This document shows positions 1-64,000 of a DNA stretch of 64,000 nt, one piece after another. The notes beneath the pieces were generated by a model. That model was not told the origin of the DNA. It saw only the letters and a list, made by a program, of their open reading frames with translations, and searched no databases. The stretch lies in IMG/VR virus record IMGVR_UViG_2671180676_000004, positions 1-64,000 of that record; one strand, 5' to 3'. The DNA comes from a virus (lineage: Duplodnaviria > Heunggongvirae > Uroviricota > Caudoviricetes). The position numbers were made by a program, and so were the translations under genes. The stretch's first letter is position 1. Every line of letters starts with the position of its first letter.

Positions 1-125
1 ACTATTGGTGGGTAAGATCAGGGCACTCTATAAGCAAGATCCCTTTGGACGTCATGAAAAGTCTGGGAGGGTATGATCCTGCGAATGTGATCAGGAAAAA
101 AAGACCATCAAAGAAGGCTGCTTAG
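1..125 (+). CDS. 3' end of an ORF running off the left edge (partial)
   Basis: Open frame ending at TAG 123-125 (…GYDPANVIRKKRPSKKAA*); followed by hairpin H1. Confidence 0.2.
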   Translation, partial: YWWVRSGHSISKIPLDVMKSLGGYDPANVIRKKRPSKKAA

Positions 126-146
126 TTTGTTCTGGCGTCTGTAATT

Positions 147-210
147 AGCCTGCTTCTGTATATATAAATAACTACATATTAATTATTAATATACGGAAGC
201 AGGCTGTTTT
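147..210 (+). terminator. Hairpin H copy 1, intrinsic-terminator-like
   Basis: Arms 147-163 / 190-205 (agcctgcttctgtatat … atatacggaagcaggct) with one T·G wobble, AT-rich loop, then GTTTT. Confidence 0.55.
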
Positions 211-310
211 GTATCAGAGACTCCAGACCTGAACATCACTACAGAATCCACTAGAACCCCTTCCCAGACGCTTTAAAATCGATTTTATGAACCACTTTAA
301 GGAAACCAAC

Positions 311-541
311 ATGTCATACCCGACTAATGTCGTTGCGCTCGTAGAGAGCGATTTTCTGGCCCAGGCTCGTGAAATGATGAAAGATCGTGAGCAGGCTTTC
401 AACTTGTACGAATGGGCAATTAAGTGCTTGCATCTTGGCGAGCATCGCGAACTTGTTGAACAGCTTTTAGGTGAGTTGATCAATGAGGTGTTTGCCTTGA
501 ATGTTCAACTACATGGTAGAGAAAATAATCAATCACAATGA
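311..541 (+). CDS. Hypothetical small protein (76 aa)
   Basis: ATG 311 preceded by AAGGA; track ORF 287..541 trimmed to the SD-supported start. Confidence 0.45.
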   Translation: MSYPTNVVALVESDFLAQAREMMKDREQAFNLYEWAIKCLHLGEHRELVEQLLGELINEVFALNVQLHGRENNQSQ

Positions 542-1126
542 TAGATAAGTACAAACTATTCATAAAGTGAATTGTAAGTGCTAAGATCTGATAGTTTCCA
601 GTCGTAGACTGGAGACTCGACCTGATGGGTGGGGGTAAGCGTCACTGGCGTCAGGTTTAAAAAAGCTCACTACCAGCGTAGAACTGGTGCCGTTTAGGTG
701 TCGGGGAAGGGGGAACCAAAGTGAGCGGAGACAAGGGTCACTTTATGATTGTCGAGTCTGGGGTGTTTCGAGAGGTTGAATCCAGTACTCCCCTTCATAA
801 AGTGTGGGAAGATCTCGGTTCTGGGGTGCTGTCATCCATAACTTCCCAAGTCTAAGCTGGCAGTAGACTTAGACCATAACTTTTCAGGTTATGAAACGAC
901 CAGGTTGGTGAGGGATTTTTATACTCACCTCCCTGGGAGAGTATTACCTGAAAAGACAACCTCTCACTTCGTTCGAGGTGAACTTCACTCACTTCGTTCG
1001 TTCAGTTCAGGTTTATAAAAACCTGTTCTGGGAAGTAATTTGTTTATTTTAATAATTATTAACACGCACGCGTGTGCGCACGCGCGAGGAAAAAAAATCG
1101 GCGCGGCGCTTGATTCAGGAGTTTAT

Positions 1127-1720
1127 ATGACGACGAAGACACCAGCCCGATCGCAAGAAAAAACTCGCAAAAAAGCCAAAAACAAAAATTCTCCCCGCAC
1201 CAATTCCACAACGCCTGTCGTAGAGTTCAATCCCCAGCTTAAAACCGTGAAAATCTTCAGTGATGGCTCTTGCCTTAAAAATCCGGGTGGCCCGGGCGGT
1301 TACGGTATAGTTCTCCAGTATCGTGGTGAGGAACGCGAGTTCTCAGATGGTTTTCATAGCACCACCAATAACCGCATGGAGATGATGGGGGCACTTATCG
1401 GGCTGGAGCGTTTGAAATATCCATGCAACGTTATTTTGCACTCTGATAGCCAGTATCTGAAAAACGGCATGACACAGTGGATGAAATGGTGGAAACGCAA
1501 TGGATGGGTGACTTCTGACAAAAAACCGGTAAAGAATGTTGATCTGTGGAAGCGTCTGGATGAGGCTGCAAGTCGACATAATGTTCGCTGGAAGTGGGTT
1601 AAAGGTCACGCCGGGCATCGTGAAAATGAAATATGTGATCGACTCGCGAAGATCGCAGCTTTTTCCGCAGCAGATATGCCTCACAAGAAAGATATTGGTT
1701 TTGTTTACAACAAGCAGTAA
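1127..1720 (+). CDS. RNase HI-family ribonuclease with basic N-terminal extension
   Basis: Aligns by eye to E. coli RnhA; catalytic D/E/D/D positions retained ([29 protein letters not shown]); SD CAGGAG before ATG 1127. Confidence 0.85.
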
Positions 1721-1737
1721 GTAAGTGTTTACCTATC
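1718..1737. repeat. Motif B copy (taagtaagtgtttacctatc)
   Basis: Near-identical to the copy at 63701-63720. Confidence 0.5.
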
Positions 1738-1865
1738 ATTTTAAATCATGTATCTTATCGGCGTCAGGATGACAATGTGTCGGTAAGACACAGTTCCAGG
1801 ATGGAACGAGAAAGGCGGCTGGCAATCGCCAGCCGCAACTCTTTCTGACACTGGATGGAGTCCAC

Positions 1866-2360
1866 ATGGCACGTCAAACCTATTTCACTTCTGCAACTAA
1901 ACGTCCTCGTTCACTACGTCAAATTTTGGCCGAATTATTTAGCGGTCGTGTTCTGTCACGTCTTGATGAACTAGAGACTGCCGTTCGGTTGCTGAATGAA
2001 CGTTTAGATAAGCAAGCGTCAGTTGTTGCGAACGTGGGGGCGATTGTTACCTCTGGTTCTTCACGCGAAGCGAAAAGTACACGGCCTTTAGTGAAGGAGA
2101 AAAACAACAAGGACAGTTCGAATGGAAAATTTTCAAAGAAAGAGGCTGAAACCAATGGCCTACGTTCTCATTATAGTTTCACTGGCGACGGTAGCCGTTC
2201 CAGCCGGCCAGAGCCTTTTGATGCCGGGTTCATCCATCACCACACCTCCGTCGACGACAATTACCACCACTCCAGTAGAGCGTCCTGTCACTCTGGATGG
2301 GATGACGGTGGATGCGATACCTCAAGTTCATCCAGTTACTCAGGATCATGCTGTGACTAA
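1866..2360 (+). CDS. Hypothetical protein; C-terminal half may be out of frame
   Basis: N-terminal 85 aa protein-like; C-terminal part low-complexity while overlapping frame 2122..2373 encodes a TM/Thr-Pro-rich segment. Confidence 0.3.
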   Translation: MARQTYFTSATKRPRSLRQILAELFSGRVLSRLDELETAVRLLNERLDKQASVVANVGAIVTSGSSREAKSTRPLVKEKNNKDSSNGKFSKKEAETNGLRSHYSFTGDGSRSSRPEPFDAGFIHHHTSVDDNYHHSSRASCHSGWDDGGCDTSSSSSYSGSCCD

Positions 2361-2369
2361 GGCGGTTGT

Positions 2370-2567
2370 ATGAACTGGTTTTCAAATCACTTTGGAAAAA
2401 CTTGGCTGGCGATTCTGGCTTTCATAGCTCTCATGGCCGCCGGTTGGGTATCGAACATTGTAAAACTCGTTTGCTCTGGTGATCTCCAGTTTCAGGCTGG
2501 TATGACCTTGGCTCGTGTTGTTGGGATTTTTGTTTTTCCAGTCGGTTCGGTACTTGGTTATTTCTGA
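2370..2567 (+). CDS. Small membrane protein (65 aa)
   Basis: Two hydrophobic segments; ATG overlaps end of frame 2122..2373. Confidence 0.4.
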   Translation: MNWFSNHFGKTWLAILAFIALMAAGWVSNIVKLVCSGDLQFQAGMTLARVVGIFVFPVGSVLGYF

Positions 2568-2621
2568 CGGTTGTTAGTGCATATGCATTGACCGTCTTTT
2601 CGTAAGCAATTCATGTAACTA

Positions 2622-2637
2622 GAAAACAACTTGTTTT
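2622..2637 (+). promoter_or_regulatory. Motif A palindrome (gaaaacaacttgtttt)
   Basis: Perfect 7-bp inverted repeat, about 30 nt upstream of ATG 2661. Confidence 0.45.
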
Positions 2638-2660
2638 AACAAATAACAAAAGGAAAGCAC

Positions 2661-3086
2661 ATGTTAGGTTTATTCAAAAAGAAAACTCGTAAAGCTGTTA
2701 TCGAGGTCAAAAAAATGGAGAACCGAGATGCGGTTGAAGCCACCGTGTGGGGCGCGTACATGATCTCCTATGCCGATGGCACATGCGACGCAAAGGAAAT
2801 TTCCATTCTTGAGAAAACAATTGCAGCTCTGCCTGCGTTTTCTCCGTTTGCTGGTGAGATTGCCCAAATGAGCGCCAATATCCGTGCTCAATACGAAGCC
2901 TCACCGCGCCGCGCTAATGCCCAGGCTTTACGTGAGCTGGCTGATGTGGCCGGGACTAATGATGCAGTAGATGTACTGTGTCTGTGCCTTGATATTGCCG
3001 ACCAAGACGGTATTGGCGAACAAGAAGAGCTGGCCCTGAAAAAGATCGCACAGGCGCTTCAGTTGTCACTGGATGCTTATCTCTAA
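2661..3086 (+). CDS. TerB-like domain protein
   Basis: Two repeats of the h-x-ADG … E-E-L pattern (YMISYADGTCDAKEIS / CLDIADQDGIGEQEEL) typical of the TerB fold; SD AAAGGAAAG. Confidence 0.5.
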   Translation: MLGLFKKKTRKAVIEVKKMENRDAVEATVWGAYMISYADGTCDAKEISILEKTIAALPAFSPFAGEIAQMSANIRAQYEASPRRANAQALRELADVAGTNDAVDVLCLCLDIADQDGIGEQEELALKKIAQALQLSLDAYL

Positions 3087-3350
3087 TGCTTGAGAGATTC
3101 CGGCTTGTGACCGTCATTGCTCTTCTGGTGATGGCGGTGTTGGTGGATTTTACGGGAAAGATGATGTCTGTCATTTCTGATGGCGTCCTCATTGGTCTGG
3201 CGATCTACTTCGCTTATCCGCTAGTCCGTAAAGCAACGTGTTAATGACAAGGGCCAAATGGCCCTTGTGTTTCGTTGACCGAAATAGAGAGTTTGCACCT
3301 TTACGTTTAGCTTGCTCCCCTTTTATGCCACATCACAATAAAGCCAATAA

Positions 3351-3365
3351 GAAAACAACTTGTTT
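3351..3365 (+). promoter_or_regulatory. Motif A palindrome
   Basis: gaaaacaacttgttt, about 26 nt upstream of ATG 3384. Confidence 0.45.
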
Positions 3366-3383
3366 AAGCATTAGGAAAAACAC

Positions 3384-3953
3384 ATGTGCAAGAAATGCAA
3401 AGCGATAGCTGATGAACAAAACGCCTTATTCGAAGAAATGGATGCTAATGAACTGGTCAAAATGTTAGCCATTCTTCGAGGAATAGAAGACGTTTCCATA
3501 TTTGAGAGAGTGGTTACAGCACTTAATTTTGAGTCCACCTTTGAAGAGCCAACTCAGGTTGTAGCTTTAGCACATCATTTCGGTGTTCATTATCTTGCTG
3601 AAAAAGAGCGCGCTGATAAGTTGCAGGCGACTTTGGATATGGTGAGCGAGACTCAACGAACTGATGACACTAACAAGAGTGAGGCGATTATTGCCAGCAA
3701 AGATCGTGAAATTGCTGGGCTTAAATCCTCTCTAACGATGTTGATGTCTGCGTTCAATCTTATATCTTCTCAGGCGGGTTATAAAATGCCATCACTAAAC
3801 AGCGATGATCCGATGGCCGTTCGTCAGCTTTTGGGAGCAATGGCCGACCAACTCGACGACACAAAGAGTCGGCTTGAAGACATGATGCGTGAGTTAAGCC
3901 ATCGACATAACCTCGCAACACAGCCACACAAAGCCTTTCAAAGCTCTAATTGA
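3384..3953 (+). CDS. Hypothetical protein (189 aa)
   Basis: ORF with SD-like AGGAAA; followed by hairpin tatggccg…cggccata at 3959-3980. Confidence 0.5.
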   Translation: MCKKCKAIADEQNALFEEMDANELVKMLAILRGIEDVSIFERVVTALNFESTFEEPTQVVALAHHFGVHYLAEKERADKLQATLDMVSETQRTDDTNKSEAIIASKDREIAGLKSSLTMLMSAFNLISSQAGYKMPSLNSDDPMAVRQLLGAMADQLDDTKSRLEDMMRELSHRHNLATQPHKAFQSSN

Positions 3954-4008
3954 TCTGATATGGCCGCATGATCGGCCATATTGTGTTGATAAAAAACAAG
4001 GATGAAAA

Positions 4009-4290
4009 ATGGCATACGGTACAGGGATTTACAACAATAAAGGAATTAACGTTACTGGCTTCCTTACTCCTATTTTTTTTCTTGATCGATTTACTGCGTC
4101 ATCAGGCTCTAAGACGTACTCCAATCCGCCACCGGGTAAATCGCTACATGCCGTGTGGTCATTGATGCCTCTTAACAACGACAACTACATTAATTTACCT
4201 GTTCCAACAGTTACTATTAATGGAAATACGGTTAGTTGGTCAAATTTATATACGGGGCTTGGTTCTTACATATACACATACTGGGGATAA
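4009..4290 (+). CDS. Hypothetical protein (93 aa)
   Basis: ATG 4009 with SD CAAGGA 6 nt upstream. Confidence 0.4.
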   Translation: MAYGTGIYNNKGINVTGFLTPIFFLDRFTASSGSKTYSNPPPGKSLHAVWSLMPLNNDNYINLPVPTVTINGNTVSWSNLYTGLGSYIYTYWG

Positions 4291-4292
4291 TT

Positions 4293-4907
4293 ATGTTCGG
4301 GATGTCAATTACTCAATCAGATGGAAGTTTGTGGATGAGTCCAGAATTTACTCCGCAAAATCTGATTAATAAAGGGACAATGTCTACATCTAAAGGTTCT
4401 GTTTTTCAAACATCAATCCCATCAAACAAATCATGCTTTTTCTTCATAAAAAGCAGTAATAAGGCGAACATGATGTTTATTCATGAGCATAGTAACGGAT
4501 ACAATGCTCTCAGATTGCATCAGGTAAATGGTAGCCCCGGAACAATAACAGTTTATGCTTTTTCTGATATGGTGTTACCACATTCTGGCTATGGCATTGC
4601 CATGTATAACAGCGCAGGCGCAATGGTGTATCACGGTGAGATGATGCCCCTTGATGCGAAACTTATCACTATTTCTGACCCTCAATTTACAATAGATATG
4701 GGGTATCCATGTGCGGTAATGCCTGCTATGGTTGGGGTATATAACTATAGACGAACCGATTACGACAGACCTGTCTATGTAACAATGACAGGTGCAACTG
4801 AAAACCAAGTATATAACGGTCAATGGTATTCCGGTAATGTCACATGGGATATTAAGAAGATTTATACAAACAAAATTCTGGTGATAAATACCTCCAAGTA
4901 TGATTAG
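4293..4907 (+). CDS. Hypothetical protein (204 aa)
   Basis: ATG 3 nt after the upstream stop; frame already open from 4236, so possibly one gene split by a frameshift. Confidence 0.4.
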   Translation: MFGMSITQSDGSLWMSPEFTPQNLINKGTMSTSKGSVFQTSIPSNKSCFFFIKSSNKANMMFIHEHSNGYNALRLHQVNGSPGTITVYAFSDMVLPHSGYGIAMYNSAGAMVYHGEMMPLDAKLITISDPQFTIDMGYPCAVMPAMVGVYNYRRTDYDRPVYVTMTGATENQVYNGQWYSGNVTWDIKKIYTNKILVINTSKYD

Positions 4908-5010
4908 CCAATGCCTTTATTTGAAGGATTGCCTGTTTATTTCTATTTAGTACCTTTTCATTTTTGAAATAATTGCACCATTAAACAAATCACTTCTTAA
5001 TGGTGCAATT

Positions 5011-5487
5011 ATGAATACAGCCCTTTCCATCATCGACGATGCCAACTCAAACACTGCTATCGACTATCGGCAGGAAATGAACGTCATCCACGAAATTGTG
5101 GCCGAGTGCGAGAAAGAGATCGCCTTCATGTATCAGGTACACGACTTCGTTTATGGCGACGAACGCCACAACATGATTAATCGCCTGCTGAGACTAAACC
5201 ATCGACCAGATGAAGATCGCTCGCGTTTAAATCGAGGTTGGTTGGATAAAGTCGATCTGGAATGGGTGAAACAGAATATTTGGGCCGAGTACTGGAGGAA
5301 GGTCACGGACATGACTAACGTTTTGCTGATCATGCCAGCTTCCCGTCGTGACGAGTGGTATGAGCAATTTATCGAGGGCAAGCAGGAAGTCATCAAAACT
5401 GACAGAACCGGCTATCAGATGAAGGTTAAAGAGTTCGTTGGTGTACCTGAGTTCAAAGTGGATACAGACATCCCTACGATGGCTTGA
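5011..5487 (+). CDS. Hypothetical protein (158 aa)
   Basis: ORF preceded by inverted repeat gcaccattaa…ttaatggtgc at 4974-5008; convergent with hsdR. Confidence 0.5.
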   Translation: MNTALSIIDDANSNTAIDYRQEMNVIHEIVAECEKEIAFMYQVHDFVYGDERHNMINRLLRLNHRPDEDRSRLNRGWLDKVDLEWVKQNIWAEYWRKVTDMTNVLLIMPASRRDEWYEQFIEGKQEVIKTDRTGYQMKVKEFVGVPEFKVDTDIPTMA

Positions 5488-5545
5488 TCTGACAGCTATC
5501 TGCAAATTGCACAGATATCTGCCAGATCTGGTTCAGATTAATACA

Positions 5546-8500
5546 CTATATCTGCCCACCTACTCCTTTGAACTTTTCAATAAACGTGACGATTTTCTGG
5601 AAAACCGTCTGTTTTTTCGTTTTATATTGCGGGTTTAACGGACTAAGTTTTGGTAATGTCTCGTTTAATTCTGTGCCATTTTCGGTGGCGTATTCGCGTT
5701 TTAAAGACGTGCGAATATAGCGTTTCGCCGCCTCTTCATTGAGATTTTCTTCTTTAATCAACGCTTCTGCTTCACGTAGCTGTTCGTGTTGAGCAAAGGT
5801 AAAGAACGCGTCAATGATGCTGGCTTTGTCTGGTAAATCATCCAGGTTCGTTTGCTGAATAAAATCGACCACCAGGCCCTCTTTAGCACGGTTCCCTAGG
5901 CTTGAACGAATTAAGCGTTTGACCTCTTCGATCATTTCGCCCTTGCCTTTATTTTGTCTGTTGTGTTCGAAAATCAGTCCAAGGATATAATCCAGGTTTA
6001 TTTCCTGAGACTTCAGCAAATCGACCTCAAAAACTACGTCATCCCAGTCAGTGGTTGATTTCTCTTTTTTCTCAGCTTCTTTCTCACGGCGCTGCCAGTC
6101 GCGAATATCGTTATAGGCAGAACGATAATCCTGAATCTTGCGATCAGCAGGGAGACGAATTGTTTGCAATTCAGCGAACTTTTCATCATCCACATAATGT
6201 TCTGCTTTGAATTTTTCTACCGCAACAGGATCGCTAAGATCGATTTGTTGCAGGGCTTTTAGCGTGGCAAATTCATCATAGTTTTGCAGGATGTTCTCGG
6301 CACGCAGGTATTCGCCAAACAGTTTAACGAAGTCTTTCTTCTCTTTTTCACTTTCAATACTGGCAGGGTCAGGGAACCGTTGTTCCAGTTCTGAAACTAC
6401 TGCCATAAAGCCGCGTTTAGCTTCACCTGTAGCAGCATCAGTAAAGCCTTCCATATACTCTGCATAACTCTTTTCTAACACTACATTTTTGGTGTTTTTG
6501 TCACCAAACAGCGTTATGGCATCGATGGTTGAGCGTTCCAGATCGCGGAAAGTGACGATATTACCGAAGGTTTTAGTCGCGTCATAAATGCGGTTGGTAC
6601 GGGAAAATGCCTGCATCAGGCCGTGAAAACGCAAGTTTTTATCGACGAATAGCGTGTTTAATGTTGGAGCATCGAAGCCGGTTAAAAACATCCCCACGAC
6701 GATTAACAAGTCAACATCCTGATTTTTAACCCGCTGAGCCAGGTCCCGATAGTAGTTCTGAAAACCCTTGCTATCAGTGCTGAAATTCATTTGAAAATGG
6801 TCGTTATACTCACGAATTGCAGCGTCCAGAAACTCTTTAGCACTGCTGTCCATTGCACTGGTATCAAAAGATTCATCGGATATTTCACCAATGGCATTTT
6901 GTTCTTCATTAGCGGCAAAGGAGAAGATTGTCGCAACACGCAGTGGTTTATAGGTAGCAGATTTATTAGCTGCTTCCTCTTGTAACCGTTTAAACGTCGC
7001 GTAATAGGCTTTCGCGGCATCCACGCTGCTCACTGCCAACATAGCATTAAAACCTTTTGAGCCAGGGAAGGTACGGTGGGTTTTCTGGCGGAAATTATTC
7101 AGAATATATTGCGTGATTTCCTGAATACGCATGGGATGAAGAAACGCCTGCTGATTTTCAGCCGCACTCAGTTTTTTCTCGTCAGTTTCTGTCTCTAAAG
7201 ACTTAAACTGTGGCCGCACATCGTTGTAGTCCACCTTGAATTTGAGCACTTTTTCGTCACGAATCGCATCGGTAATTACATACGAATGCAATTCACGACC
7301 AAATACGCTGGCGGTTGTTTCTGAGCCTAAGGCGTTTTCCGGGAAAATAGGGGTGCCGGTAAAACCAAACTGATAATAACGTTTGAATTTCTTCTTCAGG
7401 TTTTTCTGCGCTTCTCCAAACTGGCTGCGGTGGCATTCATCAAATATAAACACCACTTGCTGATTATATACAGGCAGGTCGCTTTCTGCTTTCATCAGGT
7501 TATTGAGTTTCTGAATAGTAGTGACGATAATTTTGTTATCGTCCTTATCCAGATTTCGTTTAAGGCCTGCGGTATTTTCCGAGCCGTTGACGCTGTCTGG
7601 CGAAAAACGCTGATATTCCTTCATGGTCTGGTAATCGAGGTCTTTCCTGTCGACCACAAAGAAGACTTTATCAATAAAGTCCAGCTCTGTTGCCAGACGC
7701 GCGGCTTTAAAGCTGGTGAGGGTTTTACCAGAACCGGTAGTGTGCCAGATATACCCACCGCTTTCCGGTTTTGACCAGTTCTTCGCTGTAAAGGAACTCT
7801 TAATTTTCCACAGAATGCGCTCGGTGGCGGCAATCTGGTACGGTCGCATCACCAGTAGCGTCTGACTACTGTCAAAAACGCTGTAGTTCACCAGAACATT
7901 CAGCAGAGTATGTTTCTGGAAAAAGGTAGCGGTAAAGTCTTTGAGGTCTTTAATCAGCGTGTTGTCTGATTTCGCCCAATTCATGGTGAAGTCAAAACTG
8001 TTTTTATCGCGCTTTGTGGTGTTGGCAAAATAACGGGTATCAGTGCCGTTGGAAATGACGAACAGCTGCAGATACTTAAACAGGGAATTTTCGCTGTTAA
8101 AACTCTCTTTACTGTAACGATGTATCTGGTTGAAAGCCTCACGAATCGCCACCCCGCGTTTTTTTAGTTCGATTTGCACCAGCGGTAAACCATTAACCAG
8201 GATCGTGACGTCATAACGGTTAGCATGAGAACCCGTCTGTTCAAACTGCTGGATAATCTGCACCTTATTGCGCATGAGATTCTTTTTATCTATCAAATAG
8301 ATGTTCTCAAGTCGCCCGTCGTCAAAAATAAAGTCGCAGATATAGTCGATATGGATTTTACGGGTTTTATCCAGAATACCATCGCTGGGGTTGTCCAGAT
8401 ACTGCTCCGTGAAGCGCCGCCACTCGCTGTCATTAAACATCACACCATTGAGGCTCTGAAGCTGTTCCCGAACATTGGACAGCATTGCCGACTGTGATTT

Positions 8501-8662
8501 TACGGAAATAAATTCATAACCCTGATTCCGCAGGTCCTGAATCAGTTCACGTTCCAGGTCCGATTCGCTCTGGTAGCTGTCGCTTGTTTGCTCAGCTTTG
8601 ATGTACTTATCAAGGACGATAAAGTTATTGGATTCAGCAATGGTGTGTGTTTGATGAGTCAT
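5546..8662 (-). CDS. hsdR: Type I restriction enzyme R subunit
   Basis: 1038 aa; SF2 motifs TGSGKT and DECH ([10 protein letters not shown]); directly downstream of hsdM-hsdS. Confidence 0.9.
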
Positions 8663-8784
8663 AGCGCATCCTTTGTGCCGCCTGGCAAGAGCCGGAAGGG
8701 CGTTAAGAGTGACTTCCGGCGCGTAAAAAAATAGTCTATATACTGACCGGGTGTTAAGGTGGCCCGATCGGTAGCAATGGTCAA

Positions 8785-10023
8785 TTAATTACTGACAGTT
8801 TCAGGTTTCGGGAAACTGAACAGTAAATCACGGTAGTATTCGTATTGTTTCTGGCGCAACTCGATTTCACGCGGGAGACCTTCGGTGATGGAGTTGGTCA
8901 GGGTGTCGAATTTATCGAGCAGAGCAGATATTCGCTCTTGTTTCTGTTTATCAGGCAATGGCACTGGTAATGTTTTTATAATATCTGCATTCAAGTTACT
9001 GACCGACCCGCTATTGATTTTACTTTCCCAATAATTTTTCACCTTTTTTGATGAAAGATAGTGATACAGATAATCAGCATTTAATTTTTCACCAAAATTG
9101 CTGATTGATGCCCATCCATCATGGATAGCTCCGGTTATCCTTAAAATATATGGTCTGCCAAAGCTCATAGAGTTAGAAATGACGAAATCACCGGGGTTCA
9201 AGATTCGCGATTTTTGGGCACCCTCTGCAGTTATTTTTTGTAAGGTTTTGTCAATGTATTTAGAGCCGGGGATAGTATCTCCGATTTTAATCCATGGGAT
9301 ACCATTTCCTTGTTCAGTAAGATAATTAACAATTGGCCTGGGGGATGCCCCACGTTGTATTTTGGCTACTTCTCCCAATGCCTTCCACTCAACCTCACCC
9401 TCTTTAAAACTCAGCAACTGGTCGCGATAGTAGTTGTACTGTTTTTTACGCATGTTAAGCTCAGCGGTAAGCTCAGCGGTAAGTGCAGTAAACTTATCCA
9501 GAATCCGAACAATTTCAGACTGGATGGCAAGGGATTTTCCCGGGGCGCTGGGACAAGGGATGGGTATTTGATAGTTTAAAATTGCATCTTTACTGCCTCG
9601 AGGCATCTTTGCCCCTTTAGCGTGCTGCATACTGTAAGAAAAAAATGAATCCGACGATAATGCATAGTAGAGATATTCTGGACTAATAATTTTTTTACAG
9701 TCTGCTAAAATGCGTATAGCAAGGACATCACCACTGCACCCGCCATTATTCTCCGCCATCCAAACTTTCTTTAAATATGGGCGAATATTACCTAAAAGAA
9801 TATCACCTGGCTCATAGGCAGTTAAACGTGCCGTATTAGGCTGATAGGTGGCGTCAATGCGACCGCCTTTATCAGCAAGGAGATTATCAACGCCAACGAA
9901 TGAAGTGGCATCAAGTTTATCAGCATCAACTTTGGTTGTTGAATACCCGGCGATATCGCCCACTGCTTTCCACTCAACCTCAACCCCATCCAGCAATTTT
10001 TCCAGATAACTCAACTCGCTCAT
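8785..10023 (-). CDS. hsdS: Type I restriction-modification specificity subunit
   Basis: 412 aa with two target-recognition halves, each ending in a conserved coiled spacer (…[16 protein letters not shown] / …[16 protein letters not shown]); overlaps hsdM by 4 nt. Confidence 0.85.
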
Positions 10024-11582
10024 TTCTGCACCTCGCAGCCTTCAATTTCAGCCACAATCGCATCAATATCTTTACGCAACTGGTCGATTTTGCTGACCGT
10101 GGTTTTCAGCTCTGCATTCAACTCAGCGATATCGATAATTTCGCGAGTATCTTTCACTTCAACATAGCTGCTCACCGACAGGTTATAGTCATTAGCAACA
10201 ACAGTCTCAAACGCAACAGATTTCGCCAGATGAGCAACATCTTCCTTGCTGGCAAATACCTGCATAATTTTTTCTATATGGGCATCGGTCAGAATGTTGT
10301 TGTTAGTCTCTTTTTTGAACAGTTCGCTGGCATCAATAAACTGAACTTTGGTATCCGTTTTATGTTTAGACAGCACCAGAATATTGACGGCAATGGTGGT
10401 GCCAAAGAACAGGTTCGGTGCCAGTGAAATCACGGTTTCGACATAGTTATTGTCAACCAGATACTGACGGATTTTCTGCTCCGCGCCGCCACGGTAAAAA
10501 ATGCCCGGGAAGCAGACAATCGCAGCACGACCTTTGGCAGAAAGATAGTTCAGCGCATGTAATACAAACGCAAAGTCAGCTTTGGATTTGGGGGCCAGAA
10601 CGCCAGCCGGGGCAAAACGTTCATCGTTAATCAGCGTCGGGTCATCGCTGCCAATCCATTTCACCGAATACGGCGGGTTAGAAACGATGGCATCAAACGG
10701 TTTTTCATCTCTGAAGTGCGGCTCAGTCAGCGTATTGCCCAGCTTGATATCAAACTTGTCGTAGTTGATGTTGTGCAAAAACATGTTCATACGCGCCAGG
10801 TTATAGGTCGTATGGTTGATCTCCTGACCGAAAAAGCCTTCTTCGATGATGTGGTCATCGAACTGCTTTTTCGCCTGCAACAACAGCGAACCGGAACCTG
10901 CTGCCGGGTCGTAGATTTTGTTAACGTGGGTCTGGCCGTGCATTGCCAATTGTGCAATCAGCTTAGAGACGTGCTGCGGTGTAAAGAACTCGCCGCCTGA
11001 CTTACCAGCATTCGCGGCATAGTTAGAAATCAGGAACTCATAGGCATCGCCGAACAGGTCAATCTGATGTTCGTTGAAGTCACCAAGTTTTAACCCTTCA
11101 ACCCCTTTCAGAACCGCAGCCAGGCGGGCATTTTTATCTTTAACGGTGTTACCCAGGCGGTTACTGGTGGTATCGAAATCAGCAAACAAACCTTTGATGT
11201 CAGCTTCTGAAGGATAACCGTAAGCAGAACTTTCGATAGCAACGAAGATGCTGTTTAAATCTGCGTTCAGTCTGTCATTGGTATTTGCTTTCGCCGCTAC
11301 GTTGCAGAAAAGCTGACTGGGGTAGATGAAGTAGCCTTTAGTTTTGATGGCATCGTCTTTAATGTCATCAGTAATTACGCTGTCATCCAGTTTCGCATAA
11401 CAGATACTGTCATCACCGGCTTCAATATAGCTGGAAAAATTTTCGCTGATAAAACGGTAGAAAAGTGCGCCCAGAACGTATTGCTTAAAATCCCATCCAT
11501 CGACCGAACCCCTGACATCGTTAGCAATTTGCCAGATTTGACGATGAAGCTCTGCACGTTGTTGAATACTTGTCATTTTCAT
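10020..11582 (-). CDS. hsdM: Type I N6-adenine DNA methyltransferase subunit
   Basis: 520 aa; SAM motif [10 protein letters not shown] and catalytic NPPYS. Confidence 0.9.
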
Positions 11583-11706
11583 CCACTTATTTCAGGCTTA
11601 TGTAATTGGCGGTGATTCTACAGCAACTTGGATGCTTTAGCAGTTCGGACATTAGGCAACGAATGACCTAATTAGAGCTTTTTGGAAAAGCGGTATTGTC
11701 GGTGCG

Positions 11707-11931
11707 ATGATAGCTATGTTTGGGTGCGCGATGGTGCAATACAATGACGGTGAAAAGGTAAGCATCCAGTCTGATGGCTGGTATGGGCTGGATAGCCTGC
11801 AAAAAACCGCAGATAAAGCCTGTCAGCAATATGGAAAGTCTAAAGCCGTATATCAGCATAGCGCGAACGCTAATCCACATCTCGCGCCCGGCACGGGCGT
11901 TCAGAACACTATTTGGAAATGCGAACCATAA
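11707..11931 (+). CDS. Hypothetical small protein (74 aa)
   Basis: ORF only; no clear SD. Confidence 0.25.
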   Translation: MIAMFGCAMVQYNDGEKVSIQSDGWYGLDSLQKTADKACQQYGKSKAVYQHSANANPHLAPGTGVQNTIWKCEP

Positions 11932-12114
11932 CGCAGGTTGGCTTTTTACATCTTGGGCCGAATACTGATTCCGCGCTAAGTTGTTTGTGCGGAAGTGACA
12001 CTGTGGAGCTTAGAAATAGTAAATACTGGTGGGCAACAAATTGAGCCTTCACACGCTCACCAGCACACACAAAAAATGGTTAAACAGCAAGGGAATTAAT
12101 ATCTCATCGCGACA

Positions 12115-12252
12115 TTAAATAAGCCAGCGCACGCCTCTGTTTATCACTGACTTGAAAAACCATATCAGAACCACGATGAAGACAATCGCCAGCACTTGGC
12201 TAAGAACAGGCGCATTTAAAAATGCACTTAGAAACTGAAAAAATACAATCAT
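12115..12252 (-). CDS. Small hydrophobic peptide (45 aa), type I toxin-like
   Basis: Not in ORF track; minus-strand ATG at 12252-12250 with SD GAGGA; product MIVFFQFLSAFLNAPVLSQVLAIVFIVVLIWFFKSVINRGVRWLI. Confidence 0.35.
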   Translation of the reverse strand: MIVFFQFLSAFLNAPVLSQVLAIVFIVVLIWFFKSVINRGVRWLI

Positions 12253-12708
12253 CAGGGTAATCCTCGTCTAATGTAAAGCTGTGTGCTCTCACGTTGACGT
12301 AGAAACCCAACCTCTATATAGTTGGATTCGGTGAAAGAAAGTCGTTAACGTGAACTTACGGCACATGTTTTCGGTATAAAAATCAGGGAACTGTGAATTC
12401 CTTGATGTAGTTGGGGCCTGTAATGCAGGCCCTATCTATTAATGTCATGATTACATCTCAAATTTTCTCCTTATCATTATTATTTAATAAAATTCAATTA
12501 ATATAATATCCATTTCCTGTGTGTGCAAACACAGTATGAGGAAAATGGCCCCGTTGCAAGTGCATAACTTTGTGGATAACTCTGAAGGCGAATTTACATT
12601 TCGGCGCACCGCAAGCCAGATAAGCTGTGCGCAAAAAGCAATGGGGTGAGAAAAAAACTTTGAAGATATTGCGGCGACTAAATAATAGCCGTTATTCAAT
12701 TATTCTGG

Positions 12709-12972
12709 ATGGGATTTAATATGAACGAATGGAACATAGCAGCCAAAAGCCAGGAAGAAAGGAATAAAGTTAACGTTGACCTGGCTGCCAGGGGGGTTGC
12801 CTACAAAGAGCGATTGAACATACCCGTCATAGCGGAACAGGTAGCCCGTGAGCAACCTGAGAACCTGCGCACCTATTTCATGGAACGGCTACGGCACTAC
12901 CGGCAGTTAAGCCTCCTGCTGCCAAAAGGAAACGATCCGGTATATCAGAAAGAAGATATAGCCAAAAAATAA
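12709..12972 (+). CDS. Hypothetical protein (83-87 aa)
   Basis: ORF; alternative ATG at 12721; immediately upstream of the UmuD'-like gene. Confidence 0.4.
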
Positions 12973-13070
12973 CGCGCCACCAGGCGAGCGCAAAGCATCG
13001 CGCTATTGCACACTTCAAGCATCTTTAATGTATACTGTATGGATAAACAGTACTCTGAGGTGAAAACGCT

Positions 13071-13460
13071 ATGGGCTTCCCTTCTCCTGCGGCGGATTAT
13101 GCTGAGAGTCGTATTTCTCTTGATCAGCAGATAATTAGACATCCTTCAGCGACCTACTTCTTGAGGGCAGCTGATAGTCATCATCGTGAGGGAATATTAC
13201 AGGGTGCATTGCTGGTGGTCGATTCCTCACTTACCCCGGTTGATGGTTCTCTGCTTGTATGCGCTCTGGATGGGGAATATCGCGTAAAAAGATACCGGAA
13301 GTATCCACGTCAGCATCTGGAGGATTTGAGAACCGGTAAGAAGGAAGCATTGCCAAAGGATGACGATGGATGCACGGGCAGCAATGCCGTGTTTGGTGTG
13401 ATCACTCACATTATCAACGACGCAAGAAGTGGCGAGTTTGATGATTGTCCCGTGATGTAG
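13071..13460 (+). CDS. UmuD'-like S24-peptidase domain protein
   Basis: Begins MGFPSPAADY…HPSATYF, matching UmuD from its Cys-Gly autocleavage site onward; Ser and Lys positions kept (ADSH…VKRY); no umuC partner. Confidence 0.6.
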   Translation: MGFPSPAADYAESRISLDQQIIRHPSATYFLRAADSHHREGILQGALLVVDSSLTPVDGSLLVCALDGEYRVKRYRKYPRQHLEDLRTGKKEALPKDDDGCTGSNAVFGVITHIINDARSGEFDDCPVM

Positions 13461-13496
13461 GAGAACTGATTAGGCGGTGCAATGCACCGCCTTTTA

Positions 13497-14597
13497 TCAC
13501 ACTGCGCGGAATGCGATCTCGCCAGGTATTACTTCGCCTTGCCAATACATTTGGGCAGCAACGCGATCTGCGAGGTCACGATAAATAGCCGTAAATTCGC
13601 TATCTGGACGACTAATAACGGTTGGTGTTCCGTTATCCAGATCTTCACGAAGAGAGATATGAAGTGGCATTTGGCCTAACAACTGCGTGTTGTATTTCTC
13701 GGCCAGTTTCTGTGCGCCACCGGTGCCAAAAATTGGCTCGTGATGACCGCAGTTACTGCAAATATGCACACTCATGTTTTCGACGATACCCAGTACCGGC
13801 ACTTCGACTTTTTCGAACATCACAATGCCTTTCTTCGCATCGATCAGCGCGATGTCTTGCGGCGTAGTTACCACAACCGCACCAGTTACAGGAATGTTCT
13901 GCGCCAGCGTCAACTGAATATCACCAGTGCCCGGCGGCATATCGAGAACGAGATAGTCCAGATCAGGCCATAGAGTTTCCTGCAACATCTGCATCAGCGC
14001 CTTGCTGGCCATCGGTCCACGCCACACCATTGCATTGTCGTCGGTGACCAGATAACCAATAGAGTTGGTTGCCAGGCCATGAGACATGATAGGTGCCATG
14101 TGAGTACCGTCCGGTGAGGTTGGACGTTGGTTTTCCGCGCCCAGCATGGTTGGAATTGATGGACCATAGATATCGGCATCCAAAATACCAACTTTCGCAC
14201 CTTCAGCAGCCAACGCCAGTGCCAGGTTTACCGCCGTGGAGGATTTACCCACGCCGCCCTTGCCTGAGCTGACGGCGATAATGTTCTTAACGCCATTAAT
14301 GCCTGGTTGGTTTTTGACGCGCTTAAGCGTGGCAATGTTGTACGACAGCTTCCAGTCAATAGCCTTTGCGCCAGTGATACGGAGCAGATCACCACTACAT
14401 TGCTCTTTCAGGTCTTCAAAAGGCTTATTCCACACGAAAGGCATGATTAGTTCGACATGCAGTGTGTCATCCATCAACGCAACATGGTGTAACGCTTTAA
14501 GCGTAGTCAGGTTGTGTTTCAGGGTTGGGTGCTGAAAATTAGCCAGCGTACCGGCTACCATTGCTCTCAGGGCATCCGGCGATTTGGACTCGCTCAT
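13497..14597 (-). CDS. apbC: Fe-S cluster carrier ATPase Mrp/ApbC
   Basis: 366 aa; P-loop SSGKGGVGKSST; MinD/Mrp family; divergent from metG as in E. coli. Confidence 0.95.
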   Translation of the reverse strand: MSESKSPDALRAMVAGTLANFQHPTLKHNLTTLKALHHVALMDDTLHVELIMPFVWNKPFEDLKEQCSGDLLRITGAKAIDWKLSYNIATLKRVKNQPGINGVKNIIAVSSGKGGVGKSSTAVNLALALAAEGAKVGILDADIYGPSIPTMLGAENQRPTSPDGTHMAPIMSHGLATNSIGYLVTDDNAMVWRGPMASKALMQMLQETLWPDLDYLVLDMPPGTGDIQLTLAQNIPVTGAVVVTTPQDIALIDAKKGIVMFEKVEVPVLGIVENMSVHICSNCGHHEPIFGTGGAQKLAEKYNTQLLGQMPLHISLREDLDNGTPTVISRPDSEFTAIYRDLADRVAAQMYWQGEVIPGEIAFRAV

Positions 14598-14754
14598 CCC
14601 GTCTCCTTTATTTTAATTTGCGCAATTGTCGCCTTGTAGTGTACTCCAGCTACGACATTTAATCATTTATGAGAAATGCTGTTATCACATGGCAGACATA
14701 AGGCCATTTTGTTACTATCAAGCCCCTTTTCACTACAAAGAAGTAATGCCTACT

Positions 14755-16788
14755 ATGACCCAAGTCGCGAAGAAAATTCTGGTGACGTGCGCGCTGCCGT
14801 ACGCTAACGGCTCAATCCACCTCGGCCATATGCTGGAGCACATCCAGGCTGATGTCTGGGTTCGTTACCAGCGAATGCGCGGCCACGAGGTTAATTTCAT
14901 CTGTGCCGACGATGCCCACGGTACGCCGATCATGCTGAAAGCACAGCAGCTTGGTATCACACCGGAGCAGATGATTGGCGAAATGAGTCAGGAACACCAG
15001 ACTGATTTCGCAGGCTTTAACATCAGCTATGACAACTATCACTCGACGCACAGCGAAGAGAACCGTCAGTTGTCTGAGCTTATCTATACTCGCCTGAAAG
15101 AGAACGGTTTTATTAAAAACCGCACTATCTCTCAGTTGTACGACCCGGAAAAAGGCATGTTCCTGCCGGATCGTTTTGTAAAAGGCACCTGCCCGAAATG
15201 TAAAGCGCCAGATCAATACGGCGATAACTGTGAAGTCTGCGGCGCAACATATAGCCCGACTGAATTGATCGAGCCGAAATCGGTGGTTTCTGGCGCTACC
15301 CCGGTAATGCGTGATTCCGAACACTTCTTCTTTGATCTACCTTCTTTCAGCGAAATGTTGCAGGCATGGACCCGCAGCGGCGCGTTGCAGGAGCAGGTGG
15401 CGAACAAAATGCAGGAATGGTTTGAATCCGGCCTGCAACAGTGGGATATATCCCGCGATGCGCCTTACTTCGGTTTTGAAATTCCGAACGCGCCGGGCAA
15501 ATATTTCTACGTCTGGCTGGACGCGCCGATTGGCTACATGGGTTCCTTCAAGAATCTGTGCGACAAGCGCGGCGATACCACCAGCTTCGATGAATACTGG
15601 AAGAAAGACTCCACCGCCGAGCTGTACCACTTCATCGGTAAAGATATTGTTTACTTCCACAGCCTGTTCTGGCCTGCCATGCTGGAAGGCAGCAACTTCC
15701 GCAAGCCGACCAACCTGTTTGTTCATGGCTATGTGACGGTGAACGGCGCGAAGATGTCCAAGTCTCGCGGCACCTTTATTAAAGCCAGCACCTGGCTGAA
15801 TCATTTTGACGCTGACAGCCTGCGTTACTACTACACTGCGAAACTCTCTTCGCGTATTGATGATATCGATCTCAACCTGGAGGATTTCGTTCAGCGTGTG
15901 AATGCCGATATCGTTAACAAAGTGGTTAACCTGGCGTCCCGTAACGCTGGCTTTATCAATAAGCGTTTTGACGGTGTGCTGGCAGGCGAACTGGCTGACC
16001 CGCAACTGTATAAAACCTTCACTGATGCTGCTGAAGTGATTGGTGAAGCATGGGAAAGCCGCGAATTTGGTAAAGCTATCCGTGAAATCATGGCATTGGC
16101 TGACCTGGCTAACCGCTATGTCGATGAACAGGCTCCGTGGGTGGTGGCGAAGCAGGAAGGACGCGATGCCGATCTGCAGGCGATTTGCTCTATGGGCATT
16201 AACCTGTTCCGCGTGCTGATGACGTACCTGAAGCCGGTACTGCCGAAACTGACTGAACGTGCAGAAGCATTCCTGAATACAGAACTGACCTGGGATGGTA
16301 TCCAGCAACCGCTGCTGGGCCATAAAGTGAATCCGTTCAAGGCACTGTATAACCGCATCGATATGAAGCAGGTTGAAGCACTGGTGGAAGCATCCAAAGA
16401 AGAAGTGAAAGCCACAGCCGCACCGGTAACTGGCCCACTGGCTGACGACCCGATTCAGGAAACTATCACCTTTGACGACTTCGCCAAAGTTGACCTGCGC
16501 GTGGCGCTGATTGAAAACGCAGAGTTTGTAGAAGGTTCTGACAAACTGCTTCGCCTGACGCTGGATCTCGGTGGTGAAAAGCGTAATGTCTTCTCAGGCA
16601 TCCGTTCCGCTTATCCAGATCCACAGGCACTGATTGGTCGTCACACCATTATGGTGGCTAACCTGGCACCACGTAAAATGCGCTTCGGTATCTCTGAAGG
16701 CATGGTGATGGCTGCTGGCCCCGGCGGGAAAGATATCTTCCTGTTAAGCCCGGATGCTGGTGCTAAACCTGGCCACCAGGTTAAGTAA
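14755..16788 (+). CDS. metG: Methionyl-tRNA synthetase
   Basis: 677 aa from [11 protein letters not shown]; class I HIGH (HLGH) and KMSKS motifs; zinc knuckle CPKC…CEVCG; C-terminal tRNA-binding domain. Confidence 0.97.
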
Positions 16789-16810
16789 TTAAACAACCTC
16801 TCTTCGCAAT

Positions 16811-16836
16811 GCCCGGCAACACGCCGGGCATTTTCA
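16811..16836 (+). terminator. Intrinsic terminator of metG
   Basis: gcccggc-aacac-gccgggc followed by TTTT. Confidence 0.8.
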
Positions 16837-16871
16837 TATAGACACAATCCCTTCTGATTTACACAGTACCT

Positions 16872-16886
16872 AAAACAATTTGTTTT
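16872..16886 (+). promoter_or_regulatory. Motif A palindrome
   Basis: aaaacaatttgtttt; first of two tandem copies downstream of metG. Confidence 0.45.
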
Positions 16887-16921
16887 CTACCTTTTGTTGA
16901 TGGAGATAATAAACCACATAA

Positions 16922-16937
16922 GAAAACAACTTGTTTT
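16922..16937 (+). promoter_or_regulatory. Motif A palindrome
   Basis: gaaaacaacttgtttt, 13 nt before ATG 16950. Confidence 0.45.
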
Positions 16938-16949
16938 GGAGTGGTTGAA

Positions 16950-17249
16950 ATGTTGAACATTACCCAAGCCTACCAGGTGGCATTGATCAGCTCATCTCAT
17001 ACATCAGAGGAAGATGCTCGCCGATTCATGATCGCAAGCAATGAGCTGGATTGGGTTTCACAAATTGAGTACGGTTGCATTGTCCACGCCGGGTTACAGG
17101 ACGATGACTGGAAAGATGAGTTGCGTCGATATGGTATATCCGAGGGCGCGATTGCGAACATTCAGAAAGTACTTGATGTAGGCTTTGACTCTGTACATTT
17201 TGATTGTGGTGCACCGGTCGTTGAAGGGCTAGAGTGCTGGCAATGGTAA
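16950..17249 (+). CDS. Hypothetical protein (99 aa)
   Basis: ATG 16950 with SD GGAGTGG; the track start 16941 is GTG. Confidence 0.5.
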   Translation: MLNITQAYQVALISSSHTSEEDARRFMIASNELDWVSQIEYGCIVHAGLQDDDWKDELRRYGISEGAIANIQKVLDVGFDSVHFDCGAPVVEGLECWQW

Positions 17250-17285
17250 TCCGGCAATCGCTTCATACTAGACAACGGAGAATTT

Positions 17286-17471
17286 ATGCTTAAAGAAGAC
17301 TCATATCTACTAAAGGCGCTTGAAATGCGTGGCGTTGAACCTACAGTGAAAAACGCTCACGATATCTACCTTCAGTTTTCACCGGAGCTGAAACGGTTCA
17401 TAAATCAATACGGGGTTAATGACTCAAGTGTTAAAGCAATGATAGATGATGAATTAGACCATCTCATCTAA
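17286..17471 (+). CDS. Hypothetical small protein (61 aa)
   Basis: ATG 17286 with SD GGAG. Confidence 0.45.
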   Translation: MLKEDSYLLKALEMRGVEPTVKNAHDIYLQFSPELKRFINQYGVNDSSVKAMIDDELDHLI

Positions 17472-17623
17472 TCGTTTCCTATGATAATGGTTTTCACTTT
17501 GAGATTGTTATTTTTCATAGCTAAAGCTGATGTTTGTGGAAGGTGGATTGATAAACGGATGCGTATTTAGGTTATACAAGTGAGAAAATTGATAATATAT
17601 AAACGCGATTTTTATGTGATGGA

Positions 17624-18193
17624 ATGGATGTGATGGAAACCCAGAACCAACAAACAAAACCTCTGAATAACATTTATGCGTGGATTCTAGCGTTCATGCC
17701 TTTCTTCTTTGGAGTATCGCCGGAAGAGTATACCAATTACGCTATTATAATTGGGGGTGTAACTACCATCGGTTTGTTAGTAGCTGACAGAATGGCTCTA
17801 TCGGAGTCTGGCTGTGAACCACCTTCAATTCTATGGGGGGTATTCCTCCTGCCTGTCTATCTCTGGAAGCGCGCGACTATTACAAAAGGCAGCAGAGTGC
17901 CATTTATCATAATCGTTGCGTCGCTGGCTTGGGTTATCTTCATCGGCATCCCACACAAGGACGAGGTTGCTCTTGAAGAAGCAGCCTGCCCTCTCGTGAC
18001 AACTATTCTGAAAGAGAATAACGGTTCGACTGCACCAAAATGTATGAAGGTGACAATAGAGGACAAGGTGACGGATAAGTTCTATAGAGCAACGGCTACA
18101 CTAGACAATGGTAATGACATTAACATTACTCTGGAACTTACCGGCGACAGGAACTTCTACGTCCGTGTTCCAAATGTTTATCTGAACAACTAA
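17624..18193 (+). CDS. Membrane protein with four predicted TM helices and a soluble C-terminal domain
   Basis: Hydrophobic segments IYAWILAFMPFFF, AIIIGGVTTIGLLV, ILWGVFLLPVYLW, FIIIVASLAWVIFIGI; alternative start 17633. Confidence 0.5.
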   Translation: MDVMETQNQQTKPLNNIYAWILAFMPFFFGVSPEEYTNYAIIIGGVTTIGLLVADRMALSESGCEPPSILWGVFLLPVYLWKRATITKGSRVPFIIIVASLAWVIFIGIPHKDEVALEEAACPLVTTILKENNGSTAPKCMKVTIEDKVTDKFYRATATLDNGNDINITLELTGDRNFYVRVPNVYLNN

Positions 18194-18289
18194 CGGTTGC
18201 AACTCATTGATAATGGCGGTCACAATTTGATTCTTTTCTATAAGAATCCGTTGATCGCCACTACTCCCCTTCCATACCCGCAATCACAT

Positions 18290-19100
18290 CCTTAAATATC
18301 AATAAGTTATAGTTGTTTATACAATCAAGAAAACAACTGAATAACAGATCAACGAAACATCAACGCTTTCACCCGATTTGGTCTAAAAAATTGACGTTTT
18401 CACACATCACTGCTTATACCCGTAATTCTACGCAGCAGACAGCGCCACAGCGTCCAATTTTCACCACAGACGACCCAACACACTACCAACAAAAACACAC
18501 GCTCAAAATCGTTCCCGTTGCGTTACATAACCATATAAACAACTTATTTCAGGCATAACAAAACAACTAAATAACACATATGCCATTCCCAAAACAACCA
18601 ACCTCTTTATGGCAGGCTACCGAAAAGACCCACCTCTTCTTCCCAGGCTACCGGACAACCAACCTAACTTTCACAGGCAATCCGAAAACATTCATACGCG
18701 CGATACCCACGACACGCCATTACCCAAACAGCGAAGAAACATCAGAATCACTGAAACCCCAACGAAGCCTGTAACCGCAAGGTTTCTCTCAATCCCAAAA
18801 GACACGAAACATAACAATCACGGGAAACGCCATTACCCAATACACGAATAACTACAAAAGCCCTTCACGCACTCCAGACAAACAACTCAAACACAATAAC
18901 GAAAGGAATCGCCCACCTGCCATTACTCCATACACGGAGAAGAACAATCACCAAAACGACGAGAACACCCCATAGAAGAACCACCGCAAAACGAACGAAA
19001 CCATTTACACCGACAGAGAGAACAACACGCCCAATTCACCAACAGAAATAGTCGCCGTATAGAACGTTCTGGAAGGAGTGAGCATTAACGCCTATAGAGA
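18290..19100 (+). repeat. A+C-rich, G+T-poor strand-skewed region with degenerate tandem repeats
   Basis: Repeated units such as acgccattacccaa(a/t)ac… and caggctaccg…; track ORFs here have implausible Thr/Pro/His/Gln-rich translations. Confidence 0.5.
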
Positions 19101-19261
19101 GGTTGAGACAGATAAAACACGAAGAAAACACAACATGTATAGCGAAGAAGCCAGGTATGTATAAGTGGGGAGGGAAGGAGGGGTGTCGCCTCCTTTTTCG
19201 TATTTATTCAACTCCTGATTTTATCCCCCGTAACACCCCTACGGTCAGCCTTCGGTCCATA

Positions 19262-19395
19262 CAGGGAAAAGGTTGCATCCCGCTACAGAAACGGCTGGGT
19301 TGCCTTCGGGGAACGGCTGGAGGTTTTCAGGGAAACGGTCGAGTTGCCTGTGTGGATTTCGGGAAAAGGCTCGATGCCGGTTCAGGAACGGCGGC
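19262..19395. repeat. Iteron-like direct repeat array (GGGAAAcGGc)
   Basis: Six copies (gggaaaagg, agaaacgg, gggaacgg, gggaaacgg, gggaaaagg, ggaacgg) spaced about 21-24 bp, one gap about 31 bp. Confidence 0.45.
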
Positions 19396-19728
19396 GTACC
19401 GGTATAGCGTGAGGGAGAGTTGCGGCTACCCACCTGTAATGTGCGGGAAGAAGAGAGGCGCTCACGTGCAGGCGAACTTACTTACCGCTGGATTCCCTCT
19501 GAATGCCCAGCTACAGCGTAATTGTGCCAGACAGCCAACGGGTCACAATCGATTTCAGTAGGTTTTCGGGGAGAGGATTATTCTGCCCACCAGCCACCTT
19601 CGGCCACTAAATCAGAATAATGTAAAAAGTGTACTCGATACTGAACCTGAAAACTCACTGCCAAAACAACATTCACCGGAATAAAATCCTTTTTCGCCTG
19701 TGCGTTATTGCGATAATAACACCAACGA

Positions 19729-19743
19729 GAAAACAATTTGTTT
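19729..19743 (+). promoter_or_regulatory. Motif A palindrome
   Basis: gaaaacaatttgttt, 13 nt before ATG 19756. Confidence 0.45.
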
Positions 19744-19755
19744 AAGGATTGCTTT

Positions 19756-20085
19756 ATGTTTGCAAATATCGACATCAACCAAATCAAGAAATTAACTCAA
19801 AAAGAGTTTGATCAGTTTTATGAGTTAGAAGGTTGGTCTTCCACTCTGATCAATTCGCGGTGGGTGCTTGAGCTGATGACTCGTGATGACGCACCTGCTT
19901 TGATGATTTGCGACATGGGTGAAGATGCTGACTTTATGGATATGAGCGAATTTTGTGTGGACACATACAACCGCAGCCAGAAGTACTACTTCACATGCGA
20001 TAGCGAAAATGACGTGATTTCTAAGGTCTATCTTCACCTCGTCCAGCATTGGGACGTTCAGGAGTTTCTTGAAGTATTCGAGTAA
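19756..20085 (+). CDS. Hypothetical protein (109 aa)
   Basis: ATG 19756; track start 19738 is TTG. Confidence 0.5.
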   Translation: MFANIDINQIKKLTQKEFDQFYELEGWSSTLINSRWVLELMTRDDAPALMICDMGEDADFMDMSEFCVDTYNRSQKYYFTCDSENDVISKVYLHLVQHWDVQEFLEVFE

Positions 20086-20212
20086 CCCCAACCAAAGCCA
20101 GCAATGCTGGCTTAATTTCTCTATAGCCGCAGGGAGGAACCTGCATATCGATCATGCACCTGATCATTATGCTTTGTAGCCGTTTTCTTACTGGTATTAT
20201 TTACGCCATTGA

Positions 20213-20227
20213 GAAAACAAGTTGTTT
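20213..20227 (+). promoter_or_regulatory. Motif A palindrome
   Basis: gaaaacaagttgttt, 12 nt before ATG 20239. Confidence 0.45.
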
Positions 20228-20238
20228 ACGGAGTTGTG

Positions 20239-20550
20239 ATGAAAAAATCATTGGTTCTTGGTCTGGACAAAGACCAGAAGAGAAAAGAGAAGCCTGCACT
20301 GGTTGCTCAATTAACTTTGCTAGACATCGTTGCCAATGGAACTTCTATTCGTCTGTTCCGTGAAACAGCGGTGTCTTTCGATAAAAACACCTTTACTCGT
20401 TATGTAATGAATGTTCGTCGCCAGCGTGGAAAAGGATGGGTGGCATTTCAAAGAATGTGGCCGGAACATCAGCTCGAACTGGCCTTGATGGAAGTTAACC
20501 GCGTGGCCCAGCAAGAAATTCAGAGAGCATCAGTGATGGCAATAGCCTGA
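20239..20550 (+). CDS. Hypothetical protein (103 aa)
   Basis: ATG 20239 with SD GGAG. Confidence 0.5.
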   Translation: MKKSLVLGLDKDQKRKEKPALVAQLTLLDIVANGTSIRLFRETAVSFDKNTFTRYVMNVRRQRGKGWVAFQRMWPEHQLELALMEVNRVAQQEIQRASVMAIA

Positions 20551-20584
20551 TAATGTGCAAGTGGTAATTAGTCGACAGTACGAC

Positions 20585-20612
20585 AGCCCCGCCATCCTTA
20601 CGGGGCTTTTTT
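20585..20612 (+). terminator. Intrinsic terminator
   Basis: agccccg-ccatcctta-cggggct + TTTTTT. Confidence 0.8.
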
Positions 20613-20618
20613 GTATTG

Positions 20619-20634
20619 TAAGTACATACTTACG
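20619..20634. repeat. Motif B palindrome (gtaagtacatacttac)
   Basis: 7-bp arms GTAAGTA/TACTTAC upstream of gene 20677. Confidence 0.5.
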
Positions 20635-20676
20635 ATCATAGAATATAAAAATAACCAATACACTACGGAGAGTGAA

Positions 20677-21072
20677 ATGACCGTTAAACGCGAAAAACTG
20701 ACAGTTGATGTTTACTATGCCTCTGAAACCGCCGAAGGTAAGAATGTGGCAAAAATCACCGTTGTTACGTACAACACCGAAACTGGTGCCGAAGTCCAGG
20801 CCAGTACGATCGTGCGTAAAGGTGACGCCTCCGGCGGCGAGTACGCGACTCAATACCAGTCCATTCTCGATGCAACTGACCCGCTGCTGCTGAAAATCGA
20901 GAACTACTTCCGCCAGGTTGATGAAGAGGTGTTTGAAACCATGATGAATATGGTTAACACCGTATTCGCCTCCAGCCTGAACACCAGCACCACCTGGATT
21001 GGCCAGTACGGTCTGCGCATTACCTCTGGCATTCCTGCCGACACCTTAATCCCTGAAAGCGTATTCGCTTAA
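20677..21072 (+). CDS. Hypothetical protein (131 aa)
   Basis: ATG 20677 with SD GGAG; bracketed by intrinsic terminators. Confidence 0.5.
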   Translation: MTVKREKLTVDVYYASETAEGKNVAKITVVTYNTETGAEVQASTIVRKGDASGGEYATQYQSILDATDPLLLKIENYFRQVDEEVFETMMNMVNTVFASSLNTSTTWIGQYGLRITSGIPADTLIPESVFA

Positions 21073-21081
21073 TCCTCTTTA

Positions 21082-21108
21082 AATGGCGCGTAAACCGCGC
21101 CATTTTAT
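21082..21108 (+). terminator. Intrinsic terminator
   Basis: aatggcgcg-taaac-cgcgccatt + TTATTA. Confidence 0.7.
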
Positions 21109-21118
21109 TATGCCCGAT

Positions 21119-21131
21119 AACAATTTGTTTT
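21119..21131 (+). promoter_or_regulatory. Motif A variant (aacaatttgtttt)
   Basis: Upstream of ATG 21154/21190. Confidence 0.35.
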
Positions 21132-21189
21132 CTGCCTTATCAGATTTGTGAAAATGATTTCACTGAAGCAACTTAATAAGGAAACCATC

Positions 21190-21564
21190 ATGGGACTTGA
21201 TATCTATATCGAGACACAGCCTAAAAACGATCTGAATAACGAGGCATCCAGAAAGCAGGTTGCTTACTTCCGTAAGTTCAATGCGCTCGTTGGGTGGATG
21301 GAGCGCAACGTAGGTGAAGTCGAAAATTGTGAGCTTTTAGAATTAACGATGAATGACATTTGTCTTCTGAAAGCTCATTTGATGCACATAAACGAAAGCA
21401 ATTGCGAAGAGTACTTGCCTACTCGGGAAGGTTTTTTCTTCGGCAGTCAGGAGTACGACGAAGGTTACTGGCATGACGTGGATAAGCTGAAAAAACTTGT
21501 GGAAGACCTGATCAGGAACCACGACTTTCACAATAACAGACTGACCTTCTGCGCCTGGTGGTAA
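21190..21564 (+). CDS. Hypothetical protein (124 aa)
   Basis: ATG 21190 with SD AAGGA; in-frame alternative ATG 21154 lacks an SD. Confidence 0.45.
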   Translation: MGLDIYIETQPKNDLNNEASRKQVAYFRKFNALVGWMERNVGEVENCELLELTMNDICLLKAHLMHINESNCEEYLPTREGFFFGSQEYDEGYWHDVDKLKKLVEDLIRNHDFHNNRLTFCAWW

Positions 21565-21566
21565 AT

Positions 21567-21710
21567 ATGGGCGATTTCAAGAAACGCCTGAAGGAAAGAG
21601 CCGAGATGGTCAGAAAGCAAAACGCCTCTTCTGTCATCAGATACGCAAGGCAGTTTAGTCGCAACAACAAATCAGTTGAGGAAAAGATCCTTAGCGTAAT
21701 CGGTCGATAA
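21567..21710 (+). CDS. Possible coupled small ORF (47 aa)
   Basis: ATG 2 nt after upstream stop (MGDFKKRLKERAEMVRKQNASS…); followed by hairpin 21716-21741. Confidence 0.25.
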   Translation: MGDFKKRLKERAEMVRKQNASSVIRYARQFSRNNKSVEEKILSVIGR

Positions 21711-21715
21711 TTATT

Positions 21716-21741
21716 AAGGCCATCAGCATTGATGGCCTTAA
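21716..21741. terminator. Perfect 8-bp-stem hairpin (ggccatca-gcat-tgatggcc)
   Basis: Perfect stem but no T-run, so terminator function uncertain. Confidence 0.35.
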
Positions 21742-21764
21742 ATGACCATCCTGTTTCCCGCAGG

Positions 21765-21850
21765 CTAAAAACACCAACCTCTTACCTCCAGGCAACCGAC
21801 AAACCCACCTGTTCCCGTCCGGCTACCGCAACTTTCCACTTTGACGCCTT
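21765..21850. repeat. Repeat related to 18590-18680
   Basis: accaacctctt…caggc(a/t)accg(a)ca(a)acccacct… shared between the two loci. Confidence 0.45.
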
Positions 21851-21879
21851 ATTCGTACAACGATAATTAACACCAATAA

Positions 21880-21893
21880 GAAAACAATTTGTT
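21880..21893 (+). promoter_or_regulatory. Motif A palindrome
   Basis: gaaaacaatttgtt, 22 nt before ATG 21915. Confidence 0.45.
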
Positions 21894-21914
21894 ATTTACG
21901 ATAAGGAATTAATC

Positions 21915-22397
21915 ATGAATTTTATCGCTACTGTAAACGCACCCGCACATGGCAATATCGCTGTAACGTTCTCTGACATTGAAAAACGAGTACTTGGTGC
22001 ATGGCGCGACAATGAGACGGTAGAACTGTCAGCACAAGAAAAATGCATTATTGCACGCGACATCATTGGCAATCGTCGTTACTCGCGGGTATTTGAGAAA
22101 GCGTATGTGGTAAATTCTGGATTCGGAACGTTCGTCTTTCCGGTGCGCTCCGGGCGATTCTGCCAGTCCAAGCTGATTGAGTTCGCTACGCAGATTTCTG
22201 TCTGGATTAAAACTCAATCGTCGTTCAAATTTTCCGACGATGAAGCAGTATCGCAGGGGATGCGGATCGCCAACAATGCGATTAAATGCAAAAACATTAC
22301 GTATACCGCTGGCGTTGACACATGGAAACTGTTTTGCGCTAACTTTATGCTGAATGTATACGCAAGCAACCGCATCCACATCCTTGATGGCGTGTAA
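21915..22397 (+). CDS. Hypothetical protein (160 aa)
   Basis: ATG 21915 with SD AAGGA. Confidence 0.5.
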   Translation: MNFIATVNAPAHGNIAVTFSDIEKRVLGAWRDNETVELSAQEKCIIARDIIGNRRYSRVFEKAYVVNSGFGTFVFPVRSGRFCQSKLIEFATQISVWIKTQSSFKFSDDEAVSQGMRIANNAIKCKNITYTAGVDTWKLFCANFMLNVYASNRIHILDGV

Positions 22398-22404
22398 CTG
22401 AGAA

Positions 22405-22428
22405 GAGGGCCAGAAACGGCCCTTTATC
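22405..22428 (+). terminator. Terminator-like hairpin (gagggcc-agaaac-ggccctt)
   Basis: Stem-loop right after the stop of 21915..22397; weak T tract. Confidence 0.45.
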
Positions 22429-22440
22429 TATAGCCACCAG

Positions 22441-22525
22441 CTGCCGCAGGGAAATTTTCAGAAACGGCGAGGAACGTATTCATGAGCCGACGGGGAACGG
22501 CCAGGATTTTTTCGGGAAACGGCTG
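22441..22525. repeat. Second iteron-like block (GGGAAAcGGc-type repeats)
   Basis: cagggaaa, cagaaacggcg, aggaacg, ggggaacggcc, cgggaaacggctg. Confidence 0.4.
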
Positions 22526-22987
22526 CATTCGCCTTTATGTAGAAAAAACATCGGGAAGCTGGTGGAATCCAACCAGCGGTTGTCGGACAGGTGAGCGGGG
22601 AAAATTATGATGACTTTCGTCACCTGAGACATCCAGATTTCTTTCGTAGCATAATTACATACGTGATTAAGTGGTGTGATTATGTGAAAAATCACGCGCA
22701 CATAATACGCGAGCGGATACGGAACAAAACAAAATGCCGATCCGCGCCGACAAATAAACGCGGATCATAAAGCAAGACTAAAAGCCAATGATTAACCATA
22801 CTCTATAGCGCAATATAACGCGTTTTAAGCGCGTTAATGTGTTAAGTAATGGGTATGTACTGGTAAGGATATAAAAGCGCGTCTATGGCGTTATTTTGGC
22901 GCTTATTTTTATGTTGTTGGAGTGAGTTAAAGACAATAAAAAACGCGCTAATGATGGCGCGTTATGGTGGGAGTATTGGAAACGAAA

Positions 22988-23006
22988 AAAGCGCCCATAG
23001 TGGGCG
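22988..23006. terminator. Bidirectional hairpin (agcgccca-tag-tgggcgct)
   Basis: On the minus strand it is followed by TTTTTT, so likely terminates the minus-strand operon ending at 23014. Confidence 0.6.
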
Positions 23007-23013
23007 CTCGATT

Positions 23014-23244
23014 TTATTTGTGTAAACTGATTTTAAATCCCATTTCTACAAACGCTTTTAACATTAAAAATATATCAGCGTCGTTCACGTCTGCTTTTTT
23101 TCGCTCCTGGTCGCTCAATAAGTCAATTTTGCGCGTCGTTTCATCTATAAGCTCGACTGCGCGCCCAGCGTAACCAGCGATCCCAGCGATGCGATTAACA
23201 TAATATTCATTATGGACGTTAACGCCAGCGATAAGAACAAACAT
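23014..23244 (-). CDS. Hypothetical protein (76 aa)
   Basis: ORF in the AT-rich cassette. Confidence 0.4.
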   Translation of the reverse strand: MFVLIAGVNVHNEYYVNRIAGIAGYAGRAVELIDETTRKIDLLSDQERKKADVNDADIFLMLKAFVEMGFKISLHK

Positions 23245-23263
23245 GATTAAGCTCCTTAAAAAA

Positions 23264-23467
23264 TTAAATAGAATTTTGAAGTTTTCCGATTAATGCGCTT
23301 AAACGTAAGTATTCACGTTTACGCTTGCAATCTCGCTTGCTGTTAAGCAAATCAGAAAACGTAAAATTTAATTGGTCGCGTTGCGCGATCAAATCATCGA
23401 TTAATTCCAGTTTATAAGCGCGATACTTTGCGCGATATTCCGCGCGGATCTTGTCATAGCTGACCAT
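23264..23467 (-). CDS. Hypothetical protein (67 aa)
   Basis: ATG 23467 with SD AGGAG; track ORF trimmed because its upstream part overlaps the hairpin. Confidence 0.4.
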   Translation of the reverse strand: MVSYDKIRAEYRAKYRAYKLELIDDLIAQRDQLNFTFSDLLNSKRDCKRKREYLRLSALIGKLQNSI

Positions 23468-23488
23468 TTTTAAAGCTCCTTTAAAGCG

Positions 23489-23507
23489 CCCACTATGGGC
23501 GCTTGAT
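23489..23507. repeat. Inverted copy of the 22988-23006 hairpin
   Basis: agcgccca-cta-tgggcgct, reverse complement of the first copy. Confidence 0.5.
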
Positions 23508-23515
23508 TCCATTAA

Positions 23516-24166
23516 TTACGCTTTGAAAGCATCAGCTAAATAATTGTAGAAATCATTTTTAATGAAGCGATATTGCTGAGTACCAGCTTTCGCACTCCCA
23601 GCTCCTTTGACTTTTTCAACAAGTCCAAGACGTTCGCAAAGATTGATCAACTGGTTGGCTTGAGTATAGCCAGCGTCCAATTTAATTTCACACGCTTTTT
23701 TAGCTTCATTCATTAAATCGAAAACAGCGCCATTGGTGAACGTGTCGATCTCGTCGTTAATCATATCGATTAAAGCGAATACACGAGATCCAGACATATC
23801 AGCGATGGAATAAACGCATTTACCAGATTTAATTGATTTAACCAGATAAACCAGTTTTTCCAGAGAATAACTATTAGTCATTGCATCACGAAAAAATACT
23901 TCTGGCGCTTGTTTGCTTGCTTTAATCGCATAGTAGAAAACAGAGCATAATTTTTCGTCTTCTACTGCGTTTACGACGTTGTTGATGAAGTAAGCAAGTT
24001 TAGTGGTCGCAGCTTGCATATTTGCTTTGTCTGCTTTAGTGTGCGTACCATTTTTATAATGTTCGTTATATGTTTGAGTTGCCAGATCTGCTTTTTCGCG
24101 CAGTTCATCGGATACAATGGAAGCAGCTTCAATGATGGATTTTTTAGAAATGATAATGTTAGCCAT
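23516..24166 (-). CDS. Hypothetical protein (216 aa)
   Basis: ORF in AT-rich DNA; no recognisable motif. Confidence 0.5.
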   Translation of the reverse strand: MANIIISKKSIIEAASIVSDELREKADLATQTYNEHYKNGTHTKADKANMQAATTKLAYFINNVVNAVEDEKLCSVFYYAIKASKQAPEVFFRDAMTNSYSLEKLVYLVKSIKSGKCVYSIADMSGSRVFALIDMINDEIDTFTNGAVFDLMNEAKKACEIKLDAGYTQANQLINLCERLGLVEKVKGAGSAKAGTQQYRFIKNDFYNYLADAFKA

Positions 24167-24449
24167 GATAATTTTTCCTTATGTAAATTTAAAATTTATT
24201 GTCGTTAGCGTCTTCGCTTTCGACGAGTTCAATTATCGATACGCGAAAAAAGATTGCAAGTGTTTTTTTAAAATTTTTTGCAGGGATGAAAGTCCTAGAA
24301 ATAAAAGCGAGATCGTCGAAGGTGTTCCCTAAATAAATAATCGATTCCGGCTTTCGACCTTATATATATTTAGATTATTTGATTTATAGATATAAAGAAG
24401 TGATGTGAAAAATAATAACCGGACTTAGCCGGTTATTAACCTTATAGAT

Positions 24450-24758
24450 TTATTGAACAGACTCTACAGCCTTACGATTGGTGTCAAATAGCGCATCAAC
24501 GAACTGTGCCGATGACTCGCTAGATTCGCAATCCAACATTGCCCGTTCTTCATTTGCCACTTTCTTACACAGTTCCACATTCTCACCTATCGCTTTTCCT
24601 GCTTTTACGGCTGCCGAAAATTGATACATGCAAACTGATACATTCTGAGACGTTGAGCACACGTCATTCATCAGCGACTGAATGACAGGCTTATAGTCCA
24701 TTGCATTTGCCGCAACTGAGCAAAGTAAAAATAATGGTGGTAACAATATCGATTTCAT
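24450..24758 (-). CDS. Secreted Cys-containing small protein (102 aa)
   Basis: N-terminal signal peptide MKSILLPPLFLLCSVAANA; four later Cys. Confidence 0.5.
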   Translation of the reverse strand: MKSILLPPLFLLCSVAANAMDYKPVIQSLMNDVCSTSQNVSVCMYQFSAAVKAGKAIGENVELCKKVANEERAMLDCESSESSAQFVDALFDTNRKAVESVQ

Positions 24759-24761
24759 AAC

Positions 24762-25286
24762 TCAAAAAGGCAAAATTCGTTCAACCCAATCGAACAAAAC
24801 AACTATTTTTCTACCGTTCTCGACACGTAGTGTAACCTGACAAGCATCTGCGCCTGCTGACACCCCCTCAATTTCACGGCCATCCGCCATGTACACCCTT
24901 ATAGATTTGTTTGCTTTGTAGGCTTGGTTGCAAATTGCAAAAAAATCGCGGCGTGATGGCCGATTATCGACATAATCAGGGTGAACTGTTAGTCGACCTT
25001 TGAAATCGTGAGCGATACTGTCAACCACACCTGATTCAATTGTACTAATGCGTTCAAGTGGGAGCCTTATACGATTTTCTTTGTCAAAAGGGGCTGGGCA
25101 AAGGTCAACTTTGTTACGAGATGGCATGAGGCCATAAACGTACATGCAAAACGCCTGGCCATCTTCGAGAGTGACCCTTACAGGAATTTGTTCTCTGCGC
25201 CAGAACATCAGTAGTTTTTCAACGTTAGTGTAATCTCGCGGCCAGAGTTCAGCTTGGATACCGTAGGTAATATCTTTGGTTGTCAT
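24762..25286 (-). CDS. Hypothetical protein (174 aa)
   Basis: Start set at MTTKD to avoid overlap with the upstream lipoprotein gene. Confidence 0.45.
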   Translation of the reverse strand: MTTKDITYGIQAELWPRDYTNVEKLLMFWRREQIPVRVTLEDGQAFCMYVYGLMPSRNKVDLCPAPFDKENRIRLPLERISTIESGVVDSIAHDFKGRLTVHPDYVDNRPSRRDFFAICNQAYKANKSIRVYMADGREIEGVSAGADACQVTLRVENGRKIVVLFDWVERILPF

Positions 25287-25290
25287 GTCA

Positions 25291-25713
25291 TCACAGAGTT
25301 GTTGGCAGAATGTCGATGTCACCAGAATTGCTGGTGAACACCCTGAACGCTTTTGTGTCTCCATTCTTCAGAGTCGTTTCTCGCTCTTGACGAGCGGGGT
25401 TTAGAGCACATAAACCTGCACCTTCAAGAGATGCACCCACAATTAATTCTCCGGCATTTAAATGGAAAGTCGCTTTTTCGCCTGTAGCCAGTTTTGCGAC
25501 AGTTTCGCCGTTGATGAAAATGGAAGCATCACATCCAGCTCCTACAAAACCTGTGTCTCTCATTACCACCAACGTAGCTGGCGCTGCGCTTTGATACTTG
25601 AACACTTTGGCCTGCGGTGCTGGTTTGGCGTCATGGATTGATATTGGGCGTGATTGGCACGCGGTAAGCATCAACACTGGTAACGTTAGTAGAGGGAGAA
25701 GCGAGTATTTCAT
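25291..25713 (-). CDS. Putative lipoprotein (140 aa)
   Basis: Signal peptide with lipobox MKYSLLPLLTLPVLMLTAC. Confidence 0.5.
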   Translation of the reverse strand: MKYSLLPLLTLPVLMLTACQSRPISIHDAKPAPQAKVFKYQSAAPATLVVMRDTGFVGAGCDASIFINGETVAKLATGEKATFHLNAGELIVGASLEGAGLCALNPARQERETTLKNGDTKAFRVFTSNSGDIDILPTTL

Positions 25714-25781
25714 GATAGTTTTAGAACAGAAAGTGAACAGTATGGGAGACTTCATCTTTGTCTCCCTAATTGATAGCGTGA

Positions 25782-26060
25782 TTATTTTAATCTGCTTAAT
25801 AGCGTTTCGAGATCTTCCTTTGTCATATTAGAGTTCTCATAGATACGCATGATTTTCTCACGAGTCTTAGCGGAAGCCCCGACAGAAGATATAACCTTGT
25901 CAAAGTCGGCCATTGTCAATTGTTCCAGAATGGTATTTATGACTTCAGCCTTAGACATTTTGATATTTTTTTCTTTTAGTTTCACTTGAAACTTTCCAAG
26001 TTTGTCATTGGCCTTATCAGACAATGCTACCTGACAATAAGTTGTTTTCTTTTCGCTCAT
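25782..26060 (-). CDS. Hypothetical protein (92 aa)
   Basis: ORF 2 nt downstream of the helicase gene. Confidence 0.45.
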   Translation of the reverse strand: MSEKKTTYCQVALSDKANDKLGKFQVKLKEKNIKMSKAEVINTILEQLTMADFDKVISSVGASAKTREKIMRIYENSNMTKEDLETLLSRLK

Positions 26061-26062
26061 AA

Positions 26063-27622
26063 CTAATCTCGTTTCAGAACTCCAAAATCGAATGCTCCAT
26101 CAATAGGCAATACACCTTCTGCAAAGCCAGGTGTGGTGTCGATGATGTGTTTTCGCTCATAAGAGTGAGACAACAGGTATTTGTTGCTAATGTCAATGAA
26201 ATCAGTGATAAAACACACGTTTGCCTGATTTTTTTTGGCTCGTAAGCCACGACCGACACGCTGCCTCATTTCAACTTCTGCTTTCCCACCACCAGCAAGA
26301 ATGACCGCACCAACGCTTGGCACATCAACACCGACATCCAGAATAGTCGAGCCTATTAAAACATCTATTTCTCCAGACGCTAAACTGTTCAGCTTTGCTT
26401 GCCTTGTCGCCTGGTTAGATTCCCCATAGATGAAGTCAACTCTAAGGCCGGACTCTTTCATCATTTCCATCAGGATTTGCCCGTGGCGTTTAAGACGAAC
26501 CAGAGTCATACAATTGAGAGAATGTTGCTTATAGAGCAATGCTTCGCGAACAATGGCCTCGTTACGTCCCAAATTATACACGATCCCCAACTGATAAGCC
26601 TTTTGGTAGGCGGTGCTCATACCAACTCTAAAATTGAGGTGTTTGTTGGCAAGTTCGGCCTTGATTCTGGCCTCGTCTGGCTTGTAGGCAACTTTATGAT
26701 AAAGGAAGTACGGCTTTGCCAGAATGCCTCGATCAATCAGGTACTTTTCTGTGACTTTAATTTCAATTCGCCCGGCCACCGCCATCAGGCGCATGTTGGC
26801 TTCCGTCGAATCCTTCATGAACGGCGTGGCTGTAAGCGCCAGACGATAGTCTGCGTTCACACATAATCTGGCGATGTCATAGAAATTTGAGCCTGAAGAC
26901 TCATGCGCCTCTTCCAGAATAAGAAGAGAGACACTTGAAAGGAAGCGTTTCACCAACTCCCGACGTTTGAGGTGGTAGCTTTTCTTATCTGGTGTTGCAT
27001 CGCGTGGTGGTTCTTCGAGGAAACTTGCAAGAGTTTGAACTGTAGCGACGTTGATATGTCGTGATACCTGGAACTCACCCGAGCCAATGACTCCAACCTT
27101 TTGGTCTTTTAACCACGGTTCGCCATTTTCGGCGCGGTAGTCGATGGATCTCTGGAAGTTTTCGGCCATTTGAAACATCAGAACAGAGCGGGTTGTTAAA
27201 AATAATGTCATTCGACCGATACGTGCAGCTGCTTTGCAGGCAACGTTAGATTTCCCGCCACCAGTAGCGATCTGCGCAATCATCATTCCCTCTCGAACCA
27301 GTGTTTCCACAGTCTGATCCTGATACGCATAATCAGGATTGTATGGGAATGGGTTAACCGCAGGATTTGGTTTACCAAGCGCCGGGGCTTTGTCTTTGCG
27401 GATATGAACACATTTGATGCCCGCCTTGTTCAAGTTCGCCGCTACAGGCTTGGCAAAGCCAGCAGGGAACGAGTTTTTACTCCAGTTGAACATCGTGCTT
27501 GTGCCCTTCCAGTCGCCAGTCTCGACTTCGTAGCTCAACATCTGTTGCACCATTTGCTTTACCTTGTCATCTGCGCCAGAAATAAGCGCATTAACTGCGT
27601 TAGATACAATCCGAACAGTCAT
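26063..27622 (-). CDS. SF2 DEAD/DEAH-box-type helicase
   Basis: Motif I ATGGGKS, motif II LEEAHE, motif VI QRVGRGLR. Confidence 0.8.
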   Translation of the reverse strand: MTVRIVSNAVNALISGADDKVKQMVQQMLSYEVETGDWKGTSTMFNWSKNSFPAGFAKPVAANLNKAGIKCVHIRKDKAPALGKPNPAVNPFPYNPDYAYQDQTVETLVREGMMIAQIATGGGKSNVACKAAARIGRMTLFLTTRSVLMFQMAENFQRSIDYRAENGEPWLKDQKVGVIGSGEFQVSRHINVATVQTLASFLEEPPRDATPDKKSYHLKRRELVKRFLSSVSLLILEEAHESSGSNFYDIARLCVNADYRLALTATPFMKDSTEANMRLMAVAGRIEIKVTEKYLIDRGILAKPYFLYHKVAYKPDEARIKAELANKHLNFRVGMSTAYQKAYQLGIVYNLGRNEAIVREALLYKQHSLNCMTLVRLKRHGQILMEMMKESGLRVDFIYGESNQATRQAKLNSLASGEIDVLIGSTILDVGVDVPSVGAVILAGGGKAEVEMRQRVGRGLRAKKNQANVCFITDFIDISNKYLLSHSYERKHIIDTTPGFAEGVLPIDGAFDFGVLKRD

Positions 27623-27668
27623 AAACCTCTTTCCTTAGTGCCTTTTGTATGTTATTTGGCTATTATAA

Positions 27669-27687
27669 TAAGTAAGTGATTACTTAG
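27669..27687. repeat. Motif B copy (taagtaagtgattacttag)
   Basis: In the divergent region between the helicase and ParB-like operons. Confidence 0.5.
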
Positions 27688-27704
27688 TGGATTGTAGCAA
27701 TAAA

Positions 27705-28385
27705 ATGGATGTAAAAATCACGATTTTGCAGGTTGATGTTGCCAACCTTCGCCCGAATACCTGGAACACCAATTCGGTTGGTGCGCAGAATTTTGAAAAA
27801 CTGAAAGGTTCTATCGAAAAATTGGGCTTTTTTAAGCCAATTTTGGCTCGTGAACTTGAAGATGGATTTTTTGAAATCCTCGGCGGCGAACATCGCTGGC
27901 GTGCTGCTATTGAGCAAGGAATTTCAACGGTTCCGGTGCTTTCTGTGGGCAAAATTAGCGATGTCGTAGCTAAACAGATGTCACTGGTGGACAACGAGCG
28001 ATACGGTGAAGACGACCAAATCGCATTGCAACGCTTCATTGAAGAAATTCAGTCAGAACTTGACTATCAACTGTCTGAAATCGCCCCGTATGACGACGAA
28101 ATCTCGATGGTTTTAGCAAAAGAGGCGGCAATCGACCTTGAAGCACTGGAGGCGTTGTCTCGTGGTAGTGATGAGCCTGTCGATACCGACAAACGAGAGA
28201 AAACCGAACGTGTGGGTGCGGAACATCAGACCATGCGCTTCAAAGTAACTTTCGATGCGTCAGATCGTGTTGCAGAAACCATAAAAAACATCATCAAAGA
28301 GCAGGCTATTAACACCGGTAATGAAATGGAGAACGCTGGTGAGGCTCTGGTGTGGCTGGTCGACTACTACAAGGAGCGTATGTAA
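27705..28385 (+). CDS. ParB/Srx-like nuclease-domain protein
   Basis: ParB N-domain motif GGEHRWRAA. Confidence 0.7.
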   Translation: MDVKITILQVDVANLRPNTWNTNSVGAQNFEKLKGSIEKLGFFKPILARELEDGFFEILGGEHRWRAAIEQGISTVPVLSVGKISDVVAKQMSLVDNERYGEDDQIALQRFIEEIQSELDYQLSEIAPYDDEISMVLAKEAAIDLEALEALSRGSDEPVDTDKREKTERVGAEHQTMRFKVTFDASDRVAETIKNIIKEQAINTGNEMENAGEALVWLVDYYKERM

Positions 28386-29053
28386 TGACCAAAAAGTTTG
28401 AAATCGTATATCGCGACCCGGCAGATCTTATTCCCTATGAGATGAATGCCAAAAAGCATGATGAACAGCAGATCCGAGATCTGGCCGCAGCCATTAAAAA
28501 GCGCGGATTTGACCAGCCAATTACGGTCGATAAGAACGACGTAATTATTACTGGCCACGGCCGCCGTGAGGCTGCAATTTTTGCTGGACTTGAGCGCGTA
28601 CCGGTTATTGTTCGCGATGATCTCAGTGATGACGAGGTTCGTGCGAAGCGCCTTGAAGATAACCGACTTGCCAGCATTGATTACGATGCAATTAAGCTAC
28701 AGAAAGAGCTTGAGTCGCTTGTTCTGGACGATATCGAGGTTTTCGGCTTTGAAGAGCGTGAGTTGAATGTTCTCGTTGGCAGTATGACAGAAGAAATGGA
28801 CACCGACTCGCTAGTTATCGATCTTGGCGAAGAAACTAAACGACAGAAGGATGAACACACCGAGATCAGTCGTGAAGTTGCAGCGGAAGAAGTACGTGTT
28901 GTCGACGTATTGGGCTTTAAAACGCTCCCTGCTGGCTCTGCCATTGTTGTTGGTGATTTGCTTGCCCATATGGAAGAAATGACGGGAGAAAGCGGGGTAG
29001 ACGCATTTGTGGCATATGCGGAGAAGATCTCTTCCGGGGAGATGGCTGCATGA
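28385..29053 (+). CDS. ParB/Srx-like domain protein (paralogue)
   Basis: Motif TGHGRREAA; ATG overlaps the upstream stop (TAATG); SD AAGGAG. Confidence 0.7.
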   Translation: MTKKFEIVYRDPADLIPYEMNAKKHDEQQIRDLAAAIKKRGFDQPITVDKNDVIITGHGRREAAIFAGLERVPVIVRDDLSDDEVRAKRLEDNRLASIDYDAIKLQKELESLVLDDIEVFGFEERELNVLVGSMTEEMDTDSLVIDLGEETKRQKDEHTEISREVAAEEVRVVDVLGFKTLPAGSAIVVGDLLAHMEEMTGESGVDAFVAYAEKISSGEMAA

Positions 29054-29715
29054 GCAAATACATCATCAACATATCGTTTCAGACACGCGTAAATAAAACC
29101 ACGCGCACGTTGGAAATCGCTGAGTCGTTCGGGCTTGGCCTGGACGAAAAAGAGTGGACGCTTTACGACAATCTGGAGCTGGAAGTGAAGCAGGGCGATG
29201 TGGTGTACATCACCGGCCAATCCGGTTCCGGCAAATCCGTTGTGCTGCGCGAGTTGCAACGACAGATGAAGGATGAAGGGCTGTCTGTAGCCTCCATCGA
29301 TGATTTTACCTTCGATAATGAGGTTAACGTCATCGATCAGTTGGGCAAAACGACCAGTGATGCGCTTGGGTTGTTATCTATGGCTGGTCTGAACGATGCA
29401 TATCTGTTTGTTCGCAAGCCTTCTGAAATGTCAGACGGCCAGAAATATCGTCTCAAGATTGCCAAACTGATTGAGTCAGGCGCTAAAGTGTGGGCTGCTG
29501 ACGAGTTCGGCGCTGTTCTCGACCGTGTAACCGCTCAGGTTGTGGCGTCTAACCTCCAGCGTGCCGCGCGAAAGGTTGGTGCGACGGTAATGGTGGCGAC
29601 GACTCACGAAGACCTGAAGAACGCGCTGCGCCCGGATATGCAGATCACCAAGCACTACAAAGAACGCGTGAAGGTGGAATATCACAATGGTAGTCATGAT
29701 GAGGTCCATTCATGA
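29050..29715 (+). CDS. ABC-type ATPase (nucleotide-binding-domain-like)
   Basis: Walker A GQSGSGKS, signature-like SDGQKYRL, Walker B VWAADEF, H-loop ATTHE; ATGA overlap. Confidence 0.65.
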   Translation: MSKYIINISFQTRVNKTTRTLEIAESFGLGLDEKEWTLYDNLELEVKQGDVVYITGQSGSGKSVVLRELQRQMKDEGLSVASIDDFTFDNEVNVIDQLGKTTSDALGLLSMAGLNDAYLFVRKPSEMSDGQKYRLKIAKLIESGAKVWAADEFGAVLDRVTAQVVASNLQRAARKVGATVMVATTHEDLKNALRPDMQITKHYKERVKVEYHNGSHDEVHS

Positions 29716-30602
29716 CGGACATCATCATTAAACGCTACCGCCCTGAAGAGTTTCCGCGTCATCTGGACTTTCTGGAGCGAATGACTGTTACAAAGGGAAC
29801 TGTAGAGGACTGGCACGCTCTTAAGTCGCTTCACTACAAAACAGACGGCAAACCTTTCGCGCCAACTTACTATCGCTGCGAACTTGATGACCGTCTGGTG
29901 GGCGTCGTGGTTATGGCTTACCCGAAACTACTGTTGGCACCTCGCCACCGCATGTTTCCTAAGTTGAAACCAACCACTAATACCACCGTGGCTAACCAGT
30001 ACTGGGGTCGGTACGTGAATAACAACTTTGCGGTGATCAGTCGCTCAGTTGTGGATACTCAGTATCGTGGCGTAGGCGTCTCTTATCGAATGATTAACCT
30101 GGTTAGCAGGATGCATGACCGGCCAATCATTGAGATCCAGTCCTCGATGAGCAAATACAATCCCTTCGCCATGAAAGCAGGGTTTAAGTTCATCCGCCCT
30201 GAGCGACCGAAGAGCTATGAAAGTGCACTGCGTGTATTCCAGCGCCATTTTCGTTCCGACCCGGGTGATAACGAGGCGATCGTCAAAGAGTTGTTCGCAA
30301 TGAGCGAGTCTCGTCGTCGCCGTGCACTGCGTGATCTGGTGGCGGACTACCATAAGAACAGTTCCCTGGCAAAAGCTGGGCGGAATCGTGGCACGACGAT
30401 TCAGGACATTGCCGACAGTCTGGTGGACGAGGCCAGCATTGTGAAGTTGCTCAAGGACATTCACAACCTGAGCTTTACGTCTCCGTTGTATGGGGTGTAT
30501 CGAAACCCTGACTTTGGTCGTCGACTGCCTGACACGCTGCCACTGCTGGCATTCGACAAACAACCTTTGGATAAACCGTTAGAAATTGCTTTACCGGCAT
30601 AA
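29712..30602 (+). CDS. GNAT-fold acetyltransferase-like protein with C-terminal extension
   Basis: GNAT motif A-like QYRGVGVSYRMI and motif B-like NPFAMKAGFKFI. Confidence 0.4.
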   Translation: MTDIIIKRYRPEEFPRHLDFLERMTVTKGTVEDWHALKSLHYKTDGKPFAPTYYRCELDDRLVGVVVMAYPKLLLAPRHRMFPKLKPTTNTTVANQYWGRYVNNNFAVISRSVVDTQYRGVGVSYRMINLVSRMHDRPIIEIQSSMSKYNPFAMKAGFKFIRPERPKSYESALRVFQRHFRSDPGDNEAIVKELFAMSESRRRRALRDLVADYHKNSSLAKAGRNRGTTIQDIADSLVDEASIVKLLKDIHNLSFTSPLYGVYRNPDFGRRLPDTLPLLAFDKQPLDKPLEIALPA

Positions 30603-30611
30603 GGATTTGCC

Positions 30612-30878
30612 ATGACGTTAACCGATAAACAAAAGGACATCATCAAAACGCTCAATCTCGGTTATGAGCGAGGTCATCTACTTGATCTGGACGAATTGCT
30701 TGAAGTTTTGCCGTACAAGACAACCAAGCAAAGTATCCAGTTCTCAATTCGCGCTCTGATAAAAAAGGGGCTTGTGGAGAAAGGGCATACGCGCCAACGC
30801 AGTGACAATCGCTATCACCGCCGAACTCTTGGGTTAACCACTTTAGGTCGAGCCAAAGCGAAGTTACTGGTGATGTAA
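30612..30878 (+). CDS. Small basic putative winged-helix DNA-binding protein
   Basis: 88 aa; last gene of the coupled operon; followed by hairpin H2. Confidence 0.4.
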   Translation: MTLTDKQKDIIKTLNLGYERGHLLDLDELLEVLPYKTTKQSIQFSIRALIKKGLVEKGHTRQRSDNRYHRRTLGLTTLGRAKAKLLVM

Positions 30879-30900
30879 TCGGTCTGGGAGCTTATTTAAA

Positions 30901-30960
30901 GACCTGCTTCTGTATATATAAATAATAAGTAACTTATTAAATATATACGGAAGCAGGCTT
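30901..30960 (+). terminator. Hairpin H copy 2
   Basis: cctgcttctgtatatat … atatatacggaagcagg with the same T·G wobble; nested inside outer inverted repeat ggtctggg (30881-30888) / cccagacc (30972-30979). Confidence 0.5.
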
Positions 30961-30994
30961 AATAAGACATGCCCAGACCTAATTAAACAACCCA

Positions 30995-31035
30995 GAAAAC
31001 AAGTTGGTTAGAAAATGCAGTAAACAAGTTGTTTT
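30995..31035 (+). promoter_or_regulatory. Tandem motif A copies upstream of the small terminase gene
   Basis: gaaaacaagttgg and aaacaagttgtttt, followed by palindrome agagcgc-atggac-gcgctct. Confidence 0.4.
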
Positions 31036-31074
31036 AGAGCGCATGGACGCGCTCTGTGTGTTTTAGAGGGATCT

Positions 31075-31707
31075 ATGACGGTCGAAAAAGACGAGGTAAA
31101 AACTCGCCTGACACCAGCGGAGTGGGCCGAAGCTGAAGCCAAATGGACGTCAGGCGAATATACACTCTCAAAGCTGGAGGAAGAGTACGGCATTCGTCGT
31201 GAAACACTCTCCAGACATTTCAAAAAGCGAGGATTAGAGAAAGGCGCGGACTCTGTTGGGAAGATGGTTCGTGAGTCTCTTAAATCTGACGCAGAGCTTC
31301 GCGCTAAAGCCCGTGCGGAAAAGATAGAAGAACGTCGTACACGTTATGACGGCTGGGCGTATGCGTTGGGGCAGATGGTGATGGTCGAAGTCACTACGGC
31401 CAAACGTGAGGGTAAGCCTTTAGGGGCGATTGAGGATTCTCTCAAGAGCTTACAGAGAGCCAGTAATACCCTTGCAAAATGCTTTGAAGTTTCGTCCAAA
31501 GCATTGGGCATGGATCATGCGGAAAATGACGAGGAAGAAATTCCGAACCTGGTATTTGGTGAGCTTACGCCTTCCCAGGTGGCGAAATTACGTCAGGAAG
31601 ACGACGAGCCTGAAATCATCGATGACGAATTGCTTGAGACGTTGGAAGAAGAAGCTCTAAGCGAATTTGATGCGACAGATGATGGAAGTGAAGGGGAGGA
31701 CGAATAA
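31075..31707 (+). CDS. Terminase small subunit (putative)
   Basis: 210 aa directly upstream of and overlapping TerL; acidic C-terminus. Confidence 0.55.
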   Translation: MTVEKDEVKTRLTPAEWAEAEAKWTSGEYTLSKLEEEYGIRRETLSRHFKKRGLEKGADSVGKMVRESLKSDAELRAKARAEKIEERRTRYDGWAYALGQMVMVEVTTAKREGKPLGAIEDSLKSLQRASNTLAKCFEVSSKALGMDHAENDEEEIPNLVFGELTPSQVAKLRQEDDEPEIIDDELLETLEEEALSEFDATDDGSEGEDE

Positions 31708-32963
31708 TGGCAATCCCGTCCTCGCTCAGTCTTGTGCAACTGCATTCTGGACAGATGAAAGTCTTCCAGTCTCCGCATCGATTTAAAGTTGTTTGTGCTG
31801 GTCGACGCTGGGGAAAATCCCGGTTGTCGATCTCCACTATTATTCGTGCGGCGGCAAAGGAAAAAAAGCAAAGGGTCTGGTATGTCGCTCCTACTTACCA
31901 GATGGCTCGCCAGATTTTGTGGGACGATCTACAGGAAGTTCTGCCTCGTAAGTGGGTTAGGAAAAAGAACGACACCACGATGACAATCGTGTTGAAGAAC
32001 GGTTCGGAGATCGCCCTCAAAGGTGCTGATAAGCCTGACACTCTGCGCGGCGTAGCGTTGCATTTTGTAGTGCTTGATGAATTTCAGGATATGAAGGCTG
32101 ACACCTGGTACAAGGTGTTACGACCTACTCTTTCATCGACACGCGGCGGTGCACTGATCATTGGTACGCCAAAAGGTTTCTCGGAATTTCACAAACTGTG
32201 GACTATAGGCCAGAACGTAGAGCTGCAAAGAAAGGGACAGTGGAAGAGCTGGCAGTTTGTAACTGCCGATTCTCCGTTTGTGCCTACGGCGGAAATTGAA
32301 GCTGCTAAGAACGATATGGACCCGAAATCGTTCGCTCAGGAGTACCTGGCGAGCTTTGAGAACATGTCCGGGCGCGTTTACTACCCGTTCGATCGTAACG
32401 TGCATGTAAAACCGCTTCAGTTCAACCCTCGGTTGCCTATATGGGTAGGGCAGGACTTCAACATTGACCCGATGTCTTCAGTAATTTTGCAACCTCAGCC
32501 AAATGGTGAGCTATGGGCAATTGATGAATTGGTGCTCTTTTCCTCTAACACGGCAGAGGTTTGTGATGAGCTTGAGAGACGCTTCTGGCGCTGGAAATCA
32601 CAGATAACGGTATTTCCAGATCCGGCAGGTGCTTATCGCCAACATGCTCGCGGGGAGTCTGACGTCGACATATTCAAAGAGAAGGGATTCTTACGTGTCG
32701 ATTATTCGAAAAAGCACCCGCCAATTGCGGATCGTGTTAATGCTGTTAACCGAATGCTGATGACCGCATCTGGAGATATCCGGTTGTATATCGATCCGAA
32801 GTGCAAGCATTTGATTGATTCACTGGAAAAAGTCATCTACAAGCCTGGAACACGAGATATGGATAAGACAGGTGGCATTGAGCATAGTGCAGACGCATTG
32901 GGCTATCCAGTACATCGTAGGTATCCAGTCAAAAACCGTGTTATTCTTGGTGGTTCTCGATAG
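31707..32963 (+). CDS. Terminase large subunit
   Basis: Walker A-like VVCAGRRWGKS; C-terminal acidic nuclease-type segment. Confidence 0.85.
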   Translation: MAIPSSLSLVQLHSGQMKVFQSPHRFKVVCAGRRWGKSRLSISTIIRAAAKEKKQRVWYVAPTYQMARQILWDDLQEVLPRKWVRKKNDTTMTIVLKNGSEIALKGADKPDTLRGVALHFVVLDEFQDMKADTWYKVLRPTLSSTRGGALIIGTPKGFSEFHKLWTIGQNVELQRKGQWKSWQFVTADSPFVPTAEIEAAKNDMDPKSFAQEYLASFENMSGRVYYPFDRNVHVKPLQFNPRLPIWVGQDFNIDPMSSVILQPQPNGELWAIDELVLFSSNTAEVCDELERRFWRWKSQITVFPDPAGAYRQHARGESDVDIFKEKGFLRVDYSKKHPPIADRVNAVNRMLMTASGDIRLYIDPKCKHLIDSLEKVIYKPGTRDMDKTGGIEHSADALGYPVHRRYPVKNRVILGGSR

Positions 32964-32980
32964 GTAAGTAATTATCTAAG
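32961..32980. repeat. Motif B copy (taggtaagtaattatctaag)
   Basis: TerL/portal junction. Confidence 0.45.
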
Positions 32981-32989
32981 GTTATTCAA

Positions 32990-34564
32990 ATGGAATTGAA
33001 CGACAAACAAATTAAGGATCTGGTGGCGCGACGCCACCCGGAATACGAAAAGAAAAAAGAACATTGGGACTTCCTCGCCAGCACTTACGCTGGCGGGCGT
33101 GGTTGGTTTACAGACAATATCTTTCGTTACTTTAAAGAGGGAGATCAGGAGTTTAAGGAGCGAGTTGAACGTGCTTATCGCTTCAACCACACTCGTGAGG
33201 TGGTAAACCTCATCAACAAATATCTCTTTAAAGAAGACATTCATAGAAATATCGAAGAGGCACCAGAGCAGATCCGCAATTTCTGGAAACGTGCGACTCG
33301 CCAGAATGCCTCTATTGACTCATTTATGGCCGCTATTGATTTGCAGTCGTCTATTTACGGTCGCATATGGGTTGTTGTCGATAGCACGATGAGTGGTGAT
33401 GTTGAGTCAGTAGCTGACGAGAAAAAGAAAGATGCTCGCGCCTACGCCTACTGGATTTCACCTCAGCAAATGCTGGATGTGGCATGGGACGACGACGGGA
33501 ATATGTTGTGGGCGTTAATTGTGGAAGTCGCTCGTGATGACGCAGATCCTTTTACTTCTACAGGTCAGGAATACCAACGTTATCGTCTGTGGACACAAAA
33601 CGAGTGGTATCTGTTCCGTGAGGAAGTGAAGAAGGGCGCTGGTGGAGCAGGTCGCCGTCAGGCAAAAGTTATTTTAGAGGATAGCGGTGAGCATAATCTC
33701 GGCGTAGTTCCTGTGTTTCCTGTTGATTGTATTGGAGAAAGTGAATCACCGTATTTCAGCCCATCGTTGATCGATGATATCGCTTATCTTGATCGTGCGG
33801 TTGCAAACTATCTGTCAAACCTTGATGCCATTATTCAGGATCAGACATTTAGCCAGTTGGCTATACCGGTACAGTCGCTTTTACCTGGTGATGAAAACCA
33901 CACTAAAGTGCTTGAAATGGGCACAAAGCGAGTCTTCACCTACGATTCTGAAGGTGGAAACCAGCCGTTTTATCTGTCACCAGACCCGAAACAAGCTCAG
34001 ATGATCATCACTACGATTAAGACGGTGATTAACGAAATCTACCATTCAGTTGGTGTAGCTGGTGAGCGAACGAAGCAGGACAACGCACAGGGAATCGATA
34101 ATTCATCTGGTGCCGCAAAAATGTATGACTTCCAGCGTGTAAATAGCTTGCTTGTCACAAAAGCAGAGCGTCTGGAAAGGGCTGAACGCCAAATCATGCT
34201 ACTGGTTGCGAAATGGATGGGGGTAGATCTGGACGAAGACCACTCTTTAATTGCGTATCCAGAAAGTTTCGATATTCGTGGCCTTACTGATGAATTTTCT
34301 GTTGCCGAGAAACTGTCATTACTTCAGGCACCGGACTCTGTACGTCGTCACCAGATGGAAATGCTTATTGAGAAGATTTTCCCGAACATTACTGAGGCGA
34401 TGAAAAAGGAATTTGATAAAGATCTCTTGAATTTTCCTCCAAAAAATGATCTAAATACCCTTGAAAATAAGTCAGTACTTACTTATGATCGTGGTGCAGC
34501 CCAAGAAAGCGGGCAAGATCAACCCCGAGGGAATGGGGACTCATCTACTCAAGAGAACGAGTGA
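32990..34564 (+). CDS. Portal protein
   Basis: 524 aa immediately after TerL; acidic C-terminal tail. Confidence 0.75.
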   Translation: MELNDKQIKDLVARRHPEYEKKKEHWDFLASTYAGGRGWFTDNIFRYFKEGDQEFKERVERAYRFNHTREVVNLINKYLFKEDIHRNIEEAPEQIRNFWKRATRQNASIDSFMAAIDLQSSIYGRIWVVVDSTMSGDVESVADEKKKDARAYAYWISPQQMLDVAWDDDGNMLWALIVEVARDDADPFTSTGQEYQRYRLWTQNEWYLFREEVKKGAGGAGRRQAKVILEDSGEHNLGVVPVFPVDCIGESESPYFSPSLIDDIAYLDRAVANYLSNLDAIIQDQTFSQLAIPVQSLLPGDENHTKVLEMGTKRVFTYDSEGGNQPFYLSPDPKQAQMIITTIKTVINEIYHSVGVAGERTKQDNAQGIDNSSGAAKMYDFQRVNSLLVTKAERLERAERQIMLLVAKWMGVDLDEDHSLIAYPESFDIRGLTDEFSVAEKLSLLQAPDSVRRHQMEMLIEKIFPNITEAMKKEFDKDLLNFPPKNDLNTLENKSVLTYDRGAAQESGQDQPRGNGDSSTQENE

Positions 34565-34585
34565 TAAGTAACAAAGGGAATTTTT

Positions 34586-35473
34586 ATGAAACTGTGGCAA
34601 ATGCTTTTGGCCCGTCGTGGTCTGATGGATGTTGCTGAAGCGCATGAGCGTGGGGGCGCTGGCGGTGTAGCTGCTGATAATGAGCAGAGTACACAAGATC
34701 CTGACAAGCAGGGTGAACAAAAAGAGCAGCCGAAGGGTGATGACGAATACGCTGGCATGACTCATGAAGAGTTACTGGCCGAACTTCGCAAAACCAAGAA
34801 AGCTGGTGCTGAACTGCTGAAAGAGAACATGAAGCGCAAAGAGAAAGAGCGCACATTGGCCGATCAGCTTGCTCAGTACGGTGAAATCGACCCGGCGCGT
34901 GCTCGCCAGCTTTTAGAAGCTGAACAGGCCGCAGAAAACGCACGTCGTGAGGCGGAGCAAGCTGAACTGGAGCGTCGTGGTGAGTTCGATGCTGTTAAAA
35001 AACAGATGATCGAAGCACACCAGGCAGAGCTGGCACAGCGTGACGAACGTTATGCAGCACTGGAAAGTGAAAACGCATCACTGAAATCTCAATTAGTCGA
35101 GATGACCGTGGGCGCTTCCTTCAGTAACTCTCTCTTCCTACGTGACAAAGTTCTGATGACTCCGGCAAAAGCCCGCGTGATCTACGGTTCTCATTTTGAA
35201 GTGGGTGAAGACGGTAGCGTAGTGGGTTATGACAAACCGGCAGGTCATAAAGAACGAGCTGTTCTGGTTGACGGTGAAGGTAAGCCGTTGCCGTTTGAAT
35301 CCGCGATTGAACGCATTGTGCGGGCAGATCCGGAAGCTGACGCATTGATGCGTAGCGAAGCCAAGCAGGGTGTAGGCTCACATTCCAAATCGACCTACAC
35401 AATATCCCAACCGAAGAACAAGTCGACTATGGATAAGTTGGCCTCCGGTCTGGGGAAAATTGGACTTAAGTAA
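34586..35473 (+). CDS. Head scaffolding protein (putative)
   Basis: Charged helical/coiled-coil composition; between portal and capsid genes. Confidence 0.55.
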   Translation: MKLWQMLLARRGLMDVAEAHERGGAGGVAADNEQSTQDPDKQGEQKEQPKGDDEYAGMTHEELLAELRKTKKAGAELLKENMKRKEKERTLADQLAQYGEIDPARARQLLEAEQAAENARREAEQAELERRGEFDAVKKQMIEAHQAELAQRDERYAALESENASLKSQLVEMTVGASFSNSLFLRDKVLMTPAKARVIYGSHFEVGEDGSVVGYDKPAGHKERAVLVDGEGKPLPFESAIERIVRADPEADALMRSEAKQGVGSHSKSTYTISQPKNKSTMDKLASGLGKIGLK

Positions 35474-35498
35474 CATCTAAATCAAAGGGAATTGATAG

Positions 35499-36374
35499 AT
35501 GCCATTACTGCGTGAAGAAGCTGAAAAGCTGTCTAACAACGAACTTGAACAGGGCGTGATTGAAACCATCATCGATCGCGATGACCTGTTTGCCATCCTG
35601 CCTTTTATGAAAATTACTTCAAAGGCATATCTGTACAACCGTGAAAAAACGCTGAGTGAAGCTACCTTCATCGACGTTAACGACACCATCCCGGAAGGTG
35701 CAGCAACCTTCGAAGAATGCGTTGCGAAACTGCGTATTCTGGCTGGTGACGTAGACGTTGATAAATTCCTGGCAACCACTATGGCCGACACCAATAACCA
35801 GTTGGCTATTCAGGTTCGTCAGAAAGTTAAAGGTCTGGCTCGTGCGTTCCGTCGCAATCTGATTTTGGGTGACTCCAGCACCAACAACAAAGCGTTTGAC
35901 GGCATTCCACGCCTGATGCACGCAGATCAGAAGATCGATATCGCCGGTGCATCTATGACTTTCTCTATGTTCGACGAACTGGTCGATGCGGTGAAAGATC
36001 TTGGTGCTGACTGCATCATGATGCGTTCAGAGCACCTTCGTGCTTACCGTGCGCTGCTGCGTACAGTAAACGTAGGTCCGTCTGAAATCATGATGGAGAA
36101 CTTCGGTCGTCCGATGCTGTGTCATAACGGCGTTCCGTTCATCATCAACGACTTCATCCCGACTGATTCTGGCAAAGCAAGCATCTACTGCTTGCATCTG
36201 TCAGAAGAGAACGGCGTTACTGGTCTGTATGGCGGCGATAACGCAGGTATCGTTGTTGAAAACATTGGTACTGTACAGAACAAAGACGCAGTACGTACCC
36301 GTGTGAAGTGGTACTGCTCTCTGGCGAATAAGCACGATAAGGCTATCGCTGCACTGACCAATGTAAAAATTTAA
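35499..36374 (+). CDS. Major capsid protein (putative)
   Basis: 291 aa after the scaffold gene; followed by a strong intrinsic terminator. Confidence 0.7.
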   Translation: MPLLREEAEKLSNNELEQGVIETIIDRDDLFAILPFMKITSKAYLYNREKTLSEATFIDVNDTIPEGAATFEECVAKLRILAGDVDVDKFLATTMADTNNQLAIQVRQKVKGLARAFRRNLILGDSSTNNKAFDGIPRLMHADQKIDIAGASMTFSMFDELVDAVKDLGADCIMMRSEHLRAYRALLRTVNVGPSEIMMENFGRPMLCHNGVPFIINDFIPTDSGKASIYCLHLSEENGVTGLYGGDNAGIVVENIGTVQNKDAVRTRVKWYCSLANKHDKAIAALTNVKI

Positions 36375-36384
36375 TCAGTGTAGT

Positions 36385-36400
36385 AGATAAGTAGTTATCT
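36385..36400. repeat. Motif B-like palindrome (agataagtagttatct)
   Basis: Capsid/decoration junction. Confidence 0.35.
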
Positions 36401-36407
36401 ATGTTAA

Positions 36408-36436
36408 AGGGTGGGCTATACGCCCACCCTTTTTGT
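36408..36436 (+). terminator. Intrinsic terminator after the major capsid gene
   Basis: agggtgggc-tatac-gcccaccct + TTTTGT. Confidence 0.85.
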
Positions 36437-36447
36437 AGGAGCGAGAA

Positions 36448-37368
36448 ATGCCAGAACAAAAGATGAAGATTACGGAAGAGGCATTTTCGGATTTTACGGG
36501 GCATATGTGCCGTGCCGGATTTACCAATTCTATCTCCGATGAACCTTTAACCGAGCGGCAACAAAGTCAGCTATCTGCTTGTTTGCAGGCGGTTCCCCTC
36601 TCCCAATCCGTAAACATAACCCCGGCTTCACCGTCAGTTTTGGTTGGGAAAACTGTTCAACTTAGTGCAGGTATTAGTATGGGTAAGAGTGCCAGTTCAT
36701 TCACCTGGAAGTCAGCCAATGACCAAATTGCAACCGTTAACGGCACTGGATTAGTAACTGGCGTAGCACCAGGCAAAGTAAAAATTACTGCAACTGATCA
36801 GGAAACCCAGCTTTCCGCTTCAGTGGAAGTCACCGTAAATCCGGTAGCCGTTCAATCCGTAACGGTAACGCCAGAATCAACGTCTGTTGAGAAAGGGAAA
36901 TCAGTCAGTCTGAAAGCGAATGTTCAGCCGTCAAATGCGACGAATAAGGCTGTTACCTGGTCTTCCAAAAATGAAGATAAGGCAACGGTAGACCAGAGCG
37001 GGAACGTTACTGGTGTAGAAGTTGGCACTGCGACGATTGAGATCGTTTCCCAAGATGGCAGCAAAAAGGCAACTGCAACGGTGGAAGTAACTGCGCCTGT
37101 TGTGGCTGTTACCGGCGTCGAAATCGACCCAAATAGCACAACCGTTGAGGCAAACAAAACTGTTCAGCTGACAGCAAATGTCGAGCCGGCAGGAGCCACA
37201 AATAAAACCGTTACTTGGGAATCCAAAAATACCGAGTTTGCAACGGTTGACAGCGAAACCGGTGTTGTAACTGGTGTTGCGGCTGGTACTGCCACAATCG
37301 AGGTTACTACCCAAGATGGTAGCCACAAAGCGACAGCAACTGTAGAAGTTACTGCCGCACAGGAATAA
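36448..37368 (+). CDS. Ig-like (Big_2-type) repeat protein, putative head decoration
   Basis: Three repeats of a roughly 90-aa unit (…VTV/VTA…KxVxLxANVxPxxATNKxVTW(S/E)SKN…ATVD…GVxxGTATIEV…DGSxKATATVEVTA). Confidence 0.6.
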   Translation: MPEQKMKITEEAFSDFTGHMCRAGFTNSISDEPLTERQQSQLSACLQAVPLSQSVNITPASPSVLVGKTVQLSAGISMGKSASSFTWKSANDQIATVNGTGLVTGVAPGKVKITATDQETQLSASVEVTVNPVAVQSVTVTPESTSVEKGKSVSLKANVQPSNATNKAVTWSSKNEDKATVDQSGNVTGVEVGTATIEIVSQDGSKKATATVEVTAPVVAVTGVEIDPNSTTVEANKTVQLTANVEPAGATNKTVTWESKNTEFATVDSETGVVTGVAAGTATIEVTTQDGSHKATATVEVTAAQE

Positions 37369-37412
37369 CCGATATTGGGCGGCTTTCGCCGCCCAAGTGG
37401 AGAGAAAGCGTT

Positions 37413-37847
37413 ATGAAACCAGCAAAAATTGTTTTATTAGAACCGCAATTTTCCGGTTATTCGGGAATGCTGTGTGGCGTTCAGTTCGAGAACGGGGTAT
37501 CCGTAGCGGAGTTGCCTTTTATCGATCAGCAGAGGATTTGTGCTTCAATGCGAGCGTCAACAGTAGAGGGCAAAAATGTTTCTCCGTCTGCCGCATACAG
37601 TGATCGTGGTGAATTGACAGCAGACCTGATTACCGAGCCAGCAGCGCCTGACATTGTGCCAATGAAACGTGGGACACCAGATGAACCGGCCAAACAGATC
37701 CAGACTTTCACACGAGAAGAGCTGGAGTCAATTGCAGACAACGAAGGTATTGCCGGTCTACGAGTTATTGGTAATCAGGTTGGTGTCAAAGCGAAAGGAA
37801 TTGTCGAAATGATTGACGGCATCCTGAAAGCACAAGGCGGTGAGTAA
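37413..37847 (+). CDS. Hypothetical head/neck protein
   Basis: ORF in the morphogenesis operon. Confidence 0.45.
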   Translation: MKPAKIVLLEPQFSGYSGMLCGVQFENGVSVAELPFIDQQRICASMRASTVEGKNVSPSAAYSDRGELTADLITEPAAPDIVPMKRGTPDEPAKQIQTFTREELESIADNEGIAGLRVIGNQVGVKAKGIVEMIDGILKAQGGE

Positions 37848-38680
37848 TGGCGCAGATCGACTCGTATCGTAGCGGTGAAGCTGTTTCTCTTTCATTTGCC
37901 TTCAACGTGCTGGATATCGAATCTGCCACCTACACAGTAAAGGACAGCACCGGGGCTATTCTCGTTGATGGCGAGCCGCTAGAAATTACCATCGGTCAAA
38001 TGTCGATTCCGGTTGTCGTGTCGGCTGAATATAACCAGCTCTCTGAGAAAGAGCGAGATCTGCGGTACGTCATTGTGAAGGCTGTTGCATCGGGTCTGAC
38101 GCATGAAGAGCGGCAAATGTATGTTCTGCTGAATAGTTTTGAACTGTCGATACCAGAACAGTCGTTTGCAACTGTCGCTGATGCTCAAATGCAGGCGATC
38201 GATATGCTGAATGGGGACACTTTGCTGTCGGATGGTGAAGGCTTAATGCGCAAGCGTCTCATTGAGGCTACCAGACGAATTAAAACTTTACCGTTCTCAA
38301 TCCGCAAAATTCTACGTATCGACTTTGACCGATACGATCGCCCTCAAAATATGCTGAATGTGTATGACATTCCGTGGGGAGCAGATGGAGCGTACCGGCA
38401 TGATTTAGTCGATTGGGAAAAGATGACGCAGGAGAAGTTTGAAGAGTTCCCTGACTACTTCAAAGAAGCGTTGATGCTTGCCGTTGTCAACGAAGCGTGT
38501 GAGATCGCAAATGGCAATGATGTAGCCGCAGCACGAGAGGATGGCATTTTGTCAGAGTCCATCGGTGAAACAACCAACATGTACCGTACCGGTAAAGCTG
38601 CAAACGTGCATGTGGCTCGTAGTACCTGGCGCTTGCTGGTCAGTTACATCAACAACCGTATGATTGTTCGCCGTGCGTAA
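37847..38680 (+). CDS. Hypothetical head-tail connector/completion protein
   Basis: ATG overlaps the upstream stop; position. Confidence 0.45.
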   Translation: MAQIDSYRSGEAVSLSFAFNVLDIESATYTVKDSTGAILVDGEPLEITIGQMSIPVVVSAEYNQLSEKERDLRYVIVKAVASGLTHEERQMYVLLNSFELSIPEQSFATVADAQMQAIDMLNGDTLLSDGEGLMRKRLIEATRRIKTLPFSIRKILRIDFDRYDRPQNMLNVYDIPWGADGAYRHDLVDWEKMTQEKFEEFPDYFKEALMLAVVNEACEIANGNDVAAAREDGILSESIGETTNMYRTGKAANVHVARSTWRLLVSYINNRMIVRRA

Positions 38681-38759
38681 CGCCAGTCGCATTATTTACT
38701 TTTGGTCGAAAGGTTTTTTGGCCAGTAATGAGAGCGACCGACAACAACAGGGAGAGAGC

Positions 38760-39104
38760 ATGAATATTTCATGGCAAACAGAAATTGCGATCTACCGCTT
38801 TGGCGCAAAGAACGTTTACGGTGAGGCGCAATTACAATTCGTCAGGAAGACGAATGTCGGCGTGGTTAAGTTCGAACAGAGTAATGAGAAATCGTCAGTT
38901 CGTGCTGATAGCTCTGGTAGTCGTGGTAAGGCGAGTCTGGAGCTGTTTGATGCTGTGTTAGTTGTCCCTTTAGAAGCGGCTGTACAACTTGATGATGTAC
39001 TGATCCTTGAAGGTCAAAAATTAAAGGTGTCCAGTGTTCATCGCCGCTGGGGGCTACGAGGAAGACCTGGGCATCTTGAAGTAGGGGCGAATATATGGGT
39101 CTGA
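38760..39104 (+). CDS. Hypothetical head-tail joining protein
   Basis: ATG 38760 with SD GGGAGAG. Confidence 0.45.
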   Translation: MNISWQTEIAIYRFGAKNVYGEAQLQFVRKTNVGVVKFEQSNEKSSVRADSSGSRGKASLELFDAVLVVPLEAAVQLDDVLILEGQKLKVSSVHRRWGLRGRPGHLEVGANIWV

Positions 39105-39568
39105 AATACGATGCGCATCAGTTCAAACGTGCGGGGAATAGACTCAACAACAGCCAGAAAGCATTTAAGCGATATCTTATTCGGGACATGGAAAAGCTGG
39201 CGCGTTTGGTTGAGCGCCTCAGCCGTGCAATGGCCCCGCTGGAAACCGGATCTCTGGAGACAGCCATCTTTGCCAGGGTGATTAAAGAAGGTTATTCAGG
39301 GCTGCGTATTGAGCTTTCTGTGTCTGGAGCAAAACCACGTCAGGGGCATCCGGGCGTAGAAGTAGGTGACTATGCTAAGTACATGGAGCTGGGTAAATAC
39401 CGACTCGGTTATCTTTCTCGAATGAAGAACGTGACAAACCCACCAATTGCCGGTGTTAAACCCCGTGTTGGGCCACACTTTCTGGAAAGAGCGGTGGAAA
39501 TTAGCGAGAAGCAGTTCTCAGAAGCGATTCTTGAGGCTGCCAGAAAAGCCGGATTTACGAGAGGTTAA
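39095..39568 (+). CDS. Hypothetical tail completion/neck protein
   Basis: Coupled ORF. Confidence 0.45.
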   Translation: MGLKYDAHQFKRAGNRLNNSQKAFKRYLIRDMEKLARLVERLSRAMAPLETGSLETAIFARVIKEGYSGLRIELSVSGAKPRQGHPGVEVGDYAKYMELGKYRLGYLSRMKNVTNPPIAGVKPRVGPHFLERAVEISEKQFSEAILEAARKAGFTRG

Positions 39569-39569
39569 T

Positions 39570-39953
39570 GTGTTTATTGAAGCGTTTGCAAGTTTGATGC
39601 AGAAGGCAAAGATTGGCACGGTCGGGACTGACATTTTCTGTCACTACTTGCCTGCCAATGTGAAATCTGGCGTCCTGCTTATTAACCCAAATACCGGTAT
39701 CAGCATCGATCATGAGCTACAGGGCTTTTATCACGAATCATTCACAATCATTGTGCGTGGTTCGTCAATTACTACGACGGTTGAGAAAGCCAATAAAATC
39801 ATTGAGATGTTTCCAGTAGAGGAAACGGAATCTGGTGGTGTTTATTTTCGACTTGTACGACCGATGGCGATGCCAATCATTTATCCCAAAAATGATGGGG
39901 CATTAATAGAAGCAGGCATTCCTGTTGAATTTGCTGGCTATTTATTGAATTAA
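39570..39953 (+). CDS. Hypothetical tail terminator-like protein
   Basis: GTG 39570 with SD GAGAGG; the track ORF from 39447 overlaps the previous gene. Confidence 0.4.
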   Translation: MFIEAFASLMQKAKIGTVGTDIFCHYLPANVKSGVLLINPNTGISIDHELQGFYHESFTIIVRGSSITTTVEKANKIIEMFPVEETESGGVYFRLVRPMAMPIIYPKNDGALIEAGIPVEFAGYLLN

Positions 39954-39960
39954 CTCAATT

Positions 39961-39978
39961 GGTAAGTATATACTTACT
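39961..39978. repeat. Motif B perfect palindrome (ggtaagtatatacttact)
   Basis: GTAAGTATATACTTAC is a perfect 16-bp palindrome; upstream of the major tail gene. Confidence 0.5.
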
Positions 39979-40027
39979 ATTAGCGCAATGAATGCGTAGA
40001 ATTAACGGAAAAAGGAGTTTTCCATCA

Positions 40028-40774
40028 ATGTCTAATACCCATGTAAAAAACATCAAACTTGGTGCCTGTAAGGTGTCGTTTGGTGGTGTGGATTTGGGTT
40101 ACACCAAAGGTGGTGTTCAGGTTGAAGTAGCCACTGAAACGCTGAAAGTCACCGTCGATCAGTTGGGGCAGACCGTAATTTCCGAATTAGTTCAGGGGCG
40201 CAACATTACCATCACCGCGCCTCTGGCTGAGTCTGTACTCCAAAACATGGTTGACCTGATGCCTGGTTCTACTCTGAGCGAAGATGACAACTCTGTCACG
40301 ATCACATCTGCACAGGGCGTTAACCTGATTGATGTGGCGAAGGAGCTGGTTCTGACTCCGCAGGACACCACCGACTATGTGTTGACCATCCCGAAAGCGG
40401 CAACCGCGGGCAACTTCACTATGACCTACCAGTCTGATGATGTTCGTGTGTTCTCTGTTCAGTTCAGCGCATACCCGGATGATGAAGGCGTTCTGGGCAA
40501 AATGAGCGGTCCTAAACCGGTAAAAACTGTGTCGATCTCACCGGAATCTCCAACCGTAAAAGCTGGAGAAACTGTGCAACTGACAGCCGAAATCACTCCA
40601 GCTGATGCCGCAGACAAAACCGGTGTTTGGGAATCCGAAGACCAGGAAAAGGCCACGGTAGATCAAACGGGTCTTGTGCGCGGTGTGGCGCAGGGTACTG
40701 CAAACATCTCCTTCACCAGCAATAGCGGTTCTAAGAAGGCTACTAAGTCAGTAACGATTAACTCCGCAGATTAA
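40028..40774 (+). CDS. Major tail protein with C-terminal Ig-like domain
   Basis: ATG 40028 with SD AAGGAG; C-terminus resembles the 36448 repeats (…AEITPADAADKTGVWESEDQEKATVDQTGLVRGV…). Confidence 0.65.
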   Translation: MSNTHVKNIKLGACKVSFGGVDLGYTKGGVQVEVATETLKVTVDQLGQTVISELVQGRNITITAPLAESVLQNMVDLMPGSTLSEDDNSVTITSAQGVNLIDVAKELVLTPQDTTDYVLTIPKAATAGNFTMTYQSDDVRVFSVQFSAYPDDEGVLGKMSGPKPVKTVSISPESPTVKAGETVQLTAEITPADAADKTGVWESEDQEKATVDQTGLVRGVAQGTANISFTSNSGSKKATKSVTINSAD

Positions 40775-40829
40775 TCAGTAATTAAGCAGAGGCTCAGGAT
40801 GAGCCTCTCTTTTAAAAGGATTTTAACCA

Positions 40830-41147
40830 ATGACCAAATTACTCGATCTCGATTCCATTCTGCCTCCGAAGAAAAGCATCAAATTTGGCGGTCAGGAATA
40901 TCCCATCGTTGAAATGACGGTAGGTCTGTTCGTTTCCATCAAGCAGATGGAAGGCAAAGATCTCATGAACATGTCTCCTGTTGAGCAAGTGACAGCTTAT
41001 GCAGATCTGGTTCGTAAGGTTATCCCTTCAGTACCTGACGAAGTTCTTGAAAAACTGACTGTTCCGCAACTCCAGCAGATCTTCACCTTCGCTATGGAAG
41101 TGATTGATGAAGAAAACGAAAAAGCGGCTGGCGAAGGGGCAAAGTAA
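40830..41147 (+). CDS. Tail assembly chaperone (lambda G-like)
   Basis: Small acidic protein between major tail and tape measure genes. Confidence 0.65.
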   Translation: MTKLLDLDSILPPKKSIKFGGQEYPIVEMTVGLFVSIKQMEGKDLMNMSPVEQVTAYADLVRKVIPSVPDEVLEKLTVPQLQQIFTFAMEVIDEENEKAAGEGAK

Positions 41148-41227
41148 TTTCCCGCGATGAATCCGGGACAAGGACCGTCTCAATAGATCTCGGATTCTAT
41201 TTCAGTCGTGTAGTTGCTCACTACGCC

Positions 41228-41497
41228 GTGTCGCCATTAGAGCTACTGAACGTTCCTCTCACGATGTTCTGGATGCTCAGTCGCAATATAGACCGTCTGC
41301 GTGCGGAAGAGGATGTCCGCAACTTACAAGTCGCTCGTGCGTCCCAGGCGGATGGCGAGGCTGTGAAGGCGTTCATGGAGGGTTTGCAACTCAGGATTGG
41401 AAGACCAGTCGTAACAGATAAAGTCTACGATCCAAGCCAGGATAAGGCAGACCCTGACGCCAAAGAGCAACTGATGCAAATATTTGGCAGAGGATGA
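41228..41497 (+). CDS. Tail assembly chaperone frameshift extension (lambda T-like)
   Basis: -1 frame open from 41111, overlapping the last 12 codons of the G-like gene; no independent ATG (track start is GTG). Confidence 0.45.
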   Translation: MSPLELLNVPLTMFWMLSRNIDRLRAEEDVRNLQVARASQADGEAVKAFMEGLQLRIGRPVVTDKVYDPSQDKADPDAKEQLMQIFGRG

Positions 41498-41504
41498 CAA
41501 GGGA

Positions 41505-44500
41505 ATGTCACAAAACGTAGAGTTTATCCTGTCGCTGGAAGACAAACAGTTTACAGCGTCAATCGATCGTGCGGGGAAACTGCTTACTCGATTTGGTGAG
41601 CAGGTAACAAAGCCTGCTCAAAAAATCCAAACCTTTGAACGCTCTTTGGGTTCGGTCGCCCGTATCATGGGCGTTCTGGAAAGCAAGCTCGATTCTACGG
41701 CAGATAAACTACAGGATGTAGCTGCCGGTTTTGAGCTTGCTTCAGATGCTACGCGTAAAATGCGTGGCAACATCACCAGCCTCAATTCTGGTCTTAAAGC
41801 CCTGATTGAGCGCGTCGATACGACAACTTCTTCAGTAGATAAACTCACCGCGTCATTACGTAAAGTGCAATCAGAGCTAAATGATTTCTCTGATTGGGCG
41901 ACCTATGCAAGCAAAAGCGCAAGCCGCTTTGGTACGGAGGTCAAAGAAGCCTCTGCGTCCGTGAGTGGCATGAATACGCGCCTTAATACCACGACGAAGC
42001 GACTCAGTAATTGGGGTGTCACAACGAGTCAGGCTGCCGAGGGACTGAAAAAGGTTCGTGAGCAGATGGACGAAGTTATCGGACGTCAGCAACTGATTAG
42101 CAAGCCGGTACGCGTTCGTACATCTGGAAGTGGCGATGGTGGTAGCGGGCGGCGTAGCGGCGCTTCTGGCCATAGCGGTAAAAGTAACGAAGGAGGTATG
42201 TTCTCTGGCCTTCGTGGCAACATTTTCCTGCTTGGCGAGATCGGAGATGCAGCCAGAACGGTTACTGACATAATGTTTGGGTGGCAGAAGCCTATTGTTG
42301 AAGCTGCGGCCGAAATGGAACGTATGCGGGTGATGCTTCGAGGGTTGAATAAGGAGAAGTCCAACCCGGGCCAGGCTGCCGCTGATGATATGAAGTACAT
42401 CGTAGACATGGCGCAAAATGCGCCGTTCGCGATGCAGGCGTTAACAGATTCCTTCGTGAAGTTTCGTTCTGCTGGCTTAGATCCAACCGATGGTTCTCTG
42501 AAGGCGCTGGTGGACTCCGTTGCTCGTTTTGGTGGTGATAGTGAGCTGTTGAAACGTGCGGCTGTGGCCGTTCAGCAGATGTCCGGTAAGGGCGTTGTGT
42601 CAATGGAAGAGCTACGTCAGCAATTAGGTGAAGCCGTTCCTAACGCGATGCAGGCAATGGCAGACGCCGCAGGCATCACTATGGGGGAACTGACTAAAGC
42701 CGTTGCCAGCGGTACGGTTGAGGCAAAACAGGCGTTGTCTCTGATGTTTGTTGGTCTGCGTGCGGAGAATGAGAACGCAGCGAAAGACATGATGCAAACC
42801 TACACAGGTGCGCTGGCACAACTTCAGACCTCATTTACGCTATTTGCAGATCGTGTTGGTCAGGCCGGATATCTGGATTCTCTATCAAAGGGGATGAAAG
42901 AACTGGCTTCAATCATGAATAGCGCGGAAGGGATTTCGTTTGCCAATTCTTTAGGTTCGGGGTTAACGACGGCAATCGATGGGTTGCGTCAGCTTGCTCA
43001 ATGGTTAGCAAAGAACCAAGAGTTGGTAATTAATCTCGGTAAGGTTGTGGCCGCGATGGTTGCGTTCAAACTGATGCGAGCAGGGGTCATGGGGGTAGTT
43101 GGCGCTGGCAGCCAGATGGTTAGCACCTTTGCCACGATGGCGACCGCTATACAGACTCCATTTAACCTCGGCGCTACAGCAGTAACTCGATTCAATCGTG
43201 CGGCACGTATGGGGCTGGCTCCGATCCCCTCTCTTATTTTCGCCATCCGTGGGGCGATTACGGGGCTTAAAGGCGCTTTTGCAGGATTAACGGCGTTCAT
43301 TGCGGCAAACCCTATAGGGGCAGCATTTACAGTCGCCACTGTAGCTGTTGCTGGCCTAATCACGTACATGACCATGCTCCGCAGCGAAACTTCAAAGGTC
43401 GTTGACGAGATTAGGAAAATACCAGAGGCGATGACGGCGGCCAAACGTGCACAAATGGCCGACCGCGCAGAAAAGCTCGAAAAGCAGATTCTTGCTGATC
43501 AACGAGCATTAAAAACTGGTGAGGGTGTTAATTACGTATCTAACTCTGCCGGTGTTATTACTCACAAAGAGTCGAAGGCTGACATCGAAGCACGCCTGAA
43601 AAAAAATCAGGAGGAGTATCAAAAGATAACCGGCACGATAGCTCTTGGTGACGGCGCTGTAGCAAAGCGTTTGGCTAAAGAGGCTGCCGAATCTCAGATT
43701 GAGAAAATTCGAGCGGAAAACCAGATTTTCGCGGCAACATTCGTGAAAGCCCGGCAAGAGGCTCTGGATAAGATCCAGAAAATCAATGATGACGGTTCAC
43801 TTTCAGATGACGAAAAGAACAAGCTATTGGCACCGTTACGTGAAACGGTAAACAAAAGCTATCTGGAGCCTGCGCAAAAACTGGTTGATTCACTTTCTTC
43901 TCGTAAGAATGCGACCGAGAAGCAAATTGCGACTCTTAATGATCAGCTTGAAAAAGCCAAAAAGGATGGAAATACCGAGCAGATCCAGAAACTGCAAGGC
44001 AGTATTCGTGGTTATCAGGAGCATTTGGAAGCCGTTGCTCAGGAGCTGACTCAGGCAGAGTTCGAGAGAGATAACGCGGCCAAAACTGGTAAGGGCGTAA
44101 TGTCAAACCAGGGGACTGTTCTTGGGTTAGGTACAACTGATAAAGCTGCTCAGAAGGCGCTGGCGCAATATATGCGAAACCAGATGGATTCTGCGACTTA
44201 TCAACGTACTTTGCCTGACGGCACTCCGATGATGGACTTCGAAGGTAAGCCGATTATTGGGCCTAAACAACTCAAGACGCAGCTTAATTTGCAGAAAGCA
44301 TCCAGTGCCAGCTCTCTGGAGAAAATGAGCGATGAAGAGCGTGCCGCAGCCATTGCCGCACTTACTAAAGCTCGTGAACAGGATGCCGCAGCCGCCGAGA
44401 AAGCAGCCCAACGATCAGCTAATGCCTCGCAGCGTGCGGCCAAGAAAGAACAGGCAGCGCAACAGAAACTGGCGGCCGGATATCAGAAGGCTCTGGATAA

Positions 44501-46076
44501 AGCCGATCAGCTTATGGGGCAAATGGGTGAAAGCTCTAAGGCTACGGTATCGTTTGATCAGTCTCTTCGCGATACAACAAAATCGCTAACTGATTTGGCT
44601 AATGCGATTCCTAACGAGTTCATCACTCAAGAGATGATCGACAAGGCGAAAAAACGTCTTGAAGACCTCAAAAATGCGACACCTGAATATCGCGAGATGT
44701 TTAATCGCCGCAATGTTGAGCAGATGATCTCCACTTGGGCACCGGAGGCGGATTCCATTATTAGTGCTGGCTATACGCCATCTCGCGAAGAGAAAGTTGC
44801 TGATTTCGAAGACACCTACAACCGCAATCTCAAAGCGTTGATAGAACTTCGTGATAAGGCGTCTGATCCTAAAGTTGTGGCGCTTTATACAAAGAAAATC
44901 AATCAACTGATTGCTGCTGGCAATACCGCGCTTATTAAAGAGACGGGGACTGCGACGCAGAAGTTGGCACTGGAATACGAAAACCTGGCAGAGCAGGTCG
45001 AAAGCACCTGGACTGATTTGTTTAGTGGCTTAACTGATGTCCTGACTGATTTCGTTATTAACGGGAAGATGAGCTTCTCCAGCCTATCTCAGTCCATTTT
45101 GAAAGATATCACCAATATGGTCGTGAAGTCGCAGATCACGCTGCCTCTAATGAACATGTTGGGGATGGGAACCACCGCAGCTGGTAGTTCACAGAGTGGC
45201 AATTTGCTGACCGGGGTTGCTTCTGCCGTTGCCAATCAAGGTGTACGAATGGGCAACACTGTTAATGGCGACAAGTCGGTAGGAGAAGCCACGAAGGAGA
45301 CGTCCAGTTCGGTAACTGGATTGGGGCAAACAACACAGCAGACCACCAGCGCAATTGGCACAGCAACAAATGCGATTGGTAGCTGGGTATCGGGGCTATT
45401 TGATAGCACCGAAGCCAAAGATGCTGAGACAAAAGCAGTGAAGGACTCCATCTTCTCGATGCAGAATCTCAGCTCTGTTACCGGCGCTCTGTCAGCCGCG
45501 TTTGCAATGCTTGGAGCTAATGCTTCCGGCTCTGGTAATAAGTGGTTGAATTTCGGCGCGACAGTTGCATCTGGTTTGGTTTCAGTATGGGCTGGTGGTG
45601 GATTCGATGGATTGATGTCCGGTTCTTCTGGCTCAACTTCCGGGTTCAACAATCTGACCAGTTCTGCTGCCGATGGCACGAATGGTATTCCTGCAATTCC
45701 GAAGTTTGCAAATGGTGGCATATTCGGAAAAGACGGCGTGATCCCGCTCCGGGCATACCAGAAAGGCGGTATCGCCAACTCACCTCAATTGGCGTTGTTT
45801 GGGGAAGGCGATATGAATGAGGCGTATGTTCCATTGCCTGATGGTCGAACAATCCCTGTAACGCTCAGTACCGATGGTATGAGTGGAGGAGGAAATGTTC
45901 TTTCTCCGGTATCAATTGAGATCAACGTCCATAGTGACGGTAGCACAACTGAATCCGGCGATACAGAAAGCATATGGAACAATGCCGCTCAACGGATGAA
46001 AGCAATCGCGCTTGAGACTATCGCTCAAGAGAAACGCCCTGGCGGATCACTCAACCCAAACACTCAACGTAACTAA
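41505..46076 (+). CDS. Tail tape measure protein
   Basis: About 1520 aa, helical, Gly/Ala-rich TM-like central block; ATG 41505 with SD AAGGGA. Confidence 0.85.
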   Translation: MSQNVEFILSLEDKQFTASIDRAGKLLTRFGEQVTKPAQKIQTFERSLGSVARIMGVLESKLDSTADKLQDVAAGFELASDATRKMRGNITSLNSGLKALIERVDTTTSSVDKLTASLRKVQSELNDFSDWATYASKSASRFGTEVKEASASVSGMNTRLNTTTKRLSNWGVTTSQAAEGLKKVREQMDEVIGRQQLISKPVRVRTSGSGDGGSGRRSGASGHSGKSNEGGMFSGLRGNIFLLGEIGDAARTVTDIMFGWQKPIVEAAAEMERMRVMLRGLNKEKSNPGQAAADDMKYIVDMAQNAPFAMQALTDSFVKFRSAGLDPTDGSLKALVDSVARFGGDSELLKRAAVAVQQMSGKGVVSMEELRQQLGEAVPNAMQAMADAAGITMGELTKAVASGTVEAKQALSLMFVGLRAENENAAKDMMQTYTGALAQLQTSFTLFADRVGQAGYLDSLSKGMKELASIMNSAEGISFANSLGSGLTTAIDGLRQLAQWLAKNQELVINLGKVVAAMVAFKLMRAGVMGVVGAGSQMVSTFATMATAIQTPFNLGATAVTRFNRAARMGLAPIPSLIFAIRGAITGLKGAFAGLTAFIAANPIGAAFTVATVAVAGLITYMTMLRSETSKVVDEIRKIPEAMTAAKRAQMADRAEKLEKQILADQRALKTGEGVNYVSNSAGVITHKESKADIEARLKKNQEEYQKITGTIALGDGAVAKRLAKEAAESQIEKIRAENQIFAATFVKARQEALDKIQKINDDGSLSDDEKNKLLAPLRETVNKSYLEPAQKLVDSLSSRKNATEKQIATLNDQLEKAKKDGNTEQIQKLQGSIRGYQEHLEAVAQELTQAEFERDNAAKTGKGVMSNQGTVLGLGTTDKAAQKALAQYMRNQMDSATYQRTLPDGTPMMDFEGKPIIGPKQLKTQLNLQKASSASSLEKMSDEERAAAIAALTKAREQDAAAAEKAAQRSANASQRAAKKEQAAQQKLAAGYQKALDKADQLMGQMGESSKATVSFDQSLRDTTKSLTDLANAIPNEFITQEMIDKAKKRLEDLKNATPEYREMFNRRNVEQMISTWAPEADSIISAGYTPSREEKVADFEDTYNRNLKALIELRDKASDPKVVALYTKKINQLIAAGNTALIKETGTATQKLALEYENLAEQVESTWTDLFSGLTDVLTDFVINGKMSFSSLSQSILKDITNMVVKSQITLPLMNMLGMGTTAAGSSQSGNLLTGVASAVANQGVRMGNTVNGDKSVGEATKETSSSVTGLGQTTQQTTSAIGTATNAIGSWVSGLFDSTEAKDAETKAVKDSIFSMQNLSSVTGALSAAFAMLGANASGSGNKWLNFGATVASGLVSVWAGGGFDGLMSGSSGSTSGFNNLTSSAADGTNGIPAIPKFANGGIFGKDGVIPLRAYQKGGIANSPQLALFGEGDMNEAYVPLPDGRTIPVTLSTDGMSGGGNVLSPVSIEINVHSDGSTTESGDTESIWNNAAQRMKAIALETIAQEKRPGGSLNPNTQRN

Positions 46077-46118
46077 CTATCGACTGCCCCGACCGGGGCA
46101 GTCTCACAAGGATGTGAG

Positions 46119-46454
46119 ATGGAAAGACAAACGTTTAATTGGTATCCAGATTACGAATCTGAAAAAAGCGTAAAACCGAATGTAACGGTACTTAATTTTG
46201 GTGATGACTACGAGCAGCGACAGGCTCAAGGTCTTAATCGTATTAAAGAAGAATGGTCGTTAACCTTTACCAGATCATACAACGAAATTAATGCAATCGA
46301 TGACTTCCTGACTGAGCGATCAGGCGTTGAATCGTTCTATTGGGTTAATCCAAGAGGCAAGCAGATTGTAGTTGTATGTGACAGTCATACGGTCAAGCGA
46401 TATCAGGGGCACTGTGTCTTAACTGCTACATTCAGACAAGTATTTGAGGCTTAA
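46119..46454 (+). CDS. Minor tail protein M (lambda M-like)
   Basis: Pattern F.W…FGD.YEQR…GLN…W…FL.ERSG.ESFYW…V.C…FRQVFE matches lambda M. Confidence 0.65.
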   Translation: MERQTFNWYPDYESEKSVKPNVTVLNFGDDYEQRQAQGLNRIKEEWSLTFTRSYNEINAIDDFLTERSGVESFYWVNPRGKQIVVVCDSHTVKRYQGHCVLTATFRQVFEA

Positions 46455-46460
46455 GTATCT

Positions 46461-46479
46461 GGATAAGTAAGTACTAATC
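46461..46479. repeat. Motif B-like copy (ggataagtaagtactaatc)
   Basis: M/L junction. Confidence 0.35.
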
Positions 46480-46536
46480 TACTATCATTGTGGCGCTGAC
46501 AGGATGTTAGCGCCTACTTATTTCAAGGATGAAACA

Positions 46537-47235
46537 ATGGGAATTAAAGCTGATATTCAGAGCTTATCTCCCTCTGCACTCATTGAGTTGTTCGTACTGG
46601 ATATGTCGAACACAACTTCAGGGGGGAAGCTATTCTTCCACGCCGGAACAAACGAACTGATGCAACCGGTCGTCTGGCAAGGGGTGACATACGAGCCGTG
46701 GCCAATCAAAGCATCAGGCTTTGACAAAACGGGCCAGGGAACGTTGCCACGTCCAAAAATTCAGGTATCGAACTTTGCCGGAACCGTCTCTGCGGAAGTT
46801 CAGGCGAACGACGATCTTGTTGGCTGCCGCATTATTCGCAAGATGACGCTGGCTCGCTTCCTCGATGCCGTTAATTTTAAAGACGGCAACCCAACAGCAG
46901 ATCCAAACCAACATTTCCCGGATGAAATGTGGTTTATCGAACAGAAAACTCTCGAAACTCATCAGGTTGTCGAGTTTGAATTGTCCAGTGTGTTCGATTT
47001 GATGGGGGTGCAACTGCCGTATCGTCAGATCATTAAAAACACCTGCCCGTGGAAATACCGAGGGCCAGAATGCGGCTATACCGGTCCATATTTCGACAAA
47101 AATAACCAGCAGACGTCTATGTCTGGTGCGGATTACTGCACAAAACGTTATGACGCCTGTAATGCGCGTCGGAATTATTTTGCCGACGGTGTGATCCATT
47201 TTGGCGGATTTATTGGAGCTACGCGGTATGGGTAA
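46537..47235 (+). CDS. Minor tail protein L (lambda L-like)
   Basis: ARFLDAVNF…G…ADP and Cys cluster CPWKYRGPECGY…C…C match lambda L. Confidence 0.75.
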   Translation: MGIKADIQSLSPSALIELFVLDMSNTTSGGKLFFHAGTNELMQPVVWQGVTYEPWPIKASGFDKTGQGTLPRPKIQVSNFAGTVSAEVQANDDLVGCRIIRKMTLARFLDAVNFKDGNPTADPNQHFPDEMWFIEQKTLETHQVVEFELSSVFDLMGVQLPYRQIIKNTCPWKYRGPECGYTGPYFDKNNQQTSMSGADYCTKRYDACNARRNYFADGVIHFGGFIGATRYG

Positions 47236-48025
47236 TAAAGCAATCCCTGAGCTTGGCTCTGACGTTATGCAGCAAATCTATCTCTGCGCCATAAATCGCT
47301 ACCCTAATGAAGCGTGTGGCTTTCTGGTTAGAACTAATGGCGACAAATATCGCTTTATGGAAGCGCGGAATGTTTCGGAGAACCCGCAGAACACTTTTGT
47401 AATGCACGTTGACGACATTATGGCGGCAGAGGATGCGGGTGATGTTATCGCAATCTGGCATTCACATACTGATGAATCAGCAGAAGCATCTGATGCCGAT
47501 CGTGCAGGCTGCGAAGCGACGGAAGTTCCGTGGATGATTCTGGCTATTCGCAAGAATGTTGAGGGAGATGCCCCTTTCCATTTTAGCGAGATGAATGTGA
47601 TCACACCTGATGGTTTCGAAATGCCATACCTGGGTAGACCGTATGTATTTGGCGTATTCGATTGCTGGATGTTGTGTCGGGACTATTTGAAGCGTGAGTT
47701 TAACGTCGAGCTTAACCCGAACGCACACCTGCATATTCCATCGTGGTACACCGGCGATAACGACATTCTCGACCAGAACTACCGAAACGAAGGGTTGGTA
47801 CGGCTTGCGCCTGGAACAGAGCCTCAACGTGGGGACGTCTTCTTTATTCAATACGGGAAAATGCCAGATCACTGCGCGGTTTATATCGGTGATGGAATGA
47901 TTCTTCATCACCAGATCGACCGTCTTAGTTGTCGTGCTTATTACGGCGGAATGTATCAGAAACATACGACGCATCACTTGCGTCACAGAGACTTGCTCAA
48001 GGGAGATGAGACGTGTCTGAGTTAG
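47201..48025 (+). CDS. Tail tip assembly protein K (JAB/MPN + NlpC/P60)
   Basis: JAB-like HSHTDESAEASDAD plus C-terminal NlpC/P60-like Cys/His segment; start uncertain. Confidence 0.7.
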   Translation: MADLLELRGMGNKAIPELGSDVMQQIYLCAINRYPNEACGFLVRTNGDKYRFMEARNVSENPQNTFVMHVDDIMAAEDAGDVIAIWHSHTDESAEASDADRAGCEATEVPWMILAIRKNVEGDAPFHFSEMNVITPDGFEMPYLGRPYVFGVFDCWMLCRDYLKREFNVELNPNAHLHIPSWYTGDNDILDQNYRNEGLVRLAPGTEPQRGDVFFIQYGKMPDHCAVYIGDGMILHHQIDRLSCRAYYGGMYQKHTTHHLRHRDLLKGDETCLS

Positions 48026-48606
48026 TTCATGTGCAGCTTGGCGGACCTATGGCTAAACATTTTGGTCGCCACTGGCATCTAAAGGTGCGCAATACAAAAC
48101 AGGCTCTGGATTTAATTGAAGCCAACAAGCCTGGGTTTAAAGCATGGATGAAGCGCAATATCAAAACCTATGACAGTTACCACATCCAGATCACCAATAA
48201 ACAGGGCCACAAGTGGTCTGTTGACGAAAGTGAATATCAGATGATGGGGCAGTCTGACAACATTGCCAAAATCCGCATTACACCTGTTCCGCGAGGAAGC
48301 GGTGGATCTGCTTTTGGGTGGTTTCAGACGGTAGTAGGGGCCGCTTTGTTGGTTGTATCGGCGGTAGTGATGCCTGCTTTAGCACCTCTCGGTTTGTCAC
48401 TGATGATGGGCGGCATATCACAAATCATATCGCCGCAAGCCACTAACGAAAGTGTGAGACAGGCAGATAACTCGAACTCTTATTATTTCGACGGCCCTCA
48501 AAATACAGAAAACCAGGGCAACCCAGTACAACTTATCTATGGCGAGGAAATTCTGGTTGGCTCACAGGTTGTGAGTTCTTCAATCACGATTGACCAGCTA
48601 ATGTAA
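48013..48606 (+). CDS. Tail tip assembly protein I
   Basis: Position after K; hydrophobic central segment GWFQTVVGAALLVVSAVV. Confidence 0.65.
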   Translation: MSELVHVQLGGPMAKHFGRHWHLKVRNTKQALDLIEANKPGFKAWMKRNIKTYDSYHIQITNKQGHKWSVDESEYQMMGQSDNIAKIRITPVPRGSGGSAFGWFQTVVGAALLVVSAVVMPALAPLGLSLMMGGISQIISPQATNESVRQADNSNSYYFDGPQNTENQGNPVQLIYGEEILVGSQVVSSSITIDQLM

Positions 48607-48617
48607 ACAAGGATTTT

Positions 48618-51600
48618 TTGAACATGGAACAGTTCAAGAAGAAAAAGCTACCGCTGTTTATTGCCGGTGCGGGTGGTAAAAAAAGCAGCAAAAGCTCCAG
48701 CCGTACACCGGTTGAAGCCGACGATACCGTAAATTCTCGTGCAATGGCCGCTATCCTCGATCTTCTTGGGGAAGGGGTAATTGGCGGCTTAGTAAATGGC
48801 GCAAGATCTATTTTTATCGACGATCTGCCGATTGTAAATGAAGACGGTTCCTCCAACTTCAGCGGAATCACATGGGATTTTCGCGACGGTTCACAAGACC
48901 AGACTCCAATGTCTGGCTTTGATTTCGTTGAAACGCCTAAATCCGTCAATATCCAGTTAAAAAAAACACATTATGTAACGGTTTCAATCGATAACGATGA
49001 AGCTGATCGGGTTCGTGTCATCATGAAGTTTCCTTCTTTGCGAAGCATAGATAAAAAAACTGGTGACACGAACGGTACGACTGTTGAGTACAAGTTCCAG
49101 ATAGCAAATGGCGACTCAACATTTGTAGATGTGGTCGCGGAAGGTGAAAAAAGCGTTGGCATTAAGCTAACAGCAAAGAAGACCGGCGTTTATTACCGTA
49201 GCTACGAGCTGAAGCTGCCTAAGCCTGGACGCGCATACAAGGTTCGTGTAGTCCGTATTACCGATGATAACAGTAGCCAGTATCTCTATAACGATACATG
49301 GGTGGATTCAATCGGGGAAATTGTCGATACACCGATGAACTATCCAAACTCTGTTTTGGTTGGATTGAAGGTAAACTCTGAGCAATTCGGCAGCACCATG
49401 CCATCTCGCTCTTATCTGGTGCGTGGCCTAAAAATTCGAGTACCTTCAAACTATAACGAGTCCAGTAACACTTACGCTGGGGTATGGGATGGTACTTTTA
49501 AGCTGTTGTCTTCTTCGAACCCCGCGTGGATTCTCTTTGATTTGCTGACCAATGCTCGATATGGCCTTGGTCAGTATGTGTCGGAATCTATGATTGACCT
49601 TGGCCAGTTGTACCAGATTGGTCGATATTGTGACGAAGAGGTCGATGATGGCTTTGGTGGCAAAGAGAAACGCTTTGCAATCAATACGCAGATCACCAGT
49701 CGACAGGACGCATACCGGCTAATTCAGGATATTGCTGGAGCATTCCGCGGCATGGTGTTTTGGGCTGGTGGGATGGTTAACATCATGCAGGATAGCCCAT
49801 CAGATCCGGTAATGATGTTTACCAACTCCAACGTCAAAGATGGATTGTTTACCTATAAAGGTTCTGCGCGTAAAGATCGCCCATCCGTTGCGCTCGTAAC
49901 CTACAACAACAAGGAGGACGGTTATAAGCAAAACATCGAGTACGTCGAAGATCAGGACGCAATGCGCCGTTATGGTGAGCGTAAAACAGAAGTCGTAGCA
50001 TTTGGCTGTACAAGCCGAGGGCAGGCTCACCGAGTTGGTTTGTGGCTTTTATATACCGCCAGAATGGAGTCGGATGTAATTACATTTACTGCCGGCTTAG
50101 ACGCGTCATTTCTGATGCCTGGTGAAACCGTTCTGATTCAGAACAAATATCGCGCAGGCAAACGTAACTCAGGTCGAATTGTGGCGTTTACCAAAAACAG
50201 CGTCACACTCGATGCGCCTGTGTCGTTAGCCAAAGGCGGCTGCTTTATTCGAATACTGAATAAGGAAGGCAAAATCGTTGAACGCGATGTTCTTGAAACT
50301 GGCGAAAATATAACAAAAGTTACGTTTTCAAAAGCCCTGTCTTCGGCTGAAACGCCTGTTTTGAACGGCGTCTGGACTATTACAGAACCAGACCTCGAAC
50401 CTATGCGCGTTCGCATCGTTAACATCGCGCAGGGGGAAACGCCGGGTAGCTTTGACATCACCGCTGTTGAGAACAATCCGTCTAAATATGAGGCGATCGA
50501 CAATGGTGCAACGCTTATCCCTCAAAATACGACGGTATTGGACCCGACTTACTCCAAGCCGTCTAATTTGCAAATCACCGAAGGGACTTATCTCTCAAGC
50601 CCTGGCAACCTGTCAGTAAAACTGACTGCAACATGGGAAGGGAAATCTCCAGAGTATTGGATCAGTTGGCGACGTTCTGATGAAAACAATGTATCGAACT
50701 GGCAATCGGCGCGTGTAACCGAAGAGCAATACGAAATCGTTAATGTTGCGGAGAATGGACGCTACGACTTCCAGCTGTATGCGGTTTCATTCAACGGTAA
50801 AAAAACAGAGATTATCAGTACCGTTTATCAGGTGCTGGGCACAATGACACCGCCAGATGCCCCAACGTCATTAACGGCCGTTGGAGACTATCGTAATGTG
50901 ATACTGAATTGGGTTAATCCAGATTCGGTAGACCTTGATCACATTAATGTTTACGCATCCCAGACCAACAATCTGGATACGGCGAAACTGATCGCAGAGT
51001 CTGCAAGCACCACCTTTACACATGCTGGTCTTGGGGATAGCGAAACGTGGTATTACTGGGTTCGAGCATCGAACAAGCGAGGTATGTTAAGTCCTCCGAA
51101 CTCAAACTTGGGTACAGAGGCGACAACTCGCGATGTACTGTCGTTCCTGACTGGCAAAATTACATCTTCCGAGCTTGGTCAGGCTCTGCTTGAGGACATC
51201 AACAGCAAAGTCTCTCAAGAAGCAGTTGACGAGTTAAATGAGCATATCAACCAGAGCGTCGAATCTTTGGAGGGGTCGGTAAACGACGTTAAGGAAGATA
51301 TAGCTGAATTAGATAAGCAGTTCAGCGATAACCTCGCGGATTTTGAAATAAAATTCAACGAGCGTAGCGATGCTTTGGAGAACGCACAAACCGAGCTTAA
51401 AGGTGAGGTTTCGGCAACGATCGACAAGGTCAATGAAGCGTTTGAAAAAATTGATGCTACTGATGCTGCAATTGTTGAAATCGAAAACACCGTATCTGAA
51501 CACGATAAAGCTCTCGCTAATACAGTCGAGGCAATAAAGGCTGCAAGAGATGAAGCGGCGGCTCTTATTGCTAAGGAAAGCGAGGCTCGTGTTGAAGGCG

Positions 51601-53351
51601 ATGCTGCAAACGCTAAACAATTGGAAGTGTTGCAGTCAACGGTAGAGGAAAGCTCCGCTGCCGTTGAAGAAATGAAAAAGACGGTTGCAGAGGTCGATCG
51701 TGCAAGTGCAGAACTGACTACGAACATTGAGGCTTTGGCCAAAACAAATATTGACCTGGCTCTTCGTCAAGATGAAGACCAGCACAAGCAGATGGTCAAT
51801 AACGCGAAGATCGCAACAACACAGAAAACCTTTGCTGATGATATGTCTGCAATGGCCACGAAGGTTGAGGAAATTCGCGTAGAAATTGGCGAAGACATTA
51901 AGGCCAGTATTCTGGAAGAGTCCACCGCTCGTGCCGATGGCGATGAAGCGTTGGCAAAGCGTGTCACTCAGCTGCAATCTAAGTTTGAAGGAGATATCAG
52001 CGCGGCGATTAGTACAGAGCAGGAGGCTCGTACATCTGCCGATGAAGCTCTGACGACACAGATCACTCAGCTTGAGTCGAAAGTAAGCAACGATATCGTC
52101 GCAGCTATTAAGGAAGAGCAAGAAGCCCGAGCAACGGAAGATTCGGCTCTGGCAAGCCAGATCACCCAACTTCAGGCAAAGGTTGATGATGATATTTCTG
52201 CTGCAATACGTAGTGAGCAGGAGGCCCGAGCAAGCGGGGACTCTGCGTTAGCCAAACAAATAAACCAGCTTCAGTCAAAGGTTGACGGTGATATATCCGC
52301 GGCCATCACTCAGGAGCAGGAGGCCAGAGCAAGTGCTGACCAGGCGCTCTCACGAGAAATTAACAGCCTGCGAGCACAAACCGGAACTGATATTGCCGCA
52401 GCGGTTGCTGTAGAGACAAAAGCAAGGACTGATGCCGATAGTGCATTGTCTACCCAGATTACGTCTCTTACAGCAAAAGCTAATGATCTCGAGGCGTCTC
52501 TTGCCAGAGAAACAACGGCTCGTGCAGATGGTGATACCGCTTTAACAAAAGAGGTTTCAAGTTTAAAAGCACAGACAGCGAAAGATATTAGTGCGGCCGT
52601 TGCAGTTGAAACGCAGGCTCGAACTGATGCTGACTCGGCGTTGTCGTCTCAGATCACCAAGCTGACCTCTCAATACAAAGAGGATATTAAAGCGGCTGTA
52701 GCAACCGAAACGAAAACGCGTACAGAGCAAGATGCTGCATTGGCGACTCAAATCACAAACTTAGAGTCTCAAACGGCAGCCAACATTTCCGCGGCGGTCA
52801 CAACTGAAACGACAGCGAGAACGCAGGCAGATAATGCTCTGAGTGGGCGAATCGATACTCTGAAAGCAGAGGTGAATGGAAATACCGCGACAATTCAACA
52901 GCAGGCAACAGCTATTGCTGATACCAACAAAAAAGTGTCAACCGCGTGGACGTTGAAAATGGAGACTTCAACGAGCGGAGGGCAGAAGTATATTGCCGGT
53001 ATTGCGCTTGGTATTGACACCACTGGGCTATCTCAGTTTTTGGTTCAGGCGGACAGGTTTGGTTTGGTCAACTCTGTTAACGGGAAGATCACAACGCCAT
53101 TTGTTATCGAAAACAGTATCGCCTATATGAATGGAGCGTATATCAAGGATGGCACAATCACCAATGCAAAAGTAGGCGATCTGCAATCTACCAATTTTGT
53201 TAGCGGTAGATCTGGATGGCGGTTCGGCAAAAATGGAACGCTTGAGATCAACGGTAATAGCGGCGGCAATGGGCGATTGGTTATAAATGGTCAGCGGATT
53301 GACGTTTATGACGATAACAACGTCCTACGAGTAAGAATTGGCCGTCTGTGA
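48618..53351 (+). CDS. Host-specificity / central tail fibre protein J-like
   Basis: 1577 aa; N-terminus J-like; central run of about ten 29-aa heptad-type repeats. Confidence 0.85.
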   Translation: MNMEQFKKKKLPLFIAGAGGKKSSKSSSRTPVEADDTVNSRAMAAILDLLGEGVIGGLVNGARSIFIDDLPIVNEDGSSNFSGITWDFRDGSQDQTPMSGFDFVETPKSVNIQLKKTHYVTVSIDNDEADRVRVIMKFPSLRSIDKKTGDTNGTTVEYKFQIANGDSTFVDVVAEGEKSVGIKLTAKKTGVYYRSYELKLPKPGRAYKVRVVRITDDNSSQYLYNDTWVDSIGEIVDTPMNYPNSVLVGLKVNSEQFGSTMPSRSYLVRGLKIRVPSNYNESSNTYAGVWDGTFKLLSSSNPAWILFDLLTNARYGLGQYVSESMIDLGQLYQIGRYCDEEVDDGFGGKEKRFAINTQITSRQDAYRLIQDIAGAFRGMVFWAGGMVNIMQDSPSDPVMMFTNSNVKDGLFTYKGSARKDRPSVALVTYNNKEDGYKQNIEYVEDQDAMRRYGERKTEVVAFGCTSRGQAHRVGLWLLYTARMESDVITFTAGLDASFLMPGETVLIQNKYRAGKRNSGRIVAFTKNSVTLDAPVSLAKGGCFIRILNKEGKIVERDVLETGENITKVTFSKALSSAETPVLNGVWTITEPDLEPMRVRIVNIAQGETPGSFDITAVENNPSKYEAIDNGATLIPQNTTVLDPTYSKPSNLQITEGTYLSSPGNLSVKLTATWEGKSPEYWISWRRSDENNVSNWQSARVTEEQYEIVNVAENGRYDFQLYAVSFNGKKTEIISTVYQVLGTMTPPDAPTSLTAVGDYRNVILNWVNPDSVDLDHINVYASQTNNLDTAKLIAESASTTFTHAGLGDSETWYYWVRASNKRGMLSPPNSNLGTEATTRDVLSFLTGKITSSELGQALLEDINSKVSQEAVDELNEHINQSVESLEGSVNDVKEDIAELDKQFSDNLADFEIKFNERSDALENAQTELKGEVSATIDKVNEAFEKIDATDAAIVEIENTVSEHDKALANTVEAIKAARDEAAALIAKESEARVEGDAANAKQLEVLQSTVEESSAAVEEMKKTVAEVDRASAELTTNIEALAKTNIDLALRQDEDQHKQMVNNAKIATTQKTFADDMSAMATKVEEIRVEIGEDIKASILEESTARADGDEALAKRVTQLQSKFEGDISAAISTEQEARTSADEALTTQITQLESKVSNDIVAAIKEEQEARATEDSALASQITQLQAKVDDDISAAIRSEQEARASGDSALAKQINQLQSKVDGDISAAITQEQEARASADQALSREINSLRAQTGTDIAAAVAVETKARTDADSALSTQITSLTAKANDLEASLARETTARADGDTALTKEVSSLKAQTAKDISAAVAVETQARTDADSALSSQITKLTSQYKEDIKAAVATETKTRTEQDAALATQITNLESQTAANISAAVTTETTARTQADNALSGRIDTLKAEVNGNTATIQQQATAIADTNKKVSTAWTLKMETSTSGGQKYIAGIALGIDTTGLSQFLVQADRFGLVNSVNGKITTPFVIENSIAYMNGAYIKDGTITNAKVGDLQSTNFVSGRSGWRFGKNGTLEINGNSGGNGRLVINGQRIDVYDDNNVLRVRIGRL

Positions 53352-53391
53352 TGGTGGAAAAAAAATTTTATATCGGTAAAAATAGGTAAGT

Positions 53392-53410
53392 ATTTACTTA
53401 ATGGCGGACA
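53392..53410. repeat. Motif B copy (ataggtaagtatttactta)
   Basis: J/tail fibre junction. Confidence 0.5.
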
Positions 53411-53444
53411 AGGATAACCCGCCAAATCAAGGAGCATATTCAAC

Positions 53445-56400
53445 ATGTGGTACAGGGAAGGTACTATCACATTTACACAGGGTAGCAATACTCTGGTTGG
53501 GGCAGGGACAGCCTGGAACGTAACAGCTAATGGTGTGTTGCCGGGGATGATCGTCATTGGCCCCGACAATAAGCTGTATGAGATCAAGCGCGTAATAAGC
53601 GATACGAATATTGTTCTCTCAGAACCTTATACCGGCGAAACTCAGTCTGAGGTTCCGTGCCGAATCATTACGACCTATGAAGGCGACTTAACACAGTTTA
53701 GCGCGCGCTTTACAGCACTAATGTCGCGTATGTCGGCTGATTCCAAGTCTATGCGCAGTTGGTTGACTGCTCTGGATGAGGTGACAATCGAGCGTGAAGA
53801 CGGTACAGAAGTAACCGTTAAGCCGCTAATGCAGATCGTCAACGAGCACAACGAAAACGTTGAGTGGTATAAAAATAACACTGACGCGATTGATGCTGCT
53901 GGCGACAAAGCTCGTGAGGCGGCGGCCAGTGCTGCCGCAGCAGCAGAAAGCGCCAATACCGCTGGAGAAAAAGCCTCTCAAGCGTCTCAAAGTGCATCCG
54001 CTGCGGCATCCTCACAAAGTGCCGCAAGTGCGAGTGCAACTGCTGCGAAAAAATCTGAAACGAATGCCGCAGCGTCACAACAATCAGCAGCCACTTCTGC
54101 ATCCACCGCGACCACGAAAGCGTCAGAAGCTGCCACCTCAGCCCGGGATGCGGCGGCCTCAAAAGAGGCAGCGAAATCATCAGAAACGAGCGCAGCCTCG
54201 AGCGCCAGTAATGCCGCTTCCTCGGCAACGGCGGCAGGAAATTCCGCGAAGGCGGCAAAAACGTCCGAGACGAACGCCAGGTCTTCTGAAACGGCAGCGG
54301 GACAGAGCGCCTCGGCTGCGGCAGGCTCAAAAACAGCGGCTGCGTCGTCTGCCAGTGCCGCGTCAACAAGTGCCGGGCAGGCCTCAGCCAGTGCCACCGC
54401 CGCCGGAAAATCGGCAGAAAGTGCCGCATCGTCTGCTTCAACAGCCACAACGAAGGCTGGCGAAGCCACTGAACAGGCCAGCGCAGCAGCGAGGTCTGCT
54501 TCCGCAGCGAAGACATCCGAAACGAACGCGAAAGCGTCGGAAACCCGTGCAGAATCCTCAAAAACGGCAGCCGCATCGTCCGCCAGTTCGGCAGCGTCAT
54601 CGGCATCATCGGCGTCTGCTTCAAAAGATGAGGCGACCAGACAAGCGTCCGCAGCGAAGGGCAGCGCCACGACAGCATCCACGAAAGCAACAGAGGCGGC
54701 AGGCAGTGCGACGGCAGCATCTCAGAGCAAAACTGCTGCTGAATCCGCTGCGACCCGTGCGGAAGCTGCTGCTGATCGTGCTGAAGAGATTGCCGGTGCA
54801 GTTGCGATGGAAGATGCAAGCCTTACCACCAAAGGTGTTGTGAAACTTAGCAGTGCTGTCGACAGCACCAGTGAATCTTTAGCCGCGACACCAAAAGCAG
54901 TTAAGACCGCATATGATAATGCTGAAAAACGACTACAGAAGGATCAGAATGGTGCTGATATCCCCGACAAGGGCCGCTTCCTGAATAACATTAATGTTTA
55001 CAGCAAAGGTGAAGTGGATCAGAAAAAGGGGATGCGATACGTTGTGGTCAATGCCCCGGCGGGTGTCCAGGAAGGTAAATATTATCCGTTAGTGATAAAA
55101 AGGAATGACAGCCATCGGGCATCCCGCGTTGTCATTTCAACGCCAAGTCGCACAGCTAATCACAGAATGAATAACTGTGAGTTTAATGGTTTTGTTTGCG
55201 CAGGCGGCTGGACGGACCGGGGTAGCTATGCCTGTGGTATGTTCTGGGCTTATTCATCATCGGAACGCGCTATTCATTCCATTCTGATGAGTAATAAAGG
55301 CGATACCGTAGACAGCGTATTCTATATAGAAGGTGGGGCATTTCCCGTAGAGGTCTTTTTAGAAGAAGGACTTTCTGTTACTGCTCCTGCTTCTGATTAT
55401 GTTGTTGCTGAAACGACTTATAAATTTGGCGCAACTGATCCTTATTCTGAATCAGTTGCGGTAAATTTAATTTTAGATTTTAAACAAGGTAATGGATTTT
55501 ATAGTTCGTATCCTGTTTTGAGTAAGTCAGACATTAGCGGTAATAAGGTTTACGCTAATGATGAAGTTATTGTCCGTAGTCAGAATGCGTTAAGGATGAT
55601 TGCTGGCGATTACGGTGTCATATGGCGAAATGATGGAGCAAATACTTACTTGCTCATGACTGATAAAGGCGACCAGTACGGTGGCTGGAACGGTCTTCGA
55701 CCATTTGCAGTAAATAACGCAACAGGTGAAGTGACGATCAATACACCACTTAATTCTCCAAAAGGGGTTAAGGGGAACTCTGATACAGCTACGAAACTTC
55801 AGACTGCAAGAAAAATATCCGGTGTTCCATTTGATGGCTCTACTGATATCACTTTAACCGCCGCGCATGTTGCCGCTTTCGCAAGAAGAGCAACAGGGTC
55901 ATATGCTGATGCTGATGGCGGCGTGCCGTGGAATGCTGAATCTGGTGCTTATAATGTAACTAGAACGGGCGACAGTTATATTCTTGCCAACTTTTATACT
56001 GGTGTAGGTAGTTGCCGTACGCTTCAAATTAAGGCTCACTATAAAAATGGTGGGTTGTTTTATCGTTCATCTCGCGATGGAAGTGGTTTTGAAAGTGGTT
56101 GGGAGCAGGTTTACACGACTGGATTTAGACCTCAGCCGGCTGATATAAACGCACCAACCGCTGCCGCCGGATGGTTAAATAGTGGTAACGGAACAGCATT
56201 TACGACTGCTCAGTTTATAACGTGGCTAAATAATCAGGGTGCATTTTCAAACAAATATTGGATTGCACGGTGCTCATGGACTTACGCCAACAATAATTAT
56301 ATAGACGACACTGGATGTGGCAGGATCGATCTATCTGGTTCCGTGATTGAGGTGTTTAGTAATAAGTCAACAAGCCACTACACTATTCGTGTTACAACGA

Positions 56401-57734
56401 CAACAACATCGGGCCATGGTGGTGTTAATAATGCGGAGTTTATTTATGTGTACAATGGCAGTGATTACTCGCCAGGCTGGCGTCGTTCTTATAATACTAG
56501 AAACAAACCAACAGCTTCTGATGTAGGAGCATTATCGCTTTCTGGAGGAGCGTTAACTGGCGGATTAACTGCTGCTGGCGAGATTATTTCAAAATCGGCG
56601 AATGGTCTGCGCATTGCCTACGGAAACTACGGATTCTTTATCCGAAACGATGGTTCAAGCACATACTTCATGTTGACCGATTCGGGTAACAGCCTGGGAA
56701 CCTATAATAGTTTAAGGCCGCTTATCATTAACAATGCCAATGGTGCTGTTAGGATCGGTAATGGACTCAATGTTACTGGCGGCATCAATGGTAGTTTGGA
56801 CGGTAATGCTTCAACAGCTACGAAGTTGCAAACAGCGAGAAACATCAATGGTGTTAAGTTTGATGGTTCAGGCGATATCAATATTAATACATTGGTATCT
56901 CGTGGCCGAGTTACGGCGTTAAGCGGCTCTACTCAAGGCACTGCTGGCATTCAAATGTATGAGGCGTACAACAATAGCTACCCGACCATGTATGGCAACG
57001 TATTGCACATGAAAGGTGCGAGTGCTGCTGGTGAGGGAGAGTTGCTTATTGGCTGGAGTGGTACGAGCGGTGCACATGCGCCAGTTTTCATTCGCTCACG
57101 AAGAGATAACACAGGTGCGGCATGGTCAGCGTGGGCGCAGGTATATACCGCTAAGGATTCAATCCCTGGTGTGAATACAACTGGTAATCAGAACACTACT
57201 GGTAATGCCGCAACCGCCACAAAATTGCAGACAGCAAGGAAAATTGCTGGTGTGGCATTTGATGGCTCTGCCGATATAACTTTGACTGCGGCTAACCTTA
57301 ATGCTTACACGAAAACAGAGGTAACAAACCTTCTAAGTTCCTATGTGAAGAGCAGTGCTCTTCCAAGCATGACTGTGCGAACTTCCTCTGTTTCAGGTGG
57401 GGATATGGGCATGAGCTTGTCCGCATTCATTAGCCACCTAAAATCAAATGGGGCGTTTAGCAAAAGTTATTGGATTGGCTTTGGCGATGCTATGGGATTC
57501 AATGCTGGCAGTATCAACAATATAACGGGATTTGGTGCTGTAGAATTAGCAGAATCTATAATCGAAGTTTTTAATCTACCTAACGGTGATTATACAATTC
57601 GTTTAACAACGTCACATAAAGCTGACTACGGTGGAGTTACAAACGCAATCCTCGTTTATCACTACCGTAGTAATAGAAGTCCGTCAGGTCAATGGCTGAA
57701 ATTTGCAGGTACTGTTGGGGCAACAAGTAACTGA
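53445..57734 (+). CDS. Side tail fibre protein
   Basis: 1429 aa; long Ala/Ser-rich segment; fibre motif ATPKAVKTAYD; three ATKLQTAR(K/N)I.GV.FDGS.DI repeats. Confidence 0.8.
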   Translation: MWYREGTITFTQGSNTLVGAGTAWNVTANGVLPGMIVIGPDNKLYEIKRVISDTNIVLSEPYTGETQSEVPCRIITTYEGDLTQFSARFTALMSRMSADSKSMRSWLTALDEVTIEREDGTEVTVKPLMQIVNEHNENVEWYKNNTDAIDAAGDKAREAAASAAAAAESANTAGEKASQASQSASAAASSQSAASASATAAKKSETNAAASQQSAATSASTATTKASEAATSARDAAASKEAAKSSETSAASSASNAASSATAAGNSAKAAKTSETNARSSETAAGQSASAAAGSKTAAASSASAASTSAGQASASATAAGKSAESAASSASTATTKAGEATEQASAAARSASAAKTSETNAKASETRAESSKTAAASSASSAASSASSASASKDEATRQASAAKGSATTASTKATEAAGSATAASQSKTAAESAATRAEAAADRAEEIAGAVAMEDASLTTKGVVKLSSAVDSTSESLAATPKAVKTAYDNAEKRLQKDQNGADIPDKGRFLNNINVYSKGEVDQKKGMRYVVVNAPAGVQEGKYYPLVIKRNDSHRASRVVISTPSRTANHRMNNCEFNGFVCAGGWTDRGSYACGMFWAYSSSERAIHSILMSNKGDTVDSVFYIEGGAFPVEVFLEEGLSVTAPASDYVVAETTYKFGATDPYSESVAVNLILDFKQGNGFYSSYPVLSKSDISGNKVYANDEVIVRSQNALRMIAGDYGVIWRNDGANTYLLMTDKGDQYGGWNGLRPFAVNNATGEVTINTPLNSPKGVKGNSDTATKLQTARKISGVPFDGSTDITLTAAHVAAFARRATGSYADADGGVPWNAESGAYNVTRTGDSYILANFYTGVGSCRTLQIKAHYKNGGLFYRSSRDGSGFESGWEQVYTTGFRPQPADINAPTAAAGWLNSGNGTAFTTAQFITWLNNQGAFSNKYWIARCSWTYANNNYIDDTGCGRIDLSGSVIEVFSNKSTSHYTIRVTTTTTSGHGGVNNAEFIYVYNGSDYSPGWRRSYNTRNKPTASDVGALSLSGGALTGGLTAAGEIISKSANGLRIAYGNYGFFIRNDGSSTYFMLTDSGNSLGTYNSLRPLIINNANGAVRIGNGLNVTGGINGSLDGNASTATKLQTARNINGVKFDGSGDININTLVSRGRVTALSGSTQGTAGIQMYEAYNNSYPTMYGNVLHMKGASAAGEGELLIGWSGTSGAHAPVFIRSRRDNTGAAWSAWAQVYTAKDSIPGVNTTGNQNTTGNAATATKLQTARKIAGVAFDGSADITLTAANLNAYTKTEVTNLLSSYVKSSALPSMTVRTSSVSGGDMGMSLSAFISHLKSNGAFSKSYWIGFGDAMGFNAGSINNITGFGAVELAESIIEVFNLPNGDYTIRLTTSHKADYGGVTNAILVYHYRSNRSPSGQWLKFAGTVGATSN

Positions 57735-57854
57735 TTTAGACATTATTTATATGGCTGTGAGGTTTAAAATGCGATCTCACAGCCGCAATCATAGGGATAT
57801 ATTAGTGAGTTACTAGATACGAATTTGAACAGCCGTTAAACGGTATATACATAG

Positions 57855-57874
57855 ATAGGTAAGTATATACCTAT
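57855..57874. repeat. Motif B palindrome (ataggtaagtatatacctat)
   Basis: 7-bp arms ATAGGTA/TACCTAT; tail fibre/lysis junction. Confidence 0.5.
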
Positions 57875-57936
57875 AATTGAAAGGAGAAGTGTGATATAAA
57901 TCCGCCATCCCGATTTGACTTTTCATGGAGGAAAAC

Positions 57937-58260
57937 ATGTCGAACGAGATGGCGGGCGTTACAACAGAGCAAGTTGAGCGTATAGCCGCGATCGTTGCTC
58001 GGGAGGTTGTTGGCAAATTAGGTAAAGAGCTACGTGAAGAAATTGGCCAGGAGGTCAATGATCAGCTGAAAACCTACTTTGGTGATATGACCCCGGCGCA
58101 ACATAGTATTCAACACTCCAATCTGGACAAACTCCTTAACCGGTTAGATTCCATCTCAAGTGGGTTCTTTGGCGGCATTGTTTCTAAAATAACGTCGTTC
58201 ATTATTACCGCACTGCTTTTGGGGTTAGCCGCGTATGGCGTAAAAAGTGGACTGCAATAA
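57937..58260 (+). CDS. Putative holin-like protein with one C-terminal TM helix
   Basis: ATG 57937 with SD GGAGG; TM FIITALLLGLAAYGV; first gene of the lysis cassette. Confidence 0.35.
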   Translation: MSNEMAGVTTEQVERIAAIVAREVVGKLGKELREEIGQEVNDQLKTYFGDMTPAQHSIQHSNLDKLLNRLDSISSGFFGGIVSKITSFIITALLLGLAAYGVKSGLQ

Positions 58261-58273
58261 CAGGAGATCAAGG

Positions 58274-58966
58274 ATGAAGACTCCGAGAGGCATTCGTAAT
58301 AATAACCCCGGTAATCTTGATAAAGGATCACCGTGGCAAGGTCTGGTTGCGAATCCAGACGAACCGCGCTTTTGCACGTTTAAAGACCCTGTTTGGGGGA
58401 TTCGTGCGCTGGCGGTGACTCTAATTACCTACCACGATAAACGTCGCGCAAAAGACGGCACAAGTATCGATACCATTCGTGAAGTTATTGAACGCTGGGC
58501 ACCGCCGAATGAAAACAATACTGACGCCTACATTAATGAGGTGTCTAAAGCCGTTGGTGTAACCGCAGACATGATCATCGATCTGCATGATTACGACATC
58601 CTTCGACCTTTGGTTGAGGCAATCATTCGCCACGAGAATGGCCGAGGCCCGCTAAAAACGCTGAACACCTGGTATGCGGCAGAAGTTATTGAGGAAGGTC
58701 TGCGTCGAGCTGGCGTTGTTAAGCCGGTGAAAACCGTGAAGGCTGTTCCTGTAACTAAAGAAACCGCAGGCGCAACTGTTACAGCAGGTATTGGTCTGGC
58801 GCAGCTGGCCGATGTTATGCCGCAGGTTTCCGCTGCTATGGATAAAGCACAAGGTCATATCTCTAGCGGGGATACAGTACGCATCATCTTCGGTATTGCC
58901 ACTATTGTTGTGGCAGGATTCATTGCCTGGTCGCAGGTAAGAAAACATCAGAAAGGGATGGTCTAA
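58274..58966 (+). CDS. Putative lysis protein / candidate endolysin (family unassigned)
   Basis: Sits between holin-like and spanin genes; motif GIRNNNPGNL; C-terminal hydrophobic segment IFGIATIVVAGFIAW. Confidence 0.4.
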   Translation: MKTPRGIRNNNPGNLDKGSPWQGLVANPDEPRFCTFKDPVWGIRALAVTLITYHDKRRAKDGTSIDTIREVIERWAPPNENNTDAYINEVSKAVGVTADMIIDLHDYDILRPLVEAIIRHENGRGPLKTLNTWYAAEVIEEGLRRAGVVKPVKTVKAVPVTKETAGATVTAGIGLAQLADVMPQVSAAMDKAQGHISSGDTVRIIFGIATIVVAGFIAWSQVRKHQKGMV

Positions 58967-58967
58967 T

Positions 58968-59219
58968 ATGCTAGGCAGCCTGATGACAAAGCTAAAAGTT
59001 GCTTTGATTACGCTGGCTGCCGTTCTTTTCGTTCTTGTCGGCGCTTACACGATGGGCGGGAATGCGGCGCGACGAGCAATGGAAGAGAAGGCAAAACAGG
59101 AAGACAGAAAACGACTTCAAAGCACAGTGGAAGTGGTGAATGAGACGAGCAATAAAATACGTCAGAAAGATGCTTCTGCCGTTCATCGTGAGTTGTATGA
59201 TAAGTGGGTGCGTCATTAA
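58968..59219 (+). CDS. i-spanin (Rz-like)
   Basis: N-terminal TM VALITLAAVLFVLVGAY then charged helical periplasmic part. Confidence 0.6.
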   Translation: MLGSLMTKLKVALITLAAVLFVLVGAYTMGGNAARRAMEEKAKQEDRKRLQSTVEVVNETSNKIRQKDASAVHRELYDKWVRH

Positions 59220-59355
59220 ACCACAAACCGCCAGCGTATTGTTCTGCGATGGAGCTGGGCCTATCTATATCAGCAATAATGATGTGATGACCGAAGAAAC
59301 CGAACGCCAAATCCTTTTTCACAATACGATGGGAGAGAGAGTTTGCGGTTGGTGA
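59140..59355 (+). CDS. o-spanin (Rz1-like lipoprotein), overlapping Rz in another frame
   Basis: Lipobox MISGC after a basic n-region; starts inside the Rz gene and extends past its stop. Confidence 0.5.
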   Translation: MRRAIKYVRKMLLPFIVSCMISGCVIKPQTASVLFCDGAGPIYISNNDVMTEETERQILFHNTMGERVCGW

Positions 59356-59386
59356 TGCGAAGTTCCCCTCACTTGAGGGGAGTACA

Positions 59387-59908
59387 TTATTCTTCGAACA
59401 ATTTTTCGATAGATTTTGTAGGATAGAACAAAGAACGCTCGTTGTTACCAACCAGCTGGATAAAGCCTAAACTTTTATAAAACGCCTTGGCTTTGTCATT
59501 TAACGCCTCAACGAAAAGTCCATGAATGCCTACAGCAAGAGATGCATTGTACACAACGCGCATTGCATGTGTTACAAGCATTGAGCCAAATCCTTGACCT
59601 TGAAGGGACTTGTCCAAAGCCAGCCTACCCAAAGTAACACTTGGAACATTCCGATAAGGTACCTTCTTTTGCTGGCTTCTTGAAGGTAAGGACTCCTTTT
59701 CAAAGCAGCTGCCTGACAAAGTGTAATACCCTAACACTTTTGGTCTGTCTTCTTTCGTGAAAAGCACATAAGCGCGAAGAATTTTTCCCTCATGCTGCCT
59801 TTTTAAGTGGTTGGTTAAAAAGGCATTTAGTGATTCTTCACCGCAATCAAAACCATTCAAATCATAATCTTTCTCTCCAGAGAAAATTTCTATCTTTATA
59901 TTATCCAC
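59387..59908 (-). CDS. GNAT-family tRNA-acetylating toxin (AtaT/ItaT/TacT-like)
   Basis: 173 aa; strong resemblance to remembered AtaT (…DYDL..FDCGEE.LN.FLT.HL.RQH…ILRAY.L…VLGYYTL.GSCFE…LPS.S.QKK.PY.N.PSVTLGRLA.D.SLQGQG…GIHGLFVEALN.KA..FYKSLGF). Confidence 0.8.
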   Translation of the reverse strand: MDNIKIEIFSGEKDYDLNGFDCGEESLNAFLTNHLKRQHEGKILRAYVLFTKEDRPKVLGYYTLSGSCFEKESLPSRSQQKKVPYRNVPSVTLGRLALDKSLQGQGFGSMLVTHAMRVVYNASLAVGIHGLFVEALNDKAKAFYKSLGFIQLVGNNERSLFYPTKSIEKLFEE

Positions 59909-59915
59909 GAGTAAA

Positions 59916-60185
59916 CTACTCCATGCTTTTCAGACGATCAGCAGCTCGTTTCAGCTTGTCGTTCGGTGCCGGAGGATTGCTTATAGCGTCCATAACCAGA
60001 TTCCAGGATTCTTCATTCAGAACTAGTCTACGGTGTTGCTCTATAACTTTCACGGCACGTTCAGATGCACTGCTAACCATAAACTGAGTAATGCTCTGGT
60101 TAGACATTGCGGCAGCTTCCTCGATGATGCTTTTATCGTCATCGGTTAATCTCAAATCGATGCGCTGCTTTTTTAGTGCTGACAT
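59916..60185 (-). CDS. DUF1778 (RHH) antitoxin, AtaR-like
   Basis: …KKQRIDLRLTDDDK…NQS..QFM..SAS.RA..VIEQHRR..LNEESW…NPP.P..KLKRAA.RL; ATG 60185 with SD AGGAGG; 7 nt upstream of the toxin. Confidence 0.8.
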   Translation of the reverse strand: MSALKKQRIDLRLTDDDKSIIEEAAAMSNQSITQFMVSSASERAVKVIEQHRRLVLNEESWNLVMDAISNPPAPNDKLKRAADRLKSME

Positions 60186-60453
60186 GTATTCCTCCTGATG
60201 GCCGTGATGTAGGAAGGCCATCAATCTCCTCTGTTCAAACTGAGTTTTCGACTCAAAAATTACTTTAAAAGGCTATAGCCCATTACGTGTGCATTATCAA
60301 ATTGTGTACGGCATATCACCGTACTTGTAATATAGAGGTCATTGTTACTTTTTTCAACAGACAAATACAAGCTATGATTGCCAATTGTTAATCACAACCT
60401 ACCATTTAACCTTTACACCGCAGCCGTAGGCATTTAGGCTATATCACATATAA

Positions 60454-60468
60454 GAAAACAAGTTGTTT
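60454..60468 (+). promoter_or_regulatory. Motif A palindrome
   Basis: gaaaacaagttgttt, about 35 nt before ATG 60504. Confidence 0.45.
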
Positions 60469-60503
60469 CAGACGATAATTATATACGCAAAGGGAACTCT
60501 CCA

Positions 60504-61172
60504 ATGACCAAGATCTTTGTGGTTGGCGGCACAAAGGGCGGGCCTGGCAAATCCACCGTTGCCCAGCAAATTGCCGTTTGCCTGAAAGTCAAAAAGAAGA
60601 AGAAGGTTTATATTACCGATATAGATATTCAGCGCACGACAACGAGCTGGTGTGAAGACCGTCGACAGAACGAAGACCTTGAGCTGATTCCTTTTGCATA
60701 CGTTCAGGATGACATCATTAAGCACCTAAAATCGCTTCAGGGTAGAGCTGAGTTTGTAGTGGTAGATGCTGGTGGCTTCGACTCCGAAATTCAGCGACAA
60801 GCGATGCTGATGGCTGACGTTATCATTATCCCGCTGCGTCCTAAGCGTCGTGATTTGAAATCTTTACGTGACATCGATCCTATTATCGACAATGTTCGCA
60901 ATGTAAACGATAAAGTGAAGGTCCGCGCGGTCATGAACCAGTGCCCGGCTTTGCCATCACAAGTGTCTCGCATTCTGGCGGCTAAAGAGATTGTCGAGAC
61001 GTTTGGCATCGAGTCTGCGCCAGTCAATCTATATAACCGCAACGTCTACGATGATGCGGAAGAGTCTGGTCGTTCTATCTTCGAAATGACCGGTAGCGAG
61101 CGCGACAAAAAGGCGGAAGCCGAGTTTGAAGAATTTGTAGATTATCTGTTGAGTCTGGAGGAAGAAGAATAA
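60504..61172 (+). CDS. ParA/MinD-family partition ATPase
   Basis: Deviant Walker A GGTKGGPGKST. Confidence 0.75.
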   Translation: MTKIFVVGGTKGGPGKSTVAQQIAVCLKVKKKKKVYITDIDIQRTTTSWCEDRRQNEDLELIPFAYVQDDIIKHLKSLQGRAEFVVVDAGGFDSEIQRQAMLMADVIIIPLRPKRRDLKSLRDIDPIIDNVRNVNDKVKVRAVMNQCPALPSQVSRILAAKEIVETFGIESAPVNLYNRNVYDDAEESGRSIFEMTGSERDKKAEAEFEEFVDYLLSLEEEE

Positions 61173-61531
61173 TGTCCATGAAAATGGGTGACCTAGCAAA
61201 GCGCAAAGAGCCTGATGCACCGGCTAAGAACACAACTCCTTTGCGCCAACCAGTCAGACCACAAGGACGCCCGACTCGTGGCAAAGAGAAAATTAAAAGC
61301 CGCACCATGTCACTGGAAGACGAATACTTCGAGCTTCTGGAAATGATGAAGTTTATCCCTCGTTTCGAGAAGTTCACCCGCTCTGATGTGATTCGTGCTG
61401 CTATTTTCCATCTGGCAGAGAAGTCGCCGCAGGAAATCGAGGATATCGTGAAACTTAACGAGGCGATCACTGCTGCCGACGTCACGATGCGTACCGATGA
61501 AATCAAACGCGAGTTGATGAAGAAAGGTTAA
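61172..61531 (+). CDS. Small partner protein of the ParA-like ATPase
   Basis: 119 aa; basic disordered N-terminus then helical domain; ATG overlaps parA stop. Confidence 0.45.
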   Translation: MSMKMGDLAKRKEPDAPAKNTTPLRQPVRPQGRPTRGKEKIKSRTMSLEDEYFELLEMMKFIPRFEKFTRSDVIRAAIFHLAEKSPQEIEDIVKLNEAITAADVTMRTDEIKRELMKKG

Positions 61532-61538
61532 TTTTATT

Positions 61539-61563
61539 GAGGTGCTGCTTGGCACCTCTTTCT
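61539..61563 (+). terminator. Intrinsic terminator
   Basis: gaggtgc-tgcttg-gcacctc + TTTCT. Confidence 0.7.
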
Positions 61564-61575
61564 ATAGGTTCCCTA

Positions 61576-62295
61576 ATGCTCTACAAATATATTGGAAGTG
61601 AAGATTCGCAAAAAGTGTTACGTAACCTCAAACGGTTTGTAGAGGACGGCACTATCTCTGCTAGCGCACCTTCTTCATTCAACGACCCATCAGAGTTCAA
61701 AGTTTCGATAACGATGGGAGGTACAGAAGTGGAGCGCCGGAAACACTTTGAAGACAATGGATGTAAGGATTTTTCCTTTGAAGACTGGGATGCTGTAGCT
61801 CCTGAAGCTGCAAAATCGTTGGCTGTGGATTTGCGGAAAGAATCATTAGGGGCTTTTGGTGTGGTGTGCTTGTCACCAAACGAAGATAACATCTTGATGT
61901 GGTCACATTACTCAGTGTCGCATAAAGGTTTCTGCATAGGCTTTGATGATGATTTTGTTACCTCTATTGAGGGGTATCACAGCTTTGATAATGTGAAATA
62001 TATACCTTCTGTTCCCGTGTTCGATGAAGTTACAGATGAGTTTAAGGTACTTTTTGATAAGCTCTTTTTCTACAAGCACGAATGCTGGAAATATGAGGAA
62101 GAACAAAGGGTTATTACTAAAAAAATAGGCGCTCAGGCATTTGATAAGAAATATATTAGAGAGATCATTCTTGGACATAACGTTTCTCCTGAAGTAGAAG
62201 AATATGCCCGGACACAGCTAGACACGAGCATCGAGGTTTACAAAATGAGTACACCTGATGATGGTTATCTTCTTGTCAAAGAAAAGCTGAAGTAG
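61576..62295 (+). CDS. DUF2971-like protein
   Basis: Starts MLYKY…; motifs SFNDPSEF and MWSHYS as I recall for DUF2971. Confidence 0.5.
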   Translation: MLYKYIGSEDSQKVLRNLKRFVEDGTISASAPSSFNDPSEFKVSITMGGTEVERRKHFEDNGCKDFSFEDWDAVAPEAAKSLAVDLRKESLGAFGVVCLSPNEDNILMWSHYSVSHKGFCIGFDDDFVTSIEGYHSFDNVKYIPSVPVFDEVTDEFKVLFDKLFFYKHECWKYEEEQRVITKKIGAQAFDKKYIREIILGHNVSPEVEEYARTQLDTSIEVYKMSTPDDGYLLVKEKLK

Positions 62296-62361
62296 CTCCA
62301 GACTTTCCTCAAATGATTATGTTGGGCGCTTTTCTTATTGAACTGGTTAGTGAGGCTAATA

Positions 62362-63534
62362 ATGGATTTGTTCTCAACCAAAATAGCAAAAAACAAGCTG
62401 CACGAATCTTTTAAACAGATTTATCAAGATAATACATATGCTCCAGTAAGAGAAGTGATACAGTCGTGGGGGCGTGGGTTACTGGAGCGTAGCGGTGAGC
62501 AGACTAAATTCGTTAAAGAGTTTCAGACAACCTTCAATTCCGCCTTATGGGAATTGTATCTGAACGAAATGTTTATTCGTCTCGATTATTCTGTCGACTA
62601 CACAAAAGACAGTCCCGATTTCTGTGTTACTACACCGTCAGGCTACCAGTTTAACGTCGAAGCTGTGATATCAGATCGGCCACATAATCCACCTGCAGGT
62701 GCTCTTTTTAGCGAATTAAAATTCAAACATCAATCAACGCTAAAATTAATCGGAAAAATCAAAGACAAACATGATCTTTTTACAGGAGTTAATGGCAAAA
62801 AATTCCCGTACTCTACGATGTCTCATGTAGTTAATAAGCCGTTTGTTCTGGCGCTTGCACCCTTTGACTCCGATTTATCATTGTCTCAAAATAACACAAT
62901 CATCAATCGAGTGTTGTTTGGCATTGAGGAACCTACCACCAGAAATTTGGTGACTGGCAGCCAAACTAAAGTTACCTCAATCAAAAAGAATGAAGACGTT
63001 GAAATTCCATTAGGTATATTTACTAACGACTCATATAAAGAAATAAGTGCGGTTATTTTCTCCACCACCGGCACTTTTGGAAAAGCCGTGGTTCAAAGCG
63101 GTATCGGTAGATATGTAAGGTCAACACGATATCGAGCCATTGATGTGAATGATTTCATCGCCAATGAAGGGATGAAAAACGAGGGAAAGCACACACAAAG
63201 GATAGGACCTGATCATTTCATCACTACATATCGGCATTTTTTAAATAACGAAGTCACTGGTGCGGATATTGTAGTTTGTCATTCCACTGCTCATGAAGAG
63301 ACGCACTTTGACGGCCTTCATATTTACTACAATCCTTTTGCGACAGTGCCACTGGACAGAAATATTTTCTTCCCCCCAGAGATAACTCATAATTTTTACG
63401 ATATGGAAAAAGAACAGTCTGTTCAGAATCATCCTGATGGAGCGCTGGTATCTAGACAGGTTTTTGAACCAACTAGAGCACATTTTAGGTATATCATGAA
63501 ACATTGGTTTCCAGGCTTTCTAAAAGATGTTTAA
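62362..63534 (+). CDS. Hypothetical protein (about 390 aa)
   Basis: ATG 62362 with SD GAGG; track start 62338 is TTG; followed by hairpin H3. Confidence 0.5.
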   Translation: MDLFSTKIAKNKLHESFKQIYQDNTYAPVREVIQSWGRGLLERSGEQTKFVKEFQTTFNSALWELYLNEMFIRLDYSVDYTKDSPDFCVTTPSGYQFNVEAVISDRPHNPPAGALFSELKFKHQSTLKLIGKIKDKHDLFTGVNGKKFPYSTMSHVVNKPFVLALAPFDSDLSLSQNNTIINRVLFGIEEPTTRNLVTGSQTKVTSIKKNEDVEIPLGIFTNDSYKEISAVIFSTTGTFGKAVVQSGIGRYVRSTRYRAIDVNDFIANEGMKNEGKHTQRIGPDHFITTYRHFLNNEVTGADIVVCHSTAHEETHFDGLHIYYNPFATVPLDRNIFFPPEITHNFYDMEKEQSVQNHPDGALVSRQVFEPTRAHFRYIMKHWFPGFLKDV

Positions 63535-63556
63535 GCATCCTGCTGGTTGAATTTGG

Positions 63557-63619
63557 AACCTGCTTCTGTATATAAATACTAAGTTACTTATTATTATTTA
63601 TACGGAAGCAGGTCTTTTT
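63557..63619 (+). terminator. Hairpin H copy 3, intrinsic terminator
   Basis: acctgcttctgtatataaata … tatttatacggaagcaggt, same T·G wobble, then TTTTT. Confidence 0.6.
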
Positions 63620-63700
63620 CTATGCCAACTTCCCAGACACATTCCCTTCCGTTTCCACTTCCAAAAACTGCCACCAGTCGCTATCATCCGCTCATTGCAA

Positions 63701-63720
63701 TAAGTAAGTAACTACCTATC
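63701..63720. repeat. Motif B copy (taagtaagtaactacctatc)
   Basis: Near-identical to the copy at 1718-1737; just upstream of the last partial gene. Confidence 0.5.
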
Positions 63721-63731
63721 TGGTGAGCCAC

Positions 63732-64000
63732 ATGAGCCAAATCTTTTTTGATACCATTGACAACGACCAGTACGACTTCATGACAGAGTGGAATACCGCT
63801 GTTATGGACAAGTGGGTCGCTGAAAACATTGGTTTGTCGCGCTGCAAAGACGAGGCTGAACTCTTCGAGACGAAGTGGTTTGATTACCGCGATATGCATC
63901 CTCTCATGGCCACCTGTCTGTTTACGGAGGCGTACAAACGTCAGTACTCAAATATCATGCTGACGCACGGTCGCGAACACTTTGAAACAGCTCCGTTCAC
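63732..64000 (+). CDS. Hypothetical protein, 5' part (runs off the right edge)
   Basis: ATG 63732; frame open to the window end (MSQIFFDTIDNDQYDFMTEW…). Confidence 0.35.
   Translation, partial: MSQIFFDTIDNDQYDFMTEWNTAVMDKWVAENIGLSRCKDEAELFETKWFDYRDMHPLMATCLFTEAYKRQYSNIMLTHGREHFETAPF

Follow-up and report, generated by a model that had tools for sequence, protein, structure and literature searches.

The distal half of the tail fiber S' is the host-range-variable part of bacteriophage Mu, which also has an invertible segment and the U/U' chaperones. S' is gp52 of Mu, with a structure under PDB 8JU3 (Mori et al., 2024, as cited in PMC11821841). An alpha-beta fibrous repeat with a Gly and Thr-Pro signature has been described for T4 gp34 and gp12 (PMC5537660), and Dec of phage L has a C-terminal spike of three intertwined strands, which makes nearly all of the trimer contacts and is not folded in monomeric Dec (PMC6449081; PMC11398494). 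Lambda Stf has been engineered into functional chimeras that carry foreign distal parts (PMC11338833), and a separate gp38-like adhesin of SSU5, gp22, has been reported to bind the LPS core (PMC12312913).

We analyzed a window of 64,000 nucleotides of viral DNA (IMGVR_UViG_2671180676_000004:1-64000) with an ORF that is the side tail fiber of an SSU5-type siphovirus phage-plasmid of E. coli (Table 1). We consider it quite probable that this fiber is modular, with connectors standing between swappable knobs and the terminal domain B' as the likely tip.

Table 1. Features of the side tail fiber gene, in window coordinates
Feature	Position	Strand	Remarks
Side tail fiber gene	53445..57734	+	1429 aa plus stop; single ORF spanning the whole feature (ORF list)
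N-terminal anchor (aa 1-145)	53445..53879	+	SSU5-type phage-plasmid-specific; conserved while the rest of the fiber varies
Ala/Ser heptad rod (aa 151-450)	53895..54794	+	43 unbroken heptads x-A-x-x-S-A-T/S
Collar, Phage_fiber_2 repeat (aa 459-499)	54819..54941	+	PF03406, E 7e-21
Domain X (aa ~516-690)	54990..55514	+	unclassified; no Pfam or PDB sequence match
Knob G1, Gp34_trimer-like copy 1 (aa 692-775)	55518..55769	+	PF21446; 46% identical to G2
Connector M1	55773..55862	+	motif copy 1; GNSDTATKLQTARKISGVPFDGSTDITLTA
Domain A (aa ~811-908)	55875..56168	+	gp37_C-like, PF12604, E 3e-7; homologous to Mu S' 324-421 (PDB 8ju3)
Domain B (aa ~909-1012)	56169..56480	+	homologous to Mu S' 202-326 (PDB 8ju3, stretch E 6e-35); no Pfam model
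Knob G2, Gp34_trimer-like copy 2 (aa 1027-1118)	56523..56798	+	PF21446, best stretch aa 996-1095
Connector M2	56802..56891	+	motif copy 2
Domain A' (aa 1150-1239)	56892..57161	+	unclassified; no Pfam or PDB match; slot filled by A-type domains in relatives
Connector M3	57162..57314	+	motif copy 3; full unit PGVNTTGNQNTTGNAAT + ATKLQTARKIAGVAFDGSADITLTAANLNAYTK
Terminal domain B' (aa 1300-1429)	57342..57731	+	probable tip; Mu S' 215-304, E 1.2e-8
Spurious antisense ORF, 326 aa	53839..54819	-	frame -2; open in this allele only
Spurious antisense ORF, 231 aa	53987..54682	-	frame -1; PGAP "hypothetical protein" WP_061358313.1
Spurious ORF, 327 aa	53860..54843	+	frame +1; ORF list

The fiber gene and its proximal part

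The original prediction of a side tail fiber is borne out by the position next to J, the assignment of the ORF to PHROG tail-fiber families, the combination of an anchor with a variable distal part, and the Phage_fiber_2 collar. A J-like ORF at 48618-53351 (Phage_Tail_Tip, FNIII-A_GpJ) ends 94 nt upstream of the fiber start, an order of J and then fiber that is also seen in Cyrano and SSU5, and a holin (190 nt downstream), an endolysin and Rz lie on the 3' side. The ORF is 100% identical to that of pUTAK-6-1, and the exact 1429-aa protein is already public as "phage side tail fiber protein." No Tfa chaperone gene was found next to the fiber, the next ORFs being those three and no Pfam match to Tfa being present; the absence of a chaperone gene is unusual among fibers of this type. 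The 1429-aa protein also lacks the C-terminal intramolecular chaperone Peptidase_S74 (PF13884), which is present in relatives P0056, L016, L034, L045, L003 and L026, and the ORF list has no gp38-type adhesin gene after the fiber, whose gp37_C-like domain is internal (aa ~823-916) and not C-terminal.

In 63 of 67 IMG/VR loci the anchor shows 78-100% identity, and in the remaining four 40-55%; identity to SSU5 is 78% for DNA and 84% for protein. The anchor would attach the fiber, presumably a homotrimer by homology to trimeric fibers, near the J tail tip. The segment that follows had been called low in complexity, and Ala (123), Ser (73) and Thr (35) do make up 71% of the 325 residues from aa 146 to 470, but it is by no means featureless: it holds a strict heptad array, with Ala at position 1 in 43/43 heptads, Ser at position 4 in 33/43 and an autocorrelation of 0.41 at lag 7. 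Its GC content is 0.55-0.63 vs. about 0.42-0.49 in the flanking DNA; tested as a DNA tandem repeat, it is not one. The rod is predicted to be alpha-helical, the single-sequence AF2 model being nearly all helix (pLDDT 72.7), and the heptads may well build an alpha-helical rod about 45 nm long, probably a coiled coil. Beyond it, the collar aligns to residues 105-173 of Mu S and S', and its Gly and Thr-Pro signature suggests an alpha-beta fibrous repeat of the T4 gp34/gp12 type, although T4 gp34 did not align there.

The Ala/Ser segment had also been described as open in all frames, with spurious ORFs. Long ORFs do occur on both strands, but only 4 of the 6 frames are open, over 244-325 codons, and 12 and 16 stops occur in the remaining two. 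One could propose that a real overlapping gene is hidden here, either antisense or in a shifted frame, as PGAP calls a protein from the frame -1 ORF and frame -2 has 2 stops vs. 12.3 +/- 2.5 in synonymous shuffles (0 of 2000 shuffles that low), being open because CTA is completely lacking. Codon shuffles, however, reproduce the openness of frames +1 and -1. Further, 576 of 847 substitutions relative to relatives (68%) fall at codon position 3 of the fiber frame, in 77%-identical relatives frame -2 is interrupted by 7 stops and frame -1 by 4, and the sole frame open in all relatives is that of the fiber; a hidden gene is thus extremely improbable, and the extra ORFs were rightly called spurious. 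The heptad rod nevertheless repeatedly breaks automatic annotation: PGAP (NCBI) shortens the gene and calls the antisense "hypothetical protein," and 84 contigs have the identical sequence recorded as a shortened 975-aa protein, whereas 14 have it at the full 1429 aa.

The repeated connector and the distal domains

The motif ATKLQTAR lies at aa 782, 1125 and 1258 (nt 55788, 56817 and 57216), exactly where three copies had been reported (about 55.79, 56.82 and 57.22 kb). The copies have the common pattern GN..TATKLQTAR.I.GV.FDGS.DI, with 20 invariant residues in 39 columns, and all three match the consensus ATKLQTARTIGGVSFDGSANINLPGVNTAGNQNTTGNAAT; of 2000 shuffles of aa 471-1429, a single one contained any 8-mer in two copies, and no shuffle contained one in three. 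The motif opens a 40-aa unit, which in relatives occurs in tandem. A profile of the three window copies matched 13,912 cluster representatives (clusters at 50% identity) at E<=1e-3, as many as 15 stretches being matched in one protein, and five of nine sampled matches carry Gp34_trimer, one of these five with Phage_fiber_2 as well. The repeated element is therefore a widespread connector of about 40 aa (~13,900 clusters) and not, as had been proposed, a receptor domain. No Pfam or NCBIfam model for it was found; it is among the commonest fiber elements, and a model would make fiber domains easier to parse and would show where natural splice points for engineered chimeric fibers lie.

The sole solved structure matched by the connector profile is phage L Dec, at residues 98-133 (E 3e-4). 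By analogy with Dec residues 99-134, whose C-terminus was itself modeled at low resolution, the connector would fold only in the trimer, as an intertwined three-stranded spike, and so would lock the register between neighboring globular knobs; the fold is proposed from Dec and not from an in-fiber structure.

At the DNA level the three copies are 72-78% identical, and they differ mostly at synonymous sites, pointing to constraint on the protein. As three direct repeats of 67-106 nt, spaced 399-1428 nt, they might be expected to recombine within the gene and give length or specificity variants in the manner of phase variation, and unit number does differ among relatives. We find this very doubtful: mismatches every few bases leave no perfect run long enough for RecA to recombine efficiently, and the complete architecture is retained by the near-identical alleles of 11 complete genomes.

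The distal part would read, from its sequence, as beads on a string in the order X - G1 - M1 - A - B - G2 - M2 - A' - M3 - B'; these boundaries are sequence-based only because the AF2 monomer model of aa 776-1429 (pLDDT 35.5) was unusable. PF21446 (Gp34_trimer), with a gathering threshold of 27 bits, matches two stretches of the fiber and scores 196.9 bits, and G2 aligns to T4 gp34 1023-1115 and Mu S 234-339, with 85% DNA identity to P1 S. A' has only a 22-column C-terminal signature in common with A (hhalign probability 32%). The claim that each motif precedes a distinct Gly/Asn/Tyr-rich domain holds in that these domains differ from one another; their composition is Gly/Ser/Thr/Ala/Asn-rich, and the last, B', is a paralogue of internal B (40% identity, E 3e-16).

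Exchange of modules and receptor binding

Among fibers that share this N-terminal anchor, lengths run from 717 to 1647 aa, the motif is present in 0-7 copies, and many different C-termini occur. The architecture strings of 49 distinct fibers and 14 database proteins (displayed for 45 of the 49 fibers, those of at least 500 aa) have alternative cassettes in every slot, so the predicted shuffling of the module stack among relatives is well founded, and a single fixed architecture is clearly not what the relatives have. Domain X is swapped for other domains (Y or B), the A' slot has alternates in P0023, P0031 and P0038, and B' is replaced by a tip bearing Peptidase_S74 or by other tips; P0056 is 98% identical to our fiber as far as about aa 1300 and then has a different tip with this chaperone.

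Several junctions lie at the connectors. Homology with L009 and L021 starts at gene nt 2341 (M1 at nt 2344) and with L016 at nt 3370 (M2 at nt 3373), and junctions at nt 3705-3721 and 3901 flank the M3 unit, with the third connector starting at nt 3772. Others lie away from connectors, at nt 1460-1593, at nt 2927-3028 and at the A|B boundary (aa 904). The enrichment at connectors is of modest significance only (a rough binomial estimate of ~0.02 from about 10 junction classes, with BLAST ends biased to conserved stretches). As the same connector occurs in every fiber of this type, connector-joined chimeras would stay foldable, which would explain why relatives differ by whole connector-bounded cassettes. 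SSU5-type phage-plasmids and lambdoid prophages exchange fiber segments at about 90% DNA identity. The case is one of textbook tail-fiber mosaicism and changes little biologically, but such exchange bears on host-range prediction for phage-plasmids that carry resistance genes.

To judge solely from its terminal position, B' is most likely the receptor-binding tip, although the homologous domain of Mu S' is internal. It would probably bind an LPS-core sugar and need no adjacent chaperone gene, and the internal A, B, A' and G domains would serve at least as shaft knobs. The original prediction instead saw several receptor-binding modules in series (A-B, A' and B'), additive or alternative. In its favor, the distal half of Mu S' contains homologues of A and B, and B' is homologous to the same domain as B; A'-type and A-type domains alternate in one slot; and alternative cassettes in every slot, also the internal ones, are as expected for host-range determinants. 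Such cassette variation may also be neutral, however, and not all of the domains after the motif belong to tip families: in PhiR30_1 an M1-A unit (~92% protein identity) lies upstream of a separate lambda/T4 gp37-like tip rather than forming one. Relative L017 retains the same B' tip without A-B-G2, so the internal modules are dispensable for it. For modules that are "alternative," no mechanism was found: the searches gave neither an invertible segment nor an internal stop, nor a second cassette in inverted orientation. Taken together, we regard receptor modules in series as unlikely. The more specific proposal, that A-B and A' are active glycan-binding sites giving two to three receptor specificities in series per chain, is decidedly unlikely; were it true, lateral and tip binding would widen or stabilize adsorption without a genetic switch, and the chaperone-less B' tip would be a self-folding type of adhesin.

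The homology of the modules to Mu S/S' and P1 S also raises the idea of a programmed alternative-tip system like the invertible Mu G or P1 C segment. The ORF list and repeat search, which are what was covered here, gave no invertible segment and no oppositely oriented second fiber end or chaperone; where a second, inverted fiber-end gene would be expected stands the holin, and nothing beyond a 32-nt, 78% match was found by way of flanking inverted repeats. The extra downstream fiber DNA of L014 is accounted for by an IS insertion. Such a system is hardly conceivable here, and we retain the modular fiber with B' as its likely tip.

Comparison with known fibers

Phage L Dec, a decoration protein of the capsid, has just one connector-like copy, at its C-terminus, whereas the present fiber has three. 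T4 gp34 (PDB 4UXE, 5NXF; PMC5537660) has the Gp34_trimer knob that is found twice here, and the two proteins have in common a general design in which knobs interrupt a triple beta-helix. The ATKLQTAR connector has no match in gp34, which belongs to a jointed fiber of four proteins and itself lacks a tip. The match to Mu S' is strong overall (8ju3, E 5e-71), and its distal half, to which the homology extends, is the part after the collar shared with Mu S. The collar, B and A (S') and the Gp34_trimer knob (S 234-339; 5YVQ) have homologues here, but A follows B in Mu S' and precedes it in our fiber, the Mu fiber is that of a myovirus and measures ~500 aa, and neither the S nor the S' chain matches the connector profile.

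The lambdoid Stf (Ur-lambda type; PhiR30_1, Turner, mEp460) has the same role downstream of J but a different N-terminal anchor. PhiR30_1 has the rod, collar, X, G1, M1 and A in common with our fiber at ~88-92% identity (aa 356-904). After A, the lambdoid fiber has a tip with repeated His-x-His motifs ending in NIAFNYIVRLA, followed by a Tfa gene, whereas the present one goes on with B-G2-M2-A'-M3-B' and has no Tfa; the same ending occurs in relative L015, which has a Pfam Collar domain.

SSU5 gp21 has an anchor of the same family, A'-like and B-like domains and a Gp34_trimer knob, with one connector; it ends in the Peptidase_S74 intramolecular chaperone and is accompanied by the separate adhesin gp22, both of which are lacking here. 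Closest, along with the fibers of other SSU5-type E. coli phage-plasmids, is CYRAN_21 of Escherichia phage Cyrano. It lies in the same gene position, likewise without a chaperone gene and with the holin next, and has the anchor and Ala/Ser rod at 98% DNA identity over nt 1-1460 and the terminal M3-B' cassette at 96%. The middle differs: Y - m m m - B (58%) - G - m - A (81%) in Cyrano, which has five connectors in 1341 aa, and X - G - m - A - B - G - m - A' in the fiber described here.

The fibre gene and its neighbourhood

The side tail fibre ORF, which encloses the whole of the predicted feature, lies downstream of a 1577-aa J-type tail-tip gene (Phage_Tail_Tip, FNIII-A_GpJ) and is followed on its 3' side by holin, endolysin and Rz genes, annotated as in phage Cyrano. 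The gene is 100% identical to E. coli plasmid pUTAK-6-1, among phages it best matches Cyrano and CMS-2020a (E. coli phages of ~108 kb), and its first 515 nt (the N-terminal part) have 78% identity with Salmonella phage SSU5. By these matches the window is, at the level of sequence, an SSU5-type phage-plasmid and the gene its side tail fibre. The PHROG families of the fibre are tail-fibre families, consistent with this identity, and the exact 1429-aa protein had already been deposited as “phage side tail fiber protein.” Of 5426 complete E. coli genomes, only 11 cover at least 80% of the gene, but 4131 match some part of it.

The J-type protein carries an array of 33-aa repeats (consensus ..DISAAI..EQEAR..AD.AL..QI..L..K; identity at lag 33 = 0.32) that looks like a long coiled-coil insertion ahead of its Phage_Tail_Tip domain. 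Directly past the lysis genes is a GNAT acetyltransferase with a DUF1778 partner, a pair annotated in Cyrano as KacT toxin and putative antitoxin.

Features of the side tail fibre and its surroundings (aa positions refer to the fibre unless stated; nt positions to the window)
Feature	aa	nt	Strand	Description
J repeat array	about 1100-1420 of J-type protein	about 51900-52900		33-aa repeats
Side tail fibre ORF		53445-57734	+	1429 aa
Heptad rod	151-450			43 heptads
PGAP ORF, frame -1		53987-54682	-	“hypothetical protein”
PGAP fibre CDS		54807-57734	+	975 aa
Collar	459-499			Phage_fiber_2 repeat
X	about 516-690	54990-55514		about 175 aa, several Cys and Trp
Inverted repeat		55421-55469		19 nt, within fibre CDS
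G1	692-775			Gp34_trimer knob
M1	782	55788		ATKLQTAR
A	about 811-908			Pfam gp37_C; Mu S' residues 324-421 (PDB 8JU3)
B	about 909-1012			Mu S' residues 202-326
G2	1027-1118			Gp34_trimer knob
M2	1125	56817		ATKLQTAR
A'	1150-1239			no match; short C-terminal signature in common with A only
M3	1258	57216		ATKLQTAR
B'	1300-1429			terminal; 40% identity to B; Mu S' match alone E 1.2e-8
GNAT/DUF1778 pair		59387-60224	-	past lysis genes

The Ala/Ser rod and its reading frames

The original prediction described the Ala/Ser segment as low-complexity DNA with long ORFs on both strands and every frame open; the ORF list agrees as to the long ORFs, but just 4 of the 6 frames are open. Its composition is indeed simple (Ala, Ser and Thr make up 71%, with raised GC), yet the segment is not structureless, being built of 43 consecutive heptads in a register that never shifts (consensus x-A-x-x-S-A-T/S; Ala at heptad position 1 in 43/43; autocorrelation at lag 7, 0.41). 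An AF2 single-sequence model of aa 121-500 is helical nearly throughout (mean pLDDT 72.7), and we infer that the rod, which is common to lambdoid Stf genes at 85-92% DNA identity, would be alpha-helical and probably a trimeric coiled coil of about 45 nm.

The extra ORFs are spurious, as had been proposed, judging by the substitution pattern, codon shuffles and the lack of conservation in relatives. Codon position 3 of the fibre frame takes 576 of the 847 substitutions that separate the segment from its relatives. Among the non-fibre frames, the openness of +1 and -1 is reproduced by codon shuffles; frame -2, with 2 stops vs 12.3 +/- 2.5 in synonymous shuffles, is more open than shuffles allow. 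An overlapping antisense gene was ruled out by the codon-position pattern and by the lack of conservation: where relatives have this rod in a version of 77% identity, frame -2 contains 7 stops, so it is not conserved. The excess openness of this frame arises because the trinucleotide CTA is wholly absent from this allele (0 in window 53880-54854, about 10 expected). Within that interval 38 codons end in CT, and a codon starting with A follows none of them; T-to-A codon junctions number 4 vs 19.5 expected. The depletion is only about 2-fold in the rest of the window, and the absence is not seen in relatives whose DNA has diverged.

Besides the missing CTA, a second side result is that the heptad rod causes systematic mis-annotation of the fibre. 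On the identical plasmid, RefSeq/PGAP calls a protein in frame -1 and starts the fibre CDS late, cutting off its N-terminal part. Identical sequence appears in the databases in the truncated 975-aa form on 84 contigs vs the full form on 14, and most database homologues also start at “MEDASLTTKG.”

The ATKLQTAR connector and the distal domains

ATKLQTAR occurs three times, just where it had been predicted (20 of 39 columns are invariant across the copies), and a repeated 8-mer essentially never arises in shuffles. The suggestion that the repeated element is itself a receptor domain did not hold; it is instead a widespread connector unit. In relatives the motif is the start of a 40-aa unit, ATKLQTARTIGGVSFDGSANINLPGVNTAGNQNTTGNAAT, often in tandem (two to four copies). 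At E<=1e-3 a profile from the three window copies matched 13,912 cluster representatives (clusters at 50% identity), and at E<=1e-10 it still matched 3,711; a single protein had as many as 15 matching stretches. Five of nine sampled hits carried Gp34_trimer (one of them also Phage_fiber_2), and in another the sole match was to BppL_N (lower baseplate protein), in repeated form. That so common a connector has no model in Pfam (searched at E<=10) or NCBIfam is a further side result; as a single-sequence PDB query the motif returned only noise, and a full-text literature search for “ATKL” with tail fibre found no mention of it.

The only solved chain to match the connector profile was phage L Dec at residues 98-133, a stretch that forms a three-stranded intertwined spike, gives nearly all of the trimer contacts and is unfolded in monomers (PMC6449081, PMC11398494). 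This points to the motif as a connector that interlocks the trimer between one knob and the next. At the DNA level the three copies have 72-78% identity with mainly synonymous differences, so that conservation acts on the protein; intragenic recombination between the copies was ruled out by the same level of identity.

The domain positions give the order X-G1-M1-A-B-G2-M2-A'-M3-B', in which M1-M3 are the connector copies, with internal paralogy detected by segment-against-segment BLAST. A distinct domain does broadly follow each motif, as expected, but the last, B', is a paralogue of the internal B. Homology between A and A' is not claimed, hhalign giving just 22 columns at a probability of 32%. 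The collar has the Gly and Thr-Pro residues that mark the alpha-beta fibrous repeat in T4 gp34 and gp12 (PMC5537660) and, going by this signature, would be a repeat of that type. Domain X had no matches among Pfam families and solved structures (PDB), and in many relatives an unrelated domain, Y, replaces it. An AF2 monomer model of aa 776-1429 from a 13-sequence alignment had a mean pLDDT of 35.5 and a pTM of 0.22, too low for the model to be of use. The inverted repeat in the CDS (89% complementary, 11-nt loop) is probably due to chance.

Cassette shuffling and the fibre tip

Comparison with related fibres bore out the idea of stacked and shuffled modules, with alternatives in every slot. 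The fibres of 67 IMG/VR loci encoding the same N-terminal anchor range from 717 to 1647 aa, with 0-7 connectors and many different ends; when each protein was split at its connectors and the pieces were clustered, they proved to be reused combinatorially. The slot after the collar holds X G, Y, B or X; that after the first connectors A B, B, A' B or A'; that after a knob and connector A', A or a Mu-like A; and the end slot B', a Peptidase_S74 intramolecular chaperone tip, a lambda-type Collar tip or others. One protein (P0056) follows this fibre at 98% identity as far as about aa 1300, where an S74-type tip takes over, and one locus (L017) has the B' tip and is missing A-B-G2. The lambdoid phage PhiR30_1 has aa 356-904 in common with this fibre (about 88-92% identity), but beyond A its fibre has a tip in which His-x-His motifs recur, with Tfa coming next, so that the M1-A unit is sub-terminal there and internal here. 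The PhiR30_1 Stf is annotated as three CDSs (L071:2968-6361), and its change of frame at the collar (...ALEDASTTKKG*) indicates a frameshift, a sequencing error or mis-annotation.

DNA homology with relatives has edges near the connector starts (gene nt 2344, 3373 and 3772), namely at nt 2341, 3370, 3705-3721 and 3901; the commonest junction in complete genomes is at nt 3901, and others fall behind the collar and within or beside B. Junctions thus favour the connectors but are not confined to them. Distal-half modules occur in 1177 phage records, and the phages listed, which include T4-type, Mu/D108, Felix O1-like and phage 9g, we take to be both myoviruses and siphoviruses. In two loci (L014, L018) the fibre ORF is short and further fibre DNA lies downstream, which might be read as an alternative cassette; in L014 it is explained by an IS insertion, two ORFs typical of IS elements (136 and 301 aa) splitting the gene at L014:9817-11090. 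The fibre gene of NZ_OZ501609.1 has an annotated IS2-family insertion.

Alternative use of the modules, which had also been proposed, found no support, since no inverted second cassette, flanking inverted repeat or internal stop was found at the fibre; an invertible segment was rejected. By its position, the terminal B' cassette is most likely the receptor-binding tip, and, by analogy with the SSU5 and Gifsy-1 Stf (PMC12312913), one might guess at an LPS core sugar as its receptor. No Tfa, adhesin gene or intramolecular chaperone was found by Pfam in the fibre and the following ORFs (57735-59219), whereas in relatives other tips are accompanied by such partners; a partnerless tip is unusual here. 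Peptidase_S74-tip relatives have an extra 202-aa ORF without a Pfam match between fibre and holin (L009:11614-12222), and SSU5 has a gp38-like adhesin there, unlike this fibre.

As a mosaic side tail fibre the gene is of the standard kind, and this allele adds one more combination. Fibre mosaicism with conserved junction motifs has reportedly been known since the early 1990s, from the work of Haggard-Ljungquist in 1992 and Sandmeier in 1994. Chimeric lambda Stf fibres are in use for engineering (PMC11338833).

What the first reader, a model, noticed from the sequence alone, without database searches (positions are those of the whole stretch)
57937..59355. Lysis cassette with unusual membrane topology
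The first gene has only one TM helix, at its C-terminus, unlike typical multi-TM holins. The second carries a GIRNNNPGNL motif and also ends in a hydrophobic segment; I could not place it in a lysozyme, amidase or transglycosylase family by eye. The Rz/Rz1-like pair is clear. The murein-degrading function of this cassette is therefore unassigned.
Basis: partly seen in the sequence, partly recalled or inferred. Interest (0 to 1): 0.45.

Follow-up and report, generated by a model that had tools for sequence, protein, structure and literature searches.

The report
Phage-plasmid lysis cassette, endolysin now assigned
This is the four-gene host-lysis cassette of an SSU5-like phage-plasmid; its cell-wall enzyme belongs to the already characterised Enc34/M4Lys endolysin family, and only its first gene, a small tail-anchored membrane protein, is still unstudied.

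Summary
Window 57937-59355 (+) holds four tightly packed genes. g1 is 107 aa with one C-terminal TM helix. g2 is 230 aa, carries GIRNNNPGNL and has a C-terminal TM. g3 and g4 are an overlapped i-spanin/o-spanin pair.

The interpretation "murein-degrading function unassigned" does not hold. g2 matches the crystallised catalytic domain of the phage Enc34 endolysin (PDB 7Q47, E=7e-54; model TM-score 0.88). It keeps the equivalents of the catalytic Glu131, Trp79 and Tyr95. It is 55% identical over its full length, membrane tail included, to the phage Chi endolysin. The homologue M4Lys is a published N-acetylglucosaminidase that lyses E. coli only when its C-terminal TM domain is present.

The window is 98% identical to phage Cyrano, where these genes are annotated holin/endolysin/Rz/Rz1.

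The open part is g1. It is unrelated to the Chi/Enc34 "holin", which has an N-terminal TM. It belongs to a small family absent from Pfam (56 clusters; invariant G...HxxxH). Family members sit first in lysis cassettes, next to at least five endolysin types, usually alongside a second multi-TM holin-like gene. This resembles XhlA/SPP1 gp24.1 in architecture but not in sequence.

Overall this is an ordinary cassette with one uncharacterised, probably holin-type, component.

The parts
57937..58260 (+). g1: 107-aa tail-anchored membrane protein (helical N-terminal domain of about 76 residues plus one C-terminal TM). It is a putative holin or holin component. It belongs to phrog_5093 (unknown function) and has no Pfam family.
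   Evidence: describe the gene and its family. define the wider family. Searches give the genomic contexts. It is annotated 'Holin' in phage Cyrano and 'putative holin' in SSU5.
58102..58116 (+). Codons for H56-S-I-Q-H60 of g1, the invariant H-x3-H of the family. G49 is also invariant; R62 and D71 are nearly invariant.
   Evidence: Alignment A3 of 43 family members.
58165..58242 (+). The g1 C-terminal transmembrane helix (residues ~77-102), followed only by KSGLQ.
58274..58966 (+). g2: 230-aa Enc34/M4Lys-type endolysin.
   Evidence: phrog_873, E=3e-88. PDB 7Q47, E=6.8e-54. 55% identity over the full length to Chi gp38. AF2 model against 7Q47: TM 0.88, rmsd 1.9.
58274..58723 (+). g2 enzymatically active domain (residues 1-150). 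It includes the GIRNNNPGNL loop, W75, Y86 and the catalytic E121.
   Evidence: pLDDT is 81-96 over residues 11-150. W75, Y86 and E121 are invariant in 30 homologues and align to Enc34 Trp79, Tyr95 and Glu131 (PMC8943055).
58724..58963 (+). g2 conserved linker and membrane tail: the VPVTKET motif, an Ala/Gly-rich marginally hydrophobic helix (~165-187), an SSG turn, a TM helix (~200-222) and a basic C-terminus.
   Evidence: P159, T161, E163, A167, G174, Q177, P183, A188, S198, A218 and Q221 are invariant.
58968..59219 (+). g3: 83-aa i-spanin (Rz-like) with an N-terminal TM at ~8-28 and a charged helical periplasmic domain.
   Evidence: phrog_1026, E=9e-25.. Weak similarity to Chi gp39 (E=0.011).
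59140..59355 (+). g4: 71-aa o-spanin (Rz1-like) lipoprotein. The lipobox ISG|C is at residues 21-24 (nt 59200-59211). The gene overlaps g3 in an overlapped, not embedded, architecture.
   Evidence: phrog_1275, E=2e-24. 51% identity to Chi gp40, E=4e-17. SSU5 is grouped in the Chi o-spanin family in PMC6139136.
59362..59383 (+). G+C-rich hairpin between the end of the cassette and the convergent tacT-like gene. It is a probable bidirectional terminator.
   Evidence: This is a consensus match only; the number of such sites in the region does not exceed the shuffled expectation.

Best explanation
This is the late-gene lysis cassette of an SSU5-like phage-plasmid. It works in three steps.

(1) Cell-wall cleavage. 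g2 is the murein hydrolase. It has an all-helical, lysozyme-alpha-lobe-like glycosidase domain of the Enc34/M4Lys type, most likely an N-acetylglucosaminidase with E121 as the catalytic acid. This domain is tethered to the inner membrane by its own conserved C-terminal membrane tail.

(2) Access to the wall. Access comes from an inner-membrane lesion, not from Sec export. The lesion is made by the endolysin's own tail together with g1. g1 is a tail-anchored protein with a cytoplasmic helical domain, an H-x3-H motif and one C-terminal TM. It acts as the holin-type or timing component.

(3) Outer-membrane disruption. The short overlapped i-spanin/o-spanin pair, g3 and g4, then disrupts the outer membrane.

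Shown here: the family membership of g2, g3 and g4, the conservation of the catalytic residues, the membrane segments, and the lysis-cassette linkage of the g1 family.

Taken from published work on homologues: muralytic activity, bond specificity, and TMD-dependent, azide-insensitive lysis.

Inferred: that g1 forms or controls the membrane lesion; the N-in/C-out topology of g1; and that the g2 catalytic domain waits on the cytoplasmic side until triggering.
For: g2:
- phrog_873 'endolysin', E=3e-88.
- PDB 7Q47, E=6.8e-54.
- AF2 model against 7Q47: TMt 0.88, rmsd 1.9 A, 58% identity.
- W75, Y86 and E121 are invariant and align to Enc34 Trp79, Tyr95 and Glu131.
- 55% identity over residues 2-228 to Chi gp38, tail included.

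Published work on homologues:
- The Enc34 EAD lyses permeabilised E. coli, Pseudomonas and Hafnia. The full-length protein is toxic (PMC8943055).
- M4Lys removes GlcNAc from muropeptides. It lyses E. coli alone, is not blocked by azide, and loses lysis when the last 13 residues are removed (PMC7143992).

g3 and g4: PHROG spanin families, an N-terminal TM, a lipobox, and homology to Chi gp39 and gp40.

g1:
- It directly precedes a g2 homologue in 80 of 80 IMG/VR loci.
- An HMM search of 1.84e9 representatives finds 56 clusters, nearly all of about 100-140 aa, and the members aligned have the same architecture.
- Distant members lie right after tail genes. They sit directly upstream of GH24 lysozyme, Peptidase_M15_3, GH108, a phrog_669 endolysin, or a 3-TM phrog_8226 holin, in most cases with a 1- or 4-nt overlap. 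Spanins follow downstream wherever the contig reaches far enough.
- In L084 the g1-like gene is the only membrane-protein candidate next to a soluble endolysin and an embedded spanin pair.
- No other holin-like gene is found in the 64-kb window. The other small multi-TM ORFs are a TciB-like ORF and ORFs of unknown-function PHROG families.
- g1 is under purifying selection.
- Cyrano and SSU5 annotate the four genes as holin, endolysin and spanins.
Against: - No member of the g1 family has been tested experimentally. PHROGs lists it as unknown function, and it matches no Pfam, NCBIfam or PHROG holin family.
- g1 lacks the charged C-terminal tail that is typical of holins.
- Most distant g1-like genes have a second, more canonical-looking small multi-TM protein beside them. 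g1 could therefore be an accessory or an antiholin rather than the hole-former.
- M4Lys needs no partner for lysis when over-expressed. Its (unrelated) upstream protein had no lytic effect and slightly delayed lysis.
- Enc34-type endolysins also occur with non-g1 neighbours (Chi gp37; L100).
- The AF2 model of g1 is of low confidence (pLDDT 50), so no structural support is available.
- How an N-terminal catalytic domain reaches the periplasm using a C-terminal anchor is unresolved in the literature.
Confidence: 0.8

Rival explanations
1. g1 is half of a two-component holin, like PBSX XhlA or SPP1 gp24.1. Those are tail-anchored proteins that are harmless alone but lethal together with a multi-TM holin. 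In SSU5-like phages the second half is not a separate gene. It is the conserved C-terminal membrane tail of the endolysin, so the enzyme is delivered by the very lesion it helps to build.
For: - g1 has the same architecture as gp24.1/XhlA: a helical N-terminal domain and one C-terminal TM helix.
- Distant g1-family cassettes reproduce both known gene orders. The SPP1 order is tail-anchored gene, endolysin, small 2-TM protein (L087, L088, L089, L091, L094, L098). The PBSX order is tail-anchored gene, 3-TM holin, endolysin (L085, L095, L096).
- The window has no separate small multi-TM gene in the cassette. The g2 tail is strongly conserved well beyond what a simple anchor needs (11 invariant positions).
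- The M4Lys TMD alone is bacteriostatic and described as holin-like.
Against: - There is no sequence homology between the g1 family and XhlA (PF10779).
- There is none between the g2 tail and the small 2-TM proteins of the distant loci (hhalign probability 0.1%).
- M4Lys lyses without any partner.
- L084 has a g1-like gene without a second membrane protein.
- g1 and g2 identities to the window copy do not track each other across loci (for example g1 84% with g2 99%, or g1 95% with g2 89%). This argues against tight co-evolution.
Confidence: 0.3
2. g1 is a stand-alone, single-TM holin that forms the membrane holes by itself. The endolysin tail is only a membrane tether or release signal, comparable to a SAR anchor placed at the other end of the protein.
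For: - g1 occupies the first position, immediately upstream of the endolysin, in every locus examined.
- The family is linked to soluble endolysins without any TM or signal sequence (GH24, M15, GH108). Such enzymes need real holes rather than pinholes.
- L084 has no other holin candidate.
- Database annotators call it a holin.
Against: - Nine of the eleven distinct distant contigs carry another small multi-TM, holin-like gene in the same cassette.
- g1 has no charged C-terminal domain.
- It has no homology to any described holin family.
- Homologous endolysins lyse cells without a holin.
Confidence: 0.3
3. g1 is an antiholin or lysis-timing inhibitor. It holds the intrinsically lytic, membrane-tethered endolysin (or a partner holin) in check until late in infection.
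For: - Enc34-type endolysins are self-sufficient and toxic, so a brake would be useful.
- Co-expression of the non-homologous Chi-type upstream protein ORF_37 slightly delayed M4Lys lysis.
- g1-like genes usually sit beside a separate holin-like gene.
- The cytoplasmic domain with conserved His residues could be a sensor.
Against: - ORF_37 is unrelated to g1.
- The authors attribute the delay to expression level.
- L084 lacks another holin candidate.
- There is no direct evidence.
Confidence: 0.15
4. g1 has nothing to do with lysis. On this view it is a tail-associated or exclusion membrane protein that merely lies between the tail-fibre gene and the lysis genes.
For: - g1 lies directly after tail or tail-fibre genes in most loci long enough to show the upstream side.
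- No function has been demonstrated.
Against: - In most of the distant loci its stop codon overlaps the start of the next lysis gene by 1 or 4 nt.
- It stays with the lysis genes while the upstream tail genes and the endolysin type both change.
Confidence: 0.05

Closest known systems
Hafnia phage Enc34 ORF39 endolysin (PDB 7Q47; CDD PHA02564) and Salmonella phage BSPM4 M4Lys
   Same: - The same catalytic domain: E=7e-54, 58% identity in the structural alignment, and the same Glu/Trp/Tyr triad.
- The same N-terminal GIRNNNPGN loop.
- The same two-part C-terminal membrane tail with a basic end.
- The same cassette position, between a small membrane protein and an overlapped spanin pair.
   Different: - About 55% identity only.
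- The host element is a ~110-kb phage-plasmid, not a ~60-kb Chi-like siphovirus.
- The upstream partner gene is unrelated.
- Activity and TMD dependence have not been tested for this protein.
Lysis cassette of Chi-like phages (Chi gp37-40; Siskin 'class IV holin' proposal)
   Same: - The endolysin, i-spanin and o-spanin are homologous.
- The gene order is the same.
- Kongari et al. place SSU5 in the Chi o-spanin family.
   Different: - The first gene differs. Chi gp37, Enc34 ORF38 and Siskin carry one N-terminal TM followed by a long hydrophilic C-terminal domain. g1 has the reverse layout, and BLAST finds no similarity (best E=17).
Salmonella phage SSU5 gp026-030 and Escherichia phage Cyrano CYRAN_22-25
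   Same: - They are orthologous: 82% nucleotide identity to SSU5 and 98% to Cyrano.
- They are annotated putative holin, endolysin, Rz and Rz1.
   Different: - Those annotations are by position and similarity only. I found no experimental paper on the SSU5-type cassette.
- PGAP labels the same genes 'hypothetical protein' in plasmid records.
PBSX XhlA / SPP1 gp24.1 (Pfam PF10779), partners of the holins XhlB / gp26
   Same: - A small protein with a helical N-terminal domain and a single C-terminal TM helix.
- It is the first gene of the lysis cassette.
- A separate multi-TM holin lies either next to it or after the endolysin. The same two arrangements are seen for distant g1 relatives.
   Different: - There is no detectable sequence relationship.
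- The hosts are Gram-positive.
- XhlA lacks the G...HxxxH...D motif.
- In the window itself no separate second holin gene exists.
Acidovorax phage AP1 LysAP (GH24 endolysin with a C-terminal TMD)
   Same: - It is an endolysin whose lysis function depends on a C-terminal TM segment with flanking basic residues.
- It cooperates with an adjacent holin (PMC8879335).
   Different: - It has a different catalytic fold (GH24).
- No spanin was found in that cassette.
- It is not homologous to g2.
SAR endolysins with pinholins (P1 Lyz, phage 21 R21/S21)
   Same: - The endolysin is membrane-tethered.
- Release or activation may depend on membrane depolarisation.
- Over-expression can lyse cells without a holin.
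   Different: - The SAR domain is N-terminal and Sec-dependent. Here the anchor is C-terminal, there is no N-terminal signal, and lysis by the homologue was not blocked by azide.
PHA02564 domains in virion proteins (PDB 9VVP Gp29 of phage E1004; T7-like 'internal virion protein with endolysin domain')
   Same: - The same muralytic domain: E=6e-22 to 9vvp_L, plus phrog_7182, phrog_2276 and phrog_992 hits.
   Different: - There the domain is part of large ejection, core or tape-measure proteins used at infection. Here it is a stand-alone late lysis enzyme.

Membership tests
Enc34/M4Lys-type endolysin (CDD PHA02564; phrog_873) | Sequence homology of the N-terminal domain to the characterised members | tested here: met
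   phmmer against PDB 7Q47_A gives E=6.8e-54 over residues 3-151. phrog_873, E=3.4e-88. tblastn gives 55% identity to Chi, SPN19 and iEPS5 endolysins over 99% of the length.
Enc34/M4Lys-type endolysin (CDD PHA02564; phrog_873) | All-helical lysozyme-alpha-lobe-like fold | tested here: met
   The AF2 model has pLDDT 81-96 over residues 11-150. The Foldseek top hits are 7q47_B and 7q47_A, with E=7e-19, TMt 0.88 and rmsd 1.9. This is a predicted structure, not a solved one.
Enc34/M4Lys-type endolysin (CDD PHA02564; phrog_873) | Catalytic Glu131 with Trp79 and Tyr95 (Enc34 numbering) | tested here: met
   E121, W75 and Y86 align to these residues. They are invariant in 30 diverse homologues. The roles of the residues are taken from PMC8943055.
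Enc34/M4Lys-type endolysin (CDD PHA02564; phrog_873) | C-terminal membrane domain (proximal weakly hydrophobic or amphipathic helix, distal TM helix, basic C-terminus) and no N-terminal signal | tested here: met
   KD maximum 2.07 at residues 204-222. The proximal helix 165-187 has KD 1.2. The tail is VRKHQKGMV. The N-terminus is hydrophilic. Helices at 175-194 and 200-226 appear in the model. The tail aligns with that of Chi gp38.
Enc34/M4Lys-type endolysin (CDD PHA02564; phrog_873) | Peptidoglycan hydrolysis (N-acetylglucosaminidase) and TMD-dependent lysis | not testable with these tools
   This is known only for the homologues Enc34 ORF39 and M4Lys.
Two-component spanin, overlapped architecture (Chi o-spanin family) | i-spanin: N-terminal TM followed by a charged helical periplasmic domain | tested here: met
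   g3 has KD 2.38 at residues 11-29 and the rest is highly charged. phrog_1026, E=9e-25.
Two-component spanin, overlapped architecture (Chi o-spanin family) | o-spanin: lipoprotein signal with a lipobox Cys, a short mature peptide with further Cys residues, and a gene overlapping the i-spanin gene out of frame | tested here: met
   g4 reads MRRAIKYVRKMLLPFIVSCMISG|C. The mature part is 48 aa including the lipid-modified Cys, with 2 more Cys. It overlaps g3 by 80 nt. phrog_1275, E=2e-24. 51% identity to Chi gp40, E=4e-17.
Canonical holins (classes I-III; any Pfam/PHROG holin family) | Sequence membership in a described holin family | tested here: not met
   g1 has no Pfam hit at E<=1 and no significant NCBIfam match (best E=0.039, 13.6 bits against a 38-bit cutoff). 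Its only strong PHROG hit is phrog_5093, 'unknown function'. None of 43 family members hits a holin Pfam.
Canonical holins (classes I-III; any Pfam/PHROG holin family) | Small size, at least one TM domain, and a highly charged hydrophilic C-terminal tail | tested here: inconclusive
   The size (107 aa) and one TM fit. The charged C-terminal tail is absent (KSGLQ only). The charged domain is N-terminal instead.
Canonical holins (classes I-III; any Pfam/PHROG holin family) | Genetic linkage to endolysin genes of different types | tested here: met
   The gene lies directly upstream of an Enc34-type endolysin in 80 of 80 loci. Distant members are linked to GH24, Peptidase_M15_3, GH108 and phrog_669 endolysins.
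Canonical holins (classes I-III; any Pfam/PHROG holin family) | Lethal, timed permeabilisation of the inner membrane | not testable with these tools
   This needs expression and membrane-potential assays.
XhlA / SPP1 gp24.1 (PF10779) | Match to PF10779 | tested here: not met
   SPP1 gp24.1 hits PF10779 at E=4e-14, which serves as a positive control. g1 and 42 relatives do not hit it. The g1-family HMM and hhalign against gp24.1 give a score of about 0 and P=0.08 over 12 columns.
XhlA / SPP1 gp24.1 (PF10779) | Architecture (helical N-terminal domain plus a single C-terminal TM) and position beside a multi-TM holin in a lysis cassette | tested here: inconclusive
   The architecture is met. A neighbouring multi-TM holin-like gene is present in most distant relatives. 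It is absent in the window and in L084.
SAR endolysin | N-terminal weakly hydrophobic signal-anchor-release domain | tested here: not met
   The g2 N-terminus MKTPRGIRNNNPGNLDKGSPWQG is hydrophilic. The only hydrophobic segments are C-terminal.

The most novel reading that the evidence does not exclude
g1 may define an unrecognised family of tail-anchored holin components in phages of Gram-negative bacteria. The family has about 56 clusters at 50% identity and is absent from Pfam. Its members have a cytoplasmic helical domain with an invariant G...H-x3-H...D motif just before a single C-terminal TM.

The family would be a functional analogue, not a homologue, of XhlA/gp24.1. It normally pairs with a separate multi-TM holin. 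In SSU5-like phage-plasmids it would pair instead with the conserved membrane tail of the endolysin itself. The enzyme would then be both cargo and part of the hole-forming machine.

This would also give a concrete answer to the open question of how C-terminally anchored endolysins reach the wall.
Probability: 0.25. Interest if true: 0.6.

Novelty: new variant of a known kind. Interest (0 to 1): 0.33.

Why it matters
The main worry raised, a lysis cassette with no identifiable wall-degrading enzyme, is resolved. The enzyme belongs to a family with a crystal structure and measured activity.

What remains matters to a narrower audience. SSU5-like phage-plasmids are common in Enterobacteriaceae, with 397 PLSDB plasmids carrying this cassette, and RefSeq still labels these genes "hypothetical".

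C-terminally anchored endolysins (M4Lys, Enc34, AP1 LysAP) pose an unsolved export problem. SSU5-like elements combine such an endolysin with a partner of inverted topology compared with Chi-like phages. This gives a natural comparison for testing how the membrane tail and the upstream protein cooperate.

The g1 family has strictly conserved histidines and is linked to at least five endolysin types. It is a cheap and well-defined target for holin and lysis-timing genetics.

Tried and rejected
- Pfam and NCBIfam scans of all four proteins gave nothing above the cut-offs. Pfam on 43 g1 relatives gave only scattered chance hits.
- AF2 of g1 with an 18-sequence alignment gave pLDDT 50. The model is unusable for fold search, so none was run on it.
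- I tested whether the g2 membrane tail is a fused copy of the small 2-TM proteins that follow endolysins in distant g1-type cassettes. hhalign gave a probability of 0.1% and BLAST found nothing. The idea is rejected at the sequence level and survives only as a functional hypothesis.
- I tested whether g1 is homologous to XhlA/gp24.1. It is not.
- I tested whether g1 is homologous to Chi gp37. It is not (best BLAST E=17).
- I looked for a canonical holin elsewhere in the window. The small multi-TM ORFs are 2370-2567 (phrog_6006, unknown function), 3086-3244 (TciB-like) and 17624-18193 (phrog_12486, unknown function). None lies near the lysis genes.
- Attempts to widen the context sample mostly failed. 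A3 and A5 were too divergent for the search for related loci. Scans with A6 found nothing in genome contigs or metagenome contigs and only one already-known contig in viral contigs. The distant-context sample is therefore small: 11 distinct contigs.
- tblastn of g1 and of P0160 against cultured phages finds only SSU5-like phage-plasmids.
- The promoter and terminator scan of the region found no more sites than in shuffled sequence. No promoter claim is made.
- The 99-aa tail-anchored protein upstream of an Enc34-type endolysin in L101 aligns in register with the g1 motif, but only at P=0.02. It is recorded as a possible remote relative, not counted as one.
- A Tat or Sec signal on g2 was considered and rejected, because there is no N-terminal hydrophobic region or twin-arginine motif.
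Full report
**What is there**

On the + strand, directly after a 1429-aa tail-fibre gene that ends at 57734, lie four close-packed genes.

- g1, 57937-58260 (107 aa). A GGAGG sits 5 nt upstream of the ATG. An in-frame ATG at 57925 has no Shine-Dalgarno sequence.
- g2, 58274-58966 (230 aa).
- g3, 58968-59219 (83 aa).
- g4, 59140-59355 (71 aa). It overlaps g3 by 80 nt in another frame.

A G+C-rich hairpin (59362-59383) separates the cassette from a convergent toxin gene.

- g1 has one hydrophobic segment at residues ~77-102, followed by five residues.
- g2 begins MKTPRGIRNNNPGNL. It has one strong hydrophobic segment at ~200-222, followed by VRKHQKGMV, and a weaker Ala/Gly-rich helix at ~165-187.
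- g3 has an N-terminal TM.
- g4 has a basic n-region and the lipobox ISG|C.

The genes are real. The g1-g2 order recurs in 80 of 80 related IMG/VR loci, and the g3/g4 pair follows in 78 of them; the other two loci end before it. The cassette is in 397 PLSDB plasmids. Against SSU5 the differing codons are overwhelmingly synonymous for g1 (39:5) and g2 (99:14).

**Where the window comes from**

The region is 98% identical to Escherichia phage Cyrano and 82% identical to Salmonella phage SSU5. It is 100% identical to a 111-kb E. coli plasmid.

The neighbours are a P1-S-like tail fibre, a TacT/TacA-type toxin-antitoxin pair and ParA. This is an SSU5-like phage-plasmid.

Cyrano annotates the four genes as Holin, Endolysin, Rz spanin and Rz1 spanin, and SSU5 does likewise. 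PGAP calls them hypothetical in plasmid records.

**The murein hydrolase is assigned**

Pfam and NCBIfam find nothing for g2, which explains why it cannot be placed by eye. Other evidence is clear.

- It matches phrog_873 "endolysin" at E=3e-88.
- It matches the crystallised catalytic domain of the Hafnia phage Enc34 endolysin, PDB 7Q47, at E=6.8e-54.
- An AF2 model built on 30 homologues is confident over residues 11-150. Its best PDB matches are the two 7Q47 chains (TM 0.88, rmsd 1.9 A, 58% identity).
- W75, Y86 and E121 align with Enc34 Trp79, Tyr95 and the catalytic Glu131. They are invariant in the alignment.
- Over its full length, tail included, g2 is 55% identical to the endolysins of Chi, SPN19, iEPS5 and relatives.

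For this family the literature shows the following.

- The Enc34 domain has muralytic activity on permeabilised Gram-negative cells. The full-length protein is toxic (PMC8943055).
- The BSPM4 homologue M4Lys has N-acetylglucosaminidase activity.
- M4Lys lyses E. coli on its own and is not blocked by azide.
- M4Lys loses lysis progressively as the C-terminus is trimmed (PMC7143992).

The same catalytic domain also occurs inside virion ejection, core and tape-measure proteins.

**Spanins**

- g3 hits the PHROG family phrog_1026 (Rz-like spanin) at E=9e-25, and g4 hits phrog_1275 at E=2e-24.
- g4 is 51% identical to Chi gp40. g3 is only weakly similar to Chi gp39.
- This agrees with Kongari et al., who list the SSU5 i-spanin as a singleton and place its o-spanin in the Chi family.
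- The architecture is overlapped, not embedded.

**The first gene**

g1 is the part that is not explained by the literature.

In Chi, Enc34, BSPM4 and Siskin, the gene upstream of the endolysin encodes a protein with an N-terminal TM and a long hydrophilic C-terminal part. g1 has the opposite layout and no similarity to it.

g1 has no Pfam, NCBIfam or holin-PHROG match. Its family, phrog_5093, is labelled "unknown function". AF2 gives only a low-confidence four-helix prediction.

Close homologues are confined to SSU5-like elements. A profile search of 1.84 billion cluster representatives found 56 clusters at E<=1e-3. Nearly all are about 100-140 aa, and the 43 members aligned are built the same way: a charged helical N-terminal part, a conserved core with consensus YFG-x-M-x-P-x-x-H-x-x-Q-H-x-R-x-x-R-L-L-x-x-x-D, and then one C-terminal TM. 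G49, H56 and H60 are invariant.

**Genomic context of the g1 family**

Besides the SSU5-like loci, I could retrieve contigs for ten distant members. They come from 11 distinct contigs once near-identical duplicates are set aside. In the loci long enough to show the upstream side, the gene follows tail-type genes. It sits directly upstream of the next lysis gene, overlapping its start by 1 or 4 nt in most loci.

- L087: GH24 lysozyme, then a 90-aa 2-TM protein, then an i-spanin.
- L088, L089 and L090: Peptidase_M15_3, then a 75-83-aa membrane protein; in L088 an i-spanin follows.
- L091 and L098: an M15-like 136-137-aa enzyme, then an 80-90-aa 2-TM protein, then an i-spanin.
- L094: a GH108 endolysin, then a 106-aa membrane protein, then an i-spanin.
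- L085, L086 and L095: a 107-109-aa 3-TM protein (phrog_8226 "holin" for the L085 copy). In L085 and L095 a phrog_669-type endolysin follows, and in L085 an i-spanin after that.
- L096 and L097: a 114-aa 3-TM protein.
- L084: a soluble M15-like endolysin, then an embedded i-/o-spanin pair, with no second membrane protein.

The family is thus a lysis-cassette gene. It stays in first position while the endolysin type changes at least five times, which is the classical signature of a holin-type function.

It is usually accompanied by a second, more canonical-looking small multi-TM protein. That pattern recalls PBSX XhlA/XhlB and SPP1 gp24.1/gp26. There, a protein with a single C-terminal TM helix and a 2-TM holin are each harmless but lethal together. 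The two genes either precede or flank the endolysin gene (PMC6316719; PMC5589764).

The resemblance is architectural only. SPP1 gp24.1 hits PF10779, whereas g1 and its relatives do not, and profile comparisons are null.

**How the cassette most likely works**

The enzyme step and the outer-membrane step are well supported by homology.

The inner-membrane step is inferred. g2 has no N-terminal signal. Its homologue is azide-insensitive and needs its C-terminal tail. The tail is conserved far beyond what a simple anchor needs, with 11 invariant positions between P159 and Q221.

I therefore favour the following model. The catalytic domain waits at the cytoplasmic face, tethered by the tail. It gains access to the wall when a membrane lesion forms. 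The tail and g1 both contribute to that lesion.

Three roles for g1 cannot be separated with these tools.

- It may be a stand-alone single-TM holin, as L084 and the soluble endolysins of distant cassettes suggest.
- It may be half of a two-component holin whose other half is the endolysin tail. No separate multi-TM gene exists in the window's cassette or anywhere in the 64 kb.
- It may be an antiholin restraining an intrinsically lytic enzyme.

A direct test of the fusion idea at the sequence level was negative. g1 and g2 identities do not track each other across loci. Enc34-type endolysins also occur with other upstream genes. One of those is a 99-aa tail-anchored protein with a P-x-x-H-x3-H motif that aligns in register with g1 at only P=0.02.

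**Verdict**

- The cassette is an SSU5-type version of the Chi/Enc34-type cassette, with a non-orthologous first gene of inverted topology.
- The only new content is the definition and context of the g1 family. It is a modest but testable lead on how C-terminally anchored endolysins are released.

Noticed in passing
L087:3692-3946, L091:3686-3928, L098:44-280, L100:2231-2488: A conserved protein of about 80-85 aa with no strong TM segment (consensus ...DQL.N.LLGG..DETLSSR.YR....W......IN..FFWQ..HC..AY..E...) lies just upstream of g1-like genes in three distant cassettes. In a Pasteurella prophage it lies directly upstream of an Enc34-type endolysin that has no g1-like gene. It has no Pfam hit. 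It may be another lysis-cassette-associated family.
   Followed up: partly
L101:2205-2504: In an Alcaligenaceae genome, the gene overlapping the start of an Enc34-type endolysin encodes a 99-aa tail-anchored protein with a DPESHRRYH motif. It aligns in register with the g1 G-D-M-T-P-x-x-H-x3-H core (hhalign P=0.02). It is a possible remote relative of the g1 family.
   Followed up: partly
L087:4833-5105, L091:4746-5018, L089:832-1059, L098:1116-1358: A family of 75-90-aa proteins (TQTWLT[IV]FVTT[IV]YN...FA[VI]GP.NTMV[ML]A[FY]W[LM]GSETA) has two hydrophobic segments and a charged C-terminus. They sit between the endolysin and the i-spanin. They are holin-like by position and form but have no PHROG or Pfam match.
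   Followed up: partly
window 5546-11582 (- strand): A complete type I restriction-modification system is carried by the phage-plasmid: HsdR 1037 aa, HsdS 411 aa and HsdM 519 aa, all with strong Pfam hits.
   Followed up: partly
window 59387-60224 (- strand): A GNAT acetyltransferase toxin (TacT/KacT-like, 172 aa) and a TacA1-family antitoxin (E=8e-26) lie convergent with the lysis cassette. They share the hairpin at 59362-59383 with it. SSU5 itself has different genes at this position.
   Followed up: partly
window 2370-3244 (+ strand): A cluster of small genes includes a tellurite-resistance/TciA-like protein (phrog_632), a 52-aa 2-TM TciB-like protein (phrog_1470) and a 65-aa 2-TM protein of unknown function (phrog_6006). 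This is a P1 tciABC-like module, not holins.
   Followed up: partly
window 53445-57734 (+ strand): The 1429-aa tail-fibre protein has a very long Ala/Ser/Thr-rich low-complexity repeat region (roughly residues 150-480). Pfam counts two matched stretches of the Gp34_trimer domain. The Cyrano homologue is 1341 aa, so the fibre length varies between close relatives.
   Followed up: no
L005, L019, L020 (IMG/VR loci): In a diverged SSU5-like subgroup (g1 about 60% and g2 about 65% identical), roughly 1.3 kb is inserted between the endolysin and the spanin pair. The content was not examined.
   Followed up: no
window 58968-59219: The i-spanin g3 evolves much faster than its neighbours: 19 synonymous and 19 non-synonymous codon differences against SSU5. 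Across the IMG/VR loci it combines with different o-spanin variants, which suggests recombination within the cassette.
   Followed up: no

Follow-up and report, generated by a model that had tools for sequence, protein, structure and literature searches.

An AtaRT/KacAT-type toxin-antitoxin gene pair carried as cargo by an SSU5-like Escherichia coli phage-plasmid

The window, i.e. the whole stretch of 64,000 nucleotides of viral DNA that was analyzed, is an SSU5-like E. coli phage-plasmid, and pUTAK-6-1 is 100% identical to it over positions 57000-64000. A toxin-antitoxin (TA) gene pair occupies 59387-60185 on the minus strand, from the toxin stop codon to the antitoxin ATG. The antitoxin gene precedes the toxin gene, with a gap of 7 nt, and both genes are convergent with the lysis cassette. 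The features of the locus are the following:

58968-59219 and 59140-59355: Rz/Rz1 spanin genes, flanking the TA pair
59338-60396: variable cargo slot, from comparison with SSU5; it contains the complete TA cassette, with the terminator, both genes, the leader, the operator, and the promoter
59362-59383: G+C-rich hairpin in the interval where Rz1 and the toxin gene converge, from a terminator scan (inverted repeat I7)
59387-59908, minus strand: GNAT toxin, 173 aa, GTG start, assigned to the AtaT/KacT clade (phmmer search of the PDB, alignment, dN/dS)
59916-60185, minus strand: DUF1778/TacA1 ribbon-helix-helix antitoxin, 89 aa (PF08681, PDB, alignment, dN/dS)
60186-60305, minus strand: long 5' leader from operator to antitoxin start, about 120-135 nt, including a hairpin at 60196-60223
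60306-60324: predicted operator palindrome, GTACGG-N7-CCGTAC, unique in the window
60329-60357, minus strand: predicted sigma-70-like promoter, TTGAAA-17 nt-TATATT, with 10 of 12 consensus matches, the best of the region
60504-61172: ParA-like partition ATPase gene, flanking the TA pair on the other side (PHROGs)

The toxin matches Pfam GNAT families above their cut-offs. In a phmmer search of the PDB, its residues 1-172 align with AtaT (6GTS/6AJM, E 2e-78, 261-265 bits) and KacT (5ZGN/5XUN, E ~1e-75, 253-255 bits), the next tier of matches being at E 1e-21 or weaker. The alignment with AtaT of E. coli O157:H7 is gap-free, with 119 of 173 residues identical (68.8%), and it places the GTG start opposite Met1 of AtaT. 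The original prediction of a GNAT toxin of the tRNA-acetylating family is thus borne out, and so is the AtaT half of its label "AtaRT/ItaRT-like". The other half does not hold, since ItaT (7BYY, identity confirmed) is matched at E 2.5e-4 only, compared to 1e-78 for AtaT, which places the toxin outside the ItaRT clade (clade B). ItaR-ItaT of E. coli (7BYY) and TacA-TacT of Salmonella (5FVJ and others) have the GNAT/DUF1778 architecture and the aminoacyl-tRNA acetylation chemistry in common with the pair described here, but they are distant from it: besides the ItaT value, the other GNAT-toxin chains, including 5FVJ, which we take to be TacT, are matched at E 1e-11 to 1e-21. ItaT and TacT belong to other clades, with preferences for Ile/Leu and Gly tRNAs (PMC9177977), which makes the label "ItaRT-like" imprecise.

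The catalytic Tyr144 and the acetyl-CoA-binding Gly108 are kept, with an acetyl-CoA loop that reads SLQGQGFG (family motif Q/R-x-x-G-x-G/A); G108, this loop, and Y144 are invariant or nearly so across 119 clade members, and the functional importance of G108 and Y144 in AtaT has been described (PMC7595197). No acetyl-CoA-binding residue is lost in the alignment. All of the clade-invariant residues at which mutations abolish the toxicity of AtaT or reduce it strongly are kept (G108, Y144, L27, F30, R37, Y85, and R95), and so are H34 and L136. Among the tRNA-contact residues, F30, H34, R37, S76, S78, K81, K82, Y85, and R95 are kept, whereas five positions are changed (R40E, K77R, K79Q, R71K, and A26S), and the targets might therefore not be exactly those of AtaT. 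The changed residues mostly correspond to the clade consensus, as S26, K71, and Q79 do, unlike their AtaT counterparts. Between phage-plasmid alleles, the dN/dS of the toxin is 0.06-0.13. Sequence similarity places the toxin in the AtaT/KacT clade, which is clade A of PMC9177977, and not in the ItaT clade. In vivo, the clade A members AtaT, KacT, and AcaT acetylate tRNAs charged with Gly or with hydrophobic amino acids (PMC9177977), and clade membership together with the conserved tRNA-contact residues suggests that the toxin would act on the same aminoacyl-tRNAs, Met included.

Directly upstream, in the antitoxin-first arrangement that had been predicted, lies the DUF1778 ribbon-helix-helix antitoxin, which matches Pfam PF08681 TacA1 (formerly DUF1778) at E 5.7e-26 and whose ATG is preceded by AGGAGG. 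Its PDB matches are KacA (E 6.6e-42, 70 of 87 residues identical) and AtaR (E 1.3e-40, 67 of 88 identical, i.e. 76%, gap-free), with 71% identity to AtaR in the toxin-binding C-terminal half. R8, D10, and R12, which read the operator in KacA (PMC6698736), are conserved, and the dN/dS of the antitoxin is 0.04. A longer open reading frame of 101-102 aa starting at 60221/60224, as in the annotation of phage Cyrano, was rejected because the upstream ATGs are no longer in frame in the 88%-identity allele, which has a 1-nt insertion. AtaR and KacA start at the position of the shorter form. As judged from these alignments, the conserved antitoxin product is the 89-aa form.

The hexamers of the predicted promoter are also kept in the 88%-identity allele. 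The operator palindrome lies directly downstream of the predicted -10 box and is the sole match in the 64 kb, compared to 0.06 expected by chance. It is found in 28 of 29 IMG/VR loci, and its half-sites are common to ataRT of O157:H7 (GTACGGTGACATACCGTAC), the 88%-identity allele, and an IncF-plasmid homologue. Within the leader, the hairpin at 60196-60223 adjoins the Shine-Dalgarno sequence. A regulatory RNA in 60186-60322 was considered and rejected, because this segment folds no better than shuffled sequence (z = -0.40), has no credible Rfam match, and shows no covariation of its hairpin arms between alleles; the leader may be only a spacer. At the other end of the cassette, the hairpin at 59362-59383 has a 9-bp stem with 5 G-C pairs, which resembles a terminator on the plus strand; on the TA strand, a T-run is lacking.

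Compared to the characterized systems, the pair most resembles AtaR-AtaT (O157:H7; PDB 6AJM, 6GTS), with which it shares operon order and spacing, Tyr144, Gly108, the QGQGxG loop, and operator half-sites GTACGG-N7-CCGTAC beside the -10 box. Nevertheless, AtaRT is chromosomal, between livJ and panM, whereas the present pair is phage-plasmid cargo; the distance from operator to start is about 26 nt in AtaRT and about 120 nt here, and the toxin start codon is ATG in AtaT instead of GTG. KacA-KacT of Klebsiella pneumoniae (PDB 5XUN, 5ZGN) is about as close, with R8, D10, and R12 in common, but is chromosomal in Klebsiella. The kacAT operon is regulated by conditional cooperativity (PMC6698736), and by homology we would expect such regulation here too, with a heterohexamer on the palindromic operator. 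GmvA-GmvT of the Shigella virulence plasmid pINV is, like the present pair, a GNAT-RHH module on a low-copy extrachromosomal element, and it promotes vertical transmission of pINV by post-segregational killing (PMC6519299); GmvT belongs to the Gly-specific clade D (PMC9177977) and resides on a virulence plasmid, whereas the toxin described here groups with clade A and resides on a phage element. The phd-doc system of phage-plasmid P1 is a functional analogue, a type II TA system on a plasmid prophage, which stabilizes lysogeny and shows conditional cooperativity according to passages citing it in PMC6698736 and PMC7969092; its families are unrelated (a Fic-fold kinase toxin and the Phd antitoxin) and its target is EF-Tu.

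The location between spanin genes and a partition module agrees with the original prediction, Rz/Rz1 being on one flank and the ParA-like ATPase on the other, and the proposed cargo position is supported by comparison with related elements. Homology to SSU5 ends at 59337 and restarts at 60397, and the same slot in SSU5, PhiR41_1, and pJN2-26 holds unrelated hypothetical genes, whose proteins gave no Pfam or PADLOC matches. A four-way alignment places a sharp right junction of the slot about 107 bp ahead of the parA start codon. Direct repeats of the transposon or att type around the cassette were rejected, as the matches were no longer than 10-15 nt and could be due to chance; exchange of the cassette by recombination in the conserved flanks is more likely. 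In the next variable slot, just past parAB, lie a homologue of PD-T7-5 (E 4.5e-139) and, as a candidate, PDC-S31/DUF2971 (E 4e-38).

Among the 29 IMG/VR loci, 27 have the TA pair in the same slot on differing backbone variants, and both genes are intact in all 29, with dN/dS values of 0.04-0.13 that indicate strong purifying selection. This indirectly favors a toxin that would arrest growth and an antitoxin that would neutralize it. In PLSDB, 143 of 598 matching records cover at least 80% of the query, and about three quarters of the plasmids matching the region lack the pair, indicating that it is dispensable; among complete E. coli genomes, the pair occurs in about 2.8%. It is retained together with parAB in E. 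albertii derivatives of 62-64 kb, and the part of the window from 26.5 to 58.6 kb (virion genes, holin, part of the endolysin) is absent from the ~58 kb of p2014C-4015-1 that were compared. Distant homologues have ParA/ParM as neighbors on a further viral contig of plasmid-like character, and on an IncF-type plasmid the neighbors are RepB and vapBC. Phage Cyrano carries 97%-identical genes annotated as a KacT-type toxin and its antitoxin, whose transcripts exceed the background level of the prophage 35-fold and 60-fold in lysogens of LF82 (PMC9928086). We also rejected a connection of the toxin with the methionyl-tRNA synthetase of the same element (14626-16788): PhiR41_1 has the synthetase without the TA pair and SSU5 has neither, which speaks against co-dependence. 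No phage-encoded tRNAs that might bypass the toxin were found in the window.

All of these comparisons confirm, at the sequence level, that 59387-60185 is a real and intact AtaRT/KacAT-type TA gene pair carried as phage-plasmid cargo. As near-identical copies are already annotated and published, the pair is an ordinary, already known one. Our main reading, to which we give a probability of roughly 0.78, is that it forms a self-contained type II operon of the AtaRT/KacAT kind, with a tRNA-acetylating toxin and an addiction role on its SSU5-like host element. By homology to the characterized relatives, the toxin dimer would use acetyl-CoA to acetylate the α-amino group of charged tRNAs, thereby blocking translation, whereas the C-terminal half of the antitoxin would wrap around the toxin and block both acetyl-CoA binding and dimerization. 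The N-terminal ribbon-helix-helix dimer of the antitoxin, in a T-A2-A2-T heterohexamer, would bind GTACGG-N7-CCGTAC at the promoter and repress the operon according to the toxin:antitoxin ratio. The pair would be expressed during lysogeny and, in a daughter cell that loses the plasmid prophage, the labile antitoxin would decay and the toxin would arrest the cell, complementing the adjacent parAB partition module.

Stabilization of the plasmid prophage by such post-segregational killing is, from its context, the most likely role of the pair. The location is that of an addiction module: the replicon is extrachromosomal, the pair adjoins parAB, and it is retained in derivatives without most of the virion and lysis region. 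This proximity, the retention in the E. albertii derivatives, and the GmvAT precedent are circumstantial indications in favor of a stabilizing role, one of the two originally proposed. Nevertheless, addiction may bring little gain, given that a cell carries about 5.5 copies of Cyrano, which also encodes a partition system (PMC9928086).

The pair might instead be a purely selfish hitch-hiker, whose loss is lethal to the cell, which spreads between backbones by recombination, and whose only benefit is its own retention. The cassette is a self-contained unit that includes a promoter, an operator, and a terminator, its genes have a lower G+C content than the flanking genes (41.6% over 59387-60185 compared to ~48%), the same alleles are found on differing Rz and ParA backbone variants among the IMG/VR loci, and only about a quarter of the related plasmids carry the pair. 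However, this explanation is inseparable from addiction by sequence because it invokes the same mechanism, and both the steady place beside parAB and the retention in deletion derivatives fit either view. We consider it unlikely, though worth keeping in mind.

The module might engage in cross-talk with the chromosomal ataRT: AtaR could neutralize the phage-plasmid toxin and make the host immune to addiction, or the phage-plasmid antitoxin could co-repress the chromosomal operon. Both systems have the same operator half-sites (GTACGG/CCGTAC, with a 7-nt spacer) and the same DNA-reading residues, and the similarity of the antitoxins noted above extends to the toxin-binding half. In 5426 genomes, 1626 places with chromosomal ataRT were counted (about 30% of E. 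coli genomes), and at most 71 E. coli genomes with any homologue, on plasmid or chromosome, hold two copies, compared to about 90 expected under independence, although 71 is an upper bound that takes in other plasmid homologues and is uncorrected for phylogeny. Where the second copy is the chromosomal ataRT, its antitoxin might blunt addiction. In Klebsiella, relief from a chromosomal GNAT toxin by a plasmid-encoded antitoxin is reported, but most of the GNAT-RHH pairs tested, namely TacAT1-3 and KacAT1, 3, and 4, do not cross-neutralize (PMC9431474), and we regard cross-talk in the present case as rather improbable.

A further proposal joins the phage-plasmid module and the chromosomal ataRT into one cross-talking circuit, with a second reading in which the pair also defends against phages beside the PD-T7-5 and PDC-S31 genes; we see it as speculative and unlikely. 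If it were true, chromosomal AtaR could be an anti-addiction factor that lets some hosts shed the phage-plasmid or, alternatively, the phage-plasmid antitoxin could rewire the expression of the host's own toxin.

Translation-targeting TA systems can defend against phages, and tRNA-targeting immunity is reportedly covered by a review (PMC12409363). The pair could act mainly in abortive infection, the other role originally proposed, the toxin being freed when another phage shuts off host transcription or triggers degradation of the antitoxin, and then stopping translation, which would block the invader and protect clonal carriers. The PD-T7-5 and PDC-S31 genes in the neighboring slot indicate that this part of the element collects defense genes, and SSU5-group elements are reported to carry defense systems (PD-T7-5, PrrC, and R-M systems; bioRxiv 10.1101/2025.09.12.675607). 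However, neither protein matched any family of PADLOC-DB v2 at E ≤ 0.01, leading us to reject a defense-system assignment, and our search of the literature yielded no GNAT-DUF1778 module for which an anti-phage effect has been demonstrated. In addition, GmvAT, the characterized member on a mobile element, acts in plasmid maintenance, and the present pair lies on the parA side of its slot and is kept in derivatives without most of the virion and lysis region. A primarily anti-phage role is quite doubtful.

That the toxin gene encodes a common acetyltransferase without toxicity, be it RimI-like or a resistance enzyme, and the upstream gene a mere transcription factor is highly implausible: the weak, sub-threshold NCBIfam matches to RimI and other acetyltransferases and the generic RefSeq name ("GNAT family N-acetyltransferase") would fit, but the AtaT/KacT matches are at least 50 orders of magnitude above any housekeeping GNAT, the partner is a TacA1/DUF1778 antitoxin with a conserved toxin-binding C-terminal half, and the chromosomal homologues are named AtaT and AtaR in RefSeq.

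The finding has little importance beyond correct annotation and introduces no new kind of system. It places a fully canonical AtaRT/KacAT-type module in a defined slot beside parAB on some of the SSU5-like phage-plasmids of E. coli, which is useful for studies on the persistence of phage-plasmids, elements that are increasingly noticed and able to carry antimicrobial resistance and defense genes. In addition, the locus could serve as a natural test case, both for post-segregational killing in a plasmid prophage and for cross-talk with the chromosomal ataRT, which is common. The chromosome of UTAK-3, another UTAK isolate, carries ataRT.

Two minus-strand open reading frames, antitoxin first and separated by 7 bases, fill the interval 59387-60185 exactly, so the original prediction had the interval right but needs correcting for strand.

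59916-60185, minus strand: antitoxin, 89 aa, ATG start, with AGGAGG at normal spacing 5' of the ATG
59387-59908, minus strand: toxin, 173 aa, GTG start

The upstream gene, predicted to encode a DUF1778 antitoxin, indeed belongs to Pfam PF08681 (TacA1, formerly DUF1778; E 5.7e-26), and the toxin scores above the curated cut-offs of four GNAT families. When compared with all PDB chains, the toxin matches E. coli O157:H7 AtaT (6GTS, 6AJM, 6AJN, 6GTQ, 7CHD; E 2e-78 to 5e-77) and Klebsiella KacT (5ZGN, 5XUN; ~1e-75), aligning without gaps over residues 1-172, with other GNAT-toxin chains weaker (1e-21 to 1e-11), and the antitoxin matches KacA (6.6e-42) and AtaR (1.3e-40). The proposed resemblance to tRNA-acetylating GNAT toxins is thereby borne out, and of the label AtaRT/ItaRT-like only the first half stands, since 7BYY, confirmed as ItaT by the ItaT paper, matches the toxin at E 2.5e-4 only. 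Compared position by position with references from the O157:H7 chromosome, the toxin is identical to AtaT at 119 of 173 residues and the antitoxin to AtaR at 67 of 88; 70 of 87 antitoxin residues are identical to KacA. The reading frames, Pfam families and PDB matches together show, far beyond chance, that the toxin-antitoxin gene pair is real.

Yashiro et al. (PMC7595197) identified the positions of AtaT at which mutations abolish or weaken toxicity. Loss of acetyl-CoA-binding residues, which the original prediction had named as counter-evidence, is not seen, G108 (acetyl-CoA) and Y144 (catalytic) both being intact. The toxin also keeps L27 and L136 of the aminoacyl pocket and the tRNA-contact residues F30, H34, R37, S76, S78, K81, K82, Y85, and R95, and differs from AtaT at A26S, R40E, R71K, K77R, and K79Q. 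In an alignment with 117 database homologues, S26, K71, and Q79 agree with the clade consensus, from which AtaT itself departs; position 40 varies freely, and L27, F30, R37, Y85, R95, G108, and Y144 show little or no variation. In the antitoxin, the N-terminal motif KKQRIDLRL is identical to that of KacA and includes R8, D10, and R12, with which KacA reads its operator (PMC6698736).

Three putative control elements flank the genes.

60357-60329, minus strand (that of the pair): sigma-70-like promoter (TTGAAA, 17 nt, TATATT), the region's best match
60306-60324: operator palindrome GTACGGTGATATGCCGTAC, four bases downstream of the promoter match
59362-59383: G+C-rich, terminator-like hairpin between the toxin and the convergent Rz1

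GTACGG-N7-CCGTAC has a single match in the 64-kb window, against 0.06 expected by chance. Identical half-sites with the same spacing adjoin the -10 box in chromosomal ataRT (GTACGGTGACATACCGTAC), in an allele of the pair that is 88% identical, and in an IncF-plasmid homologue of 69% identity; 28 of 29 IMG/VR loci have them. We infer that the palindrome is the operator to which an AtaR/KacA-type antitoxin is expected to bind. Its distance to the start codon is ~120 nt, whereas in chromosomal ataRT it is ~26 nt; the antitoxin leader showed no sign of structured RNA (fold z = -0.40; no Rfam match). The longer antitoxin frame annotated in phage Cyrano does not stay in frame in the 88% allele, and the real product is that of 89 aa.

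Because half-sites and DNA-reading residues are identical in both systems, operator-level cross-talk with chromosomal ataRT is plausible; it is also possible at the protein level, the C-terminal halves of the antitoxins being 71% identical. At most 71 genomes carry both systems, against ~90 expected, an uncorrected upper bound that indicates no strong exclusion.

The window is an SSU5-like phage-plasmid, 97% identical to Cyrano (pLF82); over 57000-64000 it matches E. coli plasmid pUTAK-6-1 at 100% identity. PHROGs confirm that endolysin, Rz, and Rz1 precede the pair and that a ParA-like partition ATPase follows it. The predicted cargo position between spanin genes and partition module is supported by the break in SSU5 homology, which ends at 59337 and picks up again at 60397, and by the unrelated genes that other elements carry there: two hypothetical genes in SSU5, two different ones in PhiR41_1, and one on the opposite strand in Klebsiella pJN2-26, none of whose proteins matched Pfam or PADLOC. 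The right junction is sharp in a four-way alignment, ~107 bp upstream of parA. With its own predicted promoter, operator, and terminator-like hairpin, a G+C content of 41.6% in its genes against ~48% in the flanks, and these differing slot contents, the cassette is a discrete cargo unit at a recombination hot spot.

A 1.2-kb query matched 598 PLSDB plasmids, of which only 143 contain 80% or more of its length; the remaining matches are partial and, in those examined, comprise only the parA-proximal end. The full pair occurs in 152 of 5426 complete E. coli genomes. Most IMG/VR toxin loci (27/29) sit in the same Rz-parA slot. Of the two remaining viral loci (72-74% identity), one neighbours ParA and ParM on a different plasmid-like contig, and the other lies beside the lambda-type integrase of an integrative prophage. 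Toxin alleles 92-99% identical are paired with Rz variants of 70% or 96-100% and ParA variants of 91-93% or 100%; such combinations indicate that the cassette has been exchanged between backbones. Among phage-plasmid alleles every copy is full length; dN/dS ranges over 0.06-0.13 in the toxin and is 0.04 in the antitoxin.

E. albertii plasmids of 62-64 kb carry the pair at 99.7% identity and keep parAB. In p2014C-4015-1 (NZ_CP034165.1), the ~58 kb compared lack any counterpart of window positions 26475-58625 (26.5-58.6 kb), which hold the virion genes, the holin, and part of the endolysin. These SSU5-like plasmids, which also keep the replication genes and metG and additionally carry hdeAB, IS elements, and an extra RelE/ParE pair, look like phage-plasmids turned plain plasmids. 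On the 324-kb plasmid of E. coli ET350 (NZ_CP100967.1), a second allele of the pair (88.5% nucleotide identity) occupies the Rz-parA slot of an SSU5-like segment, which suggests a phage-plasmid/large-plasmid cointegrate.

The AtaRT/KacAT family is thoroughly characterised in structure and biochemistry, and the proteins of the pair have been annotated before: RefSeq contains identical proteins, and in the Cyrano record the toxin is called 'KacT Acetyltransferase-type toxin'. That the shell genome of the SSU5 group includes toxin-antitoxin systems was noted by Pfeifer et al. (PMC7969092). By the proposed mechanism, the C-terminal half of the antitoxin would block acetyl-CoA binding and dimerisation of the toxin, and a T-A2-A2-T heterohexamer would repress the operon via conditional cooperativity (PMC6698736). 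The Cyrano genes (97% identical), reported in 2023 among its expressed morons, are transcribed 35-fold and 60-fold above prophage background in LF82 lysogens (PMC9928086), which suggests that the pair is expressed in the plasmid-prophage state.

From its position beside parAB and the fact that the E. albertii deletion derivatives still carry it, we infer that its main role is most likely addiction, i.e. post-segregational killing, for which GmvAT on Shigella pINV (PMC6519299) and phd-doc on P1 are precedents. An abortive-infection role is less likely: two defence homologues lie just past parAB, but the pair itself matches no PADLOC model and our literature search found no published anti-phage GNAT-DUF1778 case. 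A non-toxic housekeeping acetyltransferase is effectively excluded, the AtaT and KacT matches being too strong and too specific.

The defence homologues occupy a second variable slot (61533-63546), where SSU5 and Cyrano differ, and RefSeq labels them hypothetical or DUF2971 only. The phage-plasmid has further defence cargo in the form of a complete type I restriction-modification system.

61537-62295, plus strand: DUF2971 protein, candidate system PDC-S31 (E 4e-38)
62338-63534, plus strand: PD-T7-5 homologue (PADLOC E 4.5e-139)
5546-11582, minus strand: type I system (hsdR 5546-8662, hsdS 8785-10023, hsdM 10020-11582)
61172-61531, plus strand: 119-aa gene overlapping the parA stop codon, labelled 'RelE/ParE putative toxin' in Cyrano

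This last label looks wrong, as the product has no RelE/ParE-family match in Pfam or PDB and lies beside parA, a position that suggests ParA's centromere-binding partner. It falls in a PHROG of unknown function and weakly matches a small ribbon-helix-helix regulator family (aCcr1, E 2e-4).

Other genes of note lie elsewhere in the window.

14626-16788, plus strand: full-length methionyl-tRNA synthetase (metG) with catalytic, anticodon-binding, and tRNA-binding domains (PF09334, E 5e-166)
13071-13460, plus strand: S24-family peptidase, LexA/CI-like, flanking metG
13497-14597, minus strand: ApbC/Mrp-type iron-sulfur carrier ATPase, flanking metG
24762-25364, minus strand: FljA-like frame, 200 aa (PF03614 'Repressor of phase-1 flagellin', E 2.5e-84)

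Among phage records at ≥ 90% identity, three E. coli SSU5-like elements (Cyrano, CMS-2020a, PhiR41_1) and a short Salmonella record have the synthetase, which is absent from SSU5 and the Klebsiella relatives; it occurs independently of the toxin-antitoxin pair, because PhiR41_1 has the synthetase without the pair. The synthetase and ApbC genes look like host-derived metabolic cargo, and the S24-family peptidase is possibly the lysogeny repressor. The exact FljA-like frame is unannotated by RefSeq in pUTAK-6-1, and this gene might modulate host flagellin expression.
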